Source: an uncultured Candidatus Saccharibacteria bacterium
GTDB taxonomy: Bacteria > Patescibacteriota > Minisyncoccia > Phycocordibacterales > DATDWN01
Direction of reading: 5' to 3'
Length of the DNA stretch: 64,000 bases
NCBI GenBank assembly: GCA_964391455.1
Contig: CAYMJQ010000001.1
Location: 15,865-79,864, forward strand
The notes beneath the pieces were generated by a model. It saw only the letters and a list, made by a program, of their open reading frames with translations. It made no database searches and was not told the DNA's origin. Below are positions 1 to 64,000 of this stretch, in pieces. Positions within the stretch are counted from its first letter, which is position 1; each line of letters begins with the position of its first letter. Position numbers and translations under genes: made by a program.

Positions 1-57
1 TATTCTTATACAAGTCAAGTGTTTTTTGATATTTTCAAATTCTTCTGTGTTTTTCAT
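1..57 (-). CDS. 5' end (first about 19 codons, MKNTEEFENIKKHLTCIRI...) of a minus-strand gene that runs out of the window
   Basis: ATG at 57-55 on the minus strand opens a frame that reaches the window edge. No homology can be assessed. Confidence 0.2.
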   Translation of the reverse strand, partial: MKNTEEFENIKKHLTCIRI

Positions 58-353
58 TTTTAGCCATATTTTTGATATTTTTTCAATTTTTTCCATACTT
101 TTGCACTTTTTTTCCACAATTTATACACTTTTTTATATTTTTTCTCATTTATTAAAAAACGTCGTGTTACTCTTTATGAGGTATGAATTAGGATTAATTT
201 AAGGCGGTTTGTAAAGTTGACATTATTTTTGATGAGCATAGTATTTCGTTTAGATTGATCCTATTTGGTATTTATACTTTTTAATAACATTAATAACTGA
301 TACTAATTTTGATGTTTTATGTGTGTGGTGTTTCAAATAAAAAAATAGAATTT

Positions 354-386
354 AAACCCAAGCTTTTTTAGTGAGAGCTTGGGTTT
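354..386. terminator. Perfect 11-bp stem hairpin (AAACCCAAGCT / AGCTTGGGTTT) in an AT-rich intergenic region, flanked by T-runs on both strands
   Basis: The inverted repeat was read directly from the sequence. It could terminate or insulate in either direction. Confidence 0.3.
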
Positions 387-554
387 GAATTTTATATTTA
401 AAATTCAAAAGGTCGGTAATCTTTTAAATTTTTTAGTTCTTTAGTCTCTTTTATGTACACTTAATGGAAATTGAGTGTAGAAAGGGGGATTAAAGAATAT
501 AGAAGATGTTTCAAATTATTATCAAGAAATATTAATTAATTAAAATTAAAAATT

Positions 555-1367
555 ATGAAAAGAATAGCAGGAAGTATCGGAATGCTTGCATTTGCTGGAG
601 CTCTTGTATGGGGCGCTACAGGTGCATTTTTCTCAGATACAGAAGTTTCAACTGGAAATACATTTACAGCTGGAGCAATAGATTTAAAAATAGATTCAAA
701 AACTTATTACAATGGTAATGAGTGTGCTTATCTTGAGGGAACAGACACACAAGAAGCAGGTTATTACTGGACAGGAAATGCTTCTTATCCAGTTCCAGGT
801 ACACCTTGTACAGGATCGTGGGAAATTAAGAATCTAGAAACTGTAGACAAATTATTTAATTTTGACGATATAAAACCAGGTGACGATGGAAAGAATGTAA
901 TATCTATCCACGTTGAGAACAATGATTCTTGGGTTTGTGCCGCTGTTACAAATCTAACAGACTATGAAAATGGCCAAACTGAGCCAGAGGCACTCGTAGA
1001 TAATACAACGGGTCCAACTCAAGGAGAGCTATCAAGTACAATGACTTGGACAGTTTGGAAGGATTATAACGGTAACGGTGTAATAGATGGTTCAGAAGTC
1101 GCATTGGCATCTGGCAACCCAGCAAACAGTGTGTGGCCTCTTTATGATTCTACAACTGGAGGAGGTCCACTACCAGCTGGAGACACAGCATACTTGTCTG
1201 TAATGTGGGAATTGCCAAGTACATCAGGTAATGAAACTCAAACAGACAGTATGGAAGCTGATTTCTCATTTGAAGTTGTACAATCAAGAAATAATGAAGA
1301 TTTCAAATGTGTTGTCCCTGAACCAGTTGTCCCTATAGAGGATGTTCAAGATGGTGGACAAGCATAA
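555..1367 (+). CDS. Secreted TasA/camelysin-like protein with a SipW-cognate class signal peptide
   Basis: The N-terminal hydrophobic segment is followed by AFFSDTEVSTGNTFTAGAIDLKIDS. This matches the (F/Y)xDxExSxGNxFTAG signature of SipW-cognate signal peptides (TasA/CalY class). Confidence 0.6.
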   Translation: MKRIAGSIGMLAFAGALVWGATGAFFSDTEVSTGNTFTAGAIDLKIDSKTYYNGNECAYLEGTDTQEAGYYWTGNASYPVPGTPCTGSWEIKNLETVDKLFNFDDIKPGDDGKNVISIHVENNDSWVCAAVTNLTDYENGQTEPEALVDNTTGPTQGELSSTMTWTVWKDYNGNGVIDGSEVALASGNPANSVWPLYDSTTGGGPLPAGDTAYLSVMWELPSTSGNETQTDSMEADFSFEVVQSRNNEDFKCVVPEPVVPIEDVQDGGQA

Positions 1368-1406
1368 TTATAAAAAATAAATTTCTATTATTAGAAAAAC
1401 AAAATT

Positions 1407-2723
1407 ATGAAAAAAATATTATTAAGTCTAGCTACCTTGATTGTCGTCGGTGGAGCTATCGCGGGAGCAACAATTGCTTTCTATAACGATGCTGAAACAT
1501 CAAGTGGCAACATATTCACAGCAGGTTCAATAGACCTAAAAGTGGATCACTTAAAGCAAACATATAATGGGATGAATTGTGAGACATGTAGCTTGGAGTT
1601 ATTTTCAAGTGATGGTTTAACTAAAGTTGCAAGCTCAAGTCCAAACGCAACAGTTCAAACAGGATTTCCATACCCAGCAGTGTTAGTATCTAATCCTCAC
1701 AACAACTGGGTTGATCATGATCCATTGAGTTACAAATGGGTATGGGCAGAATCATCAACATCAAATAATGATTCTGGGAATATAGATGTAGAGTACTCTT
1801 TTGAAAGAGACTTTTATTGGAACGGAGTTCCAGGTGATGTCATATTTAATATGGCTCTAGCATCTGATAACGGTTATGCTATCTTTGTAAACGATACATT
1901 GCTTGTTGACAATCTTGATGATGAAGTTAACTATAATGCGACAATTCAACCACTTAATGGATTGGAAAATCAATTTAAGAATGCACTTCAACTAGGAAAC
2001 AACACTCTTAGAATAATTGTTAGAAACCATGCACAACAAGGTGGTACACCAAGTTCAAATCCTGGAGGACTTCTATACTACTTAAGTATTGAAAATGAAG
2101 CATGTGAAGATGATGCGGGATTCCAAAATGCTTGTCGTCTATGGACTGAAAAAGATCTTGAACAAGGTGATACATTCTTCAATTTTGGAGATGTAAAACC
2201 AGGAGATTTTGGAACAAATGTTATCTCTTTGCACGTTTCAACAAATGATGCTTATGCATGTTTGATTGTTAACGATAAAGATGATCAAGAAAACAACATC
2301 TATGATCCAGAGAAAAAAGCAGGAGATCTTCCTAATCAAGGAAACCCTTCTGGATATGGAGAGCTATCAAATTATCTAAATGTATTTACTTGGCACGATC
2401 TAAATAACGATGGTGCTTATGACCCAAATACTGAGGATTCTTTGGGTAGTGGATCATTAGCTTCACTTACAAGCATAATGAATCTTGATGCTACAAATGG
2501 TAAATTCCTAACATCAACTACAACTAAATACATTGGTCTAGCGTGGTGTGCAGGAGATCTTACTGAAAATAATGGAGTATTTGAGTGTGACGCAAGTGGT
2601 ATGAAAAATGATGCACAATCAGATTCATTCGCAGCATCACTTACTGCATATGCAGTTCAAACAAGAAATAATGATGAATTTGAGTGTTCAACTGTTAATT
2701 TAGATGAAGAATTAAATTCATAA
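1407..2723 (+). CDS. Second, larger secreted TasA/camelysin-like paralog with a SipW-cognate signal peptide
   Basis: The N-terminus AFYNDAETSSGNIFTAGSIDLKVD carries the same motif. A downstream internal repeat (FNFGDVKPGDFGTNVISLHV) is shared with the first protein (FNFDDIKPGDDGKNVISIHV). Confidence 0.6.
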   Translation: MKKILLSLATLIVVGGAIAGATIAFYNDAETSSGNIFTAGSIDLKVDHLKQTYNGMNCETCSLELFSSDGLTKVASSSPNATVQTGFPYPAVLVSNPHNNWVDHDPLSYKWVWAESSTSNNDSGNIDVEYSFERDFYWNGVPGDVIFNMALASDNGYAIFVNDTLLVDNLDDEVNYNATIQPLNGLENQFKNALQLGNNTLRIIVRNHAQQGGTPSSNPGGLLYYLSIENEACEDDAGFQNACRLWTEKDLEQGDTFFNFGDVKPGDFGTNVISLHVSTNDAYACLIVNDKDDQENNIYDPEKKAGDLPNQGNPSGYGELSNYLNVFTWHDLNNDGAYDPNTEDSLGSGSLASLTSIMNLDATNGKFLTSTTTKYIGLAWCAGDLTENNGVFECDASGMKNDAQSDSFAASLTAYAVQTRNNDEFECSTVNLDEELNS

Positions 2724-2759
2724 AGTTAAGAGTTAAATCTAGATAAAAAATTTAGACTT

Positions 2760-2801
2760 ACCTCGTAACCTACCTGAAATATTCAGGTAGGTAATCGAGG
2801 T
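2760..2801 (+). promoter_or_regulatory. Compound nested hairpin between the second TasA-like gene and sipW: a 10-bp perfect inner stem (CCTACCTGAA/TTCAGGTAGG) nested in a 6-bp outer stem. No U-tract follows
   Basis: The inverted repeats were read directly. The structure lies in the 100-nt gap inside an apparent operon, so it may be a processing or attenuation site. Confidence 0.3.
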
Positions 2802-2824
2802 TGGTCTGAAGAATTGAAAAATAA

Positions 2825-3367
2825 ATGAAAGCTCTTCAAAAATTATTATATTGGGTTTTTCTTGGTGGGGTTATTGCTATAGCTCTGTTTCTACTTAGCA
2901 CAATCTTTCCAATACCGGGTGGATACAAAGCACTTATCGTAACCTCTGGTTCTATGGAACCAGCAATAAAAACAGGAAGTATGGTTTTGGTAAGACCAAC
3001 TGATTTGTATAAATCTGGAGACGTAATAACTTTTGGAGGAGGAACAAGCAGGATTCCTACTACTCATAGAATAATTGATGTAAGTGTAAAAAGCGGGGTT
3101 GAGTACTATAAAACCAAAGGAGATGCTAACGAAAATGTAGATAATCTAGAGGTTTCTAAAAATGATGTTCTCGGAAAAGTTATTTTGGATATACCATATG
3201 CTGGATATATTGCCGACTTTGCAAAACAACCACTAGGATTTGCTTTTTTAGTTGGTATACCAGTTTCTTACATAATTTTTGATGAAGTATCAAAAATTAT
3301 AGCTGAAGTAAAAAAACTAAGAAAGAAAAAAGAAGAAGATATAGAAAATACTGAAAACAATGGTTAA
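2825..3367 (+). CDS. sipW: Signal peptidase I, SipW/archaeal-eukaryotic type
   Basis: An N-terminal TM segment is followed by the catalytic SGSMEP motif (ALIVTSGSMEPAIKTGSMVLV) and THRII. The gene is embedded between SipW-cognate substrates, and its 3' end overlaps the next gene by 8 nt. Confidence 0.75.
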   Translation: MKALQKLLYWVFLGGVIAIALFLLSTIFPIPGGYKALIVTSGSMEPAIKTGSMVLVRPTDLYKSGDVITFGGGTSRIPTTHRIIDVSVKSGVEYYKTKGDANENVDNLEVSKNDVLGKVILDIPYAGYIADFAKQPLGFAFLVGIPVSYIIFDEVSKIIAEVKKLRKKKEEDIENTENNG

Positions 3368-5033
3368 AAAAATACCTAAAAAAAGAAAAGTTTCAAAAAG
3401 AAAAGTGAGTGTTTTTAATAAAATACTTACACAGTCTTTAATTGCAAAAACTTTTTCTCTGTTTTTGATTTTTTCTCTGTCTTTTTTAAGTTTAGCCCCT
3501 ACTACAAATGCTTATTATAATGATATAGAAAAAAGTGTTGGAAATATATGGACTGCTGGGATATTAGATTTTGTAATAAAAAAGAAATTATTTGAAGCTT
3601 CTATAGGTCCAGAGGTCTTGGCTGAAAAAACACATGTTTCTGTTATGGCTCCAACGAATGGAAGTTTGCCAATAAAGTACACACTAAATAGTTTTATTAA
3701 AAAAGAAGATGCGGGGTTATGTGGAAAGCTTTTTGTAGAAGCTAAATTAAATGGTTTAACAAAATACTCAGGTCCATTTTCAAGTCTTATAAACAGCACC
3801 ACAACAACATTTGGAACATGGGAATTTCTATTTGATATGCCACCAGAAACAGTTGCTTCTCATGGAGACATTTGTCAGGCAGAAGCAATACTTTTTGGTT
3901 GGAGAGCAGATTCAGAGACTCCAGAAGAAAGTGTATTTACAGACACAGAAAAAATATCTTTTTCTTTCAAGGCAAAAATGGTGGTGTTAAATGAAATATA
4001 TCCAAGACCAGATGGAAGTTTGCCAGAACTTAGTCAGGAGTATATAGAACTATATAACAACGGTTCTACACCGGTTGATTTGGCTGGATGGAAAATATCT
4101 GATATGGCAAGCACTTCAGAAAAGTTTTATACAATAACCTCAACACCAGGTCCAAATACAGCCATATCTGTTGGTGGTTCCACAGTTCTACCTCCTTTAG
4201 GTTTTCTTGTGTTTAATTTGAGTGATGGTACGACTTTAAATAATTCAGGGGATACTGTTAGACTTTATGATAATAATAATGTTTTGCAAGATGCTTATAC
4301 ATACCCAGCTGTTCCAGAAGGGAAATCAATTGTAAGATTTCCTGACGGTATTGGTTTTTGGATAGATCCAGAGCCAACACCGGGAATTTCAAATGTTATT
4401 TCACTGGAAGATTTAGAAAATTCTGGTTTAGATAAGGAAACAATAAGACAAATTATTGCTTTAGCAGAGATGAAAAATGCCACAATAGTTTCTCAAGATG
4501 AAGAAAGTAATATGCAAGATATTACAAATGAGTTAATAGAAGATTTAGAATTATCTGAAATTCCAGAAGAATCAGCAACAAGTACAGAAGAAGTTATTGA
4601 AGAAGTTGTTCATGCTGAAAATATTACAGAAGAAGTTTCTCTTTCAAATGAGAATATAAAAGACACAACAGAAGAAGTTACAGAAGAAGATTCGGAAATC
4701 CTTGATGAGGTTTCTACAAGTACAGAACCATCACTTGTAGAAGGAGAGAATGAAATACCGCAGAAAATTACAGAAGAAAATGAACCTAACTTAGTAATAC
4801 TAGAAGCAGAAGAGGTTGTGGCCGAAGTTCCTCCATACAAAGAGGAGGAAATGTTTGAGATAGAAAATACTGAAAATAATATAGAAAGTACAGAAACTAA
4901 TTCTGTGATAGAGGAAATCGTAATCAAGGAGGAAGAAGTCGTATTCATACCCGAAGCACCAGAAACTTTATTCGCAGAAATTCCAGTTGTAGAAACTCCG
5001 AAAGAGGAGATATTACCGGAAATAGTTTGGTAA
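3360..5033 (+). CDS. Large secreted protein with a SipW-cognate signal motif (AYYNDIEKSVGNIWTAGILDF), a lamin-tail domain (LTD) and a long acidic Glu-rich low-complexity C-terminal tail
   Basis: The LTD signature is LNEIYPRPDGSLPELSQEYIELYNNGSTPVDLAGWKISD. The C-terminal 230 aa are dominated by E/T/S/I/V repeats. The gene is translationally coupled to sipW. Confidence 0.6.
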   Translation: MVKKIPKKRKVSKRKVSVFNKILTQSLIAKTFSLFLIFSLSFLSLAPTTNAYYNDIEKSVGNIWTAGILDFVIKKKLFEASIGPEVLAEKTHVSVMAPTNGSLPIKYTLNSFIKKEDAGLCGKLFVEAKLNGLTKYSGPFSSLINSTTTTFGTWEFLFDMPPETVASHGDICQAEAILFGWRADSETPEESVFTDTEKISFSFKAKMVVLNEIYPRPDGSLPELSQEYIELYNNGSTPVDLAGWKISDMASTSEKFYTITSTPGPNTAISVGGSTVLPPLGFLVFNLSDGTTLNNSGDTVRLYDNNNVLQDAYTYPAVPEGKSIVRFPDGIGFWIDPEPTPGISNVISLEDLENSGLDKETIRQIIALAEMKNATIVSQDEESNMQDITNELIEDLELSEIPEESATSTEEVIEEVVHAENITEEVSLSNENIKDTTEEVTEEDSEILDEVSTSTEPSLVEGENEIPQKITEENEPNLVILEAEEVVAEVPPYKEEEMFEIENTENNIESTETNSVIEEIVIKEEEVVFIPEAPETLFAEIPVVETPKEEILPEIVW

Positions 5034-5047
5034 ATAAATAGAATAAT

Positions 5048-6433
5048 ATGAAAAATTTAATTATAAAAAATAATATTTTAAGTAGAGCATTTCAATTTTT
5101 TGGAATGATGATCCTGGGAATTTTATTTTTTTCATCTTCTGCTTTGGCACAGACTCCTGTTATTGAAATAACTTTCGGTAGTAATCCACTTTTTAATGTT
5201 TCTAATTTTCTTCCCGGAGACACTGAAACAGCTTCTGTTGAAATAAAAAACAATAGTGATACAACACAATCTGCTTATGTTGAAGCGGTGACTGTTGTAG
5301 ATCCAGATAATCTCGCTAGCCAGATGCTTTTTAGAATTTTTGATGGAGTAAATCAGATTTATACTGATTCTTTTGAAGATTTTTTAAACGCAGGTCCTGT
5401 TTCTCTTAGTAACATTTCTTCTGGACAGGTAAAGGATTATGAATTTAGAGTATCTTTCATAGATTCAACAGATAATGATTATCAAGGAAAAACTCTCGGG
5501 TTTAATCTTTGTTTTGGTTTTTCTGGTGGGAATCAGTATTGTACAAACACAACCTCTGTTGGCGGTGAGCAAGGGACCGGCGGAGGGGGTGGCGGTGGTG
5601 GTAATACCACTACAACTTCCGGAGGTGGGGGAAATGGGCCACTACAACCACAATCACTTTTAATATTTAATGAAAACGTACAAGATGTCGGAGAAGGTTT
5701 TGTTCCAGAACCTACAGCTTCTGCTACTATAGTTTGGAATACAAATATTCCAGCTACTTCTCAAGTGATTTATGGACCAGACACTGGAGTTTATACTTTC
5801 GATATAAACAATCTTCCTGGATTCGGTTATCCTTTTTGGACTGAAGAAGATTTAACTAAAGTTACCAATCATTCTGTTTTAATAACTGGACTTATACCAG
5901 GTCAAACCTATGTTTATCGTGTTGTCTCAAGAGCCTCTCCACCTACAATAAGTTATGAGCATAAATTTATAGTTCCTATTTTGAAAAATAAAAACAGCAT
6001 ATCTTCGGCTGGAGGTATTGATTGGTCAAATAATAGTTACGAGACAGAGACAAATACTCAGAATTCTTATCAAAATGATGTTTCTAATAATGAAGATAAC
6101 CCTGAAGCTTCATCAAATAATGAATCAAATTTAGCAGCAGTAATCTTTTCTGATTTTGGAGGAATTGTCTCAATGTGTAGTCTGCTATCACTTTTGTTAT
6201 TAGTTTTGCTTTATTTAGTATGGAGTTTCTTTGTTAGGAAAAAATACGAGAAAAAAGGACTTCCTGAACATAAAATAAAAAGATTGTTCTACATATATTC
6301 CATTACAGTAATTTCATTTATAATCTTAATTTTGATTATAATAAGACAGTATTGTCCATTACCTGTACTTTTGGTAGCTCTCATTGTTATTTTGGTAAAA
6401 TTTTTGCTGGATAGAAATAAATTATCGTCTTAA
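5048..6433 (+). CDS. Signal-peptide protein with a Gly-rich linker, an FN3-like domain (purple-acid-phosphatase-N-like) and C-terminal transmembrane anchors
   Basis: It has an N-terminal signal peptide ending ALAQTP and a GGGGGGGGNTTTTSGGGGNG linker. The FN3-like segment is TASATIVWNTN...GLIPGQTYVYRVVS. Two or three hydrophobic helices sit at the C-terminus. Confidence 0.5.
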   Translation: MKNLIIKNNILSRAFQFFGMMILGILFFSSSALAQTPVIEITFGSNPLFNVSNFLPGDTETASVEIKNNSDTTQSAYVEAVTVVDPDNLASQMLFRIFDGVNQIYTDSFEDFLNAGPVSLSNISSGQVKDYEFRVSFIDSTDNDYQGKTLGFNLCFGFSGGNQYCTNTTSVGGEQGTGGGGGGGGNTTTTSGGGGNGPLQPQSLLIFNENVQDVGEGFVPEPTASATIVWNTNIPATSQVIYGPDTGVYTFDINNLPGFGYPFWTEEDLTKVTNHSVLITGLIPGQTYVYRVVSRASPPTISYEHKFIVPILKNKNSISSAGGIDWSNNSYETETNTQNSYQNDVSNNEDNPEASSNNESNLAAVIFSDFGGIVSMCSLLSLLLLVLLYLVWSFFVRKKYEKKGLPEHKIKRLFYIYSITVISFIILILIIIRQYCPLPVLLVALIVILVKFLLDRNKLSS

Positions 6434-6486
6434 TTCCAAATTTATTTTCAAGGTTTTGATGTAACGTGTATAATACTTATACGTCT

Positions 6487-6993
6487 ATGGATACGGATAT
6501 AAAACATAGGGAGTTTATGCTTGCATACGAAGAAAATGCGGATGCGCTCTTTAGACAATGCTTTTTTAAAGTTCATGATAGAGAATTAGCAAAAGATATC
6601 CTTCAAGAAACTTTCACTAGAACGTGGGATTATTTGGCCAAAGGCAAAGAAATATTGAATATGAAAGCGTTTTTATACAGAACAATGAACAATCTGGTTA
6701 TAGACCATTACAGAAAGAAAAAACTAGTATCTCTCGATGTCTTGTCTGAAGATGGTTTTGATCCACAAGCCGAAGAAGGGATTACAGCGAACGACAGAAT
6801 GGAAGGTGCAAGAGCATTAAAACTTTTAGAAAAAATACCTAATCCTTATAGAGATGCTGTGTATATGAGACTGGTTTCTGGCCTAGAGTTGAGAGAAATT
6901 TCAGATATAACAGGAGAAGAAGTTAATACAGTATCGGTTCATGTCCATAGGGGTTTAAATAAATTAAGAGAATTATTTAAAGAAAATGGATGA
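6487..6993 (+). CDS. ECF-type RNA polymerase sigma-70 family factor
   Basis: Region 2 (ETFTRTWDYL, NNLVIDHYRKK) and the region 4 HTH (LELREISDITGEEVNTVSVHVHRGLNKLRE) are present. The listed ORF start at 6466 lies inside a TGTATAAT -10 box, so the ATG at 6487 is the more likely start. Confidence 0.8.
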   Translation: MDTDIKHREFMLAYEENADALFRQCFFKVHDRELAKDILQETFTRTWDYLAKGKEILNMKAFLYRTMNNLVIDHYRKKKLVSLDVLSEDGFDPQAEEGITANDRMEGARALKLLEKIPNPYRDAVYMRLVSGLELREISDITGEEVNTVSVHVHRGLNKLRELFKENG

Positions 6994-7513
6994 TTTTAAA
7001 ATAACAAAAGAAGAGCAAAAGATAATAGATTCTGCAAAAGAAGTTGTTTTAAGTTTGTCTGAAAAAAATGAAATAAAAAATAAAATTATTTCATATACAA
7101 ATTCTCACCCAATTACTAATCCTAAAAAAATATCAGTATTTACTAAATTTGATTTTATCTATCACAAAAGTACATATCTAATACCGGCTTTGGTTGTAGT
7201 GCTTTTGGTGGTTGGCCTAAACTTTAATCAAAATAATACTGGACAGATTACTTCTATTGAAAATACAAGTGACAATATTTCTCCTTCGGAAACTTTTGAT
7301 ATGAGAGCTTTTTCTGTGCAGATGGTAAGTGACGAAGATGTGTCAGAACCAAAAATTGAAGATGGTGTAGTAATGATGATGGCTAGTATTGAGGCCCCTA
7401 CATCTACTGAATATGAAAGTGAAGATGAAAATGAGACAATTGGAATATTTGAAAAAATAAAAAATAGAGTTAAAGCATTTTTTAAATATTTTGTAGATAC
7501 GGAACAAAAGTAG
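6986..7513 (+). CDS. Putative anti-sigma factor (single-pass membrane protein) coupled to the ECF sigma factor
   Basis: Its start overlaps the sigma stop (ATGGATGA). It has a central TM helix (LIPALVVVLLVVGL). There is no sequence-level homology, so the call rests on context only. Confidence 0.4.
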   Translation: MDDFKITKEEQKIIDSAKEVVLSLSEKNEIKNKIISYTNSHPITNPKKISVFTKFDFIYHKSTYLIPALVVVLLVVGLNFNQNNTGQITSIENTSDNISPSETFDMRAFSVQMVSDEDVSEPKIEDGVVMMMASIEAPTSTEYESEDENETIGIFEKIKNRVKAFFKYFVDTEQK

Positions 7514-7528
7514 TGGTATAATTATAAT

Positions 7529-8068
7529 ATGAAAAGTGAAACAGCTATCTTTGCGGGGGGTTGTTTTTGGTGTACTGAAGCAGTTTTCAAGATGCTTAAA
7601 GGGGTTAATTTTGTAACTCCTGGTTATTCTGGTGGTAAAATTAAATATCCGACTTATGCTGAGGTAAGTATGGGAGATACAGGTCATGCTGAATGTATAA
7701 AAATAGAATATGATCCAGAGGAAATTAGTTATAATGACTTACTCACTGTGTTTTTTGGCTCACATGATCCAACTACATTAAATAAACAAGGCGCAGATAT
7801 TGGTACTCAATATAGATCTGTAATTTTTTATACGACGGAAGAACAGAAGAAATCTGCTACAGATTTTATAAAAAAACTTAATGAATCAAGTAAGGAAGGT
7901 AAACCTATAGTTACAGAAGTTTTACCATTTATAGCATTTTTTGAAGCAGAGAATTATCATAAAGATTATTATGAAAGAAATAAAGAAGATTCGTATTGTG
8001 AACTAGTAATCAACCCTAAACTTGAAAAGGTCAAAAAAGATTTTTTAAATTTATTAAAAAATAAATAA
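7529..8068 (+). CDS. msrA: Peptide methionine sulfoxide reductase A
   Basis: The GGCFWCTEAVF active-site motif is near the N-terminus. Confidence 0.9.
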   Translation: MKSETAIFAGGCFWCTEAVFKMLKGVNFVTPGYSGGKIKYPTYAEVSMGDTGHAECIKIEYDPEEISYNDLLTVFFGSHDPTTLNKQGADIGTQYRSVIFYTTEEQKKSATDFIKKLNESSKEGKPIVTEVLPFIAFFEAENYHKDYYERNKEDSYCELVINPKLEKVKKDFLNLLKNK

Positions 8069-8076
8069 AAAATATT

Positions 8077-8445
8077 ATGGAAATAGATGAAGAAGAATTA
8101 AAGAAAAAACTAACTCCAGAGGAGTATTTTGTTTTAAGGGAAAAAGGTACAGAAGCTCCATTTTCTGGGAAATTACTACACGATGATAGAAATGGTATGT
8201 ATAAATGTAAAGTTTGTGGACAAGATCTATTTAGTTCTGATGCAAAATTTGATTCTGGTACTGGTTGGCCAAGCTTTGATAGAGCTGTATCTGGAAGTGT
8301 CATAGAAGCAGATGATAATACTTTAGGGGTGCATCGGGTAGAAATAACTTGCAGTAAATGTGGCTCACACTTAGGTCATGTTTTCCCAGATGGACCGACA
8401 GGGACTGGAAAGAGGTATTGTTTGAACTCAGTTTGTTTGTTATAG
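8077..8445 (+). CDS. msrB: Peptide methionine sulfoxide reductase B
   Basis: Two CxxC Zn pairs (CKVCGQDLF, CSKCGSHLGHVF) and GWPSF are present. Confidence 0.9.
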   Translation: MEIDEEELKKKLTPEEYFVLREKGTEAPFSGKLLHDDRNGMYKCKVCGQDLFSSDAKFDSGTGWPSFDRAVSGSVIEADDNTLGVHRVEITCSKCGSHLGHVFPDGPTGTGKRYCLNSVCLL

Positions 8446-8521
8446 GACTTTCAAATTTGGGCAATCTCATCTTCTAAAATTTTGAATTCGTTAACTGATA
8501 AAAACTAGAAACTAGTTTCTC

Positions 8522-9571
8522 TTGTGGTATAATTTAATAATGGATAAAAATCACTTACAAACATATTTTTTCGTAAGTATTTTATTAATTGTTACTGTTT
8601 TAGTTTTTGCTTTGTTTTTGCCGTTTCTTGAAGTTTTGGTGTTGTCTACTATTTTTGGTGTTGTTCTTACCCCACTACACAGAAGAATTTTGCCATTAGT
8701 TGGAGGCAGGAGCTCTTTATCTGCTCTCATTGTACTTTTGTTTTTTGCTGTTGTAGTTATAACACCGACAATATTTTTAACAATGAAGATTTTTGATGAG
8801 TCAAGGGATGTATACAGTCAATTAACTTCTGATTCACAAGTTGATTATTTGCAAAAGATGACTCTTGCAATTGAGCAGCCGATTCAAAAAATTTACCCCT
8901 CTTTTTCGGTTGATATAGGACAATATGCAGAATTATTTGCTGATTGGATAACAGTACATTTAGGTGCTATATTGTCTAGTTTACTTAACATTTTCATTGG
9001 AATTTTTCTTATTTTTATTTCACTATATTTTTTCCTAAAAGATGGGGCAAAGTTTAAAAAAATACTAGTTAACTTAAGCCCTCTAAAAGATAAATATGAT
9101 GATGAAATTTTTATAAAAATAAAGCAGACTATAAATTCAGTGGTTCGAGGTGTTATTTTAATTGCTATTGCCCAAGGAATTCTTTCCGGTCTGGGTATGT
9201 GGGTTTTTGGTATACCTAATGCTACTTTGTGGGGGAGCATCTCGGCTGTTTCTTCTCTTGTCCCTGGCATAGGAACAGCACTAGTTTTTATACCTGTTGT
9301 TGCATACCTATTTATCTCCGGAAATATACCTTTTGCCATAGGGCTACTTTTGTGGGGGGCACTTATAGTAGGTCTTGTAGATAATGTTATGGGACCGTAT
9401 TTGTATTCAAAAGGTACGGAAGTACATCAACTTATTATGCTTTTTGCAGTTTTGGGAGGTCTGTCAGTTTTTGGGCCAATTGGTTTTATTTTCGGACCTT
9501 TAATTATTGGTTTGTTTTTTGCATTAATAGATATTTATCAGAATATTATTTTAGATAATAAGTCATTATAA
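8522..9571 (+). CDS. AI-2E family (PerM/UPF0118) transporter
   Basis: The protein is multi-TM with GLVDNVMGPYLYSKG. An extended -10 (TGGTATAAT) at 8523-8531 suggests the true start is the ATG at 8540. Confidence 0.8.
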   Translation: MWYNLIMDKNHLQTYFFVSILLIVTVLVFALFLPFLEVLVLSTIFGVVLTPLHRRILPLVGGRSSLSALIVLLFFAVVVITPTIFLTMKIFDESRDVYSQLTSDSQVDYLQKMTLAIEQPIQKIYPSFSVDIGQYAELFADWITVHLGAILSSLLNIFIGIFLIFISLYFFLKDGAKFKKILVNLSPLKDKYDDEIFIKIKQTINSVVRGVILIAIAQGILSGLGMWVFGIPNATLWGSISAVSSLVPGIGTALVFIPVVAYLFISGNIPFAIGLLLWGALIVGLVDNVMGPYLYSKGTEVHQLIMLFAVLGGLSVFGPIGFIFGPLIIGLFFALIDIYQNIILDNKSL

Positions 9572-9585
9572 ATTAATTAAAAAAT

Positions 9586-10098
9586 ATGAGAACACCATCA
9601 TTTTTAACATCAATTTACGATACAGTTTTTTCTAGTAAAAAAATGGTTCCAGTATGGACTATCGCTCGTGTATATTTGGGATACGAGTGGCTGGTGGCAG
9701 GTTATGGAAAAATAACAAATCCAGTTTGGGTTGGGGAAAATGCTGGAGGAGCATTAACTGGTTTTGTAAATGGAGCTTTGACAAAAACAGTCGGAGATCA
9801 CCCTGATGTTTCTATGTGGTACGCATGGTTTTTAAAAAATGTAGTTTTGCCAAATGCAGACAGTTGGTCACATGCTATAGCGTATGGAGAATTTTTTGTT
9901 GGAATAGGTTTGATTCTAGGTGCTTTTACTTTTCTCGCAGCTTTTTTTGGTGCTTTTATGAATATGAATTTTCTACTTGCCGGAACAGTGAGTTCAAACC
10001 CAGTTTTACTACTACTTGCAATATTAGTTATGACTGCACATAAAGTTGCTGGTTACATAGGTTTGGATTACTACATACTAAAAACCGGCAGGTATTAA
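9586..10098 (+). CDS. DoxX-like small integral membrane protein
   Basis: It has four predicted TM helices and DoxX-like topology. The sequence match is weak. Confidence 0.45.
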   Translation: MRTPSFLTSIYDTVFSSKKMVPVWTIARVYLGYEWLVAGYGKITNPVWVGENAGGALTGFVNGALTKTVGDHPDVSMWYAWFLKNVVLPNADSWSHAIAYGEFFVGIGLILGAFTFLAAFFGAFMNMNFLLAGTVSSNPVLLLLAILVMTAHKVAGYIGLDYYILKTGRY

Positions 10099-10103
10099 TA
10101 AAA

Positions 10104-10127
10104 GCGGCAAGACAGACGTCTTGCCGC
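10104..10127 (-). terminator. Perfect 10-bp hairpin (GCGGCAAGAC-AGAC-GTCTTGCCGC) with a T-tract on the minus strand. It terminates the minus-strand lipoprotein gene and also sits right after the plus-strand gene
   Basis: The inverted repeat was read directly. The U-run (TTTTATT) is on the minus-strand side. Confidence 0.6.
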
Positions 10128-10148
10128 TCAAACTCGTCGGGAGCTAGC

Positions 10149-10466
10149 TCATTTCTGAGCCTGCTCCTGCTCCGTTTCTCCGCACCGGAGATTCATTTCC
10201 AGGGGATCCCTCCGGGAGTAAGCCCCCACAGGTTCTCCGTTCCTTAGGACACCAAGGTCTACCACCTTGACCTCGCCGGTATCCGGCTTGCACAAGACAT
10301 ACACATCGAAGTGCTGAGGCCTGGCGTTTAAGGGTTTCGTGGCGATGAACCACCCCGGGTTCTCGCCGAGAACGTACCTGTCAGCGTCGGTACGGCCGTA
10401 CGTCCTTCCTTCGCAGCCGATCGTGACAACCATCACCACCAGCAATAGTAGGATCTTCATAATCAT
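10149..10466 (-). CDS. Small lipoprotein (105 aa) encoded in a high-GC island
   Basis: The signal peptide MIMKILLLLVVMVVTIGC has a lipobox-like TIGC. Local GC is about 55-60% against roughly 33% in the flanks. There is no recognisable domain. Confidence 0.5.
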   Translation of the reverse strand: MIMKILLLLVVMVVTIGCEGRTYGRTDADRYVLGENPGWFIATKPLNARPQHFDVYVLCKPDTGEVKVVDLGVLRNGEPVGAYSRRDPLEMNLRCGETEQEQAQK

Positions 10467-10672
10467 CTTTCTAAGGCTTCTTAGTATACTCCTTAATTGA
10501 AGTATAACCTTCAGCCATCTCTATTACAATTATATCATTTTTACATATAAAGTCAATAATTGGGTTGACTTTATGTATCATTTTGTATATAGTGTTTATA
10601 TTGAGTCTTCTCTAATTTTTATTAGTTAATTGAGATGAAGATTATTTTAATCTTAACAACTCAATTAATATA

Positions 10673-11905
10673 ATGCACATAAATTCAACAAGCGGAGGTG
10701 TCCGTAGAGTTTTTAGACGGACAGGAAATAAAATTATGAGATCAGGTGCTAGATTACGCACTAAACAATCAATAAGAAAAAAAAATCGTGGAGGATTCGG
10801 TCAAAGTATCCATCCTTCTAGATTTGTTAACAAAGCAGTTATAACCGAAACAGCTGAAATTTTTGTTCCTCAATATAGATTTGCAGATTTTCTAATTGAT
10901 GAAAGATTAAAGGCTAACATAATATCAAAAGGATATGTAGAACCAACTCCAATTCAAGACAGGGCTATACCACACATATTAAAAGGTCAAGATGTTGTTG
11001 GTATTGCAAATACTGGTACAGGAAAAACAGCGGCTTTTCTTATTCCTCTTATTCACAAAGTTTTGAGCAATGAGAAAGAGAATATCCTTATAGTGGTGCC
11101 TACTCGTGAATTAGCAATACAAATAGAAGAAGAATTAAGAGGTTTTATTGGTGTTATGAGACTATTTTCAACGGTGTGTGTGGGTGGTTCACCTATTGGA
11201 GCTCAAATAAGAAATCTGAAATACAGAAATGAGTTTGTTATCGGAACTCCTGGAAGAATAAAAGATTTGATAGAAAGAAAAGTGTTAAATCTTTCTTATT
11301 TTAAAACTGTTGTGTTAGATGAGGCTGACAGAATGTTAGATATGGGATTTATAAATGATATGAAGTTTATGATGGAAAGAATGCCAAAAGACAGACATAC
11401 ACTGTTTTTTTCAGCAACACTTTCTCCAGAAATACAAGCTCTTATAAAAGATTTTTTGAAAAATCCAGTATCAATATCTGTAAAAACGGGTGATACTTCT
11501 AAAAATGTTGACCAAGATGTTGTAAGGGTACAAAAAGGAGAAAATAAAATTGATGTACTGTATAGTATGTTAATACAACCTGATTTTAATAAAGTTGTAA
11601 TTTTTGGCAGAACAAAACATGGTGTAGAAAAACTGACAAATATTTTAAAAGAAAGAGGTTTTAAAGCAGAGTCGATACACGGTGACAAAAACCAGAGTGC
11701 AAGACAAAGAGCTCTTAAAACTTTCAAGGAGGGTAGAACTCAGATATTGGTAGCAACAGATGTGGCGGCACGAGGATTGGACATAAGTGGTGTTTCTCAT
11801 GTTATAAACTTTGATATTCCGGCAACATACGAAGATTATGTTCACAGAATAGGAAGAACAGGGAGAGCAGGGAAAACCGGTAAGGCCTATACTTTTATTG
11901 AGTAG
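10673..11905 (+). CDS. DEAD-box ATP-dependent RNA helicase
   Basis: Q-motif, GTGKTAAF (Walker A), VLDEADRMLDMGF (DEAD), SAT and HRIGRTGRAG motifs are present. The true start is probably an internal Met (about 10736). Confidence 0.9.
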   Translation: MHINSTSGGVRRVFRRTGNKIMRSGARLRTKQSIRKKNRGGFGQSIHPSRFVNKAVITETAEIFVPQYRFADFLIDERLKANIISKGYVEPTPIQDRAIPHILKGQDVVGIANTGTGKTAAFLIPLIHKVLSNEKENILIVVPTRELAIQIEEELRGFIGVMRLFSTVCVGGSPIGAQIRNLKYRNEFVIGTPGRIKDLIERKVLNLSYFKTVVLDEADRMLDMGFINDMKFMMERMPKDRHTLFFSATLSPEIQALIKDFLKNPVSISVKTGDTSKNVDQDVVRVQKGENKIDVLYSMLIQPDFNKVVIFGRTKHGVEKLTNILKERGFKAESIHGDKNQSARQRALKTFKEGRTQILVATDVAARGLDISGVSHVINFDIPATYEDYVHRIGRTGRAGKTGKAYTFIE

Positions 11906-11960
11906 ATCCATCTATACATTAAACAAGCGTGCTTTTTCTGTTGTGGTAGAATATATATAT

Positions 11961-12704
11961 ATGAAAAAAGAGGTTACAGTACTTTTGTTGTGCGTTATTT
12001 TAATAGCTGGGATTTTTTATTACGGGAAAAAAGAAATTGGATCTGAAAATAGAAATGCGACCACAACTCCAGAAACTATAGTGTCTGTTTTTGAACCAGT
12101 CCCTATTATTTCCGAATATTCTTCTACAACTTATACAAGTATTACTTTAAACTACCCTAAATCATCCCCTACGGAATTTTCTGAAATCTATTTAACAGTG
12201 CGAGATATAAAAAATGATTTTATAAAAGCTTATGGTGGACTTACAGAAGAAGATGCAAGGGAAATGTATATTGATTCATCTAGTCCTTATGAAACTATTG
12301 TAAATACAAAAATAGAAAAATCTGAAAAGACCATCACTTATATACTTTATGTCTACCAATATACTGGAGGGGCTCACGGTGTTACTGGAGTTTATACTTT
12401 TACATATGATGAGAATGGAAAATTACTAAAAGAAAGTGATGTTTTTGATACTAATTATCTTTCAGTTATTGCACCTATGGCAAGAGATTATTTCTATATT
12501 AATTTAGGAGAATACAAAAATCCAACAATGATAGATGATGGCACAAGACCTGTTCATGAAAATTACCGTTCTTGGTATCTGACAAATGATGATGTGGTTT
12601 TTATTTTTGGACAATATCAAGTCGGACCTTATGTATTGGGAATACAAGAATTTCGTATAGATAAAGCAAAAATAGATAGTATTTTGAAAAGTAAGTATAA
12701 ATAA
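11961..12704 (+). CDS. DUF3298/DUF4163-type (RsiV/PdaC C-terminal-like) membrane-anchored protein
   Basis: There is an N-terminal TM (VTVLLLCVILIAGIFYY). The YQYTGGAHGVTGVYTFTYDENG motif is typical of DUF3298. The upstream in-frame extension to 11898 is unlikely to be coding. Confidence 0.5.
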   Translation: MKKEVTVLLLCVILIAGIFYYGKKEIGSENRNATTTPETIVSVFEPVPIISEYSSTTYTSITLNYPKSSPTEFSEIYLTVRDIKNDFIKAYGGLTEEDAREMYIDSSSPYETIVNTKIEKSEKTITYILYVYQYTGGAHGVTGVYTFTYDENGKLLKESDVFDTNYLSVIAPMARDYFYINLGEYKNPTMIDDGTRPVHENYRSWYLTNDDVVFIFGQYQVGPYVLGIQEFRIDKAKIDSILKSKYK

Positions 12705-12705
12705 G

Positions 12706-13878
12706 ATGCAAGAAAAGACAATAGTAACAGTTAGTCAGTATTTAGACAGAGTTAACTTGGTCTTAAAATCTGAGAAGGCAAAAATATTAGGGGAGGTTTC
12801 TGGTGTACAAGAATATCCAGGTCGTTCATATTTATATTTTTCTATTAAGGATTCCAAAGATGGAAGCACGATGAAGTGTTTTATGTGGAAGAGGGATTTT
12901 GTTATTTCAGGGGTGCAACTTAAGGACGGTTTGGAGATAGTGGTAACAGCATATCCTAGTGTTTATAAACCAAATGGAGGGTTTACTCTACAAGTTGAAA
13001 CAATAGAACTTGTCGGAGAAGGAGCTTTGCAAATAGCCTATGAAAAATTAAAAAAGAAATTAGAATTAGAAGGTCTATTTTCTCCAGAAAGAAAAAGAGA
13101 ATTACCAGAGTATCCTCATAAAATAGGAGTGATTACTTCAAAAAGCGGGGCAGTTATAAATGATTTTCTTACTAATATAGGAAAGTTTGGGTATGAAATT
13201 CTTTTTGTAGATTCAAAAGTTGAAGGAATAGACGCGGTAAAGGATTTATTGTTAGCTATAGAAATTTTGAAAAATAAAGATTTAGATTTACTTGTTATTA
13301 TGCGTGGAGGCGGTTCTCTTGAATCATTTCAAGCGTTTAATAACGAAGTTTTGGTACGTGTAGTCGCTGATTTTCCAGTACCTGTTATTACTGGAATAGG
13401 ACATGATAAAGACTTAACACTTGTCAGCATGGTCGCCGATAAAAATGTTTCTACTCCAACAGCCGTTGCTAATCTTTTGAATTCTTCTTGGGTGGAAGCT
13501 CTGTATAAAGTTAATTTATATCAAGAAAAGATTTTTACTGGTTTTGGTCAATTAGTAGATGTTTTTAAAAAGGCAGAGGACACTTTACTTAGATCTTTAG
13601 ACAGGATAGAGTCTTCAATTGTTCGGATGGAAGACAATATATCACAATATACTAAAGATATTTTAACGGGTTTTGAAAATAAAGTATCTATGATTTTAGA
13701 AATATTGAAAAACTCTGGTAAATTGATAGAAATATCTAATCCAGAAAGACAGTTAAAAAAGGGCTATAGTATTGTTAGAAATAAAGGAAAAGTTTTAAGG
13801 AGTGTGAAGGATGTGCAAAAGGGCGATGAGTTGGATATTACAGTATCAGATGGTAACATAATAACTAAAATAATATGA
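12706..13878 (+). CDS. xseA: Exodeoxyribonuclease VII large subunit
   Basis: It has an N-terminal OB fold plus a catalytic core (VITGIGHDKD...STPTAVA). The small subunit gene overlaps downstream. Confidence 0.85.
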   Translation: MQEKTIVTVSQYLDRVNLVLKSEKAKILGEVSGVQEYPGRSYLYFSIKDSKDGSTMKCFMWKRDFVISGVQLKDGLEIVVTAYPSVYKPNGGFTLQVETIELVGEGALQIAYEKLKKKLELEGLFSPERKRELPEYPHKIGVITSKSGAVINDFLTNIGKFGYEILFVDSKVEGIDAVKDLLLAIEILKNKDLDLLVIMRGGGSLESFQAFNNEVLVRVVADFPVPVITGIGHDKDLTLVSMVADKNVSTPTAVANLLNSSWVEALYKVNLYQEKIFTGFGQLVDVFKKAEDTLLRSLDRIESSIVRMEDNISQYTKDILTGFENKVSMILEILKNSGKLIEISNPERQLKKGYSIVRNKGKVLRSVKDVQKGDELDITVSDGNIITKII

Positions 13879-14093
13879 TAAAAAAACAAAACGATAAAAA
13901 TAAAACAAATCTGAATGAGACATTAAAGAAACTAGCTGCTATTACAGAGTGGTTTGAGAATCAGTCTGAATTAGATGTAGAAAAAGGTCTAGAAAATGTA
14001 AAGGAGGGTGCAGATTTAATAAAACAATCTAGAGAAAGATTGTTAGAAATAGAGAATGAATTTAAGGAAATTAAAAAGGAAATACAGAAGTAG
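13875..14093 (+). CDS. xseB: Exodeoxyribonuclease VII small subunit
   Basis: It is a 72-aa helical protein with a 4-nt overlap with xseA. The composition is typical of XseB. Confidence 0.75.
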   Translation: MIKKQNDKNKTNLNETLKKLAAITEWFENQSELDVEKGLENVKEGADLIKQSRERLLEIENEFKEIKKEIQK

Positions 14094-14099
14094 TTAAAA

Positions 14100-14876
14100 T
14101 TATTTGTTTTCGTGGTTGTTGTGATTGTGATTGAATTGGATACCGTTTCTAACTGGGGAGTTTTTAATTATGTCTACAATTTTATCCTCATCATCTTCTA
14201 TACAATAAAGACTAAGATCCTCTTCATCTATTGTTTTTCTTGAAAATAATTCATTTTTCATTAGTTCTTGTATGGGATTCCAAAAATCAGATCCGACTAA
14301 AATAATAGGAACTTTCTCAATTTTTTTAGTTTGGACAAGAGTTATTATTTCAAAGAACTCATCTAGAGTGCCAAAGCCACCTGGAAAAAATACATATGCT
14401 TCTGCAGAGAAAGAAAGACAAACCTTACGACTAAAAAAATAATAAAAATCTAGATTATCAGTAAGGTAATCATTTTTTACTTGGTTTTCTGATAATTCAA
14501 TAGTAAGACCTATGGAAGCCCCTCCACTTTCGTAAGCACCTCTGTTTGCTGCTTCCATTATTCCTGGACCTCCACCAGTTACTATGGAGTAATTAAGTTT
14601 GTCTGATATTTTAGAAGCTAGGGACATAGCTTTCTGGTACTCAGGAGAATCTTCTTTAAAGCGAGTTCCTCCGAAAAAGGTGACTGATTTTGGATATTTT
14701 CTCAAAAAATTAAAGGCATCAGTAAATTCTTTGGATATAAGATGGACTCTCTCTACGGCTGTATCGTGAAGTTGTTGTCTTGTAAGTATCTCCACTGGCC
14801 ATTGTTTGGGTGGTGTGTTTATTATTTTTTTGCTCATAAAGACTATTTTACTTGAGCTTTTGTTTTTGGCAAGCAA
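14100..14876 (-). CDS. LOG family protein (TIGR00730 Rossmann-fold nucleotide-binding / cytokinin riboside 5'-monophosphate phosphoribohydrolase-like)
   Basis: GGGPGIMEAANRGA and PGGFGTLDEFFE motifs are present. Confidence 0.8.
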   Translation of the reverse strand: MLAKNKSSSKIVFMSKKIINTPPKQWPVEILTRQQLHDTAVERVHLISKEFTDAFNFLRKYPKSVTFFGGTRFKEDSPEYQKAMSLASKISDKLNYSIVTGGGPGIMEAANRGAYESGGASIGLTIELSENQVKNDYLTDNLDFYYFFSRKVCLSFSAEAYVFFPGGFGTLDEFFEIITLVQTKKIEKVPIILVGSDFWNPIQELMKNELFSRKTIDEEDLSLYCIEDDEDKIVDIIKNSPVRNGIQFNHNHNNHENK

Positions 14877-14888
14877 GGGGGCCTGAGT

Positions 14889-15632
14889 TTATTGTTCTAA
14901 ACCTAGATTTTTTAAGAAAACTTCTTTATCATCATTTTTTATCTCTTCATATTCTCCTGGAGGAATTTTATTTAAGTATATATTTTGTATTCTTGTTCTT
15001 TTTAGATCCCTGACTGTATAACCAAGTTTTTCAGTCATTCTTTTTATCTGTCTATTTTTTCCTTCAGTTAAGGTTATTGAAAAAGTATCCTCGGTTATCT
15101 TTTTTATTTTGGCAGGTTTAGTAATTCCATCCCCAATATCTACTCCATTTTCTAAGTGTTTTACAAAAGATGGGCTGAATTTTCTATCTACTTTAACGAT
15201 GTACTCTTTTTCATGATTGTATTTTGGATTTAAAAGTCTGTCGGTTATTCTGCCGTCATTTGTAAGTATCATTAACCCATGAGATTCTTTATCTATCCTA
15301 CCTACCGGAAAAATATTTTTCTGTGTATATTTTTTATTTAGTTTTATTGTGTTCATTATACTTTTTTCATCATTTTGTGGGTTTGTACTCACCACTCCTT
15401 TAGGTTTGTTGTATGCAAGATATACATAATTATTTTTTTTAATTTTATCTTTTATTTCGACACTATCTGATATATTGACTTTGTCTCCTAGAACAGCAAT
15501 TCTGCCATTGATAAAAACTTTTCCGTTTTTTATTAATTCATCGGCACCCTTTCTGGTGGAAATACCTTTATTAGATAAATACTTATTGATTCTTATGGGT
15601 TCGGAAGTGTTGTTTTTGGTTTTGCTTTTCAT
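14889..15632 (-). CDS. rRNA pseudouridine synthase (RsuA/RluB family) with an S4 domain
   Basis: The S4 region is IRINKYLSNKGISTRKGADELIKNGKV. The catalytic motif is VGRIDKESHGLMILTNDG. Confidence 0.85.
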   Translation of the reverse strand: MKSKTKNNTSEPIRINKYLSNKGISTRKGADELIKNGKVFINGRIAVLGDKVNISDSVEIKDKIKKNNYVYLAYNKPKGVVSTNPQNDEKSIMNTIKLNKKYTQKNIFPVGRIDKESHGLMILTNDGRITDRLLNPKYNHEKEYIVKVDRKFSPSFVKHLENGVDIGDGITKPAKIKKITEDTFSITLTEGKNRQIKRMTEKLGYTVRDLKRTRIQNIYLNKIPPGEYEEIKNDDKEVFLKNLGLEQ

Positions 15633-15693
15633 TGTATACAGTATATACTATAAATATATAAAACATTTAATTTAAGAAGTCATGAATAAATAA

Positions 15694-16167
15694 GTGACTT
15701 TTGTCTCAAAGGTAATGAAGAGATTAAATAAAAATGAATGGGTTGCTGTGACAGTTTCTGTTTTTGTGGTTGGTTTTTTTCTTGTTTTTGGGAATTGGTT
15801 TTTATCTTTTTTTTCTAACTCTAATAATAATTTAACTCAAAATTTGCCACTTATGGCCCAAGACGTGGTTATGGGTTTGGGTGAGGAAGTTAAGTTAGGC
15901 GATAGAGTTGTGGTTCATTATACTGGAAGCTTTGCTGACGGGACTATTTTTGATAGTTCTCTTTACAGAAACGAACCTCTTCAATTTACAGTGGGTGCTG
16001 GACAGGTAATTCAAGGTTGGGATCAAGGTGTACAGGGGATGAAAGTTGGTGGTGTAAGAGTTCTTTCAATACCACCGGAGCTTGGTTACGGTTTTCAGGA
16101 TTATGGACCAATACCAGCTGGATCAACTCTTATATTTGAAATTGAATTACTTAGGGTAGATAGATAA
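15694..16167 (+). CDS. FKBP-type peptidyl-prolyl cis-trans isomerase with an N-terminal membrane anchor
   Basis: GDRVVVHYTGSFADGTIFDSS...VIQGWDQGVQGMKVGGVRVLSIPPELGYG is a canonical FKBP signature. Confidence 0.85.
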   Translation: MTFVSKVMKRLNKNEWVAVTVSVFVVGFFLVFGNWFLSFFSNSNNNLTQNLPLMAQDVVMGLGEEVKLGDRVVVHYTGSFADGTIFDSSLYRNEPLQFTVGAGQVIQGWDQGVQGMKVGGVRVLSIPPELGYGFQDYGPIPAGSTLIFEIELLRVDR

Positions 16168-16242
16168 ATATCTTTTATTACCCCCCTTATTTTAAAAAAA
16201 TATTCCTACTACGATATATCGTAGTAAAATACATTTCAAAAA

Positions 16243-16267
16243 ACAGCTTAAAATAAGCTGTTTTTTG
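16243..16267 (+). terminator. Intrinsic terminator after the FKBP gene (ACAGCTT-AAAAT-AAGCTGT followed by T6)
   Basis: Read directly from the sequence. Confidence 0.6.
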
Positions 16268-16280
16268 CATCCAAAAATAT

Positions 16281-16309
16281 TTGACAAATTTTTTTGGATA
16301 TGCTACACT
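16281..16309 (+). promoter_or_regulatory. Near-consensus sigma70-type promoter: TTGACA, a 17-nt spacer ending TGc, then TACACT (extended -10)
   Basis: Read directly. It lies immediately upstream of the GC-rich structured region. Confidence 0.5.
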
Positions 16310-16315
16310 GTTTAC

Positions 16316-16612
16316 GGACTGCTAAGGAGGGCTATAATACACGCCCGTAAGTCGGGTAGATCCAATCTGCTCGTTGGATCGGGGCCAAGCGGCCTGTTTC
16401 GTTGCCAGAGCCTGCTCTCCAGAGGAGCCAAGGTCCCCATTAGGGGCCAAGGTAATCCATCCTCGTCCAGACAAAAATCTGGTGAGGAGGATTCTCGCCA
16501 GGTTTTATGCCCAAAGTTCGAGCCCTAAGCAAGCTCGTTCAAAGGGACTGGGTAGTGGTCCTGCACTCCGTGGCCGATGGTACCGAAAGGTACTGTCGGC
16601 AACGGGGTTTTT
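16316..16612 (+). ncRNA. About 300-nt GC-rich structured ncRNA of unassigned family. It is a discrete transcription unit with its own promoter and an intrinsic terminator (17-bp stem, GAAA tetraloop, then GGUUUUU at 16568-16612)
   Basis: Local GC is about 55% in a roughly 33% genome. There are multiple internal hairpins (e.g. GGAUCCAA...UUGGAUC, GAGGGC...GCCC). Two overlapping ORFs (16265-16528, 16374-16652) lack an SD and look spurious. Short matches to the SRP-Alu and RNase P P4 regions (CUGCUAAGGAGGG, GUAAGUCGGGU) are not decisive. Confidence 0.4.
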
Positions 16613-16648
16613 CTTTATAAAAAAAATTAATAATGTTAGATTATTTAA

Positions 16649-17860
16649 ATGAATAAACCTTTAAGGTTTGAAATACAAAAGGAAATACCTGATTCATTAG
16701 GGAGGGTTGGCACAATAACAACACCTCATGGAGAAATACTAACTCCAGCTTTTGTAACTGTTGGCACAAAAGGGACTGTAAAATCACTTACTCCAGAACA
16801 AGTTAAAGATACCGGCGTACAAACTATTATTTGTAATACTTATCATCTTTATTTAGAACCTGGACCAGAAAATGTGGCAAAAATGGGTGGGCTTCATAAG
16901 ATGATGAATTGGTCAGGACCTCTTATGACTGATTCTGGAGGTTTTCAGGTTTTTTCACTTGGTGTGGCGTATGGAGCAGGTCTTAGTAAGGTTGCTCATG
17001 GTAAAACAAATGAACTTCTTTTGTCTGATACAAAAGAAGAAAACGATAAACCTAAAATAGCTAAAATTGATCCTAATGGGGTTATGTTTAGAGACCACTC
17101 TCGTGGCGATGCACATTATTTTACTCCAGAAAAATCTATAGAAATTCAGCACGCTTTAGGAGCGGATATTATTTTTGCATTTGATGAATGCACTTCACCA
17201 AATGAAACTGACCATTATCAAAGAGAAGCATTGGATAGAACACAAAGATGGGCAAAACAATCACTTGAATATCATAAATCAAAACCAAATTGTGAGACTC
17301 AGGCGCTATTTGGGATTGTACAAGGTGGTAGAAGTGAGAAGCTAAGAAAAGAGAGTGCTGAGTTTATCGGCAGTTTAGATTTTGATGGTTTTGGTATTGG
17401 AGGTTCTTTTGATAAAGAGGATATGAATAAAGCAGTGGAGTGGGTAAACACAATACTTCCAAAAGAAAAACCAAGACACCTTCTAGGTATAGGAGAACCG
17501 GAAGATCTTTTTATGGCAGTTGAAAATGGTTGTGATTTGTTTGATTGTGTTGCTCCAACTCGTATTGCAAGAAATGGTGGGGCTTATACAAAAAATGGAA
17601 AGATAAATTTGATGAATGAAAGATTTAGAGATGAGTTAGGCCCTATTGATGATGATTGCAAATGTTATACATGTAAGAATTTTTCTAAAAGTTATGTCGC
17701 CCATCTTTTTCATAGTAAAGAAATGCTTGCTTCTACACTAACATCTATACACAATATTCAGTTTATATCAGGTCTTGTTTCAAAAATACGAGAAGAAATG
17801 TTGAGTGGTGATTTTAAAAAATATAAGAAAGAATTTCTGTCAAATTATTTGAATTTTTAA
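16649..17860 (+). CDS. tgt: Queuine tRNA-ribosyltransferase
   Basis: LTPAFVTVGTKGTVK, DCVAPTRIARNG and the Zn site CKCYTCKNFSKSYVAHL are present. Confidence 0.9.
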   Translation: MNKPLRFEIQKEIPDSLGRVGTITTPHGEILTPAFVTVGTKGTVKSLTPEQVKDTGVQTIICNTYHLYLEPGPENVAKMGGLHKMMNWSGPLMTDSGGFQVFSLGVAYGAGLSKVAHGKTNELLLSDTKEENDKPKIAKIDPNGVMFRDHSRGDAHYFTPEKSIEIQHALGADIIFAFDECTSPNETDHYQREALDRTQRWAKQSLEYHKSKPNCETQALFGIVQGGRSEKLRKESAEFIGSLDFDGFGIGGSFDKEDMNKAVEWVNTILPKEKPRHLLGIGEPEDLFMAVENGCDLFDCVAPTRIARNGGAYTKNGKINLMNERFRDELGPIDDDCKCYTCKNFSKSYVAHLFHSKEMLASTLTSIHNIQFISGLVSKIREEMLSGDFKKYKKEFLSNYLNF

Positions 17861-17897
17861 TTTTATGTTAAAAAGTATCGTATAATTTAGTAATTAT

Positions 17898-19970
17898 ATG
17901 GAATTTAAAATAAAAAATGATTTTTTACCAGCCGGAGACCAGCCCAAAGCAATAAAAATGCTATCCGACGGTATTAAAAAGGGGATGAGACACCAAACTC
18001 TTTTGGGGGTAACTGGAAGTGGAAAAACTTTTACTATCGCTAACGTAATACAGGAAGTACAAAAACCAACTTTAGTAATAGCTCACAATAAGACTTTAGC
18101 GGCTCAATTAGCACAAGAATATAAAGAATTTTTCCCTAATAACGCCGTGCATTACTTTGTTTCTTATTATGATTATTATCAACCAGAAGCTTATATGCCT
18201 GTTTCTGATACATATATAGAAAAAGAAGCAATGATAAATGAAGAAATAGAGAGACTAAGACATGCTTCAACCCAAGCTCTTCTCACAAGGCAAGATGTTA
18301 TTGTTGTCGCCTCGGTTTCTTGTATATATGGTTTGGGGTCTCCTATAGAATATGAAAAAGTTAATTTAAAAATAAAAAAAGGAGAAAAAATATCTCGAGC
18401 AGATTTTATAAGAAAACTGATAGATATACATTTTGAAAGGACTAGCGCAGATTTAACCCCTGGCATGTTTAGAGCTATCGGAAATATGATAGAAATTATG
18501 CCTGTCTCTGAAAAAGTTATTTATAGAATAGAGATAGTTGAAAATAGTATAAAAGAAATATTTCAAATAGACAGTATTACAAGAGAAATAGTAAAAGAAG
18601 TGGAGGTATTTTTTCTTTTTCCGGCCAAACACTTTATTTCTACTCCAGAGCAAAGTGAGATGGCTTTTAAAACTATAAAAGCTGAACTTACAAAAAGATT
18701 AAAAGAATTAGAAAAACAAGGTAAAAATCTTGAAGCAGAAAGGTTAAAAAGAAGAACCACTTATGATTTGGCTCTTATAAAAGAAATGGGATATTGTAAT
18801 GGAATTGAAAATTATTCCAGACATTTTTCAGGCAAAAAGGAGGGTGAGGCTCCGGATACTCTACTTTCATATTTTCCACACGATAAAAATGGAAAACCAA
18901 ATTTTTTGACCATTATAGATGAGTCGCATGTTTCTGTCCCACAACTAGGGGCTATGTATGCAGGAGATGCTTCTAGAAAACAGTCTTTGGTTGACTACGG
19001 TTTCAGATTGCCTAGCGCTAAAGATAATAGACCTCTAAAATTTAATGAATTTGAAGAAAGAATAGGTCAGGTTATATATACATCAGCAACTCCAAGTAAA
19101 TACGAGACAGAGCACAGCGAACAAATAGTTGAACAAGTTATTAGACCTACTGGACTTATAGATCCAGTTGTAGATGTAAAACCAATAATTGAAAAAGGTA
19201 AATATCCTGGACAAATAAAAGATTTTATAGATGAAACACAAAAAGCTATTAAAAAAGGTGGAAGAGTTATTGCGACAACTCTTACTAAAAAAATGGCAGA
19301 GGATTTGTCGGAATACCTAAAAGAAAAAGGTATACGTGCAGAATATTTACATAGTGACATAAAAACCATACAAAGAATAGAAATTTTGACTTCTTTGCGT
19401 AAAGGTGAATTTGATGTGCTTGTAGGGGTAAACCTTCTTAGAGAGGGATTGGATTTACCTGAGGTAACTTTGATAGGAATATTAGATGCAGATAAGGAGG
19501 GATTTCTTCGTAGTGAAACAAGTCTTATCCAGATAATAGGCCGTGCAGCTAGAAATTCTGAAGGAAGAGTAATACTGTATGCAGATAATATGACTGGTTC
19601 TATGGAGTATGCTATCAAGGAAACTGAAAGAAGAAGAAATTTACAGCTAGAATACAATAAAAAGCACGGTATCACTCCAAAAACTATTATAAAGAAGATA
19701 CAGGATATCACAGAGCAAATAAAAACAGAACACAGAAAAACAGTTGATGGATTACTTCAGATTGATAAAAAAATGTTAGAAAAAGATCCAGAAAGACTTA
19801 TCAAACAAAAAGAAAAGCAAATGGAAGGAAGTGTTAAAATATTAGATTTTGAAACAGCAGCAATACTTCGAGACGAGATACTAGAATTGCAAAAAATATT
19901 AGAAAAGAAAGCAAAAGAAGATAAAAAAGCAAAAGTGAAAAATCCTAGAAATAAAGATTTGCTTATGTAG
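17898..19970 (+). CDS. uvrB: Excinuclease ABC subunit B
   Basis: GVTGSGKTFT (Walker A), helicase motifs and the C-terminal UVR domain are present. Confidence 0.95.
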   Translation: MEFKIKNDFLPAGDQPKAIKMLSDGIKKGMRHQTLLGVTGSGKTFTIANVIQEVQKPTLVIAHNKTLAAQLAQEYKEFFPNNAVHYFVSYYDYYQPEAYMPVSDTYIEKEAMINEEIERLRHASTQALLTRQDVIVVASVSCIYGLGSPIEYEKVNLKIKKGEKISRADFIRKLIDIHFERTSADLTPGMFRAIGNMIEIMPVSEKVIYRIEIVENSIKEIFQIDSITREIVKEVEVFFLFPAKHFISTPEQSEMAFKTIKAELTKRLKELEKQGKNLEAERLKRRTTYDLALIKEMGYCNGIENYSRHFSGKKEGEAPDTLLSYFPHDKNGKPNFLTIIDESHVSVPQLGAMYAGDASRKQSLVDYGFRLPSAKDNRPLKFNEFEERIGQVIYTSATPSKYETEHSEQIVEQVIRPTGLIDPVVDVKPIIEKGKYPGQIKDFIDETQKAIKKGGRVIATTLTKKMAEDLSEYLKEKGIRAEYLHSDIKTIQRIEILTSLRKGEFDVLVGVNLLREGLDLPEVTLIGILDADKEGFLRSETSLIQIIGRAARNSEGRVILYADNMTGSMEYAIKETERRRNLQLEYNKKHGITPKTIIKKIQDITEQIKTEHRKTVDGLLQIDKKMLEKDPERLIKQKEKQMEGSVKILDFETAAILRDEILELQKILEKKAKEDKKAKVKNPRNKDLLM

Positions 19971-20021
19971 TTTATATTTGACTTTTTATTTTAGCATTGT
20001 ATTTTATATTAGGAGGTGTTC

Positions 20022-20105
20022 ATGGTTGTTTGTGTCGCATTAGGGATCGTTTTTTGTTTTTTTGTCTTTTGTGGGTTTATGACTTTCAAAACCACAAGAG
20101 CGTAG
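20022..20105 (+). CDS. Candidate 27-aa hydrophobic micro-protein (MVVCVALGIVFCFFVFCGFMTFKTTRA) with a perfect SD
   Basis: AGGAGG sits 5 nt upstream of the ATG. A possible TTGACT promoter lies at 19978. An intrinsic terminator follows at 20116-20146. The overlapping 77-aa ORF (19997-20230) reads through the SD and looks spurious. Confidence 0.3.
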   Translation: MVVCVALGIVFCFFVFCGFMTFKTTRA

Positions 20106-20115
20106 TCTTGGTATG

Positions 20116-20146
20116 CCGGCGGACCTTTCAGGTTTGCCGGTTTTCG
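20116..20146 (+). terminator. Intrinsic terminator (CCGGCGGACC-TTTCA-GGTTTGCCGG followed by TTTTCG) between uvrB and uvrA
   Basis: A 10-bp stem (with G-U pairs) and a U-run were read directly. Confidence 0.55.
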
Positions 20147-20226
20147 TTTATATGTTACTATATTGTTCTATATATAACCCATAGGGCCAACGGAGGTCTA
20201 TTTTTTCGTATAAATCCAAACAAAAA

Positions 20227-22866
20227 ATGAAACAAAAAAATCAACAAAGTAATACTGATTTAATAGTTGTAAAAGGGGCGCGGACTCATAATCTAAAAAA
20301 TATAACTGTGGAGATGCCTAGAAACAAAATGATTGTTTTTACCGGGCTTTCTGGTTCAGGTAAGTCTTCTCTTGCTTTTGATACTATTTTCGCTGAAGGC
20401 CAACGTAGATATGTTGAGTCTCTTTCTTCATATGCAAGACAGTTTTTGCGACAAATGCAAAAACCAGATGTAGATGAAATACAAGGGTTGTCTCCTGCAA
20501 TTTCCATAGACCAGAAATCTAGATCAAATAACCCGCGTTCAACTGTAGCTACTATAACTGAAATATATGATTACCTGCGTATTATGTATTCTCGCGTGGG
20601 GCATCCGCACTGCCTTGTTTGTGGAGATGAAATTACGAAACTATCCAATGAAGAGATAAAAAATTTTGTTTTAGAGAAAATAAAAAATGTAAAAGTTTCT
20701 GGAGCAAAAATACCATTACCTTTTTATGTAGAAATATATGCACCGTTGGTAAAAGGTAGAAAAGGGGAGTACTACCAATTACTTTATGATTTGCTAGGGA
20801 AAGGCTATTCATATGTTCTTGTAGATGGAGTTAAAAAATCTTTGCGAGACAGAGTGGAACTTTCAAAAAACAAAAGACACAACATAGATGTTTTAGTTGA
20901 TAGTATTTCTATTTTAGATTTCAAAACAGATATAAAAAGTAGTGAAGAAAGATTGGCTGAGAGTTTGGAGAGAGCACTTAACGAATCAGATGGTCAAGTT
21001 AGAATTATTTTTAACGATTTTACACCGAAGCGAAGCGAAGGCAATAAACAATCTGAAGTTGAAGCCCCGACTGAATTTTTTATGTCTTCAAAACTTTCCT
21101 GTCCGAAAGATGGATATTCTTATCCAGAAGTAGAGCCGAGACTTTTTTCTTTTAACTCTCCTTATGGTGCTTGTCCAGAATGTAATGGTCTAGGTACTAG
21201 ACATTTTTTCGGAAAAGAAGTTTGTCCAAAGTGTAAAGGGGCTCGTCTTAGAGAAGAAGCCTTGCATGTTTTGATTGGCAAAAAAAACATAGTGGAATTA
21301 ACCTCTATGTCCATAAAAGATGCTTTTGATTTTCTTAATACAATAAAACTATCTGAAAGAGAAAAAAATATTTCTAAAGTGGTGATGAGAGAAATAGAAG
21401 CAAGACTTTTGTTTATGATAAATGTCGGGATTGAGTATCTATCTTTAGACAGAAGAGCTCATACTTTGTCAGGAGGTGAAGCGCAACGTATCCGCCTAGC
21501 TTCACAGCTTGGTTCTGGTTTGGTTGGCGCTCTATATGTTTTAGATGAGCCCACAATAGGTCTACATAGTAGAGATAATGACAGACTAATCCAAACTCTG
21601 TTAGATTTGAAAAATCTAGGCAACACTATTATTGTTGTAGAACATGATGAAGATACTATATTTGCATCTGATTACATAGTAGATATTGGCCCCGGTGCTG
21701 GAGTTCATGGAGGTAATGTCGTAGTTTCTGGGCAATTAGATGAACTTTTAACTGCAAAAACAAATAAATCGGGTTCTATAACTCTGGATTACTTGCGTGG
21801 AGACAAGATAGTTGAAGTTCCAGAAAATCGTAGGGAAGAAGAAAGAGGTAAGATACAAATACGTGGAGGGAAAATATTTAATATTAAAAATCTAAATGTT
21901 GATATTCCGCTTTCAAAGTTTATTGTAGTTACCGGAGTTTCTGGTTCAGGTAAGTCTTCTTTTGTTTATGAAATACTACATAGGAATTTACAAGCTCGTT
22001 TTGAAAGAAAATATCGCTCCGCGGAAATATATAATTGTAAATCTTTTACTGGTACGGAATATTTGGGTAGAGCAATACTTATTGACCAATCACCTATAGG
22101 AAGAACCCCGAGAAGCAATCCAGCAACATATACTGGGGCATGGACTTTTATTAGAGATTTATTTGCAGAGACTTCTGAAGCTCGTGCTCGTGGCTGGAAA
22201 AGCAGTAGATTTTCTTTCAACGTTAAAGGTGGAAGATGCGAGACTTGTCAGGGTAATGGGATGATAGAGGTAGAAATGCATTTTCTCCCAACTGTTTATG
22301 TGCCTTGTGATGTTTGTAAAGGAAAAAGATTTATGAAAGAAACTTTGGAGGTTCACTATAAAAAGAAAAATATTCATGATGTGTTAAAAATGACCATAGA
22401 AGAAGCTTTGGATTTTTTTCAAGATATACCGGCTATATATGAAAGATTAAAATGTTTAGATGATGTTGGTCTTGGTTATCTTGAGTTGGGTCAGTCAGCG
22501 ACAACTCTTTCAGGGGGAGAGGCCCAAAGAGTTAAAATATCTTCTGAACTTTATAGGCCACATTTACAAAAAACAATTTATCTTTTAGACGAACCAACTA
22601 TAGGTTTACACTATGAAGATGTTAAAAAATTAATTGAAATACTGCAAAAACTGGTAAGTAAAGGAAATACTGTTTTAGTTATTGAACACAATATGGATGT
22701 TATAAAATCAGCAGATTATATTTTAGATATTGGTCCGGAAGGTGGGGAAGGTGGTGGTCAACTTATAGCAAAAGGGACCCCAGAAGAGGTCGCCAATAAT
22801 GAAAAAAGTCATACTGGAAAGTATTTAAAAAAGGCGCTTAAACAGTATAGGGCTTATAGAAAATAG
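20227..22866 (+). CDS. uvrA: Excinuclease ABC subunit A
   Basis: It has two ABC ATPase modules (GLSGSGKSSLAFDT; GVSGSGKSSFVYE), Zn fingers and LSGGEAQR signature motifs. At 879 aa it is somewhat shorter than typical. Confidence 0.95.
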   Translation: MKQKNQQSNTDLIVVKGARTHNLKNITVEMPRNKMIVFTGLSGSGKSSLAFDTIFAEGQRRYVESLSSYARQFLRQMQKPDVDEIQGLSPAISIDQKSRSNNPRSTVATITEIYDYLRIMYSRVGHPHCLVCGDEITKLSNEEIKNFVLEKIKNVKVSGAKIPLPFYVEIYAPLVKGRKGEYYQLLYDLLGKGYSYVLVDGVKKSLRDRVELSKNKRHNIDVLVDSISILDFKTDIKSSEERLAESLERALNESDGQVRIIFNDFTPKRSEGNKQSEVEAPTEFFMSSKLSCPKDGYSYPEVEPRLFSFNSPYGACPECNGLGTRHFFGKEVCPKCKGARLREEALHVLIGKKNIVELTSMSIKDAFDFLNTIKLSEREKNISKVVMREIEARLLFMINVGIEYLSLDRRAHTLSGGEAQRIRLASQLGSGLVGALYVLDEPTIGLHSRDNDRLIQTLLDLKNLGNTIIVVEHDEDTIFASDYIVDIGPGAGVHGGNVVVSGQLDELLTAKTNKSGSITLDYLRGDKIVEVPENRREEERGKIQIRGGKIFNIKNLNVDIPLSKFIVVTGVSGSGKSSFVYEILHRNLQARFERKYRSAEIYNCKSFTGTEYLGRAILIDQSPIGRTPRSNPATYTGAWTFIRDLFAETSEARARGWKSSRFSFNVKGGRCETCQGNGMIEVEMHFLPTVYVPCDVCKGKRFMKETLEVHYKKKNIHDVLKMTIEEALDFFQDIPAIYERLKCLDDVGLGYLELGQSATTLSGGEAQRVKISSELYRPHLQKTIYLLDEPTIGLHYEDVKKLIEILQKLVSKGNTVLVIEHNMDVIKSADYILDIGPEGGEGGGQLIAKGTPEEVANNEKSHTGKYLKKALKQYRAYRK

Positions 22867-22870
22867 TTTA

Positions 22871-22907
22871 TTAAAATGAAAACTGGCGCCGAAACGAATC
22901 GACGCCA
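22871..22907 (-). terminator. Hairpin (CTGGCG...CGCCAG) with a minus-strand U-tract. It terminates the small minus-strand ORF and also sits just past the uvrA stop
   Basis: Read directly. Confidence 0.45.
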
Positions 22908-22919
22908 GCTACGGGAACC

Positions 22920-23063
22920 TCACAGATAGCCCTCCTTTTTGAACGGATCCACCTCGTCCACGAGGTGGAAAAATTCGCTGATCGGCTCCACCACCACCTC
23001 TTTCACGAGGTAGATGGCGCCGACTCCAATCAGAACGAGTGCCGGAAGATTGTATTCCAGCAT
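22920..23063 (-). CDS. Candidate 47-aa membrane peptide (MLEYNLPALVLIGVGAIYLVKEVVVEPISEFFHLVDEVDPFKKEGYL) in a high-GC patch
   Basis: GGAGGTG SD sits 4 nt upstream of the ATG at 23063. It has one predicted TM helix. Local GC is about 55%. The 66-aa ORF listed at 22909-23109 is in another frame and looks spurious. Confidence 0.3.
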   Translation of the reverse strand: MLEYNLPALVLIGVGAIYLVKEVVVEPISEFFHLVDEVDPFKKEGYL

Positions 23064-23081
23064 TGACACCTCCACTACATA

Positions 23082-24416
23082 TTGTATAATAAAATAGATA
23101 AAAAGTCAAGCATTTTTGTGGATAAGAGCATAATCAAAAAAGAAATATCTAATTTACCTAGTAGTCCGGGAGTCTATATTTTTAAACGTGGAAATAAAAT
23201 TTTATACATTGGTAAAGCAACATCACTGAAAGATAGGGTTAGGAGTTATTTTAACAAAGATGTTGTAAACAACAGATCTCCTTTGATCTATAGAATGTTG
23301 CAATCGTTTAATAAAATAGAGCACATTAAAACCGATTCTGTTCTTGAGGCTCTGGTTCTAGAAGCACATTTAATAAAAAAACATCAACCAGAAGCCAATA
23401 TAAAAGAAAAAGATAATAAAAGTTTTAATTTTGTTGTCATAACAAAGGAAGATTTTCCTAGGGTTTTGATAATGCGAGGCAGGGATTTATTAAACAATCA
23501 TTTTTTAAATAAAAATGATTATGAAATATCGTATTCTTTCGGCCCATTTCCTAACGGATCACAATTGAAAGAGGCTATGAAAATAGTACGCAAAATGTTT
23601 CCTTTTAGAGATAAATGTGAACCTTGCAAAGTTATAGAAAATAAAGAGTTAATTTCTTTCGATATATCGAAAGAAATTAATAAGAACAATAGTACAAAGT
23701 ATTGTAAACCATGTTTTAATCGACAGATAGGTTTATGCCCGGGTGTTTGTACTGGAGAGGTTTCAAAAGAAGATTATGCTAAACAGATAAACAATATAAA
23801 ACTTTTTTTTGAAGGAAACAAAAAACAACTTTTGAAAAACCTTGAGAAACAAATGCAAGGTTTCGCTAAACAAAAAAAATTTGAAGAAGCTAACATTACT
23901 AAACGTACATTGTATACACTAAACCATATTCAAGATGTTGCGCTTATCAAAGAAGAAAGTTTAATAAACTATAGTAACAATTTTCGCATTGAATCTTACG
24001 ACATAGCTCACATGTCTGGGAAAAATGTTGTTGGAGTTATGACTGTTATAGAAAATGGTGAAATATCAAAACAAGAGTATAGAAAATTTAAGATAAAAGA
24101 GGATCCTGGAATAAATGATACTAAAGCTTTGTCTGAGGTTTTGACCCGTAGATTTGCCCATATAGAATGGAGATTTCCAGATTTAATAGTTGTAGATGGT
24201 GGGGTTGCTCAAAAAAGAGTAGTAGAAAGGGTTTTGAAAGAAAATCATCAAAAAATCCCAGTAGTTTCCGTAGTTAAAGACGAAAGACATAAACCAAAAG
24301 AGATTTTGGGAGATAAAAAATGGCTTAAGTTTGAAAGGGAAATATTACTTTCAAATGCAGAGGCTCATAGATATGCTATAAATTTTCACAAACAGTTAAG
24401 AAGAAAGATTTTTTAA
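23082..24416 (+). CDS. uvrC: Excinuclease ABC subunit C (short form lacking the C-terminal HhH2 region)
   Basis: The GIY-YIG domain (LPSSPGVYIFKRGNKILYIGKATSLKDR...YF) and the RNase-H-like endonuclease region (ESYDIAHMSGKN...VVDGG) are present. The start is uncertain: TTG at 23082 or GTG near 23118. Confidence 0.8.
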   Translation: MYNKIDKKSSIFVDKSIIKKEISNLPSSPGVYIFKRGNKILYIGKATSLKDRVRSYFNKDVVNNRSPLIYRMLQSFNKIEHIKTDSVLEALVLEAHLIKKHQPEANIKEKDNKSFNFVVITKEDFPRVLIMRGRDLLNNHFLNKNDYEISYSFGPFPNGSQLKEAMKIVRKMFPFRDKCEPCKVIENKELISFDISKEINKNNSTKYCKPCFNRQIGLCPGVCTGEVSKEDYAKQINNIKLFFEGNKKQLLKNLEKQMQGFAKQKKFEEANITKRTLYTLNHIQDVALIKEESLINYSNNFRIESYDIAHMSGKNVVGVMTVIENGEISKQEYRKFKIKEDPGINDTKALSEVLTRRFAHIEWRFPDLIVVDGGVAQKRVVERVLKENHQKIPVVSVVKDERHKPKEILGDKKWLKFEREILLSNAEAHRYAINFHKQLRRKIF

Positions 24417-24560
24417 TAGTATTTATCCACATTGTTTATTGTTTTTAAATCTAGTATATTTGTAACTTGCGTGTACAGGTTACACGCAGATGTTCTTTCT
24501 ATTTTTCGGCCGAAAAATTTTCTGGGACCCTTTTTTGTGGGTCCAACGATGTTTCAATCG

Positions 24561-24602
24561 AGCACTCGCACACGATAGTAATTCTTGCGAGTGCTTTTGT
24601 GT
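24561..24602 (+). terminator. Intrinsic terminator after uvrC (AGCACTCGCA...TGCGAGTGCT followed by TTTTG)
   Basis: A 10-bp perfect stem plus a U-run. Two further hairpins precede it at 24463-24485 and 24522-24546. Confidence 0.6.
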
Positions 24603-24624
24603 AATATTTTGATATAATATTTTT

Positions 24625-25602
24625 ATGTACAATATACCTGACTCACTTAGAATAGGAGTAATAAGAGGCGGACCTTCATCTGAGTACGATGTTTCTTTAA
24701 AAACAGGCGGACATGTATTAGAAATTCTTTCTGAGACCCATAAACCAATTGATATTTTTATTTCAAAAGATGGAGTGTGGCATATGTATGGCCTAGAGAA
24801 AACCCCAAGTCAGATTTTAAAAAATATAGATGTTGTTTGGAATGGTCTTCATGGGGAATTTGGTGAAGATGGAAAGGTTCAAGAAATACTACATCATCAT
24901 GGAGTTAAGTTTACTGGTTCGCACAAATATCCTTCTTCCTTGGCTATGAATAAGTGGTTGACCAAAGAGCATTTAAAACCATTTGGTATAAAAACTCCAG
25001 TATCTCATTTAGTAAGACAGACAGATTATTTAAAAGAAAAATCAAAAGAAATATTTTTAAATATTCCGCATCCACTTATAGTCAAACCGGTGAAAGGAGG
25101 ATCTTCTGTGGGTATAAAAATAGTTTCTAATTATAGAGATTTATATAAAGCTCTTTATGATATTTTATCTTCGGGCAGTGATGCCTTGGTTGAGGAATAT
25201 ATTAAAGGTAAAGAAGCAACAGTTGGAGTTATAGATAATTTTAGAAATCAAGATATTTATATTCTTCCACCTATAGAAATAAGACATAAAAGCGATAGTG
25301 GATTTTTTGATTTTGATTCTAAATACAATGGAGAAACAGAAGAAATATGTCCTGGGAATTTTAGTGAGAAAGAAAAAAAAGAAATAGAAAGAATTGCTGC
25401 AACCGTGCATAAAAATTTAGGTTTGAGACATTATTCTAGGTCGGATTTTATAGTTTCTCCAAAAAGAGGGATTTATTTTTTGGAAGTAAATACATTGCCG
25501 GGCTTAACAAAAGAATCCTTAATGCCAAAAGCTTTAAATTCTGTCGGCTCTTCTATAAAAGATTTTATTTATCATATATTAGATTTAACTTTGAGGTATT
25601 AA
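24625..25602 (+). CDS. ddl: D-alanine--D-alanine ligase
   Basis: It has an ATP-grasp fold. EYDVSLKTG, VKPVKGGSSVGI and the C-terminal FLEVNTLPGLT are present. Confidence 0.9.
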   Translation: MYNIPDSLRIGVIRGGPSSEYDVSLKTGGHVLEILSETHKPIDIFISKDGVWHMYGLEKTPSQILKNIDVVWNGLHGEFGEDGKVQEILHHHGVKFTGSHKYPSSLAMNKWLTKEHLKPFGIKTPVSHLVRQTDYLKEKSKEIFLNIPHPLIVKPVKGGSSVGIKIVSNYRDLYKALYDILSSGSDALVEEYIKGKEATVGVIDNFRNQDIYILPPIEIRHKSDSGFFDFDSKYNGETEEICPGNFSEKEKKEIERIAATVHKNLGLRHYSRSDFIVSPKRGIYFLEVNTLPGLTKESLMPKALNSVGSSIKDFIYHILDLTLRY

Positions 25603-25605
25603 AAA

Positions 25606-25641
25606 GCCTAACGAGAGAGGTCAACTTCTCTCTCGTTAGGC
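25606..25641. terminator. Perfect 14-bp palindromic hairpin (GCCTAACGAGAGAG-loop-CTCTCTCGTTAGGC) between the convergent ddl and the minus-strand GC-rich ORF
   Basis: Read directly. The A/T run is on the upstream side, so it acts as a terminator chiefly for the minus-strand gene. Confidence 0.55.
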
Positions 25642-25646
25642 CTGCG

Positions 25647-26012
25647 TTACCTCGCTACAAAGTAGCGAATCGGAAGATGCGCCCTTTTGTCTCTGGGTAC
25701 ATACTCATCTTCCAAAAATTCTTCAATGGGGATTTGACCTGTTACGGTCGAGGCCGGCTGGACGTACGAAAAGAACACAACATTACCAGAATACCAAGGA
25801 TTCTTCCTTACTGGATTCTGGCAAAGCTGTATTACTGTAGCACCGGCGGTCCCAATTTCTGGGACATTGGTGTTGTGAAGACCAATCTGACATTTGCTTG
25901 TTTCAATCTGAACAAGCTGTTTGCCGGATACGAGATCACTTTGGGTGACAGGGAAGAATCCCTGTCTCTTCATGTGTTCCCGCAGTCTTTTTATCTTGAA
26001 ATAACTCGGCAT
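25647..26012 (-). CDS. Hypothetical 121-aa protein encoded in a GC-elevated segment directly downstream of tRNA-Ala(GGC)
   Basis: A strong SD (AAGGAGG) sits 7 nt upstream of the ATG at 26012. There is no signal peptide and no recognisable domain. GC is about 48%. The plus-strand 119-aa ORF over the same DNA lacks an SD. Confidence 0.35.
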   Translation of the reverse strand: MPSYFKIKRLREHMKRQGFFPVTQSDLVSGKQLVQIETSKCQIGLHNTNVPEIGTAGATVIQLCQNPVRKNPWYSGNVVFFSYVQPASTVTGQIPIEEFLEDEYVPRDKRAHLPIRYFVAR

Positions 26013-26080
26013 CTCTATCCTCCTTTTGATCTGTAAGGTATAGAAGCATTTATTATGTGTTTTGTCTATGATTTAAACAG

Positions 26081-26151
26081 TGGACCTAGGGAGAATCGAA
26101 CTCCCGCTACATCCATGCCATGGATATGTTATACCACTTAACTATAGGCCC
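26081..26151 (-). tRNA. tRNA-Ala (anticodon GGC)
   Basis: The cloverleaf was folded by eye: acceptor GGGCCUA/UAGGUCC with the G3-U70 Ala identity pair, anticodon loop AUGGCAU, T-loop UUCGAUU and discriminator A. CCA is not encoded. Confidence 0.8.
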
Positions 26152-26275
26152 GAATATTTTAGAAGATTATAAATAATTTGTAAGATAATTCAAAATCTGG
26201 TAATCTTTTCTCTGGGGGTTATGGTCACATATATTTTGCTCGTCGACCTCGTCGTCTCGTCCATTTCAGTCTTAT

Positions 26276-26399
26276 GGGCCCGTAGCTCATCTGGTAGAGT
26301 GAGATTGGGTAAGGGAACCAATCGCAAGATCGGAGGCTGGCCGGGCCGAGGTGGGGTCGCAAAATTTTTAACAAAAAATTATTGTGACCATCATTTGCA
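26276..26399 (+). pseudogene. Chimeric tRNA-Ala fragment: an exact copy of nt 1-24 of the downstream tRNA-Ala(UGC), an 89-nt GC-rich unrelated insert, then an 11-nt copy of the anticodon-arm segment (CATCATTTGCA). There is no 3' half
   Basis: There are direct sequence identities to 26429-26452 and 26455-26465. The fragment cannot fold into a complete tRNA. Confidence 0.5.
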
Positions 26400-26428
26400 C
26401 AAATAAAATGTTCTAACAATTTAATACT

Positions 26429-26501
26429 GGGCCCGTAGCTCATCTGGTAGAGCACATCATTTGCAATGATGGGGTGGCAGGTTCGAGTCCTGTCGGGTCC
26501 A
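26429..26501 (+). tRNA. tRNA-Ala (anticodon UGC)
   Basis: Acceptor GGGCCCG/CGGGUCC with G3-U70, D-arm GCUCAUCUGGUAGAGC, anticodon loop UUUGCAA, T-arm GCAGG-UUCGAGU-CCUGU. It is 73 nt long and CCA is not encoded. Confidence 0.9.
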
Positions 26502-26505
26502 CAGA

Positions 26506-26533
26506 AAAAAGTCCGCCTTGTGCGGATTTTTTC
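26506..26533 (+). terminator. Intrinsic terminator after tRNA-Ala(UGC) (GTCCGC-CTTGT-GCGGAT followed by T6)
   Basis: Read directly. Confidence 0.65.
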
Positions 26534-26667
26534 GTGACCCGAAGTAAAGCGAAGCTTTACGTCAGGACTCTAACGACGGAGCGACTTTTGATTTAGCAAA
26601 ATCAAAACGCGAGTCGGTGCCCAGACCAAAAATTTCTGACGAGAAATTTTTGAGTCGAGGGAGAGAT

Positions 26668-26683
26668 TCCTGTCGGGTCCACA
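26668..26683 (+). repeat. 16-nt exact direct repeat of the 3' end of tRNA-Ala(UGC) (TCCTGTCGGGTCCACA; about 20 nt with one mismatch), 165 bp downstream of the gene. It is followed by its own terminator at 26696-26720
   Basis: Identity with 26488-26503 was read directly. The downstream hairpin is CTCTGG-TTAGTT-CCAGAG followed by T6. Confidence 0.6.
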
Positions 26684-26742
26684 AAATACAAAAAACTCTG
26701 GTTAGTTCCAGAGTTTTTTATTTTAGATTAGATAATCTATAT

Positions 26743-27645
26743 CTATCTTATCTTCTTCCAAGAAGTTCCACTGTCTATACTTTTGTAAATACTGTTTTTA
26801 TTAGTTAGTGCATATACAATCCCTGATTCTGATTTACTGAAAGAAATATACAATATAATTTCTCCATCAAATGTGTATTGTATTTTTTGCCAGGTGATGC
26901 CACCGTCAATACTTTTCCCCATTCCGCCAATTCTTTCAGAGAAGGTGAGAGAATAAGTATTGGTTGGGTCAATAGAAAAAACAGTCACAAAACCTCCTTC
27001 AAGTTGAGAAGATAAACTTTGCCATGTCTCTCCTCCATCTTTACTTATTTTTATTCCATCTTGAGTTGAAGCATAAAGAGTGTTTTCGTATTCAAGATCA
27101 GATGAAAGTGATATAGGAGCAATATTGCTTTTTGTATATTCCCATGAAACACCTCCATTTATACTTCGTTGAAGTCTTCCTGCAAAAAAGCCATAGATTA
27201 TATTTGGGTTGATTTGACTAATGGTCATTGCGTGGAAATCTACGGGTCCTTGAAGACCGTCAGATACTCGTATCCATGAAATACCTCCATCCGTTGTCTT
27301 TTGAAACCCAATATTCCTACCCAGTGATGAGTGTCCGCTACTAAAGAAGGTTTGTGCTTCTGTTGGGTGTGAAGTAAATGACATCAAATCATATTGTGTA
27401 TTGCCAATTCTGTATAAATCTTTGTCATCCATCAGAATAAATAAACCTTCGTGAGTCGCAATGTAGACTTTGTTTGGGTCAGTTATATCAACAGCTATGC
27501 CATGTGAATGACTAAAAGACGATACTGGATTGAGTTCATCTTTGGTGTTGTTATTGGGTGCTGATTTCTCTTTTGGGTTAAAGAGTAAAATTAATCCGAA
27601 GAGAAGTAGGATAGAAATTGCTATGAGTAAATAGTTTTTTTGCAT
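26743..27645 (-). CDS. Secreted BNR/Asp-box repeat protein (sialidase/Ycf48-like beta-propeller)
   Basis: It has an N-terminal signal/TM segment. Five SxDxGxTW-type repeats are present (SKDGGETWQ, SIDGGITWQ, TTDGGISWI, SINGGVSWE, SIDSGTSWK). Confidence 0.6.
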   Translation of the reverse strand: MQKNYLLIAISILLLFGLILLFNPKEKSAPNNNTKDELNPVSSFSHSHGIAVDITDPNKVYIATHEGLFILMDDKDLYRIGNTQYDLMSFTSHPTEAQTFFSSGHSSLGRNIGFQKTTDGGISWIRVSDGLQGPVDFHAMTISQINPNIIYGFFAGRLQRSINGGVSWEYTKSNIAPISLSSDLEYENTLYASTQDGIKISKDGGETWQSLSSQLEGGFVTVFSIDPTNTYSLTFSERIGGMGKSIDGGITWQKIQYTFDGEIILYISFSKSESGIVYALTNKNSIYKSIDSGTSWKKIR

Positions 27646-27652
27646 AATATTA

Positions 27653-28045
27653 TTAATTGAACCATTCCTTACGCCACTCTTTCATCATTTCTATCTCTTT
27701 TGTTTGGGCTGTTATAATGTCATTACCTAGTTTTATAAGTTCAGGCCTTTTTGTGTTTTTTAGAAGTGTTTGTGACATTTCAATCGCTCCTTCATGGTGG
27801 ATTATCATTCCACTCAAAAATGCTAAATCTAGTTCATCTCCTGTCTTTCCAGATAAACCCATCATCATTCCATTCATTGCACCGTGCATACCAACAAAAC
27901 CATCCACTTCTTTATTCTGAGAATAATATTCATCCATCATTCTATAAGGGCGATATGTGTTTGTGCCAGTGTAGTAACCTATTGTGAGGCCAAGTATAAG
28001 TGTTAATAAAACAATAATTAAGAAATTATTTTTTGTATTTTCCAT
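27653..28045 (-). CDS. DUF305-family secreted protein
   Basis: It has a signal peptide plus LDLAFLSGMIIHHEGAIEMSQ and ELIKLGNDIITAQTKEIEMMKEW. Confidence 0.55.
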   Translation of the reverse strand: MENTKNNFLIIVLLTLILGLTIGYYTGTNTYRPYRMMDEYYSQNKEVDGFVGMHGAMNGMMMGLSGKTGDELDLAFLSGMIIHHEGAIEMSQTLLKNTKRPELIKLGNDIITAQTKEIEMMKEWRKEWFN

Positions 28046-28093
28046 ATATTTTAATAGTTATTTTGTTAAATAAAATCAAAAAACAAAAAACTA

Positions 28094-28483
28094 TTATGGT
28101 GCACGCGGGGTTATTGTACTTTTAAGTAAAAAATTTAAAAAAACTATTTTTTTGGTATTAGTAAAATATAAAAACTTTAATTTATAAAAATTATCAGGTG
28201 GGTCAAATAGATGTATTAACCAAAACTTATATAAGACAAGTGAGGTTATTATTAAAATAAAATATAAAAATTTAATTGGTAATGTAATTGACATGTATTG
28301 CCATGAAGTAATGTGCTCGAAAATATTCATTTGACATAAAACCATGCTACCAATCATAAAAGGACAATTATCAATTGGATTGTGGTGGTTATGCTCGGAT
28401 AAAGATAGTAGAGTAAATAATCCAAGATACAAGTAACTAACAAAGATAAAAGAAGTTAGTAATTTAATAAATACGGGTTTCAT
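28094..28483 (-). CDS. Hypothetical integral membrane protein
   Basis: It is a hydrophobic 129-aa ORF with no recognisable motif. Confidence 0.3.
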   Translation of the reverse strand: MKPVFIKLLTSFIFVSYLYLGLFTLLSLSEHNHHNPIDNCPFMIGSMVLCQMNIFEHITSWQYMSITLPIKFLYFILIITSLVLYKFWLIHLFDPPDNFYKLKFLYFTNTKKIVFLNFLLKSTITPRAP

Positions 28484-28541
28484 AGATTTATGATAACATA
28501 AAATGTTATACTTTTTAAGTTAATAAATATACTAAAAATAT

Positions 28542-28985
28542 ATGCATAAATCTCAATACAAAAGGCTACTGATAATGGTTATTTTATCTTTTATATCAAT
28601 GTATTTTCTTATGTTTTCAATGGTAGATTCAATTGATAATATTTACATAGGAATAAATCAGTTTTATATGGCGGGGCTTATGACAGCATCAATGATTGTA
28701 ATAGAACTTTTTATTATGAGTTCAATGTATGTTGATAGAAAGAAAAATATAATGATATTTATTACCAGTGTAATTGCTTTATTTGGTTTTTTCTTTGCCA
28801 TAAGAAATCAAAACTTAATTTATGATGATGAGTTTTTGAAATCAATGATACCTCATCATGCGGGAGCTATTCTTATGTGTCAGAGAGCAAAATTACAAGA
28901 TGCTGAGATAAAAGAACTTTGTAGTAATATTATTTTAGGGCAACAGGTTGAAGTTGATTTTATGAAAAATAAATTAAATAAATAA
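28542..28985 (+). CDS. DUF305-family membrane protein
   Basis: It has TM helices plus the MIPHHAGAILMCQRA...ELCSNIILGQQVEVDFMK motif, paralogous to 27653-28045. Confidence 0.5.
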   Translation: MHKSQYKRLLIMVILSFISMYFLMFSMVDSIDNIYIGINQFYMAGLMTASMIVIELFIMSSMYVDRKKNIMIFITSVIALFGFFFAIRNQNLIYDDEFLKSMIPHHAGAILMCQRAKLQDAEIKELCSNIILGQQVEVDFMKNKLNK

Positions 28986-28989
28986 TAAT

Positions 28990-29172
28990 ATGACATATCA
29001 AGAATTTGTGAAAGAATTAATAAAGCGTTTTGGTGAAGAAAAAGGTATTCTTATGGCTCTTAGAGCAGAAGTTGGATTTTTAAGAAAATTTATTGAAGAT
29101 CAAAATTTTCCAAATTTCAAAATAAAACAAGAAGAAATGATTAAGGATTTTTTAGATAGACATCCAAATTAA
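28990..29172 (+). CDS. Small hypothetical protein (60 aa)
   Basis: ORF only. It is tightly spaced after the DUF305 gene. Confidence 0.25.
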   Translation: MTYQEFVKELIKRFGEEKGILMALRAEVGFLRKFIEDQNFPNFKIKQEEMIKDFLDRHPN

Positions 29173-29270
29173 CTTATAGTTTTTGTGCTAGATTTTTTCT
29201 GAGAGACTTAATGAAAACTTGATTGGATAGGTTTTTTAAAATAAATCATAAATTTTGATATAATCAATCT

Positions 29271-30161
29271 ATGTCGGTTAAAAATTATCTAATTCTTATT
29301 ATTTTCTGTATAGTTTTTCTTTTTGTCTTTAGTTTTTTTGATATTGAAAAAATAAAAAATATAGATAATAAAATTCCAGCATTAGTTCTAGATTCTTTAC
29401 AAGAAGTCTCTAAAAAAGAAATTTATATTGGAGATGATTTGCTTGGTCGAGCAGAACTTTCTTATGCTGGTGGCACAGAAGGTCGCCACAAAAACATAGA
29501 ATTAGGAATATCTAGGATAAATGGTTTAGTTTTGCAACCTGGAGAAGAATTTTCCTTCAAAAAAGCTCTCGGGTCTGTATCTATGGAAGATGGTTTTAGT
29601 GAAGAAAGAATATTTCTTAATGGCGAAGTAACTAAGGGTGTGGGTGGAGGACTTTGTCAGGTTTCTACTTTAATTTTTAGAGCAGCTATGAGCTCAGCTT
29701 TACCAATAACCGAAAGAGCTAATCATAGTTATTCTGTGTCCTATTATGACACAGGTTTGGATGCTACTTACTCCGATCCTGGTCCAGATGTTAAGTTTGT
29801 TAATGACACTCCTAATCCGATAATGATAAAAGGTTGGACAGAAAATCTAAATGCTATATTTGAGATATACGGGACACATGATGGAAGGCTAGCAAGCACA
29901 TCTGAAGTTGTGGTTTCTGATATTAAAGATATTTTACCAACTAAATATGTATGGGTGCCAGAATTAAAGGAGGGTCAAACTAAATGTATGAACACTCCAC
30001 AAATAGGATATACAGCAAATGTTAAATACGATATTATTTATCCAAATGGAGAAGTAAAGGAACAAGATTTTGTTTCTAAATACAAACCTCTTCAGAGAAT
30101 TTGTTATATCGTTGGAGATGAAATAAAAAATTTTGATATAAATAAAACTTTAAATAATTAA
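29271..30161 (+). CDS. VanW-family protein
   Basis: There is an N-terminal TM. The VanW core is GGGLCQVSTLIFRAAMSSALPITERANHSYSVSYYDTGLDATYSDPGPDVKFVNDTPNPIMIKGW. Confidence 0.8.
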   Translation: MSVKNYLILIIFCIVFLFVFSFFDIEKIKNIDNKIPALVLDSLQEVSKKEIYIGDDLLGRAELSYAGGTEGRHKNIELGISRINGLVLQPGEEFSFKKALGSVSMEDGFSEERIFLNGEVTKGVGGGLCQVSTLIFRAAMSSALPITERANHSYSVSYYDTGLDATYSDPGPDVKFVNDTPNPIMIKGWTENLNAIFEIYGTHDGRLASTSEVVVSDIKDILPTKYVWVPELKEGQTKCMNTPQIGYTANVKYDIIYPNGEVKEQDFVSKYKPLQRICYIVGDEIKNFDINKTLNN

Positions 30162-30170
30162 TTAAAAAAC

Positions 30171-30737
30171 ATGTTGCCAGAATTTATAACATTAAAAACT
30201 TTATACTTAATAGCACATGTTTTCGGTGCAATTTTGGGTGCAGGTGGAGCTTTTGTCAGTGATGCAATGTTTTTTAAAACAATAAAAGATGGGGTTATAG
30301 AAAGCACTGAATTAAGTTTTATGAAGCTTGGAGGGAAAATAGTTTGGACTGGACTGGCTATCCTTGTGATATCTGGAATTCTTTTGTTCCTCACAAATCC
30401 AGAGGGCTATATGAACTCATCTAAATTTTTAGTAAAAGTAACTATCGTTGCAGTTATTATAATTAATGGAATTATATTTCACTCAATTCATTTACCACAC
30501 ATTAAAAAACATTTAGGATTGAACTTTAGGGAATCAGAGAGTTTTCTAAAAAAATCTTCTTTTATTATGGTATCTGGCGCTATATCTATGGTTTCTTGGA
30601 TATCTACAGTTATACTAGGGATGTTAAAACAGGTTCCTTATACTTATACAGAGATATTTAGCGTTTATTTAATACTTATTTTCGGAGCAATATTTACATC
30701 TTTATTTTTAAAAAAGAGGATCTTGAAATTAAATTAG
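30171..30737 (+). CDS. Hypothetical integral membrane protein (4-5 TM)
   Basis: Judged from the hydrophobicity pattern only. Confidence 0.35.
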   Translation: MLPEFITLKTLYLIAHVFGAILGAGGAFVSDAMFFKTIKDGVIESTELSFMKLGGKIVWTGLAILVISGILLFLTNPEGYMNSSKFLVKVTIVAVIIINGIIFHSIHLPHIKKHLGLNFRESESFLKKSSFIMVSGAISMVSWISTVILGMLKQVPYTYTEIFSVYLILIFGAIFTSLFLKKRILKLN

Positions 30738-30749
30738 AAAAAGTTTATA

Positions 30750-31220
30750 TTGTTTCCTTATTTTATGGGCTGGGAAAAAGAATTTACAAAATGGGTAGGT
30801 TCAAGGAATTCTGTCTTTATACACACAGTCTTTTTTGTTGTGATGTTTTCTCTTATATTTTTAGGTTTTGAAGCTGACACGATACTTCTTGTCCTAACTA
30901 CAGTTGTTTCTTTAGAGGCGATATATCTTGCTATTTTTATACAAATGACTGTAAATGAAAATACTAAAAGTCTAGAAATAGTAGAGGAAGACCTAGAAGG
31001 AATTGTAGAAGATGTTGGGGAGATTTCCCATGATATAGATGAAATTCAGCATGATGTTGATGAAATAGCTGAAGATGTTGAAGAAATTCAGCATGATGTT
31101 GATGAAATAGAAAAAGAAAATGAAACCCAGGATGTTTCTAGTGAAAAAGATAGAAAAAAATTGGAGGAAATTGAACTTGTGCTAAAAAAAGTTTTGAAAG
31201 AAATAGAGGGTTTGAAATAA
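30750..31220 (+). CDS. DUF1003-like membrane protein with an acidic repeat tail (DIDEIQHDVDEIAEDVEEIQHDVDEIE)
   Basis: It has two TM helices followed by tandem acidic 9-10-mer repeats. Confidence 0.35.
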   Translation: MFPYFMGWEKEFTKWVGSRNSVFIHTVFFVVMFSLIFLGFEADTILLVLTTVVSLEAIYLAIFIQMTVNENTKSLEIVEEDLEGIVEDVGEISHDIDEIQHDVDEIAEDVEEIQHDVDEIEKENETQDVSSEKDRKKLEEIELVLKKVLKEIEGLK

Positions 31221-31243
31221 ACATTTAAAAATGTTAAATTAGT

Positions 31244-31825
31244 TTGATGAAAAAAACCTTATATTTTATTGCTGGTGTTATTGTCTTGGTAATTGCGGGA
31301 TACTATTTTTTAAGAGTAGATAAATCTGAAATATCAAGAGATTACACAACTTATAGTAATTCAGAACTTGGAATACAGTTTGATTATCGTGCTGGCCCAA
31401 ATGGATATGTTTTGGAAGAGAGGATTTTGTCTCAAACAGAAAATTTAATTAAAGTTATTACTCTTATATCAACAGAAGATGCGGGAAGAATTCCTCCTGA
31501 AGGAGGTGAGGGTCCGGCTGTCATAGCGATAAGTGTTTTTAATAATAACAAAAAACAATTTCCAGAAATTTGGGCCAATGAAAATATTCAATATAGTAAT
31601 ATAAATCTTAAATTTGGAGATGTTATGGAAGATGTTGTAGGAGGAGCAAATGCTATACGATACATGGCAGATGGACTTTATGCTTCAGAAAATGTGGTAG
31701 TTACTCATGGAGAAAATATATATGTTATAACTGGTCAATTTATGACAGAAGATTCACAAATTCGTAGAGACTTTTCTCCACTAATAGAATCGATTGATTT
31801 TATTCCTAAACCAAATCAGCAGTAG
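31244..31825 (+). CDS. Hypothetical secreted/membrane-anchored protein
   Basis: It has an N-terminal TM/signal segment and no recognisable domain. Confidence 0.35.
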   Translation: MMKKTLYFIAGVIVLVIAGYYFLRVDKSEISRDYTTYSNSELGIQFDYRAGPNGYVLEERILSQTENLIKVITLISTEDAGRIPPEGGEGPAVIAISVFNNNKKQFPEIWANENIQYSNINLKFGDVMEDVVGGANAIRYMADGLYASENVVVTHGENIYVITGQFMTEDSQIRRDFSPLIESIDFIPKPNQQ

Positions 31826-32046
31826 TTTTTACTTGATTTTATTACAATATTTTGTTATAATATAAGGGTGTGAGGCACCTTGAAATAAGGTTAACAGATT
31901 GGAACCTCTTTTCATTTTTTCTGATCAATCTTGGTCAAAAAAAATGAGGGGGGCAGTCTGGTAATTAGCCAGAATACTGTACTTAGTCAGTACAGTATTT
32001 AAGTCCTTCTCGTAACAAAAAATAGTATGAAAATACTAAAAGTTGT

Positions 32047-32226
32047 AGCGCTGGGACTTCTAATTATCATGCTGAAGTTCCTAACCCCGAAAATTTTTTC
32101 GGGCATCGAGAACACCCTCCTAGTGTTCTTTGAGACAATTCAAACTGTGTTAGGTCACAGTAAAGATTCCATGACAGCTGGAATTTTTCCTAACCTGCCA
32201 CAGTAACAAACAGAACCGGTCGCTTT
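32047..32226 (+). CDS. Candidate 59-aa small membrane protein (MKILKVVALGLLIIMLKF...)
   Basis: The ORF is just below the 60-aa cutoff of the supplied track. It has an N-terminal hydrophobic helix and a weak RBS. It ends at a bidirectional terminator hairpin at 32233-32262. Confidence 0.2.
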
Positions 32227-32232
32227 GGCGAA

Positions 32233-32262
32233 CCGGTTTTTGTATTTGTAAACTAAGACTGT
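32233..32262. terminator. Bidirectional terminator hairpin (GAACCGGTCGC-TTTG-GCGAACCGGTT) shared by the convergent small ORF and the MltG-like gene
   Basis: An 11-bp stem was read directly, with T-runs on both sides. Confidence 0.5.
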
Positions 32263-33053
32263 AAATATTTTTTAATGTTAGCTTTATGTTCTTCGTATGT
32301 TCTGGCACAGTGAATTTTTCTTTTTTTATCGTGTATGTAGAACATACAGTTTGTTTTTTGCGGGTTATAGGCGGCTTCAATAGCAGAAAGTCCTGGGTTG
32401 GCTATCGGACTAGGAGGAAGCCCTGTTTCTTTATATGTATTATAAGGAGAATTTATTCCTTTATCACTCGGTTCTACTTGTCCCCACCATCCATCTTCTT
32501 CATTTCCTTTAGCATATTGTAGTGTCGCATCCATCTGAAGTTTCATTCCGGCCCAGATTCTGTTCCAGATTACACCTGATATAAGTCTCATATCATGCTT
32601 GCCGGCAGCTTCTCGTTGTATTATGGACGCTATTTTTAAAGCAGTATCTTCGTTTATTAATTCTTTTCTTTTTTGTTTCCTTACTGCAGAAGTTTCTCTT
32701 AAGAATTGTTTTAGCATTACTGCAGTCACTCCCATAGGGTCTTCATCTTTATGTAAAAGATATGTTTTTGGAAAGTATTTTCCTTCTAAATTATTTGTAT
32801 TAAGGGCTAGGTGAGCGTTTATAAAACTATTTTTTTCTTTATCATCCCATCCTAATTTTGAGCCAACTATTTCTGCTATTTCCTCTTTTCTTAATCCTTC
32901 TTGTATACGTACTATTTTTACTGAAGGATTGGCAAGATTTTGGTAAAAAGAAAGTGTGCCTAGTAAAGAAAGGTCTATATTGTGGTAACTTAACATTCCA
33001 ATAAGAGTTCCTACAGACAAAGTAAAGAATATTATAGTTGTTCTCCAAGACAT
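32253..33053 (-). CDS. mltG: Endolytic murein transglycosylase MltG/YceG family
   Basis: There is an N-terminal TM. The YceG-family signature GLPPSPIANPGLSAIEAAYNP is present, together with upstream conserved blocks. Confidence 0.7.
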   Translation of the reverse strand: MSWRTTIIFFTLSVGTLIGMLSYHNIDLSLLGTLSFYQNLANPSVKIVRIQEGLRKEEIAEIVGSKLGWDDKEKNSFINAHLALNTNNLEGKYFPKTYLLHKDEDPMGVTAVMLKQFLRETSAVRKQKRKELINEDTALKIASIIQREAAGKHDMRLISGVIWNRIWAGMKLQMDATLQYAKGNEEDGWWGQVEPSDKGINSPYNTYKETGLPPSPIANPGLSAIEAAYNPQKTNCMFYIHDKKRKIHCARTYEEHKANIKKYLQS

Positions 33054-33112
33054 ATTTTTATTGTATCACAATAAAAATAGACGAGAATGTTTTTTGTTGA
33101 TAATATATAATT

Positions 33113-33337
33113 ATGTCTATAAAAACATTTTTGATGAAAAAAATGCTTGCCTCTAAAATGAAAGATGTTCCACAAGCAGAACAAGAAAAAGTATTTTCTA
33201 TGATTGAGAAAAATCCTGATTTGTTTCAAAAGATCGGTTTGGAAGTTCAAGAAGAAATGAAAAAGGGAATAGATCAAATGACTGCTACTATGAACGTGGT
33301 TAAAAAATATGAAAAGGATCTAAAAGGTTTAATGTAG
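33113..33337 (+). CDS. Small hypothetical protein (74 aa)
   Basis: ORF only. It is a charged helical peptide. Confidence 0.25.
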   Translation: MSIKTFLMKKMLASKMKDVPQAEQEKVFSMIEKNPDLFQKIGLEVQEEMKKGIDQMTATMNVVKKYEKDLKGLM

Positions 33338-33364
33338 TTTTTATAAAATCTGATTATTTTTATT

Positions 33365-33940
33365 ATGCCTAAAAAAGTTTTTATTTTAGCTGGTCATCCT
33401 GATACCGAAAGTATGTGTTGCGATTTTGCTTCTGCTTATGCAAACGGTGCGAAATCTTCCGGACACTCTGTTAGACTTACAAAACTATCTGAAATGAAAT
33501 TTGATCCGATATTACATAAAGGCTACAAAGTAATTCAAGAATTGGAACCGGATTTGATTAAATTTCAGGAGGATGTTAGATGGTGTGATCATTTTGTGAT
33601 TATCTACCCGTCTTGGTGGTCTACAATGCCCGCTTTACTTAAAGGTTTGTTTGATAGAGTCTGGCTTCCTGGTTTTGCATTTAAATTTTTGCCAAGCGGT
33701 ATAGGATGGAGAAGACTTCTGAGGGGTAGAACGGCTAGGGTTTTTATAACATCAGATTCACATCCTCTCATCGCTAGATTTTTACAAGGAGATAATACAA
33801 ATGAAATTCAAGACGGGATATTGTGGTTCGCTGGCTTCTATACAAAAATCACAAAAGTTGGACCGATGAAGAAAATTTCTGAAGAAAAGAAAAATTCTTG
33901 GTTAAGAAAATTTAAAGAATACGGAAGAAAAGTGTACTAA
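33365..33940 (+). CDS. Flavodoxin-like fold NAD(P)H dehydrogenase (quinone) / NAD(P)H-dependent oxidoreductase
   Basis: The KVFILAGHPDTESMC start and HFVIIYPSWWSTMPALLKG region are typical of the Flavodoxin_2/NQO1-like family. Confidence 0.65.
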   Translation: MPKKVFILAGHPDTESMCCDFASAYANGAKSSGHSVRLTKLSEMKFDPILHKGYKVIQELEPDLIKFQEDVRWCDHFVIIYPSWWSTMPALLKGLFDRVWLPGFAFKFLPSGIGWRRLLRGRTARVFITSDSHPLIARFLQGDNTNEIQDGILWFAGFYTKITKVGPMKKISEEKKNSWLRKFKEYGRKVY

Positions 33941-33948
33941 TTTTAATA

Positions 33949-33977
33949 TTGACATTAGTATTTAATTGTGATAGTAT
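33949..33977 (+). promoter_or_regulatory. Sigma70-type promoter for the collagen-like gene: TTGACA, 17 nt, TAGTAT
   Basis: Read directly. A 7-bp hairpin (GCTGTCA-ATTTC-TGACAGC) lies in the 5' UTR at 33987-34005, followed by the AAGGAGG SD. Confidence 0.45.
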
Positions 33978-34018
33978 GATATAAGAGCTGTCAATTTCTG
34001 ACAGCAAGGAGGTTTTTT

Positions 34019-34810
34019 GTGAAGAACATCGTTTGGTGTGTTTTTGTTCTGGGTCTTCTCGTTGCTCTGGAGGGCGACGTCAAGGCCCAGATCGGCGGTG
34101 TCCAGCTGGACACCACCTGTGTCACTGGGACCGAAGGGGGTTGCAAGCCCCCGACGGAACCCACCCCCGCCCCAGGGCCTCCCGGACCGCCGGGACCCCA
34201 GGGCCCTCCGGGGCCGGCTGGTCCACAGGGGCCCGAAGGACCCAAGGGGGATCCGGGTCCCCAGGGGCCCGAAGGCCCTCCTGGACCGCCCGGAGGCGAG
34301 TGCGTCGAGAACATGAGTGAGTGGGCTCACTGGGATGGGGACGTCCCGTTGGTCTACATGGATACCACAGACGTGATGCTCACGATCCCCCGGGGCAATT
34401 GTCGTCCCAACGACATGCTTTGGTATGATCGTGAGTCGCGGGTGATGCTTTTCTGGGATTACAATCACCCTTCCGGAACCCCGCACGTTACGGGATTCCG
34501 TCGTGGTGGGGAAATTCCCGTCTGGACTCACATTGCTGTGCTGACGCCTCGAGTTTTTCATTTCGTGGCATCGGCTCCGCACAACCACGGACCCAACAGT
34601 CCGGCAAGGTTTCCAACGCATTTCTGCACAGTCGGCCTGGGGAACATGATCCTTGGGGCGACAAAGAAGGGTGTCTACTACGGTTCATACCCCATCACCA
34701 TCCTCACAACATACGGGACGATTCCACTCACGGAAATCACCCCGGAAGTGTGGGAAGCAATGGTCGGCCACGACCATGACCACATGGAGATGACTCCTCC
34801 CGGCAAGTAA
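34019..34810 (+). CDS. Secreted collagen-like triple-helix repeat protein (13 G-X-Y triplets, [40 protein letters not shown]) with a 170-aa C-terminal globular domain. It is encoded in a 60% GC island
   Basis: It uses a GTG start 7 nt after AAGGAGG. There is a signal peptide ([16 protein letters not shown]) and a His-rich C-terminus (GHDHDHMEM). The gene has its own promoter and terminator. The GC composition contrasts sharply with the flanks. Confidence 0.6.
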
Positions 34811-34842
34811 CACGTCGTCAGTAACACCGACGACAACAACAA

Positions 34843-34884
34843 CCCTCAGCTACGCACCGTATGTGTGCGGGCTGGGGGTTTTTC
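34843..34884. terminator. Long GC-rich hairpin followed by T5 that terminates the collagen-like gene. It also lies just past the stop of the convergent CPA2 gene
   Basis: CCCTCAGCTACGCACC...GTGTGCGGGCTGGGGG followed by TTTTT. A second hairpin (GTCGTC...GACGAC) is at 34814-34834. Confidence 0.55.
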
Positions 34885-34887
34885 TAA

Positions 34888-36582
34888 TTATGAAATTTTC
34901 GGATGTTCGTGGCCGCTTTTTATTCTGTAATTTATTGATTCAATGTGTTTATTTTTTAACTCTTCTCTTTTTTCTGGATTTTTATGTAATGAAATACTTA
35001 TTTCCGCTGCGTATTTACCACCCAGAAAGTGAGGTAAGATTACATAATTTACACCGTTTTGATAATGTTCTAAAGCATCTTGTATTTTGTGAGAGACAAC
35101 CATCACCAAAGCATTTGGATTATTTTCGCGAACTATTTTATTGATTAAAAAATTTGCTTCTGGATCTGGTATTGTGGATACAATAGTCTCTATTTCAGAG
35201 AAATCTAGATTTTGCAAATAATCCAAAGTAGTCGCGTCTCCGTAATCAACATTTAATCCTTTTTCTTCCAATTCTTTTATAATTTCAGGGTTATGATCCA
35301 CAACTAAAAATGGTTTGCCTAATTTTTTAAATTCTTCAATAAAGTCATAACCAACACGATTGCCACCAAAAAGAATTACAGGATATTTGATATTTTTTTC
35401 ATTTTTTTCAAAGGCGTTTTTTCTTTCAAAAATTCCTAGAAACGGAGATAGTATTTTGTAAATATAATCAGAGTGCAAAATAAAGTAAGTAGATACAAAT
35501 ATAGTGATAATTCCAATAAGAGTAGTTAGAGCCAAGGTTTCATTACTTACATGACCATAAGCCACTCCCATAGCGATAAGAATTAGAGAGAATTCACTTA
35601 TTTGAGCAACGGTAAAACCTGTTTGCAAGCTAGTTCTTTTTTTATAACCCAAGACACCCATAATAACCATAAGTATAAGAGGGTTACCGATAAGGACTAA
35701 AAGTGAGAATATTATAGCTTTCGGTAGTTGTTCTCCCAGTATGTCAAAATTCATATGAGAACCTAGTATTATGAAAAATATGACAATGAAAAAGTCTCTT
35801 AAGGGCGCCATTTTTGCACTGATTTCATGTCTGCTTGGTAGTGTAGAAAGAGCTATTCCGGCGATAAGAGCTCCTGTTTCTATAGAAAAACCAGTTAATT
35901 TAAAGATGCTGGCTATCCCCAAACCCCAAACAGTAGCAAACATAAATAATATTTCTATGTCTTTTGCCAAAAATTTATTTAATTTTGGAATTACGTATAA
36001 TCCAAAACTTACTATTGCAGTGATTAAAACAAACCCTCGTGTAATAATGTAAGCAATCTCTTCATAACTAGATTCTCCAATAGATATAAGTGGAATTATA
36101 AATATCAATATTACAGCGATGAAGTCTTGAACCAGCAAAAAACCTATGGAAATTTTTGCATACAAAGTTTCCATATCTCCTTTATCGGAGATAAGTTTCA
36201 TTATTATAATAGTGCTACTGAAAGCTAGAGCTACAGATATGTAAAGTGATGAGACAATATCAAAACCAAGTAGTTGTGCTGTAAAATATCCAGCAAAAGA
36301 CGTGATGACTACTTGACCTAGACCAGTTATGACTGCTACTTTTCCAAATTCACGTATAACTTTTGGACTTAGGTTAAGCCCGACAGTAAAAAGAAGAATA
36401 GCTATTCCTATTTCTGAAAAAAGTTGAAATGTTTCTGTGGAAACTTGTATTGCGACTAAAGGACCTATTATAAGACCGGTTATTATGTGACCGATTATAA
36501 GGGGTTGTTTTAATAAATGCATTATTAATGCAACAACAAACGCAATTCCAATAAGCAAACTAAATTCCGTAAATAAAGTCAT
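34888..36582 (-). CDS. Monovalent cation:proton antiporter-2 (CPA2, KefB-like) with a C-terminal TrkA-N (RCK) domain
   Basis: It has 12-13 TM helices with Na+/H+ exchanger motifs. The C-terminal Rossmann region is VILFGGNRVGYDFIEEF. Confidence 0.8.
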   Translation of the reverse strand: MTLFTEFSLLIGIAFVVALIMHLLKQPLIIGHIITGLIIGPLVAIQVSTETFQLFSEIGIAILLFTVGLNLSPKVIREFGKVAVITGLGQVVITSFAGYFTAQLLGFDIVSSLYISVALAFSSTIIIMKLISDKGDMETLYAKISIGFLLVQDFIAVILIFIIPLISIGESSYEEIAYIITRGFVLITAIVSFGLYVIPKLNKFLAKDIEILFMFATVWGLGIASIFKLTGFSIETGALIAGIALSTLPSRHEISAKMAPLRDFFIVIFFIILGSHMNFDILGEQLPKAIIFSLLVLIGNPLILMVIMGVLGYKKRTSLQTGFTVAQISEFSLILIAMGVAYGHVSNETLALTTLIGIITIFVSTYFILHSDYIYKILSPFLGIFERKNAFEKNEKNIKYPVILFGGNRVGYDFIEEFKKLGKPFLVVDHNPEIIKELEEKGLNVDYGDATTLDYLQNLDFSEIETIVSTIPDPEANFLINKIVRENNPNALVMVVSHKIQDALEHYQNGVNYVILPHFLGGKYAAEISISLHKNPEKREELKNKHIESINYRIKSGHEHPKIS

Positions 36583-36627
36583 GAGATTATTCTATCATTA
36601 GATAAATAAATAAAAATGATATAGAAT

Positions 36628-37731
36628 GTGGACATGTCATTATCCATAGGCATTGTAGGTCTTCCAAACGTGGGGAAATCCACGCTTTTTAATGCATTAA
36701 CAAAAAAAACTGTACCGGCAGAAAATTATCCGTTTTGTACGATTGATCCTTCGGTTGGTATCGTTGCAGTTCCAGATTCTAGACTTTGGGCACTTTCTGA
36801 ATTTTCTAAATCTCAAAAAACTATTCCAGCAGTTATAGAGTTTGTAGATATTGCTGGTTTGGTAAAAGGGGCATCAGAAGGTGAAGGATTGGGAAATAAA
36901 TTTTTATCAAACATAAGAGAGGTAGATGCCATACTGGAAATCGTTAGAATTTTTGAAGATGATAAAGTAATACACGTTCATGGAGGAATTAATCCGCTTT
37001 CTGATATAGAAGTGATTAATTTTGAATTAATTTTGGCAGACACTGAAACTGTTACAAAAAGAATTGGTAATTTAAGTAGGGAAGTAAAACAAGGCAAAAA
37101 AGAATCAGTTTTTGAAAATACAGTTTTGGAAAAAGTTTTAAAACATCTTAAAGAGGGTAAGTTGGTTAATGGTTTAGAATTAGATGAAAAAGAAAGATTG
37201 ACTGTAAAAATGCTAAATCTTCTTACTTTCAAACCTATAATGTATGGTTTAAACAAAAAAGCCGGAGGGAAAAATTTAGACGAGATGAATGACGAAAGAT
37301 ATACTAGTTTGTTAAACTTTTTCAAAGAAAATAAAAATGAATATGTGATTATTGATGCAAATATTGAAAATGAATTAAAAGATTTAGATGGTGAGGAAAA
37401 GGAAGTGTTTAGAAATGAACTTGGAGGAAAGGATGATGGTATAGATAGTCTTATAAAAGCAGGGTATAAATTACTCAATCTAATAACTTATTTTACAACA
37501 GGAGAAGATGAGACCCGAGCATGGACTATACAAAAAGGATGGACAGCTCCTTTAGCTGGAACAGCAATTCACACAGATTTTAAAGATAAATTTATAAGGG
37601 CTGAAGTGGTACATTGTAGTGATTTACTATCAGCTGGTTCTTATTCATCTGCTCGTGAAAAAGGTTTAGTTAGGACAGAAGGTAAGGAGTATATAGTTAA
37701 AGACGGCGACGTTATAGAATTCAAAATTTGA
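36628..37731 (+). CDS. ychF: Redox-regulated ribosome-binding ATPase YchF (Obg-like ATPase)
   Basis: GIVGLPNVGKSTLFNALT G1 motif, a coiled-coil insert and a C-terminal TGS domain are present. Confidence 0.9.
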   Translation: MDMSLSIGIVGLPNVGKSTLFNALTKKTVPAENYPFCTIDPSVGIVAVPDSRLWALSEFSKSQKTIPAVIEFVDIAGLVKGASEGEGLGNKFLSNIREVDAILEIVRIFEDDKVIHVHGGINPLSDIEVINFELILADTETVTKRIGNLSREVKQGKKESVFENTVLEKVLKHLKEGKLVNGLELDEKERLTVKMLNLLTFKPIMYGLNKKAGGKNLDEMNDERYTSLLNFFKENKNEYVIIDANIENELKDLDGEEKEVFRNELGGKDDGIDSLIKAGYKLLNLITYFTTGEDETRAWTIQKGWTAPLAGTAIHTDFKDKFIRAEVVHCSDLLSAGSYSSAREKGLVRTEGKEYIVKDGDVIEFKI

Positions 37732-37896
37732 CGAACTTCTTTGTTGGACTTCAATAAAATAAAGCTCACCTTATACTTATAAGCCTCGGTTTATTTTTCT
37801 TGTCCGCCTCGAATTTCATTCAAATTATTAATTCTATATTCGATTGAATTCAAAATTTGATTATAATATGCTAGTCTATTTTAGGAGGGGAAGTTT

Positions 37897-38265
37897 ATGA
37901 TTGAAAAAATTAACGCCTTTGCCGATGTTTTGATTCGAAACAGAGGCAACACAACTGTTGCATGTAGAGCTAAACTCCTAGGAGTTTCAGTTTCTGCGGT
38001 AAACAATTGGGAGGGTCTTCGGGATATTACTACCCTCCCTAAAGAAGAAAAACTTCAGATGATTTCGGAAGTATACAAAGTCGATATTGGTGAGCTTCGC
38101 AATGCATGGGAAGCTTCCAAGAACGCGATGGAGTGTGTGCTTCAAGCAAAAAGAAACAGGGTGGTAAAATCATCAAACAGCGCTGCACTTTCAGGGAGCA
38201 TTGCCAAAACCCGTGATCTAGCCAGGACCAATTTTAATGTTGGATTCCGATCACGGTACAGCTAG
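37897..38265 (+). CDS. XRE-family helix-turn-helix DNA-binding protein
   Basis: The HTH ACRAKLLGVSVSAVNNWEG is Cro/cI-like. It has a strong SD (AGGAGGGG), moderately elevated GC, and a terminator at 38281-38320. Confidence 0.45.
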   Translation: MIEKINAFADVLIRNRGNTTVACRAKLLGVSVSAVNNWEGLRDITTLPKEEKLQMISEVYKVDIGELRNAWEASKNAMECVLQAKRNRVVKSSNSAALSGSIAKTRDLARTNFNVGFRSRYS

Positions 38266-38373
38266 ATTTTTTCTACATCAAGAACCAGCCGGCACACTAA
38301 GTGCCGGCTTTGTTCTTTTAAAAATATTGATTAAATATGATTTTTAATATAAGAAATACTCGGAGGTCTCAGT

Positions 38374-38568
38374 ATGAGGTACATTGGGTATTGGGATTAT
38401 GGTTACTATTATGTGTATTCCCCAGAGGATCCAAATGTGATTGGTAAAGGTTACGATGATAAATCTGCACTCGGAGATTTGATGATAAAAAAAGGAGCTG
38501 TAGTCTCTGAAAGAGATGAATATAAACCAGTTGGATCACTTCAAATCGAAAGAAGTGTGAAGAACTGA
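38374..38568 (+). CDS. Small Tyr/Gly-rich hypothetical protein (64 aa)
   Basis: GGAGG SD sits 7 nt upstream. It is a self-contained unit between two intrinsic terminators (38281-38320 and 38575-38612). Confidence 0.3.
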   Translation: MRYIGYWDYGYYYVYSPEDPNVIGKGYDDKSALGDLMIKKGAVVSERDEYKPVGSLQIERSVKN

Positions 38569-38632
38569 ACATGACCCCATCTATATCTGTGTATATAGGT
38601 GGGGTTTTGATTTTATGGTATAATACGAGAAT

Positions 38633-39031
38633 ATGAAAAAGGGATATAAAAATAATATAGAAAAATTAACAGAAGAAAATAATAGTTTTAGAAAAGTTCT
38701 TTATACAGGAGAGCAAAGTCAACTAGTTTTAATGTCTCTTCTTCCCGGTGAAGACATAGGCAGTGAAGTTCATCCAGATAATGATCAGTTTTTTAGATTT
38801 GAAGATGGTGTTGGAAAAGTTGTTATAAATGATACAGAATATGAGGTATCTGATGGAGACGCTGTGGTGGTACCTAAAGGCGCTACTCATAATGTAATTA
38901 ATACAGGAGAAGAACGTCTAAGATTCTACACTATATACAGTCCAGCTCATCACAAAGATGGTATAGAAAGAGTGACAAAACAAGAAGCAATGGATAACGA
39001 AGCTGATTTTGATGGTGTAACAACTGAATAA
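38633..39031 (+). CDS. Cupin-domain protein
   Basis: The GSEVHPDNDQFFRFEDGVGKVVINDTEYEVSDGDAVVVPKGATHNVINTG motifs are typical of a cupin-2 barrel. Confidence 0.7.
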   Translation: MKKGYKNNIEKLTEENNSFRKVLYTGEQSQLVLMSLLPGEDIGSEVHPDNDQFFRFEDGVGKVVINDTEYEVSDGDAVVVPKGATHNVINTGEERLRFYTIYSPAHHKDGIERVTKQEAMDNEADFDGVTTE

Positions 39032-39051
39032 TTAAAATTAATTAAAATTTT

Positions 39052-39957
39052 ATGGAAGAATTAAAACAGAATAAAATAAGAGATATCTTTATAAATCTAG
39101 GTGCTACAATTTCTCTATATATACTTGTGGGAAGTCTTGTTTCACTTTTGTTTTCTGTTATAAACAGTGCTTATCCTCAAATTACAAATGGTTATAATTA
39201 TTATTCAAGCACTTCTATTTCTTGGCCAGTAGCTATACTTGTGATATTTTTCCCAATATTTATTTCTCTAATGTGGCTTTTAGGTAAAGAATATTCCAAT
39301 CAACAAAATGTAAGTCAGATACATAAATTTTTGACATATCTTACTTTGTTTATAGCTGGGCTTATTTTGGCGGGTAATTTTATAACAGTTTTATATTACT
39401 TCATAGACGGCCAAGAACTCACTACAGCTTTTCTTTTGAAGGTGCTTTCTCTTTTAGTTATTACAGGTAGTGTATTTGCTTACTATATTTCTGATATAAG
39501 AGGAACACTTACACCTAAGAGTAGAAATATGTGGCGTATTTTTGCTCTTGTTCTTGTTTTAGGTTCAATAATTTGGGGATTTTCTGTTTTGGGTTCACCA
39601 AGAACACAAAGGTTATATAAAGAAGATTCTAGAAAAATAAATGATCTTCAAATGATGAAAAGTCAGGTAGAATATTATTATTCTATAAATTCAAAACTTC
39701 CTGAGAATCTGGATGATATAAAGTCTATCAGTTATAGCCGGTCAGACTTTTTGGATCCTCAAACAAAAACTCCTTATGGTTATGAAAAGACAGGTGATTT
39801 AACTTACAAAGTATGTGCAAACTTCAATATGAATTCTGTGGAAACTAGAGCAGGAATGTCTTACCCGTATTACGAAGGGATGTGGTCACACCCAGAAGGT
39901 TATCACTGTTTTGATCAGAAAATAGATACCAACTTATATCCTAAACCAAGAATCTAA
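39052..39957 (+). CDS. Polytopic membrane protein with a C-terminal type IV pilin-like / pseudopilin-like globular domain
   Basis: It has five N-terminal TM helices. The C-terminal ...DSRKINDLQMMKSQVEYYYSINSKLPENLDDI resembles the DxxRxxDL...YY..N..P pattern of pilin globular domains. A terminator lies at 39961-39988. Confidence 0.35.
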   Translation: MEELKQNKIRDIFINLGATISLYILVGSLVSLLFSVINSAYPQITNGYNYYSSTSISWPVAILVIFFPIFISLMWLLGKEYSNQQNVSQIHKFLTYLTLFIAGLILAGNFITVLYYFIDGQELTTAFLLKVLSLLVITGSVFAYYISDIRGTLTPKSRNMWRIFALVLVLGSIIWGFSVLGSPRTQRLYKEDSRKINDLQMMKSQVEYYYSINSKLPENLDDIKSISYSRSDFLDPQTKTPYGYEKTGDLTYKVCANFNMNSVETRAGMSYPYYEGMWSHPEGYHCFDQKIDTNLYPKPRI

Positions 39958-40021
39958 ACAAAAACCCCGACTTAAATCGGGGGTTTTTGAAAACTTAATT
40001 GTTTTTTGTTACGATGTTTAA

Positions 40022-42394
40022 ATGATTAAAGTAATCAAGAAAGATTATAACCATCTGGAAGTTGAAAAAAGGTGGCAGAAAGAGTGGAACAAAAAGAAAG
40101 CATTTAGAACAGAAGATAAATCTAGAAAGAAAAAATTTTACGTTTTGGATATGTTTCCTTATCCAAGTGGAGAAGGCCTTCATGTTGGTCATCCAAAAGG
40201 TTATATAGCGACAGATATCATATCTAGAATGAAAAGAATGCAGGGCTTTAATGTGCTTCACCCTATGGGATTTGATGCTTTTGGTTTACCTGCCGAAAAT
40301 TATGCTATTAAAACAGGCACCAACCCTGCTGTTTCTGTATCAAAAAATGTAGCTAATTTTAAAAAACAATTAGAAAAAATTGGCTTGGACTATGACTGGT
40401 CAAGAGAAATAAATACTACAGATCCTAATTTTTACAAATGGACACAGTGGATATTTTTAAAACTTTTTGAAAAAGGTTTAGCCTATGAATCTAATGAGCC
40501 CGTAAACTGGTGCCCTGTTGATAAAACTGTTTTAGCAAATGAAGACGTAGAAGGTGGTAAGTGCGAAAGATGTGGTGCAACTGTTATAAAAAAGCCAATA
40601 AGACAATGGGTTTTAAAAATAACAGACTATGCTGATAGACTTTTATCTGATTTAAATGATTTAGATTGGCCAGAATCAATAAAAGAAAGTCAAAGAAATT
40701 GGATAGGTAAATCCGTTGGAGCAGAAATAGATTTTGATGTTTGGAGAACAAGTGAAAAAATAAAAGTTTTTACAACTAGAGCTGATACTATTTTTGGGGC
40801 GACATATGTTGTGGTTTCTCCAGAGCATGAGGTTATAGAAAAATTATGGCCTTTAGTTGAGAATAAAGAAGAAATCAAACAATATGCTTTGGAAATAAAA
40901 AATAAAACAGAAGTAGATAGAACAAGAGATGATAGAGAAAAAACTGGAGTTCAACTCAAAGGAGTTCATGCAGTTAATCCAGCTACAGAAGAAAAAATAC
41001 CTATCTGGATAGCCGACTATGTTCTATCTACTTATGGAACAGGTGCAATTATGGCAGTTCCTGCTCATGATGATAGAGATAACGATTTTGCAAAAAAGTA
41101 TAATCTTCCAATAAAAGAAGTTGTTAGAGATGATATTTTGATAAATTCAGCAAATTTTACAGGATATCATACTGAAAAAGCCAGATTTGAAATTACCAGA
41201 TTTGTTAAAGGTAAGTTTGTTACTAAATATAAACTTAGAGACTGGGTGTTTAGTAGGCAAAGATATTGGGGTGAACCAATTCCTGTTTTAAGAACAAAAG
41301 ATGGCAGTGTAATACCTGTTAAGGAAAAAGATCTTCCTGTAAAGCTTCCAAAAGTAAAATCTTATGAACCAACTGGTGAAGCTGAATCTCCTTTAGCAAA
41401 TATTTCTTCTTTTATGAACGTAAAAATTGGAAAGGAGGTTTATAAAAGAGAAAGTAACACCATGCCTCAATGGGCAGGATCTTCTTGGTACTACTTAAGA
41501 TATATGGACCCAAAAAATAAGAAAAATCTTGTTGATAAAAAACGAGAAAAATACTGGAATATGGTTGATATTTATGTAGGTGGAGCAGAACATGCTACAA
41601 GACATCTAATTTACGCAAGGTTTTGGCATAAATTTCTTTATGATATAGGGGTTGTTTCAACAAAAGAACCGTTTAAGAGATTACAAAATGTCGGGCTTAT
41701 AATAGCTTCTGATGGAAGAAAAATGAGTAAAAGATTTGGAAATATAATAAATCCGGATGAAATAATAAAACATTATGGGGCTGATGCATTACGCATGTAC
41801 GAAATGTTTATGGGTCCATTTGAACAATCTGTAAACTGGAACGAAGATAATATTTTTGGAGTAAGAAGGTTTTTGGAAAGAATTTGGAGAGTTTCGGATA
41901 AAATAAGTAGTAAAAAAGTTAAGATTGATTCTAAATTTCAAATTCTCCTAAATAAAACTGTTAAAAAAGTTACAGAAGATATAGAAAATATGTCTTTCAA
42001 TACTTCTGTTTCGGCTATGATGATTTTGCTAAATGAAATGGAAAGACTAGAAGAAATTTCCAAGAAGGATTTTGAGATATTTCTAAAAATATTGTCTCCA
42101 TTTGCTCCACACATAACTGAAGAAATTTGGAGAAATCTTGGTAATAAAAAATTACTATGTTTAGAAAAATGGCCAAAAGCAGATCCTAAAAAATTAGAAG
42201 AACTAGAAGTAAAAATCGCCATACAAGTAAATGGAAAAGTGCGAGACGAAATGGTTATAAGCTTTGAAGAGAATGAGGAAGATATAGTAAATAGGTCAAA
42301 ATCACTTCCTTCTATAAACAAATGGCTATTGGGTAAAGAAATAATTAAAGTGGTTTTTGTTAAAAACAGACTGGTGAATTTTGTGGTTAACTAG
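40022..42394 (+). CDS. leuS: Leucyl-tRNA synthetase
   Basis: HVGHPKGY (HIGH), KMSKRFGN (KMSKS), the CP1 editing domain and Zn motifs are present. Confidence 0.95.
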   Translation: MIKVIKKDYNHLEVEKRWQKEWNKKKAFRTEDKSRKKKFYVLDMFPYPSGEGLHVGHPKGYIATDIISRMKRMQGFNVLHPMGFDAFGLPAENYAIKTGTNPAVSVSKNVANFKKQLEKIGLDYDWSREINTTDPNFYKWTQWIFLKLFEKGLAYESNEPVNWCPVDKTVLANEDVEGGKCERCGATVIKKPIRQWVLKITDYADRLLSDLNDLDWPESIKESQRNWIGKSVGAEIDFDVWRTSEKIKVFTTRADTIFGATYVVVSPEHEVIEKLWPLVENKEEIKQYALEIKNKTEVDRTRDDREKTGVQLKGVHAVNPATEEKIPIWIADYVLSTYGTGAIMAVPAHDDRDNDFAKKYNLPIKEVVRDDILINSANFTGYHTEKARFEITRFVKGKFVTKYKLRDWVFSRQRYWGEPIPVLRTKDGSVIPVKEKDLPVKLPKVKSYEPTGEAESPLANISSFMNVKIGKEVYKRESNTMPQWAGSSWYYLRYMDPKNKKNLVDKKREKYWNMVDIYVGGAEHATRHLIYARFWHKFLYDIGVVSTKEPFKRLQNVGLIIASDGRKMSKRFGNIINPDEIIKHYGADALRMYEMFMGPFEQSVNWNEDNIFGVRRFLERIWRVSDKISSKKVKIDSKFQILLNKTVKKVTEDIENMSFNTSVSAMMILLNEMERLEEISKKDFEIFLKILSPFAPHITEEIWRNLGNKKLLCLEKWPKADPKKLEELEVKIAIQVNGKVRDEMVISFEENEEDIVNRSKSLPSINKWLLGKEIIKVVFVKNRLVNFVVN

Positions 42395-42523
42395 ATAATT
42401 TGTCATATTTTAAACAAAAAATATGACAATTAGGTCAAGACTTGACTTAAACTAACTATAGTGATACAAATATACTTATATTAAGTCCTTACAAACTTAC
42501 ATAAAAGACTTTTTATTAAAAAC

Positions 42524-43561
42524 ATGAGTGAAAAAACAATAATAAAATTCAAACCTAAACAAGTGGTCAAAAAATTACTTTCTGTTGTTGGTGATAGAGC
42601 TAAAGATGTGCTCACATCTAGATTTGGACTAGGTTCCGATACAAAAAGAATGACTCTTGAAGCCATAGGTAAAAAATACAAAATTACCAGAGAGAGAGTG
42701 CGACAAATTGAAAACTACTCAATTATAAACATAAGAAAATCAAAAGAATACGCAAAAGAGAAGGAAGCTTTTGATGAATTATTAAAACTGATAACAGAGA
42801 TGGGGTCTACTGTTTCTGAAGATCATCTTTTAAAACATATATCTAAAGATAAATCTATTCAAAATCATGTTCATTTTCTATTGGTAATAGGAGAGAGTTT
42901 TGTAAAAGAAAAAGAAGATCCTGAATTTAAGCATAGATGGTCAGTAGATAAAGAACTGTCCAAGAAAATTCACTCATCTCTTAAAGAGTTATATTCTTCT
43001 ATTTCAGACGACGAGATTCTTTTAGAATCAGATATGATAGAAAAGTTTTTGAATAATATAAAGGATGTTTCTGAAAAATATAAAAATGAAGAGATAGCAA
43101 GAAGATGGCTTGCTTTATCAAAATTAATTGATAAAAACCCTCTTGGAGAGTGGGGTAAAACAACTTCACCAAATATTAATGCTAAGGGTATGAGAGACTA
43201 TGCTTATCTAGTGATAAGAAGACATGGATCACCTATACACTTTAGAGAAGTAGCGAAACTTATAACAGAATTATTTAATAAAAAAGCACACGTCGCTACA
43301 ACACATAACGAACTAATAAAAGATCCTCGCTTTGTTTTGGTTGGTAGGGGACTTTATGCGCTTTCTGAATGGGGTTATATGAGTGGAGTTGTAAGAGATG
43401 TTATAAGAGGTATTTTGGAAAAAAATGGTCCACTTACAAAAGAAGAGATAATAAACAAGGTTCTTAAAGAAAGATATGTGAAAGAAAATACTATAATGGT
43501 GAATCTTCAGAATCCAAAATTCTTTAAAAAATCAAAAGATGGTAGATATAGTATAGTTTAA
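42524..43561 (+). CDS. Protein with an N-terminal sigma-70 region-4-like HTH and an uncharacterised C-terminal 250 aa
   Basis: LTSRFGLGSDTKRMTLEAIGKKYKITRERVRQIENYSI closely resembles sigma-70 region 4.2. Regions 2 and 3 are absent. Confidence 0.4.
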   Translation: MSEKTIIKFKPKQVVKKLLSVVGDRAKDVLTSRFGLGSDTKRMTLEAIGKKYKITRERVRQIENYSIINIRKSKEYAKEKEAFDELLKLITEMGSTVSEDHLLKHISKDKSIQNHVHFLLVIGESFVKEKEDPEFKHRWSVDKELSKKIHSSLKELYSSISDDEILLESDMIEKFLNNIKDVSEKYKNEEIARRWLALSKLIDKNPLGEWGKTTSPNINAKGMRDYAYLVIRRHGSPIHFREVAKLITELFNKKAHVATTHNELIKDPRFVLVGRGLYALSEWGYMSGVVRDVIRGILEKNGPLTKEEIINKVLKERYVKENTIMVNLQNPKFFKKSKDGRYSIV

Positions 43562-43569
43562 AAGTTTAA

Positions 43570-43600
43570 AAAACCACCCCTTAATTTGGGGTGGTTTTTT
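43570..43600. terminator. Perfect bidirectional intrinsic terminator (AAAACCACCCC-TTAATTT-GGGGTGGTTTTTT)
   Basis: Read directly. Confidence 0.7.
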
Positions 43601-43626
43601 AAAATTAATAAGATATAATTAGTTTT

Positions 43627-44880
43627 ATGATAGATTTTTTCATTGATCTTTTTACTGATCCAATGTTTTTGTCTGTGTTTAGGATATTATTTGAAACTGC
43701 TTTTATATGGTTTCCTATATTGTGTTTATTTATAGCTTGGGAGCTTTGGGTAAGGTATGTACAAGCTATATTTTTTTCGAAACAAAAATATGTATTGCTT
43801 GAGATAAAAGTTCCTAGAGAAGTTTTTAAGTCACCTCAAGCTGCAGAATTTTTTATAAACAGCCTTAGTCAAACTGGCGGTGAATCCAACTGGTATGAAA
43901 AATACTGGAAGGGACAAGTTAGATCTTGGTTTTCTCTTGAAATTACATCCATAAACGGTGCAGTACATTTTTTTATTTGGACAAAAGTCGGACATAAAGC
44001 AGTTATAGAAGCAAACCTATATTCACAATATCCTGGAATAGAGGTATATGAGACTGAAGATTACACTTTACCAGTATCATATAATCCTGAAATAAATACT
44101 GTCTGGGCAACTGAATTTGATTTAACTAAACCAGATGTTTTTCCAATAAAAACATATATTGATTATGGATTAGAAAAAAACCCGGAAGAAGAATATAAAA
44201 TAGATCCACTAACTCCTCTTATAGAATTTTTGGGATCTATACCAAGAGATCAACAAGTATGGATACAGATACTCGTTAGGGCTCACAAAGAAGAAAACAA
44301 AGATCCTGTAACTGGAAAACTAGTTGATTTACGTTGGGCAAAAGCAGCTCAGACAGAAATAGATAAAATTATATCTAGTGCAAAAGGAGAAAAAGATAAA
44401 GAAGGAAAATTGGTTCCTGGAACAGGAAGACAACTAACTGATGTTGAGAAAGAAACCATAAATGCATTAGGTAGAAGTATTTCTAAAAAAGGCTTTGATG
44501 TCGGTATGAGAGCGGTGTACATAACCCCGAAAGATTCGTTTAACCCAAGTAATATTGGTGGCATAATTGGAGGTATTACTCACTTTAATTCAAGTTTAAA
44601 TGGTTTTAAACCAGCGAGAGGATCTTCTGATAAATACAGTTTCTTTCTGCTTGCCTGGAAAGATAGAAGTCAGAAAAAGAAACATGAAGAAAAGGCTGAT
44701 TTATTAGATAAGTACAAAAGAAGAGCTTATTTTCATAAACCGTTCAAAAGTCCTCATTTCGTCTTGAATTCAGAAGAATTAGCAACAATATTTCATTTTC
44801 CTGGAGGAGTTTCAGTTACCCCAACATTCTCTAGAATTGAATCTAAAAAAGCAGAGGCTCCAAGCAATCTTCCTGTTTAA
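43627..44880 (+). CDS. Hypothetical membrane-anchored protein (417 aa)
   Basis: It has two N-terminal TM helices and a large soluble domain with no recognisable motif. Confidence 0.35.
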   Translation: MIDFFIDLFTDPMFLSVFRILFETAFIWFPILCLFIAWELWVRYVQAIFFSKQKYVLLEIKVPREVFKSPQAAEFFINSLSQTGGESNWYEKYWKGQVRSWFSLEITSINGAVHFFIWTKVGHKAVIEANLYSQYPGIEVYETEDYTLPVSYNPEINTVWATEFDLTKPDVFPIKTYIDYGLEKNPEEEYKIDPLTPLIEFLGSIPRDQQVWIQILVRAHKEENKDPVTGKLVDLRWAKAAQTEIDKIISSAKGEKDKEGKLVPGTGRQLTDVEKETINALGRSISKKGFDVGMRAVYITPKDSFNPSNIGGIIGGITHFNSSLNGFKPARGSSDKYSFFLLAWKDRSQKKKHEEKADLLDKYKRRAYFHKPFKSPHFVLNSEELATIFHFPGGVSVTPTFSRIESKKAEAPSNLPV

Positions 44881-44909
44881 ATGAAGCTACTAAAAAATCA
44901 AAATTTAAA

Positions 44910-45926
44910 ATGAACAACGAAAATATAAAATTTTCTATTTCAAATGGATTGCAAGTCTTTATAAAAAAATTTAAAGACTTGCCAATTATTAAAAAATACT
45001 TAATTTCTTTTTTTGTAGTAATTTTGATTCTATTATCTTTTTATATTTTTTTAAAAAACCCTCCGAGAAATTATCCCATAAACACAGTATTTACAATAAA
45101 TGAAGGACAATCATTGCAAAATATAACAAATAATTTATATCAAAATAATATAATCAAACATCCATTAGTATTTAGAAGTGCTGTTATTTTAATGGGGGGA
45201 GAAAGAAATGTAATTGCAGGAAATTATTTTCTAGATAAAAAAGAAAATCCTGTAACTTTGGCTTATCGATTGATGAATGGTGATTTTAATACTGACATTT
45301 TGAAAATTACAATTCCGGAAGGTTGGAATATTTTTAAGATAGCAGATCATTTAGAAAAAAATATAAAAAATTTTAATAAAGATGAATTTATAAGAATAGC
45401 CAAAGAAAAAGAGGGGTATCTTTTTCCAGACACTTATTTTATAGAAGATACCGCAAGGCCTGAATTCATTGTTAATTTGATGAATAAAAATTTTGAAAAC
45501 AAAATAAAAAATGTAAACTCACTTGCAACTTCTACCAGAGACTTGGAAGACATAATAATAATGGCTTCTATATTGGAAGGGGAAGCAAACACAATGGAGA
45601 GTAAAAAAATAGTTTCTGGTATCCTGTGGAAGAGATTAGAAGTGGGAATGCCTCTTCAAGTAGACGCGACTTTTTCTTATGTAAATGGTAAAAATACTTT
45701 CGAATTAACTTTGGATGACTTACAAATAGATTCTCCTTATAATACTTATAAATATAAAGGCCTACCTCCTGGCCCTATCAGTAACCCAGGTTTAAACGCA
45801 ATAAATTCAGCACTAAATCCTACCCAAACAAGATATCTTTACTTTTTAACAGGTAAGGATGGAAAAATGTATTACTCTAGAACATTTGAAGAGCACAAAA
45901 CAAAAAAACAACTACATTTAAAATAA
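44910..45926 (+). CDS. mltG: Endolytic murein transglycosylase MltG/YceG family (second paralog)
   Basis: There is an N-terminal TM. The motif GLPPGPISNPGLNAINSALNP and the shared block DATFSYVNGKN / DATLQYAKGNE link it to 32253-33053. Confidence 0.7.
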   Translation: MNNENIKFSISNGLQVFIKKFKDLPIIKKYLISFFVVILILLSFYIFLKNPPRNYPINTVFTINEGQSLQNITNNLYQNNIIKHPLVFRSAVILMGGERNVIAGNYFLDKKENPVTLAYRLMNGDFNTDILKITIPEGWNIFKIADHLEKNIKNFNKDEFIRIAKEKEGYLFPDTYFIEDTARPEFIVNLMNKNFENKIKNVNSLATSTRDLEDIIIMASILEGEANTMESKKIVSGILWKRLEVGMPLQVDATFSYVNGKNTFELTLDDLQIDSPYNTYKYKGLPPGPISNPGLNAINSALNPTQTRYLYFLTGKDGKMYYSRTFEEHKTKKQLHLK

Positions 45927-45955
45927 TCTCATTTAATTTTTACAACTTATAATAT

Positions 45956-47059
45956 TTGTGTTATTTTGAAAAAATGAATAAAAAACCTAAGGTTTTTGTA
46001 GGTGTCTCTGGTGGAGTTGACAGCTCTGTCTCTTTGGCTTTGCTTCAAAATCAAGGGTTTGATGTTACTGGTGTATTTTTGAAAGTTTGGTATCCAGATT
46101 TTATGCCTTGTGATTGGAAAGAAGAAAGACTTTCTGCGATGAGAGTTTGTGCAACTCTTAATGTTCCTTTTATAACTTTAGATTGTGAGAAGGAATACAA
46201 AAAAGAAGTTGTTGACTATATGATAAGTGAGTATAAATCTGGAAGAATACCTAACCCTGATATATTTTGTAATAAGTATGTAAAATTTGGCGTATTTCTA
46301 AAAAAAGCTATAGAATTAGGGGCTGATTTTATTGCTACAGGACATTATGCAATAAATCACCAACAAAAAGACGGTACTTATGAATTAAAAGAATCTTTAG
46401 ATAAAGAAAAAGACCAGAGTTATTTTTTATATACGTTAACTCAAAATCAATTAAAGCACATAATTTTACCTGTAGGTAATTTAACCAAACCAGAAGTAAG
46501 AAGAAAAGCAGAAGAATTTAAATTACATAATGCCACTAAAAAAGATAGTCAAGGATTGTGTTTTATGGGAAAAGTAGATGTAAAAAAGTTCTTATCACAT
46601 TATATAGAAACTAAAAAAGGTGATGTTTTAAATACAGATGGTGTAGTTATTGGAGAACATGATGGTTCCATATTTTATACAATTGGACAAAGACATGGTT
46701 TTAATATAACTCAAAAGACACCAAATGATCCTAGATATATAGTTATAAGTAAAGATTTAGAAAAAAATACTATTACAGTTGCCGGAAAAGAAGTTCAAAA
46801 AGAAAAAATAAAGAATATAAAAAAAATTCTTTTAAATAATGTTAATTTTATATCAGGCAAAGAACCTCAAACTCCACTATCTTTACAAATAAGGATAAGG
46901 TACAGACAAGAAAAGAAAAAATCTCTGCTAAAAAAAGAAAATAACAACTACTATATTGAATTTTGTGAAGACCAGGAAGCCGTTGCTGTAGGTCAGTCCG
47001 CTGTTTTTTACCAAGACGAAATTTGTTTAGGCGGTGGAATAATAGAAAAAGCTTATTAA
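45956..47059 (+). CDS. mnmA: tRNA-specific 2-thiouridylase
   Basis: VGVSGGVDSSVS PP-loop and conserved catalytic Cys residues are present. Confidence 0.9.
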   Translation: MCYFEKMNKKPKVFVGVSGGVDSSVSLALLQNQGFDVTGVFLKVWYPDFMPCDWKEERLSAMRVCATLNVPFITLDCEKEYKKEVVDYMISEYKSGRIPNPDIFCNKYVKFGVFLKKAIELGADFIATGHYAINHQQKDGTYELKESLDKEKDQSYFLYTLTQNQLKHIILPVGNLTKPEVRRKAEEFKLHNATKKDSQGLCFMGKVDVKKFLSHYIETKKGDVLNTDGVVIGEHDGSIFYTIGQRHGFNITQKTPNDPRYIVISKDLEKNTITVAGKEVQKEKIKNIKKILLNNVNFISGKEPQTPLSLQIRIRYRQEKKKSLLKKENNNYYIEFCEDQEAVAVGQSAVFYQDEICLGGGIIEKAY

Positions 47060-47107
47060 TTTATATTTTGGTTTTACGATATAAAATACTTATGAGATAA
47101 TACGAAT

Positions 47108-47938
47108 ATGGGTAATTTTTACGTAGTAAAATCTGATGGCACAAAAGAACTTTTTGATGTAGACAAATTAGAAAGATCATTAAAAAAAGCTGGAGCTTCT
47201 ACAAAAACAGTATCTGAAATAATAGACAAAACAAAATCTAGTATTTCTGAAGAAATAACCACTCAAGATATATACAAAAAAGCTTTTGATCTTTTACATA
47301 AGGAAGAAAAACCAATAGCTCTTAAGTACTCCTTAAAAAGAGCCATAATGGATCTAGGACCGTCAGGTTTTCCTTTTGAAGATTTCATTGCCGAAGTCTT
47401 AAGGAAAAAAGGCTTTGAAGCTGAAACAGGGAAAATAGTTAGAGGATTTTGTGTGGAGCATGAAGTTGATGTTGTGGCTTGGAATGAAAATAAACTAATT
47501 ATGGTAGAAGCTAAATTTCATAATGAGCTTGGCATTAAATCAGATTTAAAAATTGCTTTGTATGTAAAAGCTCGTTTTGATGATCTAAAAAAAGTTTCTT
47601 ATAGATACGGAAACAAAGAAAGACACTTAGATGAAGGATGGCTTGTAACAAATACAAAATTTACTTCTACTGCAATAGAGTACGGCTCTTGTCAGGGAGG
47701 TATGAGAATGATAGGTTGGAATTATCCTCCTGTGGGGAATTTACACGATATGATTCTTGAATCAAAATTACACCCTGTAACTTGTCTTAGTACACTAACT
47801 GGAAGAGAAAAGAAAGAATTATTAGATAAAGGATTTGTTTTGTGTAAAACTATTTCAGAAAATAAAGACATCCTAATATCTATTGGTTTAGAAAATTCAA
47901 AAATTACAAAAGTTTTGGAAGAAATAGAATCTTTGTAA
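47108..47938 (+). CDS. ATP-cone domain protein fused to a restriction-endonuclease-like (Mrr-cat type) domain
   Basis: The N-terminus FYVVKSDGTKELFDVDKLERSLKKAGAS is an ATP cone. The central EDFIAEVLRKKGFEAE...VDVVAWNENKLIMVEAKFHN is the PD-(D/E)xK / Mrr catalytic-domain pattern. Confidence 0.55.
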   Translation: MGNFYVVKSDGTKELFDVDKLERSLKKAGASTKTVSEIIDKTKSSISEEITTQDIYKKAFDLLHKEEKPIALKYSLKRAIMDLGPSGFPFEDFIAEVLRKKGFEAETGKIVRGFCVEHEVDVVAWNENKLIMVEAKFHNELGIKSDLKIALYVKARFDDLKKVSYRYGNKERHLDEGWLVTNTKFTSTAIEYGSCQGGMRMIGWNYPPVGNLHDMILESKLHPVTCLSTLTGREKKELLDKGFVLCKTISENKDILISIGLENSKITKVLEEIESL

Positions 47939-47939
47939 A

Positions 47940-48551
47940 ATGGCAAAAGGTAATAAAAAAAATCAAAAAATAAAAACCGATAAAAGTATAGCTAATTTTT
48001 TCTTTGAAGTTGGAATGCTCGCAAAAACACCTAGAAGTGGTTTTCATTTTTTAGGTACTGGAGAGCAATCTGTTGCCGAGCACACTAACAGAACCGCTTT
48101 TATCGGATATTCTTTGGCTCAAATGGATGGTACTGTAGATGTTTTAAAAGTATTAAAAATGTGCTTATTTCATGATATATCTGAAACACGTATATCAGAT
48201 TTAAATCATATACACCAAAAATATGTCGAAAGAAAAGAGCATAGTGCGGTAAAAGACATATCAGACTCAATACCATTCGGAGAAGACATATTTTTAACTC
48301 TTTTGGAATATGAAAAAAAAGAATCAAAAGAAGCAATTTTAGTAAAAGATGCAGATACATTAGAATGGATTACCTCATTAAAAGAGGAAATAGATACTGG
48401 GAATACAAGAGCTGAAGAATGGATTAAGTTTGCAATAAATAGATTAAAAACTCCTTTTGCTAAAGACATAGCAAAAGCTATAATGTCAGCGGATTCAAGT
48501 GATTGGTGGTTTCCAGAAGATTCAGTTATTAGAAATAAAAAATATTTATAA
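47940..48551 (+). CDS. HD-domain phosphohydrolase (YfbR-like 5'-deoxynucleotidase family)
   Basis: The H...HD...D motif is present (VAEHTNRTAF...LFHDISETRISD). Its start is 2 nt after the preceding gene. Confidence 0.65.
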   Translation: MAKGNKKNQKIKTDKSIANFFFEVGMLAKTPRSGFHFLGTGEQSVAEHTNRTAFIGYSLAQMDGTVDVLKVLKMCLFHDISETRISDLNHIHQKYVERKEHSAVKDISDSIPFGEDIFLTLLEYEKKESKEAILVKDADTLEWITSLKEEIDTGNTRAEEWIKFAINRLKTPFAKDIAKAIMSADSSDWWFPEDSVIRNKKYL

Positions 48552-48569
48552 AACTAAATAGAAAAAACT

Positions 48570-49181
48570 ATGAGTTTAACACTAGAAGAAAAATTTGAAA
48601 AAATGAAACAAATAAGAGACGAACTGTTACAACTCAAAGAATCTCCCTTGTATCAGTATAGAATTGAAAACAAATATTTCCCTGTAGTAGGTGAAGGTAG
48701 TCATACTGCTCATATAATGTTTGTAGGAGAAGCTCCTGGAAAAAATGAAGCTGAGACAGGCAGGCCTTTTTCTGGTAAATCTGGTAAGGTTTTGGATAAT
48801 ATGTTGGAATCTATTAAATTGAATAGAAGTGATGTTTATATAACAAATATAGTTAAAGACAGACCACAAGAAAACAGAGACCCCACTGAAGAAGAAATAA
48901 AGTTATACGCACCTTTTCTTGATAGACAAATAGATATAATACAACCAAATGTTATAGCTACTCTAGGAAGATTTTCCATGAATTATATAATGAATCGATT
49001 TGGGTTAAGTGACAAAATAGGTCCGATAAGTCAGTTGCATGGGAAAGAATTTGTGGCTCAAACAAACTACGGTCCAATAAGTATAATACCGCTTTACCAC
49101 CCAGCAGTTTCTCTATACGATGGATCAAACAAAGAAACTATTCTCAAAGATTTCCAAGTATTAACAAAATATATAAAATAA
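48570..49181 (+). CDS. Uracil-DNA glycosylase, family 4
   Basis: GEGSHTAHIMFVGEAPGKNEAETGRPFSGKSGKVLD is the family-4 UDG motif. Confidence 0.8.
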   Translation: MSLTLEEKFEKMKQIRDELLQLKESPLYQYRIENKYFPVVGEGSHTAHIMFVGEAPGKNEAETGRPFSGKSGKVLDNMLESIKLNRSDVYITNIVKDRPQENRDPTEEEIKLYAPFLDRQIDIIQPNVIATLGRFSMNYIMNRFGLSDKIGPISQLHGKEFVAQTNYGPISIIPLYHPAVSLYDGSNKETILKDFQVLTKYIK

Positions 49182-50959
49182 TGACAAAAAAAACTGAAAA
49201 CAAAATAAAAACAGAATGGGACTTAAAACAATTATATAAATCTCCAAAAGATTCTCAGATAGATAAAGATATTTCTATAACTGAAAATGCTTATATTAAT
49301 TTTGCCAAAAAATATAAAAAAAATAACAAATATTTAACTCAAGAAAATTCACTTTTAAATGCACTTAAAGAGTATGAAGAGTTAAATGACTTACCGGGAT
49401 CAAAAACTTATTTTTACCTTCATCTTGCTGGAGATTTGAATAGTTTTGATGAATCCATAAAAGCAAAAAGAAATTTAGTATCACAAAAAATACAAGAAAT
49501 ATCTAACACTATTGTTTTTTTTGAACTTAATCTTTCTAAAATACCAAATAAACAACAAAAAATATTTCTAAAAAGTAAAAAACTTGAAAAATATAAATAT
49601 TTTCTAAAAAAAATTTTTGAAAATGGAAAATATCTATTAACTGAGCCTGAAGAAAAAATACTTTCGCTGAAATCAATTACCTCAAGTAGTATGTGGGTTC
49701 AAGCAGTAGAAAATATAAAAAGCAAAAAAACTATAGAATATAAAAATAAACAGATATCAATCCCTGAAGCAGTATCAATTATAAACGAACTGCCTTCACA
49801 AAAAAATAGATTTGAACTCCAAAATAAAATTATGGAGGCATATTATTCTATTTCAGAAATTGCTGAAAGTGAACTTAACGCTATTGTTATAGATAAAAAA
49901 ATAAATGACGAATTAAGAGGATTCAAAGAAGTATTTGATTCAACCATAATTGCGTACGAGAATGAGAGAGAAACTGTTAAGAGTCTTATAAAAACAGTAA
50001 CAGATAATTTTAAAATTTCTAACAGATTTTACAAAATCAAAGCAAAAATGCTTAATGTTTCAAGACTAAACTACTCTGACAGATCAGCCAAAGTGGGGAA
50101 GATTAATTTGAAGTATTCTTTTGAAGATTCTTATAAAATTCTATATGAGCTATTTAATAAGACTGACCCTAAATTTGCACAAATAATAAAAAAGTTTGTA
50201 GAAAATGGCCAAATAGACGTGTATCCAAAAATTGGCAAAAAAGGTGGGGCATATTGTTCTCACCAACACGGAATGCCCATCTTTGTTATGCTAAACCACA
50301 CAAATACAGCTGATTCACTGTCTACTTTTGCCCATGAAATGGGTCATGCAATACACTCTGAATTTGCAAAATCACAACCATCTATATATGAAGGATACTC
50401 AATGTCTACAGCTGAGGTAGCGAGTACATTTTTTGAATCTTTACTTTTCTATGAATTATTTGAAAAAATGTCAAATGAAGAAAAAATATTAGCTCTCCAT
50501 GATAAAATCCAGGATGATGTTTCAACAATTTTTCGACAAATAGCTTGTTTTAATTTTGAAACAGAAATGCATAACCTGATACGCCAAAAAGGAAACCTAT
50601 CTAAAGAAGAACTTGCTTCTATTATGAATAAACACATGAAAAACTACATAGGAGATGTAAATTTTGGACCAAAAGATGGGTATTCTTTTGTCGGTTGGCC
50701 TCATATTAGATACATGTTTTATGTTTATTCATATGCCTTCGGACAACTAACAAGTAAAGCTTTGTTTAATAAGTATAAACAAGATAAAACATTCATTGAA
50801 AAAATAAAACAATTTTTGAGTACTGGTAGTTCTATGTCTCCAGAAGATACATTTAAAAAAATAGGATTAGATTTGAAAAACCCAGAATTTTGGCGTAGTG
50901 GTATAAAAGAAATAGAAAATGACATTAAGACACTTGAAAAACTTATATCTAAAAAGTAG
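49181..50959 (+). CDS. pepF: Oligoendopeptidase F (M3B metallopeptidase)
   Basis: HEMGHAIHSE zinc motif and M3B family length and organisation. Confidence 0.8.
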   Translation: MTKKTENKIKTEWDLKQLYKSPKDSQIDKDISITENAYINFAKKYKKNNKYLTQENSLLNALKEYEELNDLPGSKTYFYLHLAGDLNSFDESIKAKRNLVSQKIQEISNTIVFFELNLSKIPNKQQKIFLKSKKLEKYKYFLKKIFENGKYLLTEPEEKILSLKSITSSSMWVQAVENIKSKKTIEYKNKQISIPEAVSIINELPSQKNRFELQNKIMEAYYSISEIAESELNAIVIDKKINDELRGFKEVFDSTIIAYENERETVKSLIKTVTDNFKISNRFYKIKAKMLNVSRLNYSDRSAKVGKINLKYSFEDSYKILYELFNKTDPKFAQIIKKFVENGQIDVYPKIGKKGGAYCSHQHGMPIFVMLNHTNTADSLSTFAHEMGHAIHSEFAKSQPSIYEGYSMSTAEVASTFFESLLFYELFEKMSNEEKILALHDKIQDDVSTIFRQIACFNFETEMHNLIRQKGNLSKEELASIMNKHMKNYIGDVNFGPKDGYSFVGWPHIRYMFYVYSYAFGQLTSKALFNKYKQDKTFIEKIKQFLSTGSSMSPEDTFKKIGLDLKNPEFWRSGIKEIENDIKTLEKLISKK

Positions 50960-50974
50960 TGTAATATTATAAAT

Positions 50975-52741
50975 ATGAACTCACAAGAAATAAGAAAACG
51001 ATTTTTAAATTTTTTTGAAAAAAGAGGTCACGCAATAATACCCTCGGCTTCGCTTATACCAGAAAATGATCCTTCGGTATTATTTAACACTGCAGGCATG
51101 CAACCTCTGGTTCCTTACTTACTTGGACAAGAACACCCTAAAGGTAAAAGACTTGTAGATATTCAAAAATGCGTTAGAACGAATGATATCGATGAAGTGG
51201 GTGATAATACTCATCTTACCTTTTTTGAAATGATGGGTAACTGGTCGTTAGGAGATTATTGGAAAAAAGAATCTATTAACTGGAGTTATGAACTACTAAC
51301 ATCTAAAGATGAAGGATTTGGTTTGGACCCACAAAGACTTTATGTAACTTGTTTTGAAGGAAATGAAAATGTTCCCAAAGATACAGAATCTGCAGAAATC
51401 TGGAAAGAAATTTTTGAAAAAAATGGCATAACTGGAGAAAGAATTTATTTTAGACCGAAAGAAAAAAATTGGTGGTCTGCTGGCCCAAATGGTCCGTGTG
51501 GTCCTGATACAGAAATGTTTTACGACTTAACTGGTGAACTTAACTCTGGGATGACGTTAGACGAATATCTAAAGGCCGATGATGAACAAAAAGTTGTTGA
51601 GATATGGAACAATGTTTTTATGCAATATTTGTCTAAAGATGGAAATGTAATTGGGGAGCTTCCAAAAAAAAATGTTGATACAGGTGCTGGTTTTGAAAGA
51701 GTGGTCGCGGTAGTACAAGGTAAACCTAATGTATATGAAATTGATATATTTGAAAACATTATTAAAACGACTTCTAAACTATCTTCAAGTGAGAAAAATC
51801 AAAAGATAATTGCTGATCATTTTAGAACTGCAGTTTTTATGATTACTGATGGTGTGGTTCCATCAAATACTGATAGAGGATATATTCTACGAAGACTAAT
51901 AAGAAGGTCAGTTGTCAAAATGGACAAAAGATCCGATGGTTCAAAAATTAACCTTGAAGAAATTTCGGAACTAATTAATATAATTTCAGATGTCTATGAA
52001 TCTAGCTATCCTGAAATTAAAAACAATCTACATAAAGTAAATGTAATTATTCAAGAAGAAATTAATAGATTTTCTAAAACATTAGAAACTGGCTTAAAAC
52101 AATTTGAAAAAGGAGAAGACCCTTTTATACTATTTACCACATATGGATTCCCAATTGAGCTGACCTTGGAACTAGGTAAGGAAAATGGAATAAAAATAGA
52201 TAAAGATACTTTTGATAAAAAATTTAAAGAACACCAAGAGCTTTCAAGGCAAGGAAGTGAACAGAAGTTCAAGGGTGGACTTTCTGGCACTGGAGAAATG
52301 GAAACGAAATATCACACAGCAACACATCTACTACACCAAGTGTTAAGAGATATATTAGGTGACTCTGTGCAACAAAAAGGAAGCAATATCACACCAGAAA
52401 GACTTAGATTTGATTTTTCTTTTCCAAGAAAAATGACAGATGATGAAAAACAAAGAGTCGAAGATACTGTAAATGAAAAAATAAAAATGAAACTTCCAGT
52501 AGATAAAATTTTAATGAAAAAAGATGAGGCTGAAAAAATAGGAGCTCTTCATTTTTTTGGGGAAAAATATCCAGATGAAGTAACTGTTTATTATATAGGA
52601 GACTCCATTGAAAGCGCTTATTCAAAAGAATTTTGTGGAGGACCGCACGTAGAGAATATTGGTATCTTGGGTAAGTTTAAAATTATAAAAGAAGAAGCGG
52701 TCTCTGTAGGGATAAGAAGAATAAAAGCTGTATTAGAATAA
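50975..52741 (+). CDS. alaS: Alanyl-tRNA synthetase (catalytic plus editing domains; lacks the C-terminal C-Ala/DHHA1 region)
   Basis: The class II core (FNTAGMQP, RTNDIDEVGDNTHLTFFEMMGNWS) and editing-domain HxxxH/CxxxH (HTATHLLHQ, CGGPHV) are present. At 588 aa it is much shorter than the roughly 870 aa canonical form. Confidence 0.85.
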   Translation: MNSQEIRKRFLNFFEKRGHAIIPSASLIPENDPSVLFNTAGMQPLVPYLLGQEHPKGKRLVDIQKCVRTNDIDEVGDNTHLTFFEMMGNWSLGDYWKKESINWSYELLTSKDEGFGLDPQRLYVTCFEGNENVPKDTESAEIWKEIFEKNGITGERIYFRPKEKNWWSAGPNGPCGPDTEMFYDLTGELNSGMTLDEYLKADDEQKVVEIWNNVFMQYLSKDGNVIGELPKKNVDTGAGFERVVAVVQGKPNVYEIDIFENIIKTTSKLSSSEKNQKIIADHFRTAVFMITDGVVPSNTDRGYILRRLIRRSVVKMDKRSDGSKINLEEISELINIISDVYESSYPEIKNNLHKVNVIIQEEINRFSKTLETGLKQFEKGEDPFILFTTYGFPIELTLELGKENGIKIDKDTFDKKFKEHQELSRQGSEQKFKGGLSGTGEMETKYHTATHLLHQVLRDILGDSVQQKGSNITPERLRFDFSFPRKMTDDEKQRVEDTVNEKIKMKLPVDKILMKKDEAEKIGALHFFGEKYPDEVTVYYIGDSIESAYSKEFCGGPHVENIGILGKFKIIKEEAVSVGIRRIKAVLE

Positions 52742-52787
52742 AAATCTTTTATTAAAGATTAAATTAGATGCTATAATAAAAAATATT

Positions 52788-53963
52788 ATGTTGTTTTTTA
52801 CTAAAGACAAAAATGAAGAAAGATCTATTTTAATAGATGTTGGAAATGGTAGTATCACTGGTTCAGTTGTATCTTTTAAAGATAATCAAAAACCACTTTT
52901 TTTGTATATAGTTAGAAATTTTTTTTCAGCTAATGAAAAATTAGAATCTCAGAAATTAGAGATAGAGATGAAAGATCTTTTAAATCAAACATTAGACAAT
53001 ATAAATAAAAAAGGTCTTGGTAAAATAGATAAAGTCTTGATTTCCTTCTCTTCTCCTTGGTTTTTATCAAAAACTAGATTTGTAAAAATATCAAATAGTA
53101 AAGAATTTATAGTGACAAAAAATTTTTTGGAAGATGTTTTAAATAAAGAAATAGAAGTATTTAAAAAGGAATTAGAAAAAGAATACAATGGTGAACAATT
53201 TGAGGCTATAGAAAAAAGTGTAATTCATAGCAAAATTAATGGTTATGCACTAGATAATACATTAAATAAAAGAACAAAGATCCTAGACCTTTCGGTGTAT
53301 GTATCCGTAGTGCATAATTTGTTTTTGAAAAATTTACTAGAAATAATACATAAACACACTCATTTAAGTAGGAACAAAATACACATAAATTCATTTCCTT
53401 TAGTAAGCTTTACAGTATTTAGAGATTTGTTTACTCACGAACCTGATTTCTTAATTATGGATATTACTTCAGAAATAACGGATATAACTTTGGTGAGAGA
53501 AAATTCTGTAGAGAAAACAGTTTCTATTCCTTCTGGAAAAAATTTTATAATTAGACAAATATCAAAAAATCTTGGAATCCCGTTTGAAATAGCAGAATCT
53601 ACTTTAAAATTGTTTATAGATAAAAAATTAGACGAACAAGCTTCTTCAAAAGTCTCAGAGATTCTTATACAGGTGGAAAAAGAATGGTCTATATATTTAG
53701 AAAATGCTTTATTGGAGTTGTCTGATTCGCATCTACCAATGACATTATTTTTAACCTCAGATCATAATATTTTTAGTATATATGAAGAATTTTTAAAAAT
53801 TCAAAAAACTGATTCTACTGCTATATTTAGAAAAAATTTAAAAATTGAAAGAATAGACTTAGAAAAATTACAGTCATTTTATGAAAATAAAAGTGGTTTT
53901 AACCTGGATGAATTTATTGTAATTTTAACTCTTTTTTATAAAAAGATTTTTACACAAAAATAA
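52788..53963 (+). CDS. Hypothetical protein, possibly an actin-like ATPase (FtsA/PilM-like)
   Basis: The N-terminal ILIDVGNGSITGSVVSF resembles the phosphate-1 motif of the actin/HSP70 fold. The internal DITSEITDITLV is adenosine-motif-like. The resemblance is weak. Confidence 0.3.
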   Translation: MLFFTKDKNEERSILIDVGNGSITGSVVSFKDNQKPLFLYIVRNFFSANEKLESQKLEIEMKDLLNQTLDNINKKGLGKIDKVLISFSSPWFLSKTRFVKISNSKEFIVTKNFLEDVLNKEIEVFKKELEKEYNGEQFEAIEKSVIHSKINGYALDNTLNKRTKILDLSVYVSVVHNLFLKNLLEIIHKHTHLSRNKIHINSFPLVSFTVFRDLFTHEPDFLIMDITSEITDITLVRENSVEKTVSIPSGKNFIIRQISKNLGIPFEIAESTLKLFIDKKLDEQASSKVSEILIQVEKEWSIYLENALLELSDSHLPMTLFLTSDHNIFSIYEEFLKIQKTDSTAIFRKNLKIERIDLEKLQSFYENKSGFNLDEFIVILTLFYKKIFTQK

Positions 53964-54015
53964 AGTTGGTGTTAGTTGTGAGTAGACAAATATTTTACAC
54001 AGAGTTAAAATATAG

Positions 54016-55398
54016 TTGATGAAAAAAAATATTGTACAGGATGTAATGCCACCTAAAAAATCCATAAGAAACATAAAAATACCTCCTAAAAGAAGTTCTT
54101 TAAAAGATATTGATAAACCTATTAAAAATAATTATGACGAGAAAGATTTTATTCGACCTGTACCAATACAGGCCCCTATAAAAATAGAAAATCCTAGAGA
54201 AAATCTAGAATCCACGATTCCAACAACTGATTATAAGTATGAATATAATGACAATAACAATAAATCAAAAAAATGGGTTTATTTGTTCGGTTCTATACTA
54301 ATAATTTCTTTAGCATTTGGAATCTCGACTTTCTTTAAAAGTGCAGAAATAAAAGTAACGCCTAAACAAGAAAGCAGAAGTATAAACGAAAACTTTACTG
54401 CTACAAAAGATGTTTTAACTGGTTTAGGGTTTCAAACAGTCTCAGTATCAAAAGAGGTGGAAAAAATAGTAAAATCTACAGGTGAAGAAAGAGTGGAAAG
54501 AAAAAGTAGGGGAACGATTGTCATATACAACAATTTTTCTTCACAATCACAGAGATTAGTTGCTACAACAAGGTTTCAAACACCAGAAGGTCTTATATAC
54601 AGATTAATAAACCCGGTTACTGTTCCAGGTAGGGAAACTAAGGATGGAAAAACAGTGCCTGGGAGTGTTGAGGTTCTTGTAGAAGCTGATAAACCAGGTG
54701 TATCATACAATATAGGACTTAAAGATTTCACAATACCTGGATTTAATGGAGATCCAAGGTTTAATTCTATCTATGCAAGATCCAAAACAGAAATGACGGG
54801 TGGTTTTTCTGGACTACAAAAAACAGTATCAAAAGATATTCTAGATGCATCAGAAGAAGAGTTAAAAAATTTACTAGAAACATCCTTACAGGCAGACATA
54901 AAAGCTCAAATCCCAGCAAATTTTGTATCTTATAAAGATGGTTTAATTTACGAATTAGATGAAACAACACAAATGCCGGCATCAGGAGATGATGAGGTTA
55001 TACTAAAAAAGAAAGGCAGAGCAACTGCCGTTATATTTGATAAAGGTGTACTAACCAAAACAATATTTACAAAAACAATACCTGAAATTGAAGAAGGACA
55101 AGTTAGAATATCAAATATAGAAGACTTGGAATTTAAACCAGTAAAAAACATAATTTCTTCCGACAAAGAAATCTCCTTTTCTATATCTGGACAAGCTAAC
55201 TTAATATGGGTTTTTGATGAAAATAAACTAAAAGAAGATCTCCTGGGCTTATCTAAAAAATCCGGCTTGTTAGTTATTGAAAATTACCCGTCTATAACCG
55301 AAGCCTCTATAGAAACTAAGCCTTTTTGGAACAGAAAGATACCTTTGGATGGGGAGAAAGTGACATTAATAAATACATCTAATACTAATGAACAATAA
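54016..55398 (+). CDS. Hypothetical membrane-anchored protein (460 aa)
   Basis: It has a single N-terminal TM (WVYLFGSILIISLAFGISTFF) and a large extracytoplasmic domain with no motif. Confidence 0.3.
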   Translation: MMKKNIVQDVMPPKKSIRNIKIPPKRSSLKDIDKPIKNNYDEKDFIRPVPIQAPIKIENPRENLESTIPTTDYKYEYNDNNNKSKKWVYLFGSILIISLAFGISTFFKSAEIKVTPKQESRSINENFTATKDVLTGLGFQTVSVSKEVEKIVKSTGEERVERKSRGTIVIYNNFSSQSQRLVATTRFQTPEGLIYRLINPVTVPGRETKDGKTVPGSVEVLVEADKPGVSYNIGLKDFTIPGFNGDPRFNSIYARSKTEMTGGFSGLQKTVSKDILDASEEELKNLLETSLQADIKAQIPANFVSYKDGLIYELDETTQMPASGDDEVILKKKGRATAVIFDKGVLTKTIFTKTIPEIEEGQVRISNIEDLEFKPVKNIISSDKEISFSISGQANLIWVFDENKLKEDLLGLSKKSGLLVIENYPSITEASIETKPFWNRKIPLDGEKVTLINTSNTNEQ

Positions 55399-55476
55399 AG
55401 CTATTGACTTTGTGGTCGAGTTTCTGTTAGGATACTTTTTGTACTAATTTATGCCGTTATTTAAGGTTTTTTACAT

Positions 55477-55713
55477 TTGGGAATAAAATTAATGCAGGAT
55501 CAAAAGAAAAAAGATGATGCTGTTTTAGCTCAGGTTATAGAAGCTCTACCTAATACTTTTTTTAGAGTTAAAAGACTTGACAACGGAGAGGAAATGTTGA
55601 CTTATCTTTCTGGTAAAATGAGACTCCACAGAATCAGAGTATTGATTGGAGACAAAGTTGCCGTTGAGATAGACCCATATGGAGGTAAAGGCAGAATAGT
55701 TAAAAGAGTATAA
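55477..55713 (+). CDS. infA: Translation initiation factor IF-1
   Basis: It has an S1-like fold (LPNTFFRVKRLDNGEEMLTYLSGKMRLHRIRVLIGDKVAVEIDPY). The start is possibly the ATG at 55492. Confidence 0.9.
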   Translation: MGIKLMQDQKKKDDAVLAQVIEALPNTFFRVKRLDNGEEMLTYLSGKMRLHRIRVLIGDKVAVEIDPYGGKGRIVKRV

Positions 55714-55758
55714 GTTTCTATATGGAAATTTATAAGGATAAAGGTTTGAGTTAAAAAA

Positions 55759-55876
55759 CATGAAAGTAAAAGCTTCTGTAAAAAAAATATGTCCAAAATG
55801 CCAAGTAGTCCGAAGAAAAGGATATGTTTATGTTATATGTAAAGCTAACGCTAGACACAAACAAAGACAAGGATAA
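55759..55876 (+). pseudogene. rpmJ: Ribosomal protein L36 gene interrupted by a +1 frameshift in a C-run (TGCCCAAGT, where TGCCAAGT would be expected)
   Basis: Frame 1 gives [14 protein letters not shown] and then aberrant residues. Frame 2 continues with [24 protein letters not shown]. Deleting one C at about 55800-55802 restores a canonical 38-aa L36 with its C-x2-C-x12-C-x4-H zinc ribbon. Confidence 0.6.
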
Positions 55877-55911
55877 AAATTAAACAGAAAAAATTCAACT
55901 AAACTAATACA

Positions 55912-56289
55912 ATGCGTATCCTAGGAATTACAATACCAGAAGAGAAAAGAATAGAGATAGGATTAACAGTCCTTTATGGCATCGGTCGTCCATTAGCACA
56001 TAAAGTTCTTGATGAAGCCAAAGTTGATTACGGCACTAAACCTAAAGATATCTCTATAGATCAGGAAAATGCAATAAGAAAGGCAATAGAAAAATTAAAA
56101 ATAGAAGGAGATTTAAAGAGAGAGGTTGCAGGTAACATAAAAAGACTCAAAGATATAAAAAGCTATAGAGGTAGTAGACACAGTAGAAATCTCCCAGTGA
56201 GAGGTCAAAGAACTAAAACAAATGCTAGAACAAAGAGGGGTGCTAAAAAAACGATGGGAACAGGAAGAAAAACAGCTGATAAAAAATAA
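55912..56289 (+). CDS. rpsM: 30S ribosomal protein S13
   Basis: MRILGITIPEEKRIEIGLTVLYGIGR is a canonical S13 N-terminus. Confidence 0.95.
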   Translation: MRILGITIPEEKRIEIGLTVLYGIGRPLAHKVLDEAKVDYGTKPKDISIDQENAIRKAIEKLKIEGDLKREVAGNIKRLKDIKSYRGSRHSRNLPVRGQRTKTNARTKRGAKKTMGTGRKTADKK

Positions 56290-56297
56290 TAAATAAT

Positions 56298-56729
56298 ATG
56301 GGTAAAAAAAGAATTGTAAAAACAGAAGGAGATACAGAAGCAGGTATAAAAACACCTACTGTTTCTGCTGTATCTAAGAAAAAAATAGATTCTGGTAATC
56401 TGTATATACAATCTACTTATAACAATACTCAAATCGTCTTAACGGATTCAAGGGGTAACGTTTTAACTACAGCTTCTTCTGGTTCAGTTGGATTTAAAGG
56501 AGCGAAAAAAGGTACCCCATTTGCTGCTGCCAAAGTTGGTGAAATAGTTGGAGGTAAAGCTTCTGCTATGGGTATGAGAGAAGTTGGAGTAATTGTGAAA
56601 GGGGTCGGATCTGGAAGAGAATCTGGAATCAGAGGTTTTATATCTAAAGGTATAAATATAACTTCAATAAAAGACGTCACTCCTGTTCCACACAATGGAC
56701 CAAAACCTAAAAAACCAAGAAGAGTTTAA
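56298..56729 (+). CDS. rpsK: 30S ribosomal protein S11
   Basis: It has the S11 signature and conserved order. Confidence 0.95.
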   Translation: MGKKRIVKTEGDTEAGIKTPTVSAVSKKKIDSGNLYIQSTYNNTQIVLTDSRGNVLTTASSGSVGFKGAKKGTPFAAAKVGEIVGGKASAMGMREVGVIVKGVGSGRESGIRGFISKGINITSIKDVTPVPHNGPKPKKPRRV

Positions 56730-56747
56730 AATTTATAAAATAAAATT

Positions 56748-57359
56748 ATGATTACCGGACCAAAATATAAAATAGCTAGAAGATTAGGGGCTCCAATATT
56801 TGAGAAAACTCAAACTCAAAAGTATGCTATCAATCTAGAAAGAAAATCTAAAAACAGAAAAGGTTTTTTGAAACCAAAATCAGAATTCGGAATACAACTA
56901 AATGAAAAACAAAAAGCAAGATTTATTTATGGTATTTCAGAAAAACAGTTTTCAAACTATGTTAAAGAAGCTTTAGATAAAAAAACATCTAATGCTCCAC
57001 AATTAATTTTTGAATACTTGGAATCAAGACTTGATAATATTGTGTATAGATTAGGTTTTGTAAACACCAGATTAGCAGGAAGACAAATGGTATCTCATGG
57101 TCATATAAAGGTAAATGGAAAAAGAGTAAATATTCCTTCTATGAGACTTAAAATGGGGGATAAAGTTGAAATAAATGATAGGTCTTTAAACAAAGCTCTA
57201 TTCAAAGACTTGGATCAAAGACTAAAAAATTCAAATATGCCTTCTTGGATTAAATTTGATATGACCAAAAAGACCGCAGAAATACAAGGTAAACCTGGTT
57301 TTGTAAAAACAGAAAATATGTTTGACCTTAACACGGTAGTGGAGTTTTATAGTCGTTAG
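56748..57359 (+). CDS. rpsD: 30S ribosomal protein S4
   Basis: It has the S4 N-terminal and S4 RNA-binding domain. Confidence 0.95.
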   Translation: MITGPKYKIARRLGAPIFEKTQTQKYAINLERKSKNRKGFLKPKSEFGIQLNEKQKARFIYGISEKQFSNYVKEALDKKTSNAPQLIFEYLESRLDNIVYRLGFVNTRLAGRQMVSHGHIKVNGKRVNIPSMRLKMGDKVEINDRSLNKALFKDLDQRLKNSNMPSWIKFDMTKKTAEIQGKPGFVKTENMFDLNTVVEFYSR

Positions 57360-57443
57360 GTATTGATTAATTAATAGATTTAGTGTATATTATTAACTGC
57401 TTTAATTATTAAAATTTTATAAAATAAACTTAAAATACCCTAT

Positions 57444-58397
57444 ATGTCTGACCATACAATTGTTATCCCATCTAAACCTAAAATCGTATCTGAAACTGAT
57501 TTTAGTGGAACATATGAAATAGACGGTCTATATCCAGGATATGGACACACTCTTGGTAATTCTCTTAGAAGAATCATACTGTCTTCTTTGCCTGGAGTGG
57601 CTGTTACTTCTGTAAAAATAGAAGGAATTGATCATGAGTTTTCTGTTATTTCTGGAATAAAAGAAGATGCAATAACCATTCTTTTGAATCTTAAAAAAAT
57701 GAGACTAAACATGGTCTCAAATGAATCTCAAACTCTTACTTTAAAGGTTAAGGGAGCTAAAGACGTAAAAGCTTCAGATATAAAAGTTCAAGGTGGAATT
57801 GAAATATTAAATCCTGAACTTCACATAGCTACACTTACTGACAAAAATGCTGAATTAAATATGGAAATAACAGTAGAAAAAGGATTAGGTTTTGTTCCTA
57901 AAGAAGTTCTACAAAAAAATAGAGTCGACATAGGCTCGATAACAGTTGACGCTATATTTTCTCCAGTAAGAAGAGCTAGTTATGAGGTTGAAAACATGCG
58001 TGTCGGCGATAGAACTGACTTTAACAGACTTAGAATGTTCATAGAAACAGACGGAACAATTACACCAAAAGAAGCTTTAGAAAGATCTATAGAGACAATG
58101 ATAACCCAACTTAAAGCAATAATTGGTTTCAAAGAAGAAGATGTAATATTATCACCTTCTGAACCAGAAGTTTCTTCTACTAAAACAGAAACTGATGAAG
58201 ACTCTCTAAAAACAAGGATCGAAACTCTAAATCTATCAGCAAGAACTCTAAATGCCTTATCTAACGCGAACATAAGAACAGTTGGAGGTTTAGCTAGAAA
58301 AAAGGAAAAAGATATACTAGAAATAGATGGTATGGGAGCAAAAGGCTTAGCTGAAATAAAAGAAGTTTTAGAAACATTTGGTATAACATTAAAATAA
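57444..58397 (+). CDS. rpoA: DNA-directed RNA polymerase subunit alpha
   Basis: It has an N-terminal dimerisation domain and C-terminal alpha-CTD. Confidence 0.95.
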   Translation: MSDHTIVIPSKPKIVSETDFSGTYEIDGLYPGYGHTLGNSLRRIILSSLPGVAVTSVKIEGIDHEFSVISGIKEDAITILLNLKKMRLNMVSNESQTLTLKVKGAKDVKASDIKVQGGIEILNPELHIATLTDKNAELNMEITVEKGLGFVPKEVLQKNRVDIGSITVDAIFSPVRRASYEVENMRVGDRTDFNRLRMFIETDGTITPKEALERSIETMITQLKAIIGFKEEDVILSPSEPEVSSTKTETDEDSLKTRIETLNLSARTLNALSNANIRTVGGLARKKEKDILEIDGMGAKGLAEIKEVLETFGITLK

Positions 58398-58440
58398 GTC
58401 AAAAATAAGTCAAAAATAAAGATAAAATTTATAAACCAAT

Positions 58441-58788
58441 ATGAATCACCACAAAGCAAAAAGAAAATTCGGTAGAGAAAGAAAAGTTAGAAATGGGCTC
58501 ATGAAATCTCTAGCTCTTGCTTTGGTATTGGAAGGTAAAATTAAGACAACTGATGCAAAAGCTAGAGAATTAAGGCCTATGATTGAAAAACTTATAACTT
58601 CAGGTAAGCTTGGTACTGTAGCATCAAGAAGAAACCTTGTATCAAAAATTGGAAATATTGGAGCGACAAAAATAGCTAAAGAAATTGCACCTAAATATGA
58701 AAGCAGATCAGGTGGTTATACCAGAATAACTAAACTCCCAAGAAGACTTTCTGATGGAAGTTTGGAGGCGGTAATTGAATTAGTATAA
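58441..58788 (+). CDS. rplQ: 50S ribosomal protein L17
   Basis: HRKAKRKFGRERKVRNGLMKSLA is an L17 N-terminus. Confidence 0.95.
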   Translation: MNHHKAKRKFGRERKVRNGLMKSLALALVLEGKIKTTDAKARELRPMIEKLITSGKLGTVASRRNLVSKIGNIGATKIAKEIAPKYESRSGGYTRITKLPRRLSDGSLEAVIELV

Positions 58789-58806
58789 TAAGTAATTTTA
58801 ACAAAT

Positions 58807-59151
58807 ATGAAATACACAATAGACGCAGAAAATAAGAGAATAGGAAGAGTTGCTACAGAAGCTGCTGTATTTCTAATGGGTAAAAATAAATCAGACTTTG
58901 CAAAGAACATAACTCCTAATATAAAAGTTGAAATAAAAAACACTTCAAAAGCTCTAATATCCGAAAGCAAAAAGAATCAAAAGACATATAGCAGGTATTC
59001 TGGATACCCTGGTGGTTTAAAACAACCAACAATGGAACAAGTTATTGCAAAAAAGGGGCATAAGGAAATTTTCAAAGAAGCTGTTTCTGGTATGTTGCCA
59101 AAAAACAAACTAAGAGCAAAAATGTTAAAAAATTTGATTATTACAGAATAA
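58807..59151 (+). CDS. rplM: 50S ribosomal protein L13
   Basis: IDAENKRIGRVATEAAVFLMGK and LKQPTMEQVIAKKGHKEIFKEAVSGMLPKN are L13-like. At 114 aa it is rather short. Confidence 0.85.
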   Translation: MKYTIDAENKRIGRVATEAAVFLMGKNKSDFAKNITPNIKVEIKNTSKALISESKKNQKTYSRYSGYPGGLKQPTMEQVIAKKGHKEIFKEAVSGMLPKNKLRAKMLKNLIITE

Positions 59152-59152
59152 A

Positions 59153-59554
59153 ATGGAAACTAAAATGAAAGAAAAATACATAGAAGCAGTTGGTAGAAGA
59201 AAGACTTCTATAGCAAGAGTTAGAATTTTATCTAGTTCAAAAAATTCTTTTGAAATAAATGGAAAAGATTTACATGATTATTTCAAAACAAAAGAATTAC
59301 AAACTATAGCCAAACAACCATTGGTTGATAACTCTGAAAAGTTTAAAGTTACAGCTAAAATAATTGGTGGTGGGGTACACTCTCAATCTGAAGCATTAAG
59401 ACATGGTATAGCAAGAGCTTTAGTTAGAAATGATGAAATGCTAAGAAAAACATTGAAAAAAGCAGGTTATCTAAAAAGAGACCCTAGAGCGAAAGAACGA
59501 AGAAAATTTGGTTTGAAGAAAGCAAGAAAAGCTCCACAATGGTCGAAGAGATAG
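59153..59554 (+). CDS. rpsI: 30S ribosomal protein S9
   Basis: The C-terminal ...RDPRAKERRKFGLKKARKAPQWSKR is a canonical S9 end. Confidence 0.95.
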   Translation: METKMKEKYIEAVGRRKTSIARVRILSSSKNSFEINGKDLHDYFKTKELQTIAKQPLVDNSEKFKVTAKIIGGGVHSQSEALRHGIARALVRNDEMLRKTLKKAGYLKRDPRAKERRKFGLKKARKAPQWSKR

Positions 59555-59727
59555 AAAACAACCCCTTTTATGGGGTTTTTTCTTTACTCTTCGAAGACGG
59601 AGATATGTTTTGATACCAATCAAAACAATCGAGTCGGGGTCGAAGAATTTTGTGAGCGACGGCGAACAAAATATCCGTGACAAGAGATAGAAAACAACCC
59701 CTTTTATGGGGTTTTTTCTTTTACTCC
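59546..59727 (+). repeat. About 45-bp near-perfect direct repeat (AAGAGATAGAAAACAACCCCTTTTATGGGGTTTTTTCTTTACTC) present twice, 136 bp apart. It duplicates the last codons of rpsI plus its intrinsic terminator
   Basis: Copy 1 spans 59546-59589 and copy 2 spans 59682-59726, with one T indel between them. Each carries the AACCCC-TTTTAT-GGGGTT hairpin plus a T-run. Confidence 0.6.
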
Positions 59728-59870
59728 ATTGTGGAGTTAGAAAAGGGTCGGAAAGGAATGATTTTAAATCTTTAAAGATATATTCAACGAGTTTGACCGC
59801 TTAAAATTTTGTGTTAAAATGCATTTGTTATTTACTAGAAACTAACAACTAGCAACTAAAAACTATTATT

Positions 59871-60476
59871 ATGAAGGATGATGATATCAAAAAACTACAT
59901 GAAGAAGAAATCGATACTGACCCTGGGGACGGAGATTTGGACGTGGAGGATATTACCTTAGAGGACATGCCAGAAAACCTTGCACCGGAGATAAAAGATC
60001 GCACAAATAAATTAAAAGAAAAAATAAAAGAACTGCAGAAAAAAAACGCAGAAATAATGGATTCTTGGCAAAGAGATAAAGCTGATTTTATAAACTCTAG
60101 AAAACGAGATGATGATGAGAAAAAAGAATTTATTAAATTTGCAAAAAGAGATTTGATTGAAGAAATTTTACCAGTCTTGGACGCTTTTAACAGCGCAATG
60201 AAAAACAAAGAGTCTTGGGAAAAAGTCGACCCTAATTGGAGAACTGGCATTGAATATATATATACCAAACTTAAAAACACCTTAAAAGATCATGGTCTGA
60301 ATGAAATAAATCCCGTAGGTGAGATGTATAACCCAAAGAGAGATGAAGCTATAGAAATGGTTAAAGTTGACAGTAATGAAGATGATGGTAAAATACTAGA
60401 TGTAATTCAAGTTGGTTATGAATTAAACGGCAAGGAGATACGCCCACCCAAAGTCCGAGTGACATCCCATTCGTAG
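59871..60476 (+). CDS. grpE: Nucleotide exchange factor GrpE
   Basis: It has a coiled-coil N-terminus and the C-terminal GrpE fold (DAFNSAMK...IEMVKV...VIQVGYELNGKEIRPPKVRV). Confidence 0.9.
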   Translation: MKDDDIKKLHEEEIDTDPGDGDLDVEDITLEDMPENLAPEIKDRTNKLKEKIKELQKKNAEIMDSWQRDKADFINSRKRDDDEKKEFIKFAKRDLIEEILPVLDAFNSAMKNKESWEKVDPNWRTGIEYIYTKLKNTLKDHGLNEINPVGEMYNPKRDEAIEMVKVDSNEDDGKILDVIQVGYELNGKEIRPPKVRVTSHS

Positions 60477-60480
60477 ATAT

Positions 60481-60786
60481 ATGAATATAATAAAATCACA
60501 AGGAAATATTGTTGAAAAAGTTCTTAGAGACAAAGAAGGTAAACTTATTCGTGCAAGATTTTTTGTGTATGAAAATGGTGGAAGAATAAAAGCCAGACTA
60601 CTTGATTTTGTCTATCTAACAGAGCAAATTTTATTAAACGGCAGACAACTACTTCTTTCAATATTTAAGAAAGACAACCTAGAGACTGTATTTAAATTTT
60701 TTGGATTTTCACTAGAAACCAGAAACTATCAACTAGCAACTGTTTACTTTCTCGGTTCTAAACCTCGCGCACCAACTTTAATTTAA
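60481..60786 (+). CDS. Hypothetical protein (101 aa) between grpE and dnaK
   Basis: ORF only. Its start is 4 nt after the grpE stop. Confidence 0.3.
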   Translation: MNIIKSQGNIVEKVLRDKEGKLIRARFFVYENGGRIKARLLDFVYLTEQILLNGRQLLLSIFKKDNLETVFKFFGFSLETRNYQLATVYFLGSKPRAPTLI

Positions 60787-60884
60787 TTTTGTTACTTTAT
60801 TAACATTATTAAAATAACCACACGCTTTCATAATTTGGATAAAATCCAAAGTTGAAAGCTCTGTAAAATTAACTAATAAATTAT

Positions 60885-62789
60885 ATGGCTAAAATTATAG
60901 GAATAGATCTAGGAACAACAAACTCTGCTGTCGCAATCATTGAAGCAGGGCAACCAAAAATATTAGAAAATTCTGAAGGAGCAAGAACAACTCCCTCAAT
61001 AGTAGCAATATCAAAAACAGGAGAAAGGCTTGTTGGTCTTTTAGCAAAAAGACAGGCAGTAACCAACCCTAAAAACACTGTTTTTGGTATAAAGAGATTT
61101 ATTGGACACTCTTTTGATGATGAAGCCGTACAAAAAGATAAGTCTATTGTTCCATACGAAGTATCAAAAGGAGCTACAGGAGGAGTTAGGGTAAAAATGG
61201 GAGACAAAGAATATACTCCTGAAGAAATATCAGCAATGATACTTTCTAAAATAAAATCTGATGTAGAAGCAAAAATAGGAGAAAAAGTAACACAAGCTAT
61301 TATTACTGTTCCTGCTTACTTCAATGACTCTCAAAGACAAGCCACAAAAGATGCTGGAGCAATTGCTGGTTTGGAAGTTTTAAGAATAATCAATGAACCC
61401 ACAGCAGCAGCTCTTGCTTATGGTTTTGATAAAGGTAAAAAGGAAGAAAAAATAGTGGTATTCGACTTCGGTGGTGGAACATTCGATGTTTCAGTTCTAG
61501 AAGTGGGGGATTCTGTTATAGAAGTAAAATCTACAGATGGTGATTCACATTTGGGAGGAAAAGACATTGATCAAAAGATTATAAACTTTTTGGCTGATGA
61601 GTTTAAAAAAGAAACAGGTATAGACCTGAGAGGTGACACTCTAGCTTTACAAAGATTAGACGAGGCAGCTGAAAAAGCAAAAATTGAGCTGTCTACAGCA
61701 ATGGAATCAGAAGTCAACATACCATTTATAACAAGTGATGCTTCTGGCCCAAGACACCTTCTTATTAAAATAACTAGAGCAAAACTAGAAGAACTAACTT
61801 CTGAATTTATAGACAGAGCAATGTCTATAACTAAAAGAGCAATGGAAGCTTCTGGTTTCTCTACCTCTGATATTCACGAAATAATTTTAGTAGGAGGACA
61901 AACCAGAATGCCAAAAATCGCAGAGAAAGTTAAAGAATACTTTGGCAAAGAACCAAACAAATCTATTAACCCAGATGAAGTAGTTGCGATGGGAGCAGCT
62001 ATCCAAGGAGGAATACTTGCTGGAGACGTAAAAGACGTATTACTTCTTGATGTTATACCACTATCTCTAGGTATAGAAACAATGGGAGGTGTTGCTACAA
62101 AACTGGTGGAAAAAAACACAACCATACCAGCTTCTCGTTCACAAGTTTTCTCAACTGCAGCAGATAACCAGACATCAGTAGAGATTCATATTGTGCAAGG
62201 TGAGAGAGCAATGGCAAATGATAATAAATCTCTAGGAAGATTTATTCTGGATGGTATTCCACCAGCACCACGAGGTATGCCACAAATCGAAGTTATGTTT
62301 GATGTTGATGCAAACGGCATACTTTCTGTAAAAGCAAAAGACAAAGCAACTGGTAAAGAGCAGTCTATTAGGATTGAAGCAAGATCTAGTCTCTCAAAAG
62401 AAGAAATTGAAAAAATGCAAAAAGATGCAGAAATGCACGCAAGCGAAGACGCTAAAAAGAAAGAAATTGTTGAAGCTAGAAACATTGGTGAACAACTGAT
62501 CTACACAGCAGAAAAAGCAATGAAAGATGCGGGAGATAAAATAACTCCTGAAATAAGAACAGGGGTAGAAAATAAAGTTACAGATCTAAAAAATGTTTTA
62601 GCAAATACAAATGCAGATTTAGAATCAATAAAAAAAGCTACAGTTGAGCTTTCAAATGAGACTTCAAAAATAGGGGAGTCTGTGAATAAAGCTAGTGCAG
62701 AGCAGTCTACACAGACTCCACCGACTGGAGATGCTCCTAATTCAGAAAATGTGAGAGATGCAGATTTTGAAGAAAAAAAACCGGAATAG
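60885..62789 (+). CDS. dnaK: Molecular chaperone DnaK (Hsp70)
   Basis: [18 protein letters not shown] and [11 protein letters not shown] motifs are present, and the protein is full length. Confidence 0.97.
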
Positions 62790-62812
62790 TTTATAGTTGT
62801 TAGTAAACGATA

Positions 62813-62852
62813 AAGTCCGCGTTAAGAACGAACTTTATCGCGGACTTGTTTA
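62813..62852. terminator. Hairpin (AAGTCCGCG...CGCGGACTT) between the convergent dnaK and a small minus-strand ORF
   Basis: A 9-bp stem was read directly, with a weak T-run. Confidence 0.4.
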
Positions 62853-63080
62853 CGGAATTTTCTTCCTAGTGATTTTGACTGAAGGTTTTGCAGAATCATG
62901 ACTACTACCAACAACAAACTCTCCAGTCATTGGCACAATAATCATTTCAGATGAACTTAAGCGAAGAAGAAGATCTATGCTACCATCACTTGTCGTTATG
63001 GTGACACGTCGACCTCCAATGTCTTCACACTGTTCCACGTGGATCTCCATAGCCCAATCGCCAAAAACTTTCTTCTTCAT
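62850..63080 (-). CDS. Small hypothetical protein (76 aa)
   Basis: The ORF has slightly elevated GC and no motif. Confidence 0.25.
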   Translation of the reverse strand: MKKKVFGDWAMEIHVEQCEDIGGRRVTITTSDGSIDLLLRLSSSEMIIVPMTGEFVVGSSHDSAKPSVKITRKKIP

Positions 63081-63161
63081 AAGAAACCTCCAAGAATAAA
63101 CTACTTAATTAGGCAACTTAAGTCAACTGTACTTAAACCTTAAAATCCTTATAATAAAAAT

Positions 63162-64000
63162 ATGGCAAAAGATTACTATCAAGTATTAGGGGTTGATAAA
63201 AAAGCCTCAAAAGATGAAATAAAAAAGGCCTTTAGAACCCTGGCTCACAAATATCACCCTGACAAAAAAACAGGGGATGATACAAAATTCAAAGAAATAA
63301 ACGAAGCATATTCGGTTCTTTCTGATGATAAAAAAAGAGCCCAATATGATCAATTTGGTCAGGCTGGCACAAATGGGTTTGGAGGGCAAGGATTTGATGG
63401 TTTTGACTTCTCACAATTTACTCAAGGAGGTTTTGGTAATGGAGTAGAATTTGATTTTGGAGATATATTCGGAGACTTCTTTGGAGGGGGAAGTAAACGT
63501 CAAAACAAAAGAGGTCGTGACATATCAATAGATATAGAATTATCTTTTGAAGATTCTATTTTTGGAGTAGAAAGAATAGTGCTGTTAAACAAAGTATCCA
63601 AATGTGATACCTGTAATGGCTCCGGAGCTGAAAAAGGAACAGAACAAACTACCTGCACAAAATGTAATGGAAAAGGGAATATAAGAGAGATTAAAAGAAC
63701 ATTTTTTGGTCAATTTGAATCAACCTCTGTTTGTGACACATGTAATGGTATAGGTAAAGTACCTAAGGTAAAATGTACTACTTGTCACGGTCATGGCGTT
63801 CTAAAAAAAGAATCTGAAATAAAGGTAAAGATACCGGCGGGCATAGATAATGGGGAAATGATAAGGCTTTCTGGTGCCGGTGAAGCTATTTCAGGAGGTA
63901 TATCTGGTGACTTATATATAAAGATATATGTAAAAAAACACTCTGTATTTAGAAAAGAAGGTCAAAACCTTGTAATGGACTTAAATGTCAAGCTAACTGA
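63162..64000 (+). CDS. dnaJ: Molecular chaperone DnaJ (N-terminal part; continues past the window end)
   Basis: The J-domain is [32 protein letters not shown], followed by a G/F-rich linker and CxxCxGxG zinc-finger repeats. Confidence 0.9.

Follow-up and report, generated by a model that had tools for sequence, protein, structure and literature searches.

The hosts of most Parcubacteria (CPR), and the molecules by which they attach, are unknown, and the locus described here offers a concrete candidate: a small collagen-like fibre, seemingly secreted and strongly expressed, with a head from an undescribed family that is swapped among close relatives. It also raises the question of how so GC-rich a gene came to reside in an AT-rich chromosome, how long it has been there, and what its product might do. 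The window, i.e. the whole stretch of DNA analysed (64,000 nt), belongs to an ultra-small bacterium whose DnaK, among named matches, comes closest to Parcubacteria and Zambryskibacteria MAGs (87-91% identity). Within it, positions 33949-34884 form a self-contained unit of 61% GC with a GC3 of 0.66, whilst the remainder displays 32.5% GC and a GC3 of 0.22.

The borders of this unit are steep, with GC in 200-nt steps passing from 0.285 (33800-33999) to 0.76 (34100-34299) and falling to 0.315 by 34900; a 1-kb scan of the window finds no value above 0.41 outside the cassette. The ORF itself (34019-34810) has a GC of 0.609, against 0.325 for the window remainder, and codon positions 1, 2 and 3 display 0.648, 0.519 and 0.659, respectively. 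By comparison, GC3 is 0.223 ± 0.087 for the 62 other ORFs of the window, whilst the CAI-like index of the cassette ORF is 0.315 versus 0.712 ± 0.036 for 58 other ORFs (z = -11), and the tetranucleotide distance of 0.92 is the maximum for the window (median 0.30). In both composition and codon usage, the cassette is foreign to its host, and the sharp rise in GC highlighted in the first-pass annotation persists under the GC3 and codon-adaptation statistics that it had proposed as a check. A second GC-rich ORF (10149-10466) returned zero matches in a homologue search. As a separate observation, codon usage as extremely non-adapted as that of the cassette fits poorly with a highly expressed gene.

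The sharp borders could signify that a piece of a co-assembled high-GC organism has been joined into a low-GC contig, although nothing else favours such a chimera. An independent Logan contig (L001) reproduces window positions 33639-35732 with 0 mismatches and both junctions identical, and the borders coincide with a host-like promoter and terminator. In addition, the same chromosomal slot is occupied by GC-rich members of this gene family in contigs drawn from a number of other samples and sources (Logan, JGI, ENA and NCBI). An assembly artefact, about which the earlier annotation had cautioned, is therefore next to impossible.

All components of a self-contained expression cassette, as first proposed, can be located on the plus strand. 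A sigma-70-type promoter (33949-33977) comprises a -35 element, TTGACA (33949-33954), a 17-nt spacer and an extended -10 element, TGaTAGTAT (33969-33977), giving 10/12 consensus matches plus the upstream TG. The same TTGACA-N17-TGnTAnnnT arrangement can be read from the sequences upstream of every related cassette (L009, L010, L011, L012, L018, L074 and L075). Some 3 nt from the putative transcription start lies a 5′ UTR stem-loop, GCTGTCA-ATTTC-TGACAGC (33987-34005), with a folding energy of -10.6 kcal/mol, which taken alone corresponds to a z of only -1.4. It abuts a perfect Shine-Dalgarno sequence, AAGGAGG (34006-34012), followed after 6 nt by a GTG start codon at 34019. At the same position, the L009 orthologue harbours GTTGTC-ACAAC-GACAAC, where C:G has become T:A on both sides of the stem, and other cassette types possess one to three hairpins there. 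The element probably serves to stabilise the mRNA.

For the 3′ UTR, the folding energy is -35.2 kcal/mol (z = -5.0), in keeping with the strong terminator originally called. A first predicted hairpin (GUCGUC...GACGAC, 34814-34834) has a counterpart at the same position in L009, L010, L072 and L074. It is followed by a two-tier intrinsic terminator (34841-34884) with a conserved apical loop, ACCGUAUGUGUG, and then a U-run, which ends 4 nt from the stop codon of a convergent Na+/H+ exchanger gene (34888-36582, minus strand). Of the 19 pairs in the terminator stem, 7 show compensatory changes when five cassettes representing four types are compared, whilst the type-E example (L075) would not align with the others. 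A simple terminator scan did not detect this stem and U-run because the loop is longer than 8 nt. When a covariance model of the terminator (R1) was searched against 604 kb at E <= 0.01, the matches were exclusively cassette copies and all were training sequences, which speaks for its specificity and adds no independent instance. The regulatory regions (promoter, UTR and terminator) are rich in AT, resemble the host and are kept across cassette types, and the layout of the unit would be that of a strongly expressed, stable mRNA.

The CDS (34019-34810, plus strand) encodes P0001, a collagen-like protein of 263 aa that is identical to a protein on record in NCBI and Logan, and that appears to be secreted, as the first-pass annotation held. 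By inspection, aa 1-23 (34019-34087) display the n-region, hydrophobic core and V-x-A motif of a signal peptide, with putative cleavage before Q; a hydrophobic N-terminal leader is likewise found in nearly all full-length family members. The ensuing linker (aa 24-52, 34088-34174) contains Cys34 and Cys42 and then a Pro/Thr-rich run, with a Cys-x(3-7)-Cys ahead of the GXY run recurring across the family. The collagen triple-helix repeat (aa 53-94, 34175-34300) consists, by regular expression, of 13 uninterrupted GXY triplets plus a 14th, GGE, and aa 52-92 pass the threshold of Pfam PF01391 (Collagen; 31.6 bits vs cutoff 27.2). A further 169 aa lie C-terminal of the repeat, in agreement with the uncharacterised region of about 170 aa with a His-rich end noted at the outset. 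They contain a head domain of ~155 aa (aa 95-251, 34301-34771), predicted to be all-beta and with invariant H104, D106, W169 and C203, and a His-rich tail (34772-34807) with a pLDDT <50. The head has no Pfam or PDB relative, and neither a PDB sequence profile nor Foldseek against PDB gave anything significant; it represents a previously undescribed globular all-beta family. P0001 does not qualify as carrying a C1q/TNF-like jelly-roll head, one of the two folds that the first-pass annotation had advised looking for in this region.

This family is rare, accounting for 43 of the 1.84 billion clusters whose representative proteins were searched (clustering at 50% identity). Nearly all full-length members possess a leader, a Cys motif, 6-23 GXY triplets and a head, with the signature H-W-D...W...C in the latter; P0001 agrees in both profile and domain order, and is itself the top match of the head profile (3.3e-60). 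Outside of the CPR, the gene sits in native GC context on Acidobacteriota chromosomes. In three Vicinamibacterales/Acidobacteriota genomes it occupies syntenic chromosomal neighbourhoods beside Peptidase_M55, Peptidase_M48 and DUF898 genes, with a GC3 of 0.92-0.96 that equals genome level. The nearest relatives of the head are from Acidobacteriota; the head tree, constructed by neighbour-joining, has moderate support (67-83%). Among heads from outside the CPR, P0134 comes closest (54% identity) and is located on a 65% GC contig. As the family is otherwise native to bacteria of ~65-72% GC, a horizontal origin of the cassette gene is likely, and it is the high-GC Acidobacteriota together with high-GC mobile-element-like contigs that mark the gene as foreign.

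The latter contigs (L003 and L073), where homologues lie near genes for a DNA methyltransferase, a DUF1376 primosomal protein and ParB, also bear on whether the gene might be phage-derived, either as a collagen-like tail fibre or receptor-binding protein from a prophage, or as a phage moron. PHROG tail-fibre families match P0001, and such fibres share with it short, Pro-rich GXY runs and the same PHROG and Pfam models. However, the PHROG matches are limited to the GXY repeat (aa 35-102) and do not extend to the head. An IMG/VR scan for the head yielded 88 pattern matches, 0 of which were confirmed, and a Foldseek comparison with BFVD gave nothing significant, which leaves the phage fibre fold, the other one proposed for checking in the C-terminal domain, without support from these searches. 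Moreover, there are 0 phage genes within ±10 kb, the context of P0001 is chromosomal and housekeeping, as is that of the Vicinamibacterales copies, and P0001 has a signal peptide (by inspection), which virion fibres lack. A phage derivation is accordingly a remote prospect.

With regard to the age of the cassette, its neighbours are YceG, a flavodoxin-like gene, the Na+/H+ exchanger and YchF, with the slot itself lying between the flavodoxin-like gene and ychF. An orthologue (P0002/P0122; 72% identical to P0001 overall and 82% in the head) is present in L002 and L009 after YceG (minus strand), a 74-aa ORF and the flavodoxin-like gene, and thus at the same locus; it displays 56% GC within a 37% GC contig. 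Between the window and L009, nucleotide identity is 74.7% for the cassette and 76.9% for the flanks, whilst pS is 0.71 and 0.60-0.76, respectively, with synonymous sites saturated. The corresponding dN/dS is 0.12 for the whole protein and falls to 0.07 in the head, a value which indicates that the head is under purifying selection. As a means of telling retention from saturation, GC-state correlation at 4-fold sites (S-S 0.31 observed vs 0.29 expected) is not diagnostic if the ancestor was nearly all G/C, and the same-base fraction (0.64) gives no more than an approximate excess over a model of neutral decay.

These comparisons divide an initial claim of recent horizontal acquisition into two parts, of which the horizontal one stands as likely, whilst the recent one is unsupported because the same-locus orthologue and its flanks have diverged together until synonymous sites were saturated. 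A recent arrival from a high-GC donor, with too little time for amelioration, would accord with the deviant GC (0.61 vs 0.325) and CAI-like index, with P0134 on its 65% GC contig, and with the fact that close relatives differ in cassette type, which means that replacements do occur at the slot. Yet in addition to the divergence of the L009 orthologue, the promoter, UTR and terminator are host-like and common to cassette types, and among 5.8 billion proteins there is no donor copy that exceeds 58% identity. Recent acquisition is highly unlikely, and for the type-A allele it is already largely refuted. The cassette is a long-resident chromosomal allele of foreign origin, and the gene arrived ahead of the split between the window and L009 lineages, remaining GC-rich ever since. 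It thereby provides a clean natural case in which foreign composition (GC3 ~0.6-0.8 vs 0.2) has been kept through synonymous saturation, which challenges the routine reading that atypical GC means recent transfer. This persistence poses a testable question of selection on the composition of the CDS.

Comparison of related genomes reveals the slot to be a hypervariable expression locus within a Parcubacteria clade (Paceibacterota, CPR). Relatives at a greater distance (L026, L027, L039, L042, L046, L056, L057 and L064) have it empty, with the flavodoxin-like gene and ychF adjacent. Closer relatives harbour GC-rich cassettes of this one family that fall into five or more deeply divergent types, and members occupy the slot in at least eight further contigs from other samples. 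Type A includes P0001 of the window and its orthologue in L002 and L009; type B is represented by P0144 in L010, with the start of a type B cassette in L018; type C by P0143-like proteins in L011, L012 and L074; type D by P0136 in L072; and type E by P0150 in L075 and L076. In those contigs with complete genes (L010, L072, L074 and L075/L076), cassette GC is 0.58-0.63 and that of the flanks 0.33-0.36. L010 and L009 illustrate the exchange most directly, as their flanks are 87-91% identical in nucleotide sequence whilst their cassettes, being of different types, cannot be aligned. In a locus pattern search, no stretch was conserved enough among 8 sequences, and a 4-sequence alignment was used.

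That one slot holds five or more head types, all deeply different, implies that the locus behaves like one for a variable surface antigen or adhesin. It shares with pilin, O-antigen and capsule loci a fixed slot, conserved flanks and deeply divergent alleles whose types differ between close relatives, and the diversified surface proteins of Nanoarchaeota are an example of such variable loci, as outlined in PMC6142677. It differs from them in that each allele is a single self-promoted gene, with a composition ~25 points above that of the genome and relatives in another phylum. Near the cassette there is no integrase, transposase, repeat, or template/variable repeat pair, and no flanking repeats are present. 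An integron or mobile gene cassette was considered and rejected, given the cassette's own promoter and the lack of any integrase or transposase in the ORFs tested over ~26.7-44.9 kb; the conserved 3′ element, being a terminator-type stem and U-run, also opposes it. A diversity-generating retroelement target was likewise rejected, as no repeat of >=30 nt involves 33949-34884 and no RT was found among the ORFs scanned, a subset of those in the window.

Taken together, the best reading, to which we assign a probability of roughly 60%, is that the cassette is the type-A allele of a hypervariable slot and encodes a highly expressed, secreted and trimeric surface fibre or adhesin that is foreign yet anciently resident. 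P0001 would be exported through Sec, whereupon three chains would assemble, with the C-terminal head nucleating the trimer and the 13-14 GXY triplets zipping into a triple helix of ~12 nm. Disulfides involving the stalk-flanking C34, C42 and C95, plus the invariant C203, may then lock the structure. The product would be a short stalk with a trimeric all-beta head, displayed on, or released from, the cell, and it may bind a partner surface, be it a host cell, particle or glycan. The role as adhesin or surface fibre to which the first-pass annotation pointed is thus plausible. Two features sit less comfortably with such a fibre: for a triple helix to be stable with no nucleating domain, a stalk of 13-14 triplets is short, and P0001 has no recognisable anchor that would retain it at the surface (no LPXTG, lipobox or C-terminal transmembrane segment).

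A full-text search recovered no paper on collagen-like proteins in CPR, and one on GC-rich surface genes nothing relevant. Amongst known systems, BclA of the Bacillus anthracis exosporium has a collagen-like stalk and a C-terminal trimeric head. P0001 resembles it in order, running from a short N-terminal part through a GXY stalk whose length varies to a C-terminal globular domain as would-be trimer nucleator, and both, being small, would build a nap of short fibres; the jelly-roll head of BclA and of C1q/TNF-headed proteins is, however, not that of P0001. Streptococcal Scl1/Scl2 and Legionella Lcl are secreted collagen-like adhesins that similarly join a signal peptide and a GXY stalk to a trimerising or binding domain outside the collagen repeat, and their variable regions differ between strains. 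Despite this, P0001 scores only 20 bits against the NCBIfam models for Scl1/Scl2 (cutoffs 325 and 400) and 20.2 bits against that for Lcl (NF046116, cutoff 500), all of these matches being to the GXY alone. The V domain of Scl is also N-terminal, whilst the globular domain of P0001 is C-terminal, and P0001 lacks the LPXTG anchor.

Alternatively, the product may be secreted without acting as an adhesin, for example as a soluble lectin, a metal- or nutrient-binding head, or an S-layer or matrix component, with variability reflecting evasion of phages or predators and not recognition of a host. Such a role would suit the invariant His, Asp, Trp and Arg residues of the head, the His-rich tail, the lack of an anchor motif and the propeller-like blades, which are typical of lectins. 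Nothing in the data specifically opposes it or separates it from an adhesin, but the layout of stalk plus head is that of the known surface fibres BclA, Scl and Lcl, and we regard this alternative as unlikely.

For the favoured fibre, the predicted structure suggests how the head might be built. The monomer resembles approximately two beta-propeller blades, so that three chains, each giving two propeller-like blades, may close as a six-bladed pseudo-propeller. The trimeric propeller lectins with two blades per chain (RSL of Ralstonia and BambL of Burkholderia) offer a possible working analogy, with the stalk imposing the threefold symmetry. A bolder extension, tentative and on balance improbable, is that the head is a six-bladed pseudo-propeller lectin whose GC-rich CDS is actively maintained or repeatedly renewed as host-recognition fibres are exchanged with high-GC hosts, candidates for which are Acidobacteriota such as Vicinamibacterales. 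If true, the head type within the slot would predict which host each lineage of Parcubacteria has, and the phylogeny of the heads would trace gene flow between symbiont and host. In an hhalign comparison, the head gave a weak match to the repeat protein P0170 (probability 26%). At the opposite end of the sequence from the leader, H-x-H...PQ-like termini are also found in P0002, P0136, P0137, P0150, P0152 and P0158.

The cassette at window 33949–34884 (plus strand) encodes a bacterial collagen-like fibre, P0001 (263 aa, coding sequence 34019–34810), with an undescribed family of heads, the head being the C-terminal domain at residues 95–251. It sits in a hypervariable CPR slot and displays a persistently foreign composition. 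Protein matches place the host in the Parcubacteria (CPR): among named sequences, the window's DnaK is matched best by "Parcubacteria group bacterium Gr01-1014_46" (91 %) and by Candidatus Zambryskibacteria, Paceibacterota and Minisyncoccia MAGs. A 200-nt scan rises from a GC of 0.285 at 33800–33999 to 0.76 at 34100–34299 and returns to 0.315 by 34900, and every 1-kb interval other than the cassette's lies at or below 0.41. The sharply GC-rich segment described by the first-pass annotation is thus real, with an ORF GC of 0.609 (0.648/0.519/0.659 by codon position) against 0.325 for the remaining window. GC3 is 0.66, compared with 0.223 ± 0.087 for 62 other window ORFs, indicating that the GC excess goes beyond glycine and proline codons. 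With 58 other window ORFs as the reference, a CAI-like index comes to 0.315 for the collagen-like gene against 0.712 ± 0.036 (z = −11), and the gene favours the host's rarest codons. Proline is encoded by CCC in 16 of 39 cases (a 4 % share in the host), lysine by AAG in 7 of 7 and glutamine by CAG in 5 of 5, and AAA, AGA, TTA and ATA are absent. The tetranucleotide distance of the cassette to the rest of the window, 0.92, is the window maximum (median 0.30), and codon statistics are likewise foreign to the host, as had been anticipated.

An assembly chimera, raised in the same annotation as a possible artefact, is excluded. Run SRR15237806, assembled independently by Logan, contains a 2094-bp contig identical to window 33639–35732 that spans both composition borders. 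A stronger argument is that, in contigs of several further samples and sources, the same chromosomal position is occupied by GC-rich relatives of P0001 belonging to its family. The neighbouring genes (VanW, DUF948, YceG, a flavodoxin-like gene, a Na+/H+ exchanger, YchF, cupin, DUF5671 and LeuRS) are ordinary; no integrase, transposase or reverse transcriptase occurs among ORFs tested over about 26.7–44.9 kb, and no repeat of at least 30 nt touches the cassette within the window. By the tests applied, it qualifies neither as a phage fibre nor as an integron cassette or DGR target.

P0001 begins with a hydrophobic leader bearing a V-K-A↓Q cleavage motif, judged by eye and thus a putative signal peptide. 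The 13 Gly-X-Y triplets first noticed are present, together with a 14th, GGE, and score 31.6 bits against Pfam Collagen (cutoff 27.2). NCBIfam scores reach about 20 bits, in the GXY run only, against cutoffs of 325–500. Downstream lie 169 residues that finish in a His-rich tail, and the head they harbour has no match in Pfam, NCBIfam or PHROGs, every match being confined to the GXY run, and none among PDB sequences. A full search of 5.8 billion proteins finds the C-terminal domain in just a handful, and a head profile run against 1.84 billion cluster representatives recovers 43 clusters. Nearly all full-length members share a leader, Cys-x(3–7)-Cys, 6–23 GXY triplets and a head of ~150 aa, often with a second Cys motif and sometimes with an H-x-H...PQ tail. 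Across 37 compared heads D106, W169 and C203 are invariant, and H104, P110, D147, R162 and G233 nearly so.

An AlphaFold2 model of the head, built from a 37-sequence alignment, is confident (pLDDT 83.8, pTM 0.74) and predicts two meanders made up of eight beta strands, with a short alpha/beta part after them. The C1q/TNF-like or phage-fibre folds proposed earlier as search targets find no support, as Foldseek against PDB and BFVD returns neither a C1q/TNF jelly roll nor a phage-fibre fold, and nothing better than E = 0.2. From the model, each chain may supply about two propeller-like blades, and a threefold stalk could join three heads into a six-bladed pseudo-propeller. RSL and BambL are trimeric lectins in which such a pseudo-propeller arises from the trimer, and the P0001 head may resemble them.

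With regard to the age of the insertion, a type-A orthologue (P0002/P0122; 72 % identity overall, 82 % in the head) lies in contigs L002 and L009 behind the same YceG (minus strand), 74-aa ORF and flavodoxin-like gene as in the window. Flanking orthologues display 53–93 % protein identity between window and L009, and nucleotide identity is 76.9 % for the flank and 74.7 % for the cassette coding sequence. pS is 0.71 in the cassette and 0.60–0.76 in the flanks, with synonymous sites saturated in both. Having diverged like its flanks, the gene was in place before the two lineages split and has since been inherited vertically; a head dN/dS of 0.07 indicates that it is functional in both. The observation of a GC-rich cassette stands, and the initial interpretation of it is supported in part: the artefact reading falls away, and recent acquisition is contradicted. 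Directly downstream of the cassette, a block of ~10 kb (L009 11317–20939, window 43627–53963; DUF8128, a YceG paralogue, MnmA, an ATP-cone protein, HD, UDG, PepF, AlaRS and a 391-aa ORF) is inverted in L009, so that one rearrangement breakpoint abuts the cassette 3′ end. The YceG-family paralogues at 32253–33053 and 44910–45926 show 36–40 % protein identity to each other's L009 orthologues, and share a 66-nt inverted repeat (79 % complementary; 32392–32457 and 45725–45790).

The slot, bounded by the flavodoxin-like gene and ychF, was compared across 59 metagenomic loci retrieved via the former. In the window it spans 33941–36627 and holds the cassette and a Na+/H+ exchanger/TrkA_N gene (34888–36582, minus strand). 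In many more distant relatives it is empty, with ychF following directly (L026, L027, L039, L042, L046, L056, L057 and L064), and other loci carry 1.4–4.9 kb of unrelated genes there. As seen in loci L013–L030, the interval is a general insertion hotspot, with cargo including GC-rich ORFs in L016/L028 (6694–9255; 44 % GC contig) and a 776-aa gene in L014. Closer relatives hold other members of the collagen-like family: P0144 (type B) in L010, and the beginning of another type-B gene in L018; a P0143-like gene (C) in L011, L012 and L074; P0136 (D) in L072; and P0150 (E) in L075 and L076. These last two read YceG, 87-aa ORF, cassette, YchF, cupin, DUF5671, LeuRS, the downstream order matching that of the window. 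Where the gene is complete, these other cassettes have a GC of 0.58–0.63 and GC3 of 0.68–0.82, against flanks of 0.33–0.36. Their heads are about 30–37 % identical to that of the window, and in three types a further domain of about 120 aa occurs at the N-terminus. Cassettes are replaced as whole units: L010 and L009 share flanks at 87–91 % nucleotide identity, yet their cassettes cannot be aligned.

The L009 orthologue remains at 56 % GC in a 37 % GC contig. At 4-fold sites the type-A gene retains a G+C of 0.49/0.59, against 0.16/0.19 in ten flanking genes. A crude two-state decay model, with an ancestor at 0.9 and retention taken from the same-base fraction of G/C–G/C pairs (0.64), predicts about 0.40; with just 107 sites, the excess is suggestive rather than proof. 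Candidate explanations for persistent GC are selective pressure on the structure or stability of the mRNA, an advantage of slow translation for a secreted triple-helix protein, and periodic renewal by high-GC donors.

In three Vicinamibacterales/Acidobacteriota genomes a family gene lies in a conserved housekeeping neighbourhood (Peptidase_M55, Peptidase_M48, DUF898, RNA methyltransferase) with a GC3 of 0.92–0.96, the same as the genome. Other members reside on mobile-element-like contigs of 63–72 % GC with a DNA methyltransferase, DUF1376 primosomal protein and ParB (L003, L073). A simple neighbour-joining tree of heads, with moderate support, groups type A with high-GC P0134, P0138 and P0141 (bootstrap 83) and types B and C with high-GC P0003, P0131, P0132 and P0004 (bootstrap 69), and places type D apart. 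Scattered amongst high-GC heads, the CPR alleles look polyphyletic, suggesting that the gene passed between high-GC bacteria and Parcubacteria more than once. P0138, of the same head clade as the window's, is on L073 (63 % GC) from run SRR15237809, whose accession adjoins SRR15237806, suggesting the same study or habitat.

All expression signals initially named were found: a promoter at the cassette 5′ end (TTGACA, 17 nt, TAGTAT, with an upstream TG; 10/12 matches), a 5′ UTR hairpin at 33987–34005 (GCTGTCA-ATTTC-TGACAGC; −10.6 kcal/mol, z only −1.4 when taken alone), AAGGAGG 6 nt ahead of the GTG at 34019, and a strong terminator, the 3′ UTR folding at −35.2 kcal/mol (z = −5.0) and ending in a stem and U-run. 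Every cassette of the slot opens with TTGACA-N17-TGnTAnnnT, followed by a 5′ UTR of one to three hairpins and a strong SD. Between window and L009, the type-A hairpin shows a C:G to T:A change in both arms. A two-tier terminator is common to the 3′ UTRs of types A to D, with compensatory changes at 7 of 19 predicted pairs and a nearly invariant apical loop, (A)CCGTATGTGTG. Its covariance model is specific, retrieving the cassette copies alone from 604 kb of related DNA at E ≤ 0.01; these copies are also the training set, and hence no independent confirmation. The AT-rich, host-like promoters and UTRs argue that the cassettes have circulated in the CPR gene pool and were not freshly dropped in by a high-GC donor.

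5′-terminal hairpins of this kind protect mRNAs against 5′-end-dependent decay. We propose that the consensus promoter, 5′-terminal hairpin, perfect SD and strong terminator would make a unit built for strong, stable expression. Beyond the observed anatomy, family, locus history and non-chimerism of the cassette, we infer a secreted, trimeric protein with a surface role. The product would be exported, its trimer nucleated by the head; the 13–14 triplets would give a stalk roughly 12 nm long, which flanking cysteines would lock, and the trimeric head would bind a partner. BclA, Scl and Lcl-type collagen-like fibres work similarly, but P0001 falls outside all three in heads, anchors and model scores. 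A full-text literature search turned up no publication dealing with CPR collagen-like proteins. The fixed slot with deeply divergent, swappable heads reads as the signature of a cell-surface locus under diversifying pressure. As the bacterium is ultra-small and probably episymbiotic, we propose a host cell as the obvious partner; evasion of phages using the fibre as receptor is an equally valid driver of head diversity.

Several further features of the window deserve mention. A second self-contained GC-rich unit lies at 10100–10600 (minus strand), its 105-aa ORF (10149–10466; GC 0.56, GC3 0.71, CAI-like index 0.28) encoding a product with a hydrophobic, lipobox-like leader (MIMKILLLLVVMVVTIGC...), behind a TTGACT-N17-TGATATAAT promoter and with a clean hairpin terminator at about 10100–10130. 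It matches nothing in Pfam, PHROG or NCBIfam and has zero homologues among 5.8 billion proteins. At 16280–16620 (plus strand), a GC-rich stretch of about 300 nt follows a TTGACA-N17-TGcTACACT promoter and ends in a long hairpin and U-run. Its folding energy is −138 kcal/mol (z = −7.6); it repeats GCCAAGG motifs and has no convincing ORF. Rfam returns nothing up to E ≤ 1, and the stretch is probably a structured RNA of no existing class, or else a known RNA whose CPR version has diverged too far for Rfam to recognise. The terminator-like hairpin AAAACAACCCCTTTTATGGGGTTTTTT occurs as two identical 40-nt copies (100 %) 136 nt apart (59546–59585 and 59682–59721), with a third, 65 % similar, at 43561–43600. 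At 26080–26502 and 25647–26012, a divergent tRNA-Ala pair (one GGC, minus strand; the other TGC, plus strand) adjoins a 121-aa ORF of raised GC (0.45). Finally, the 557-aa ORF at 3360–5033 contains a Lamin Tail Domain (PF00932, 7e-16), which makes its product a further candidate among the surface or secreted proteins encoded by this CPR genome.
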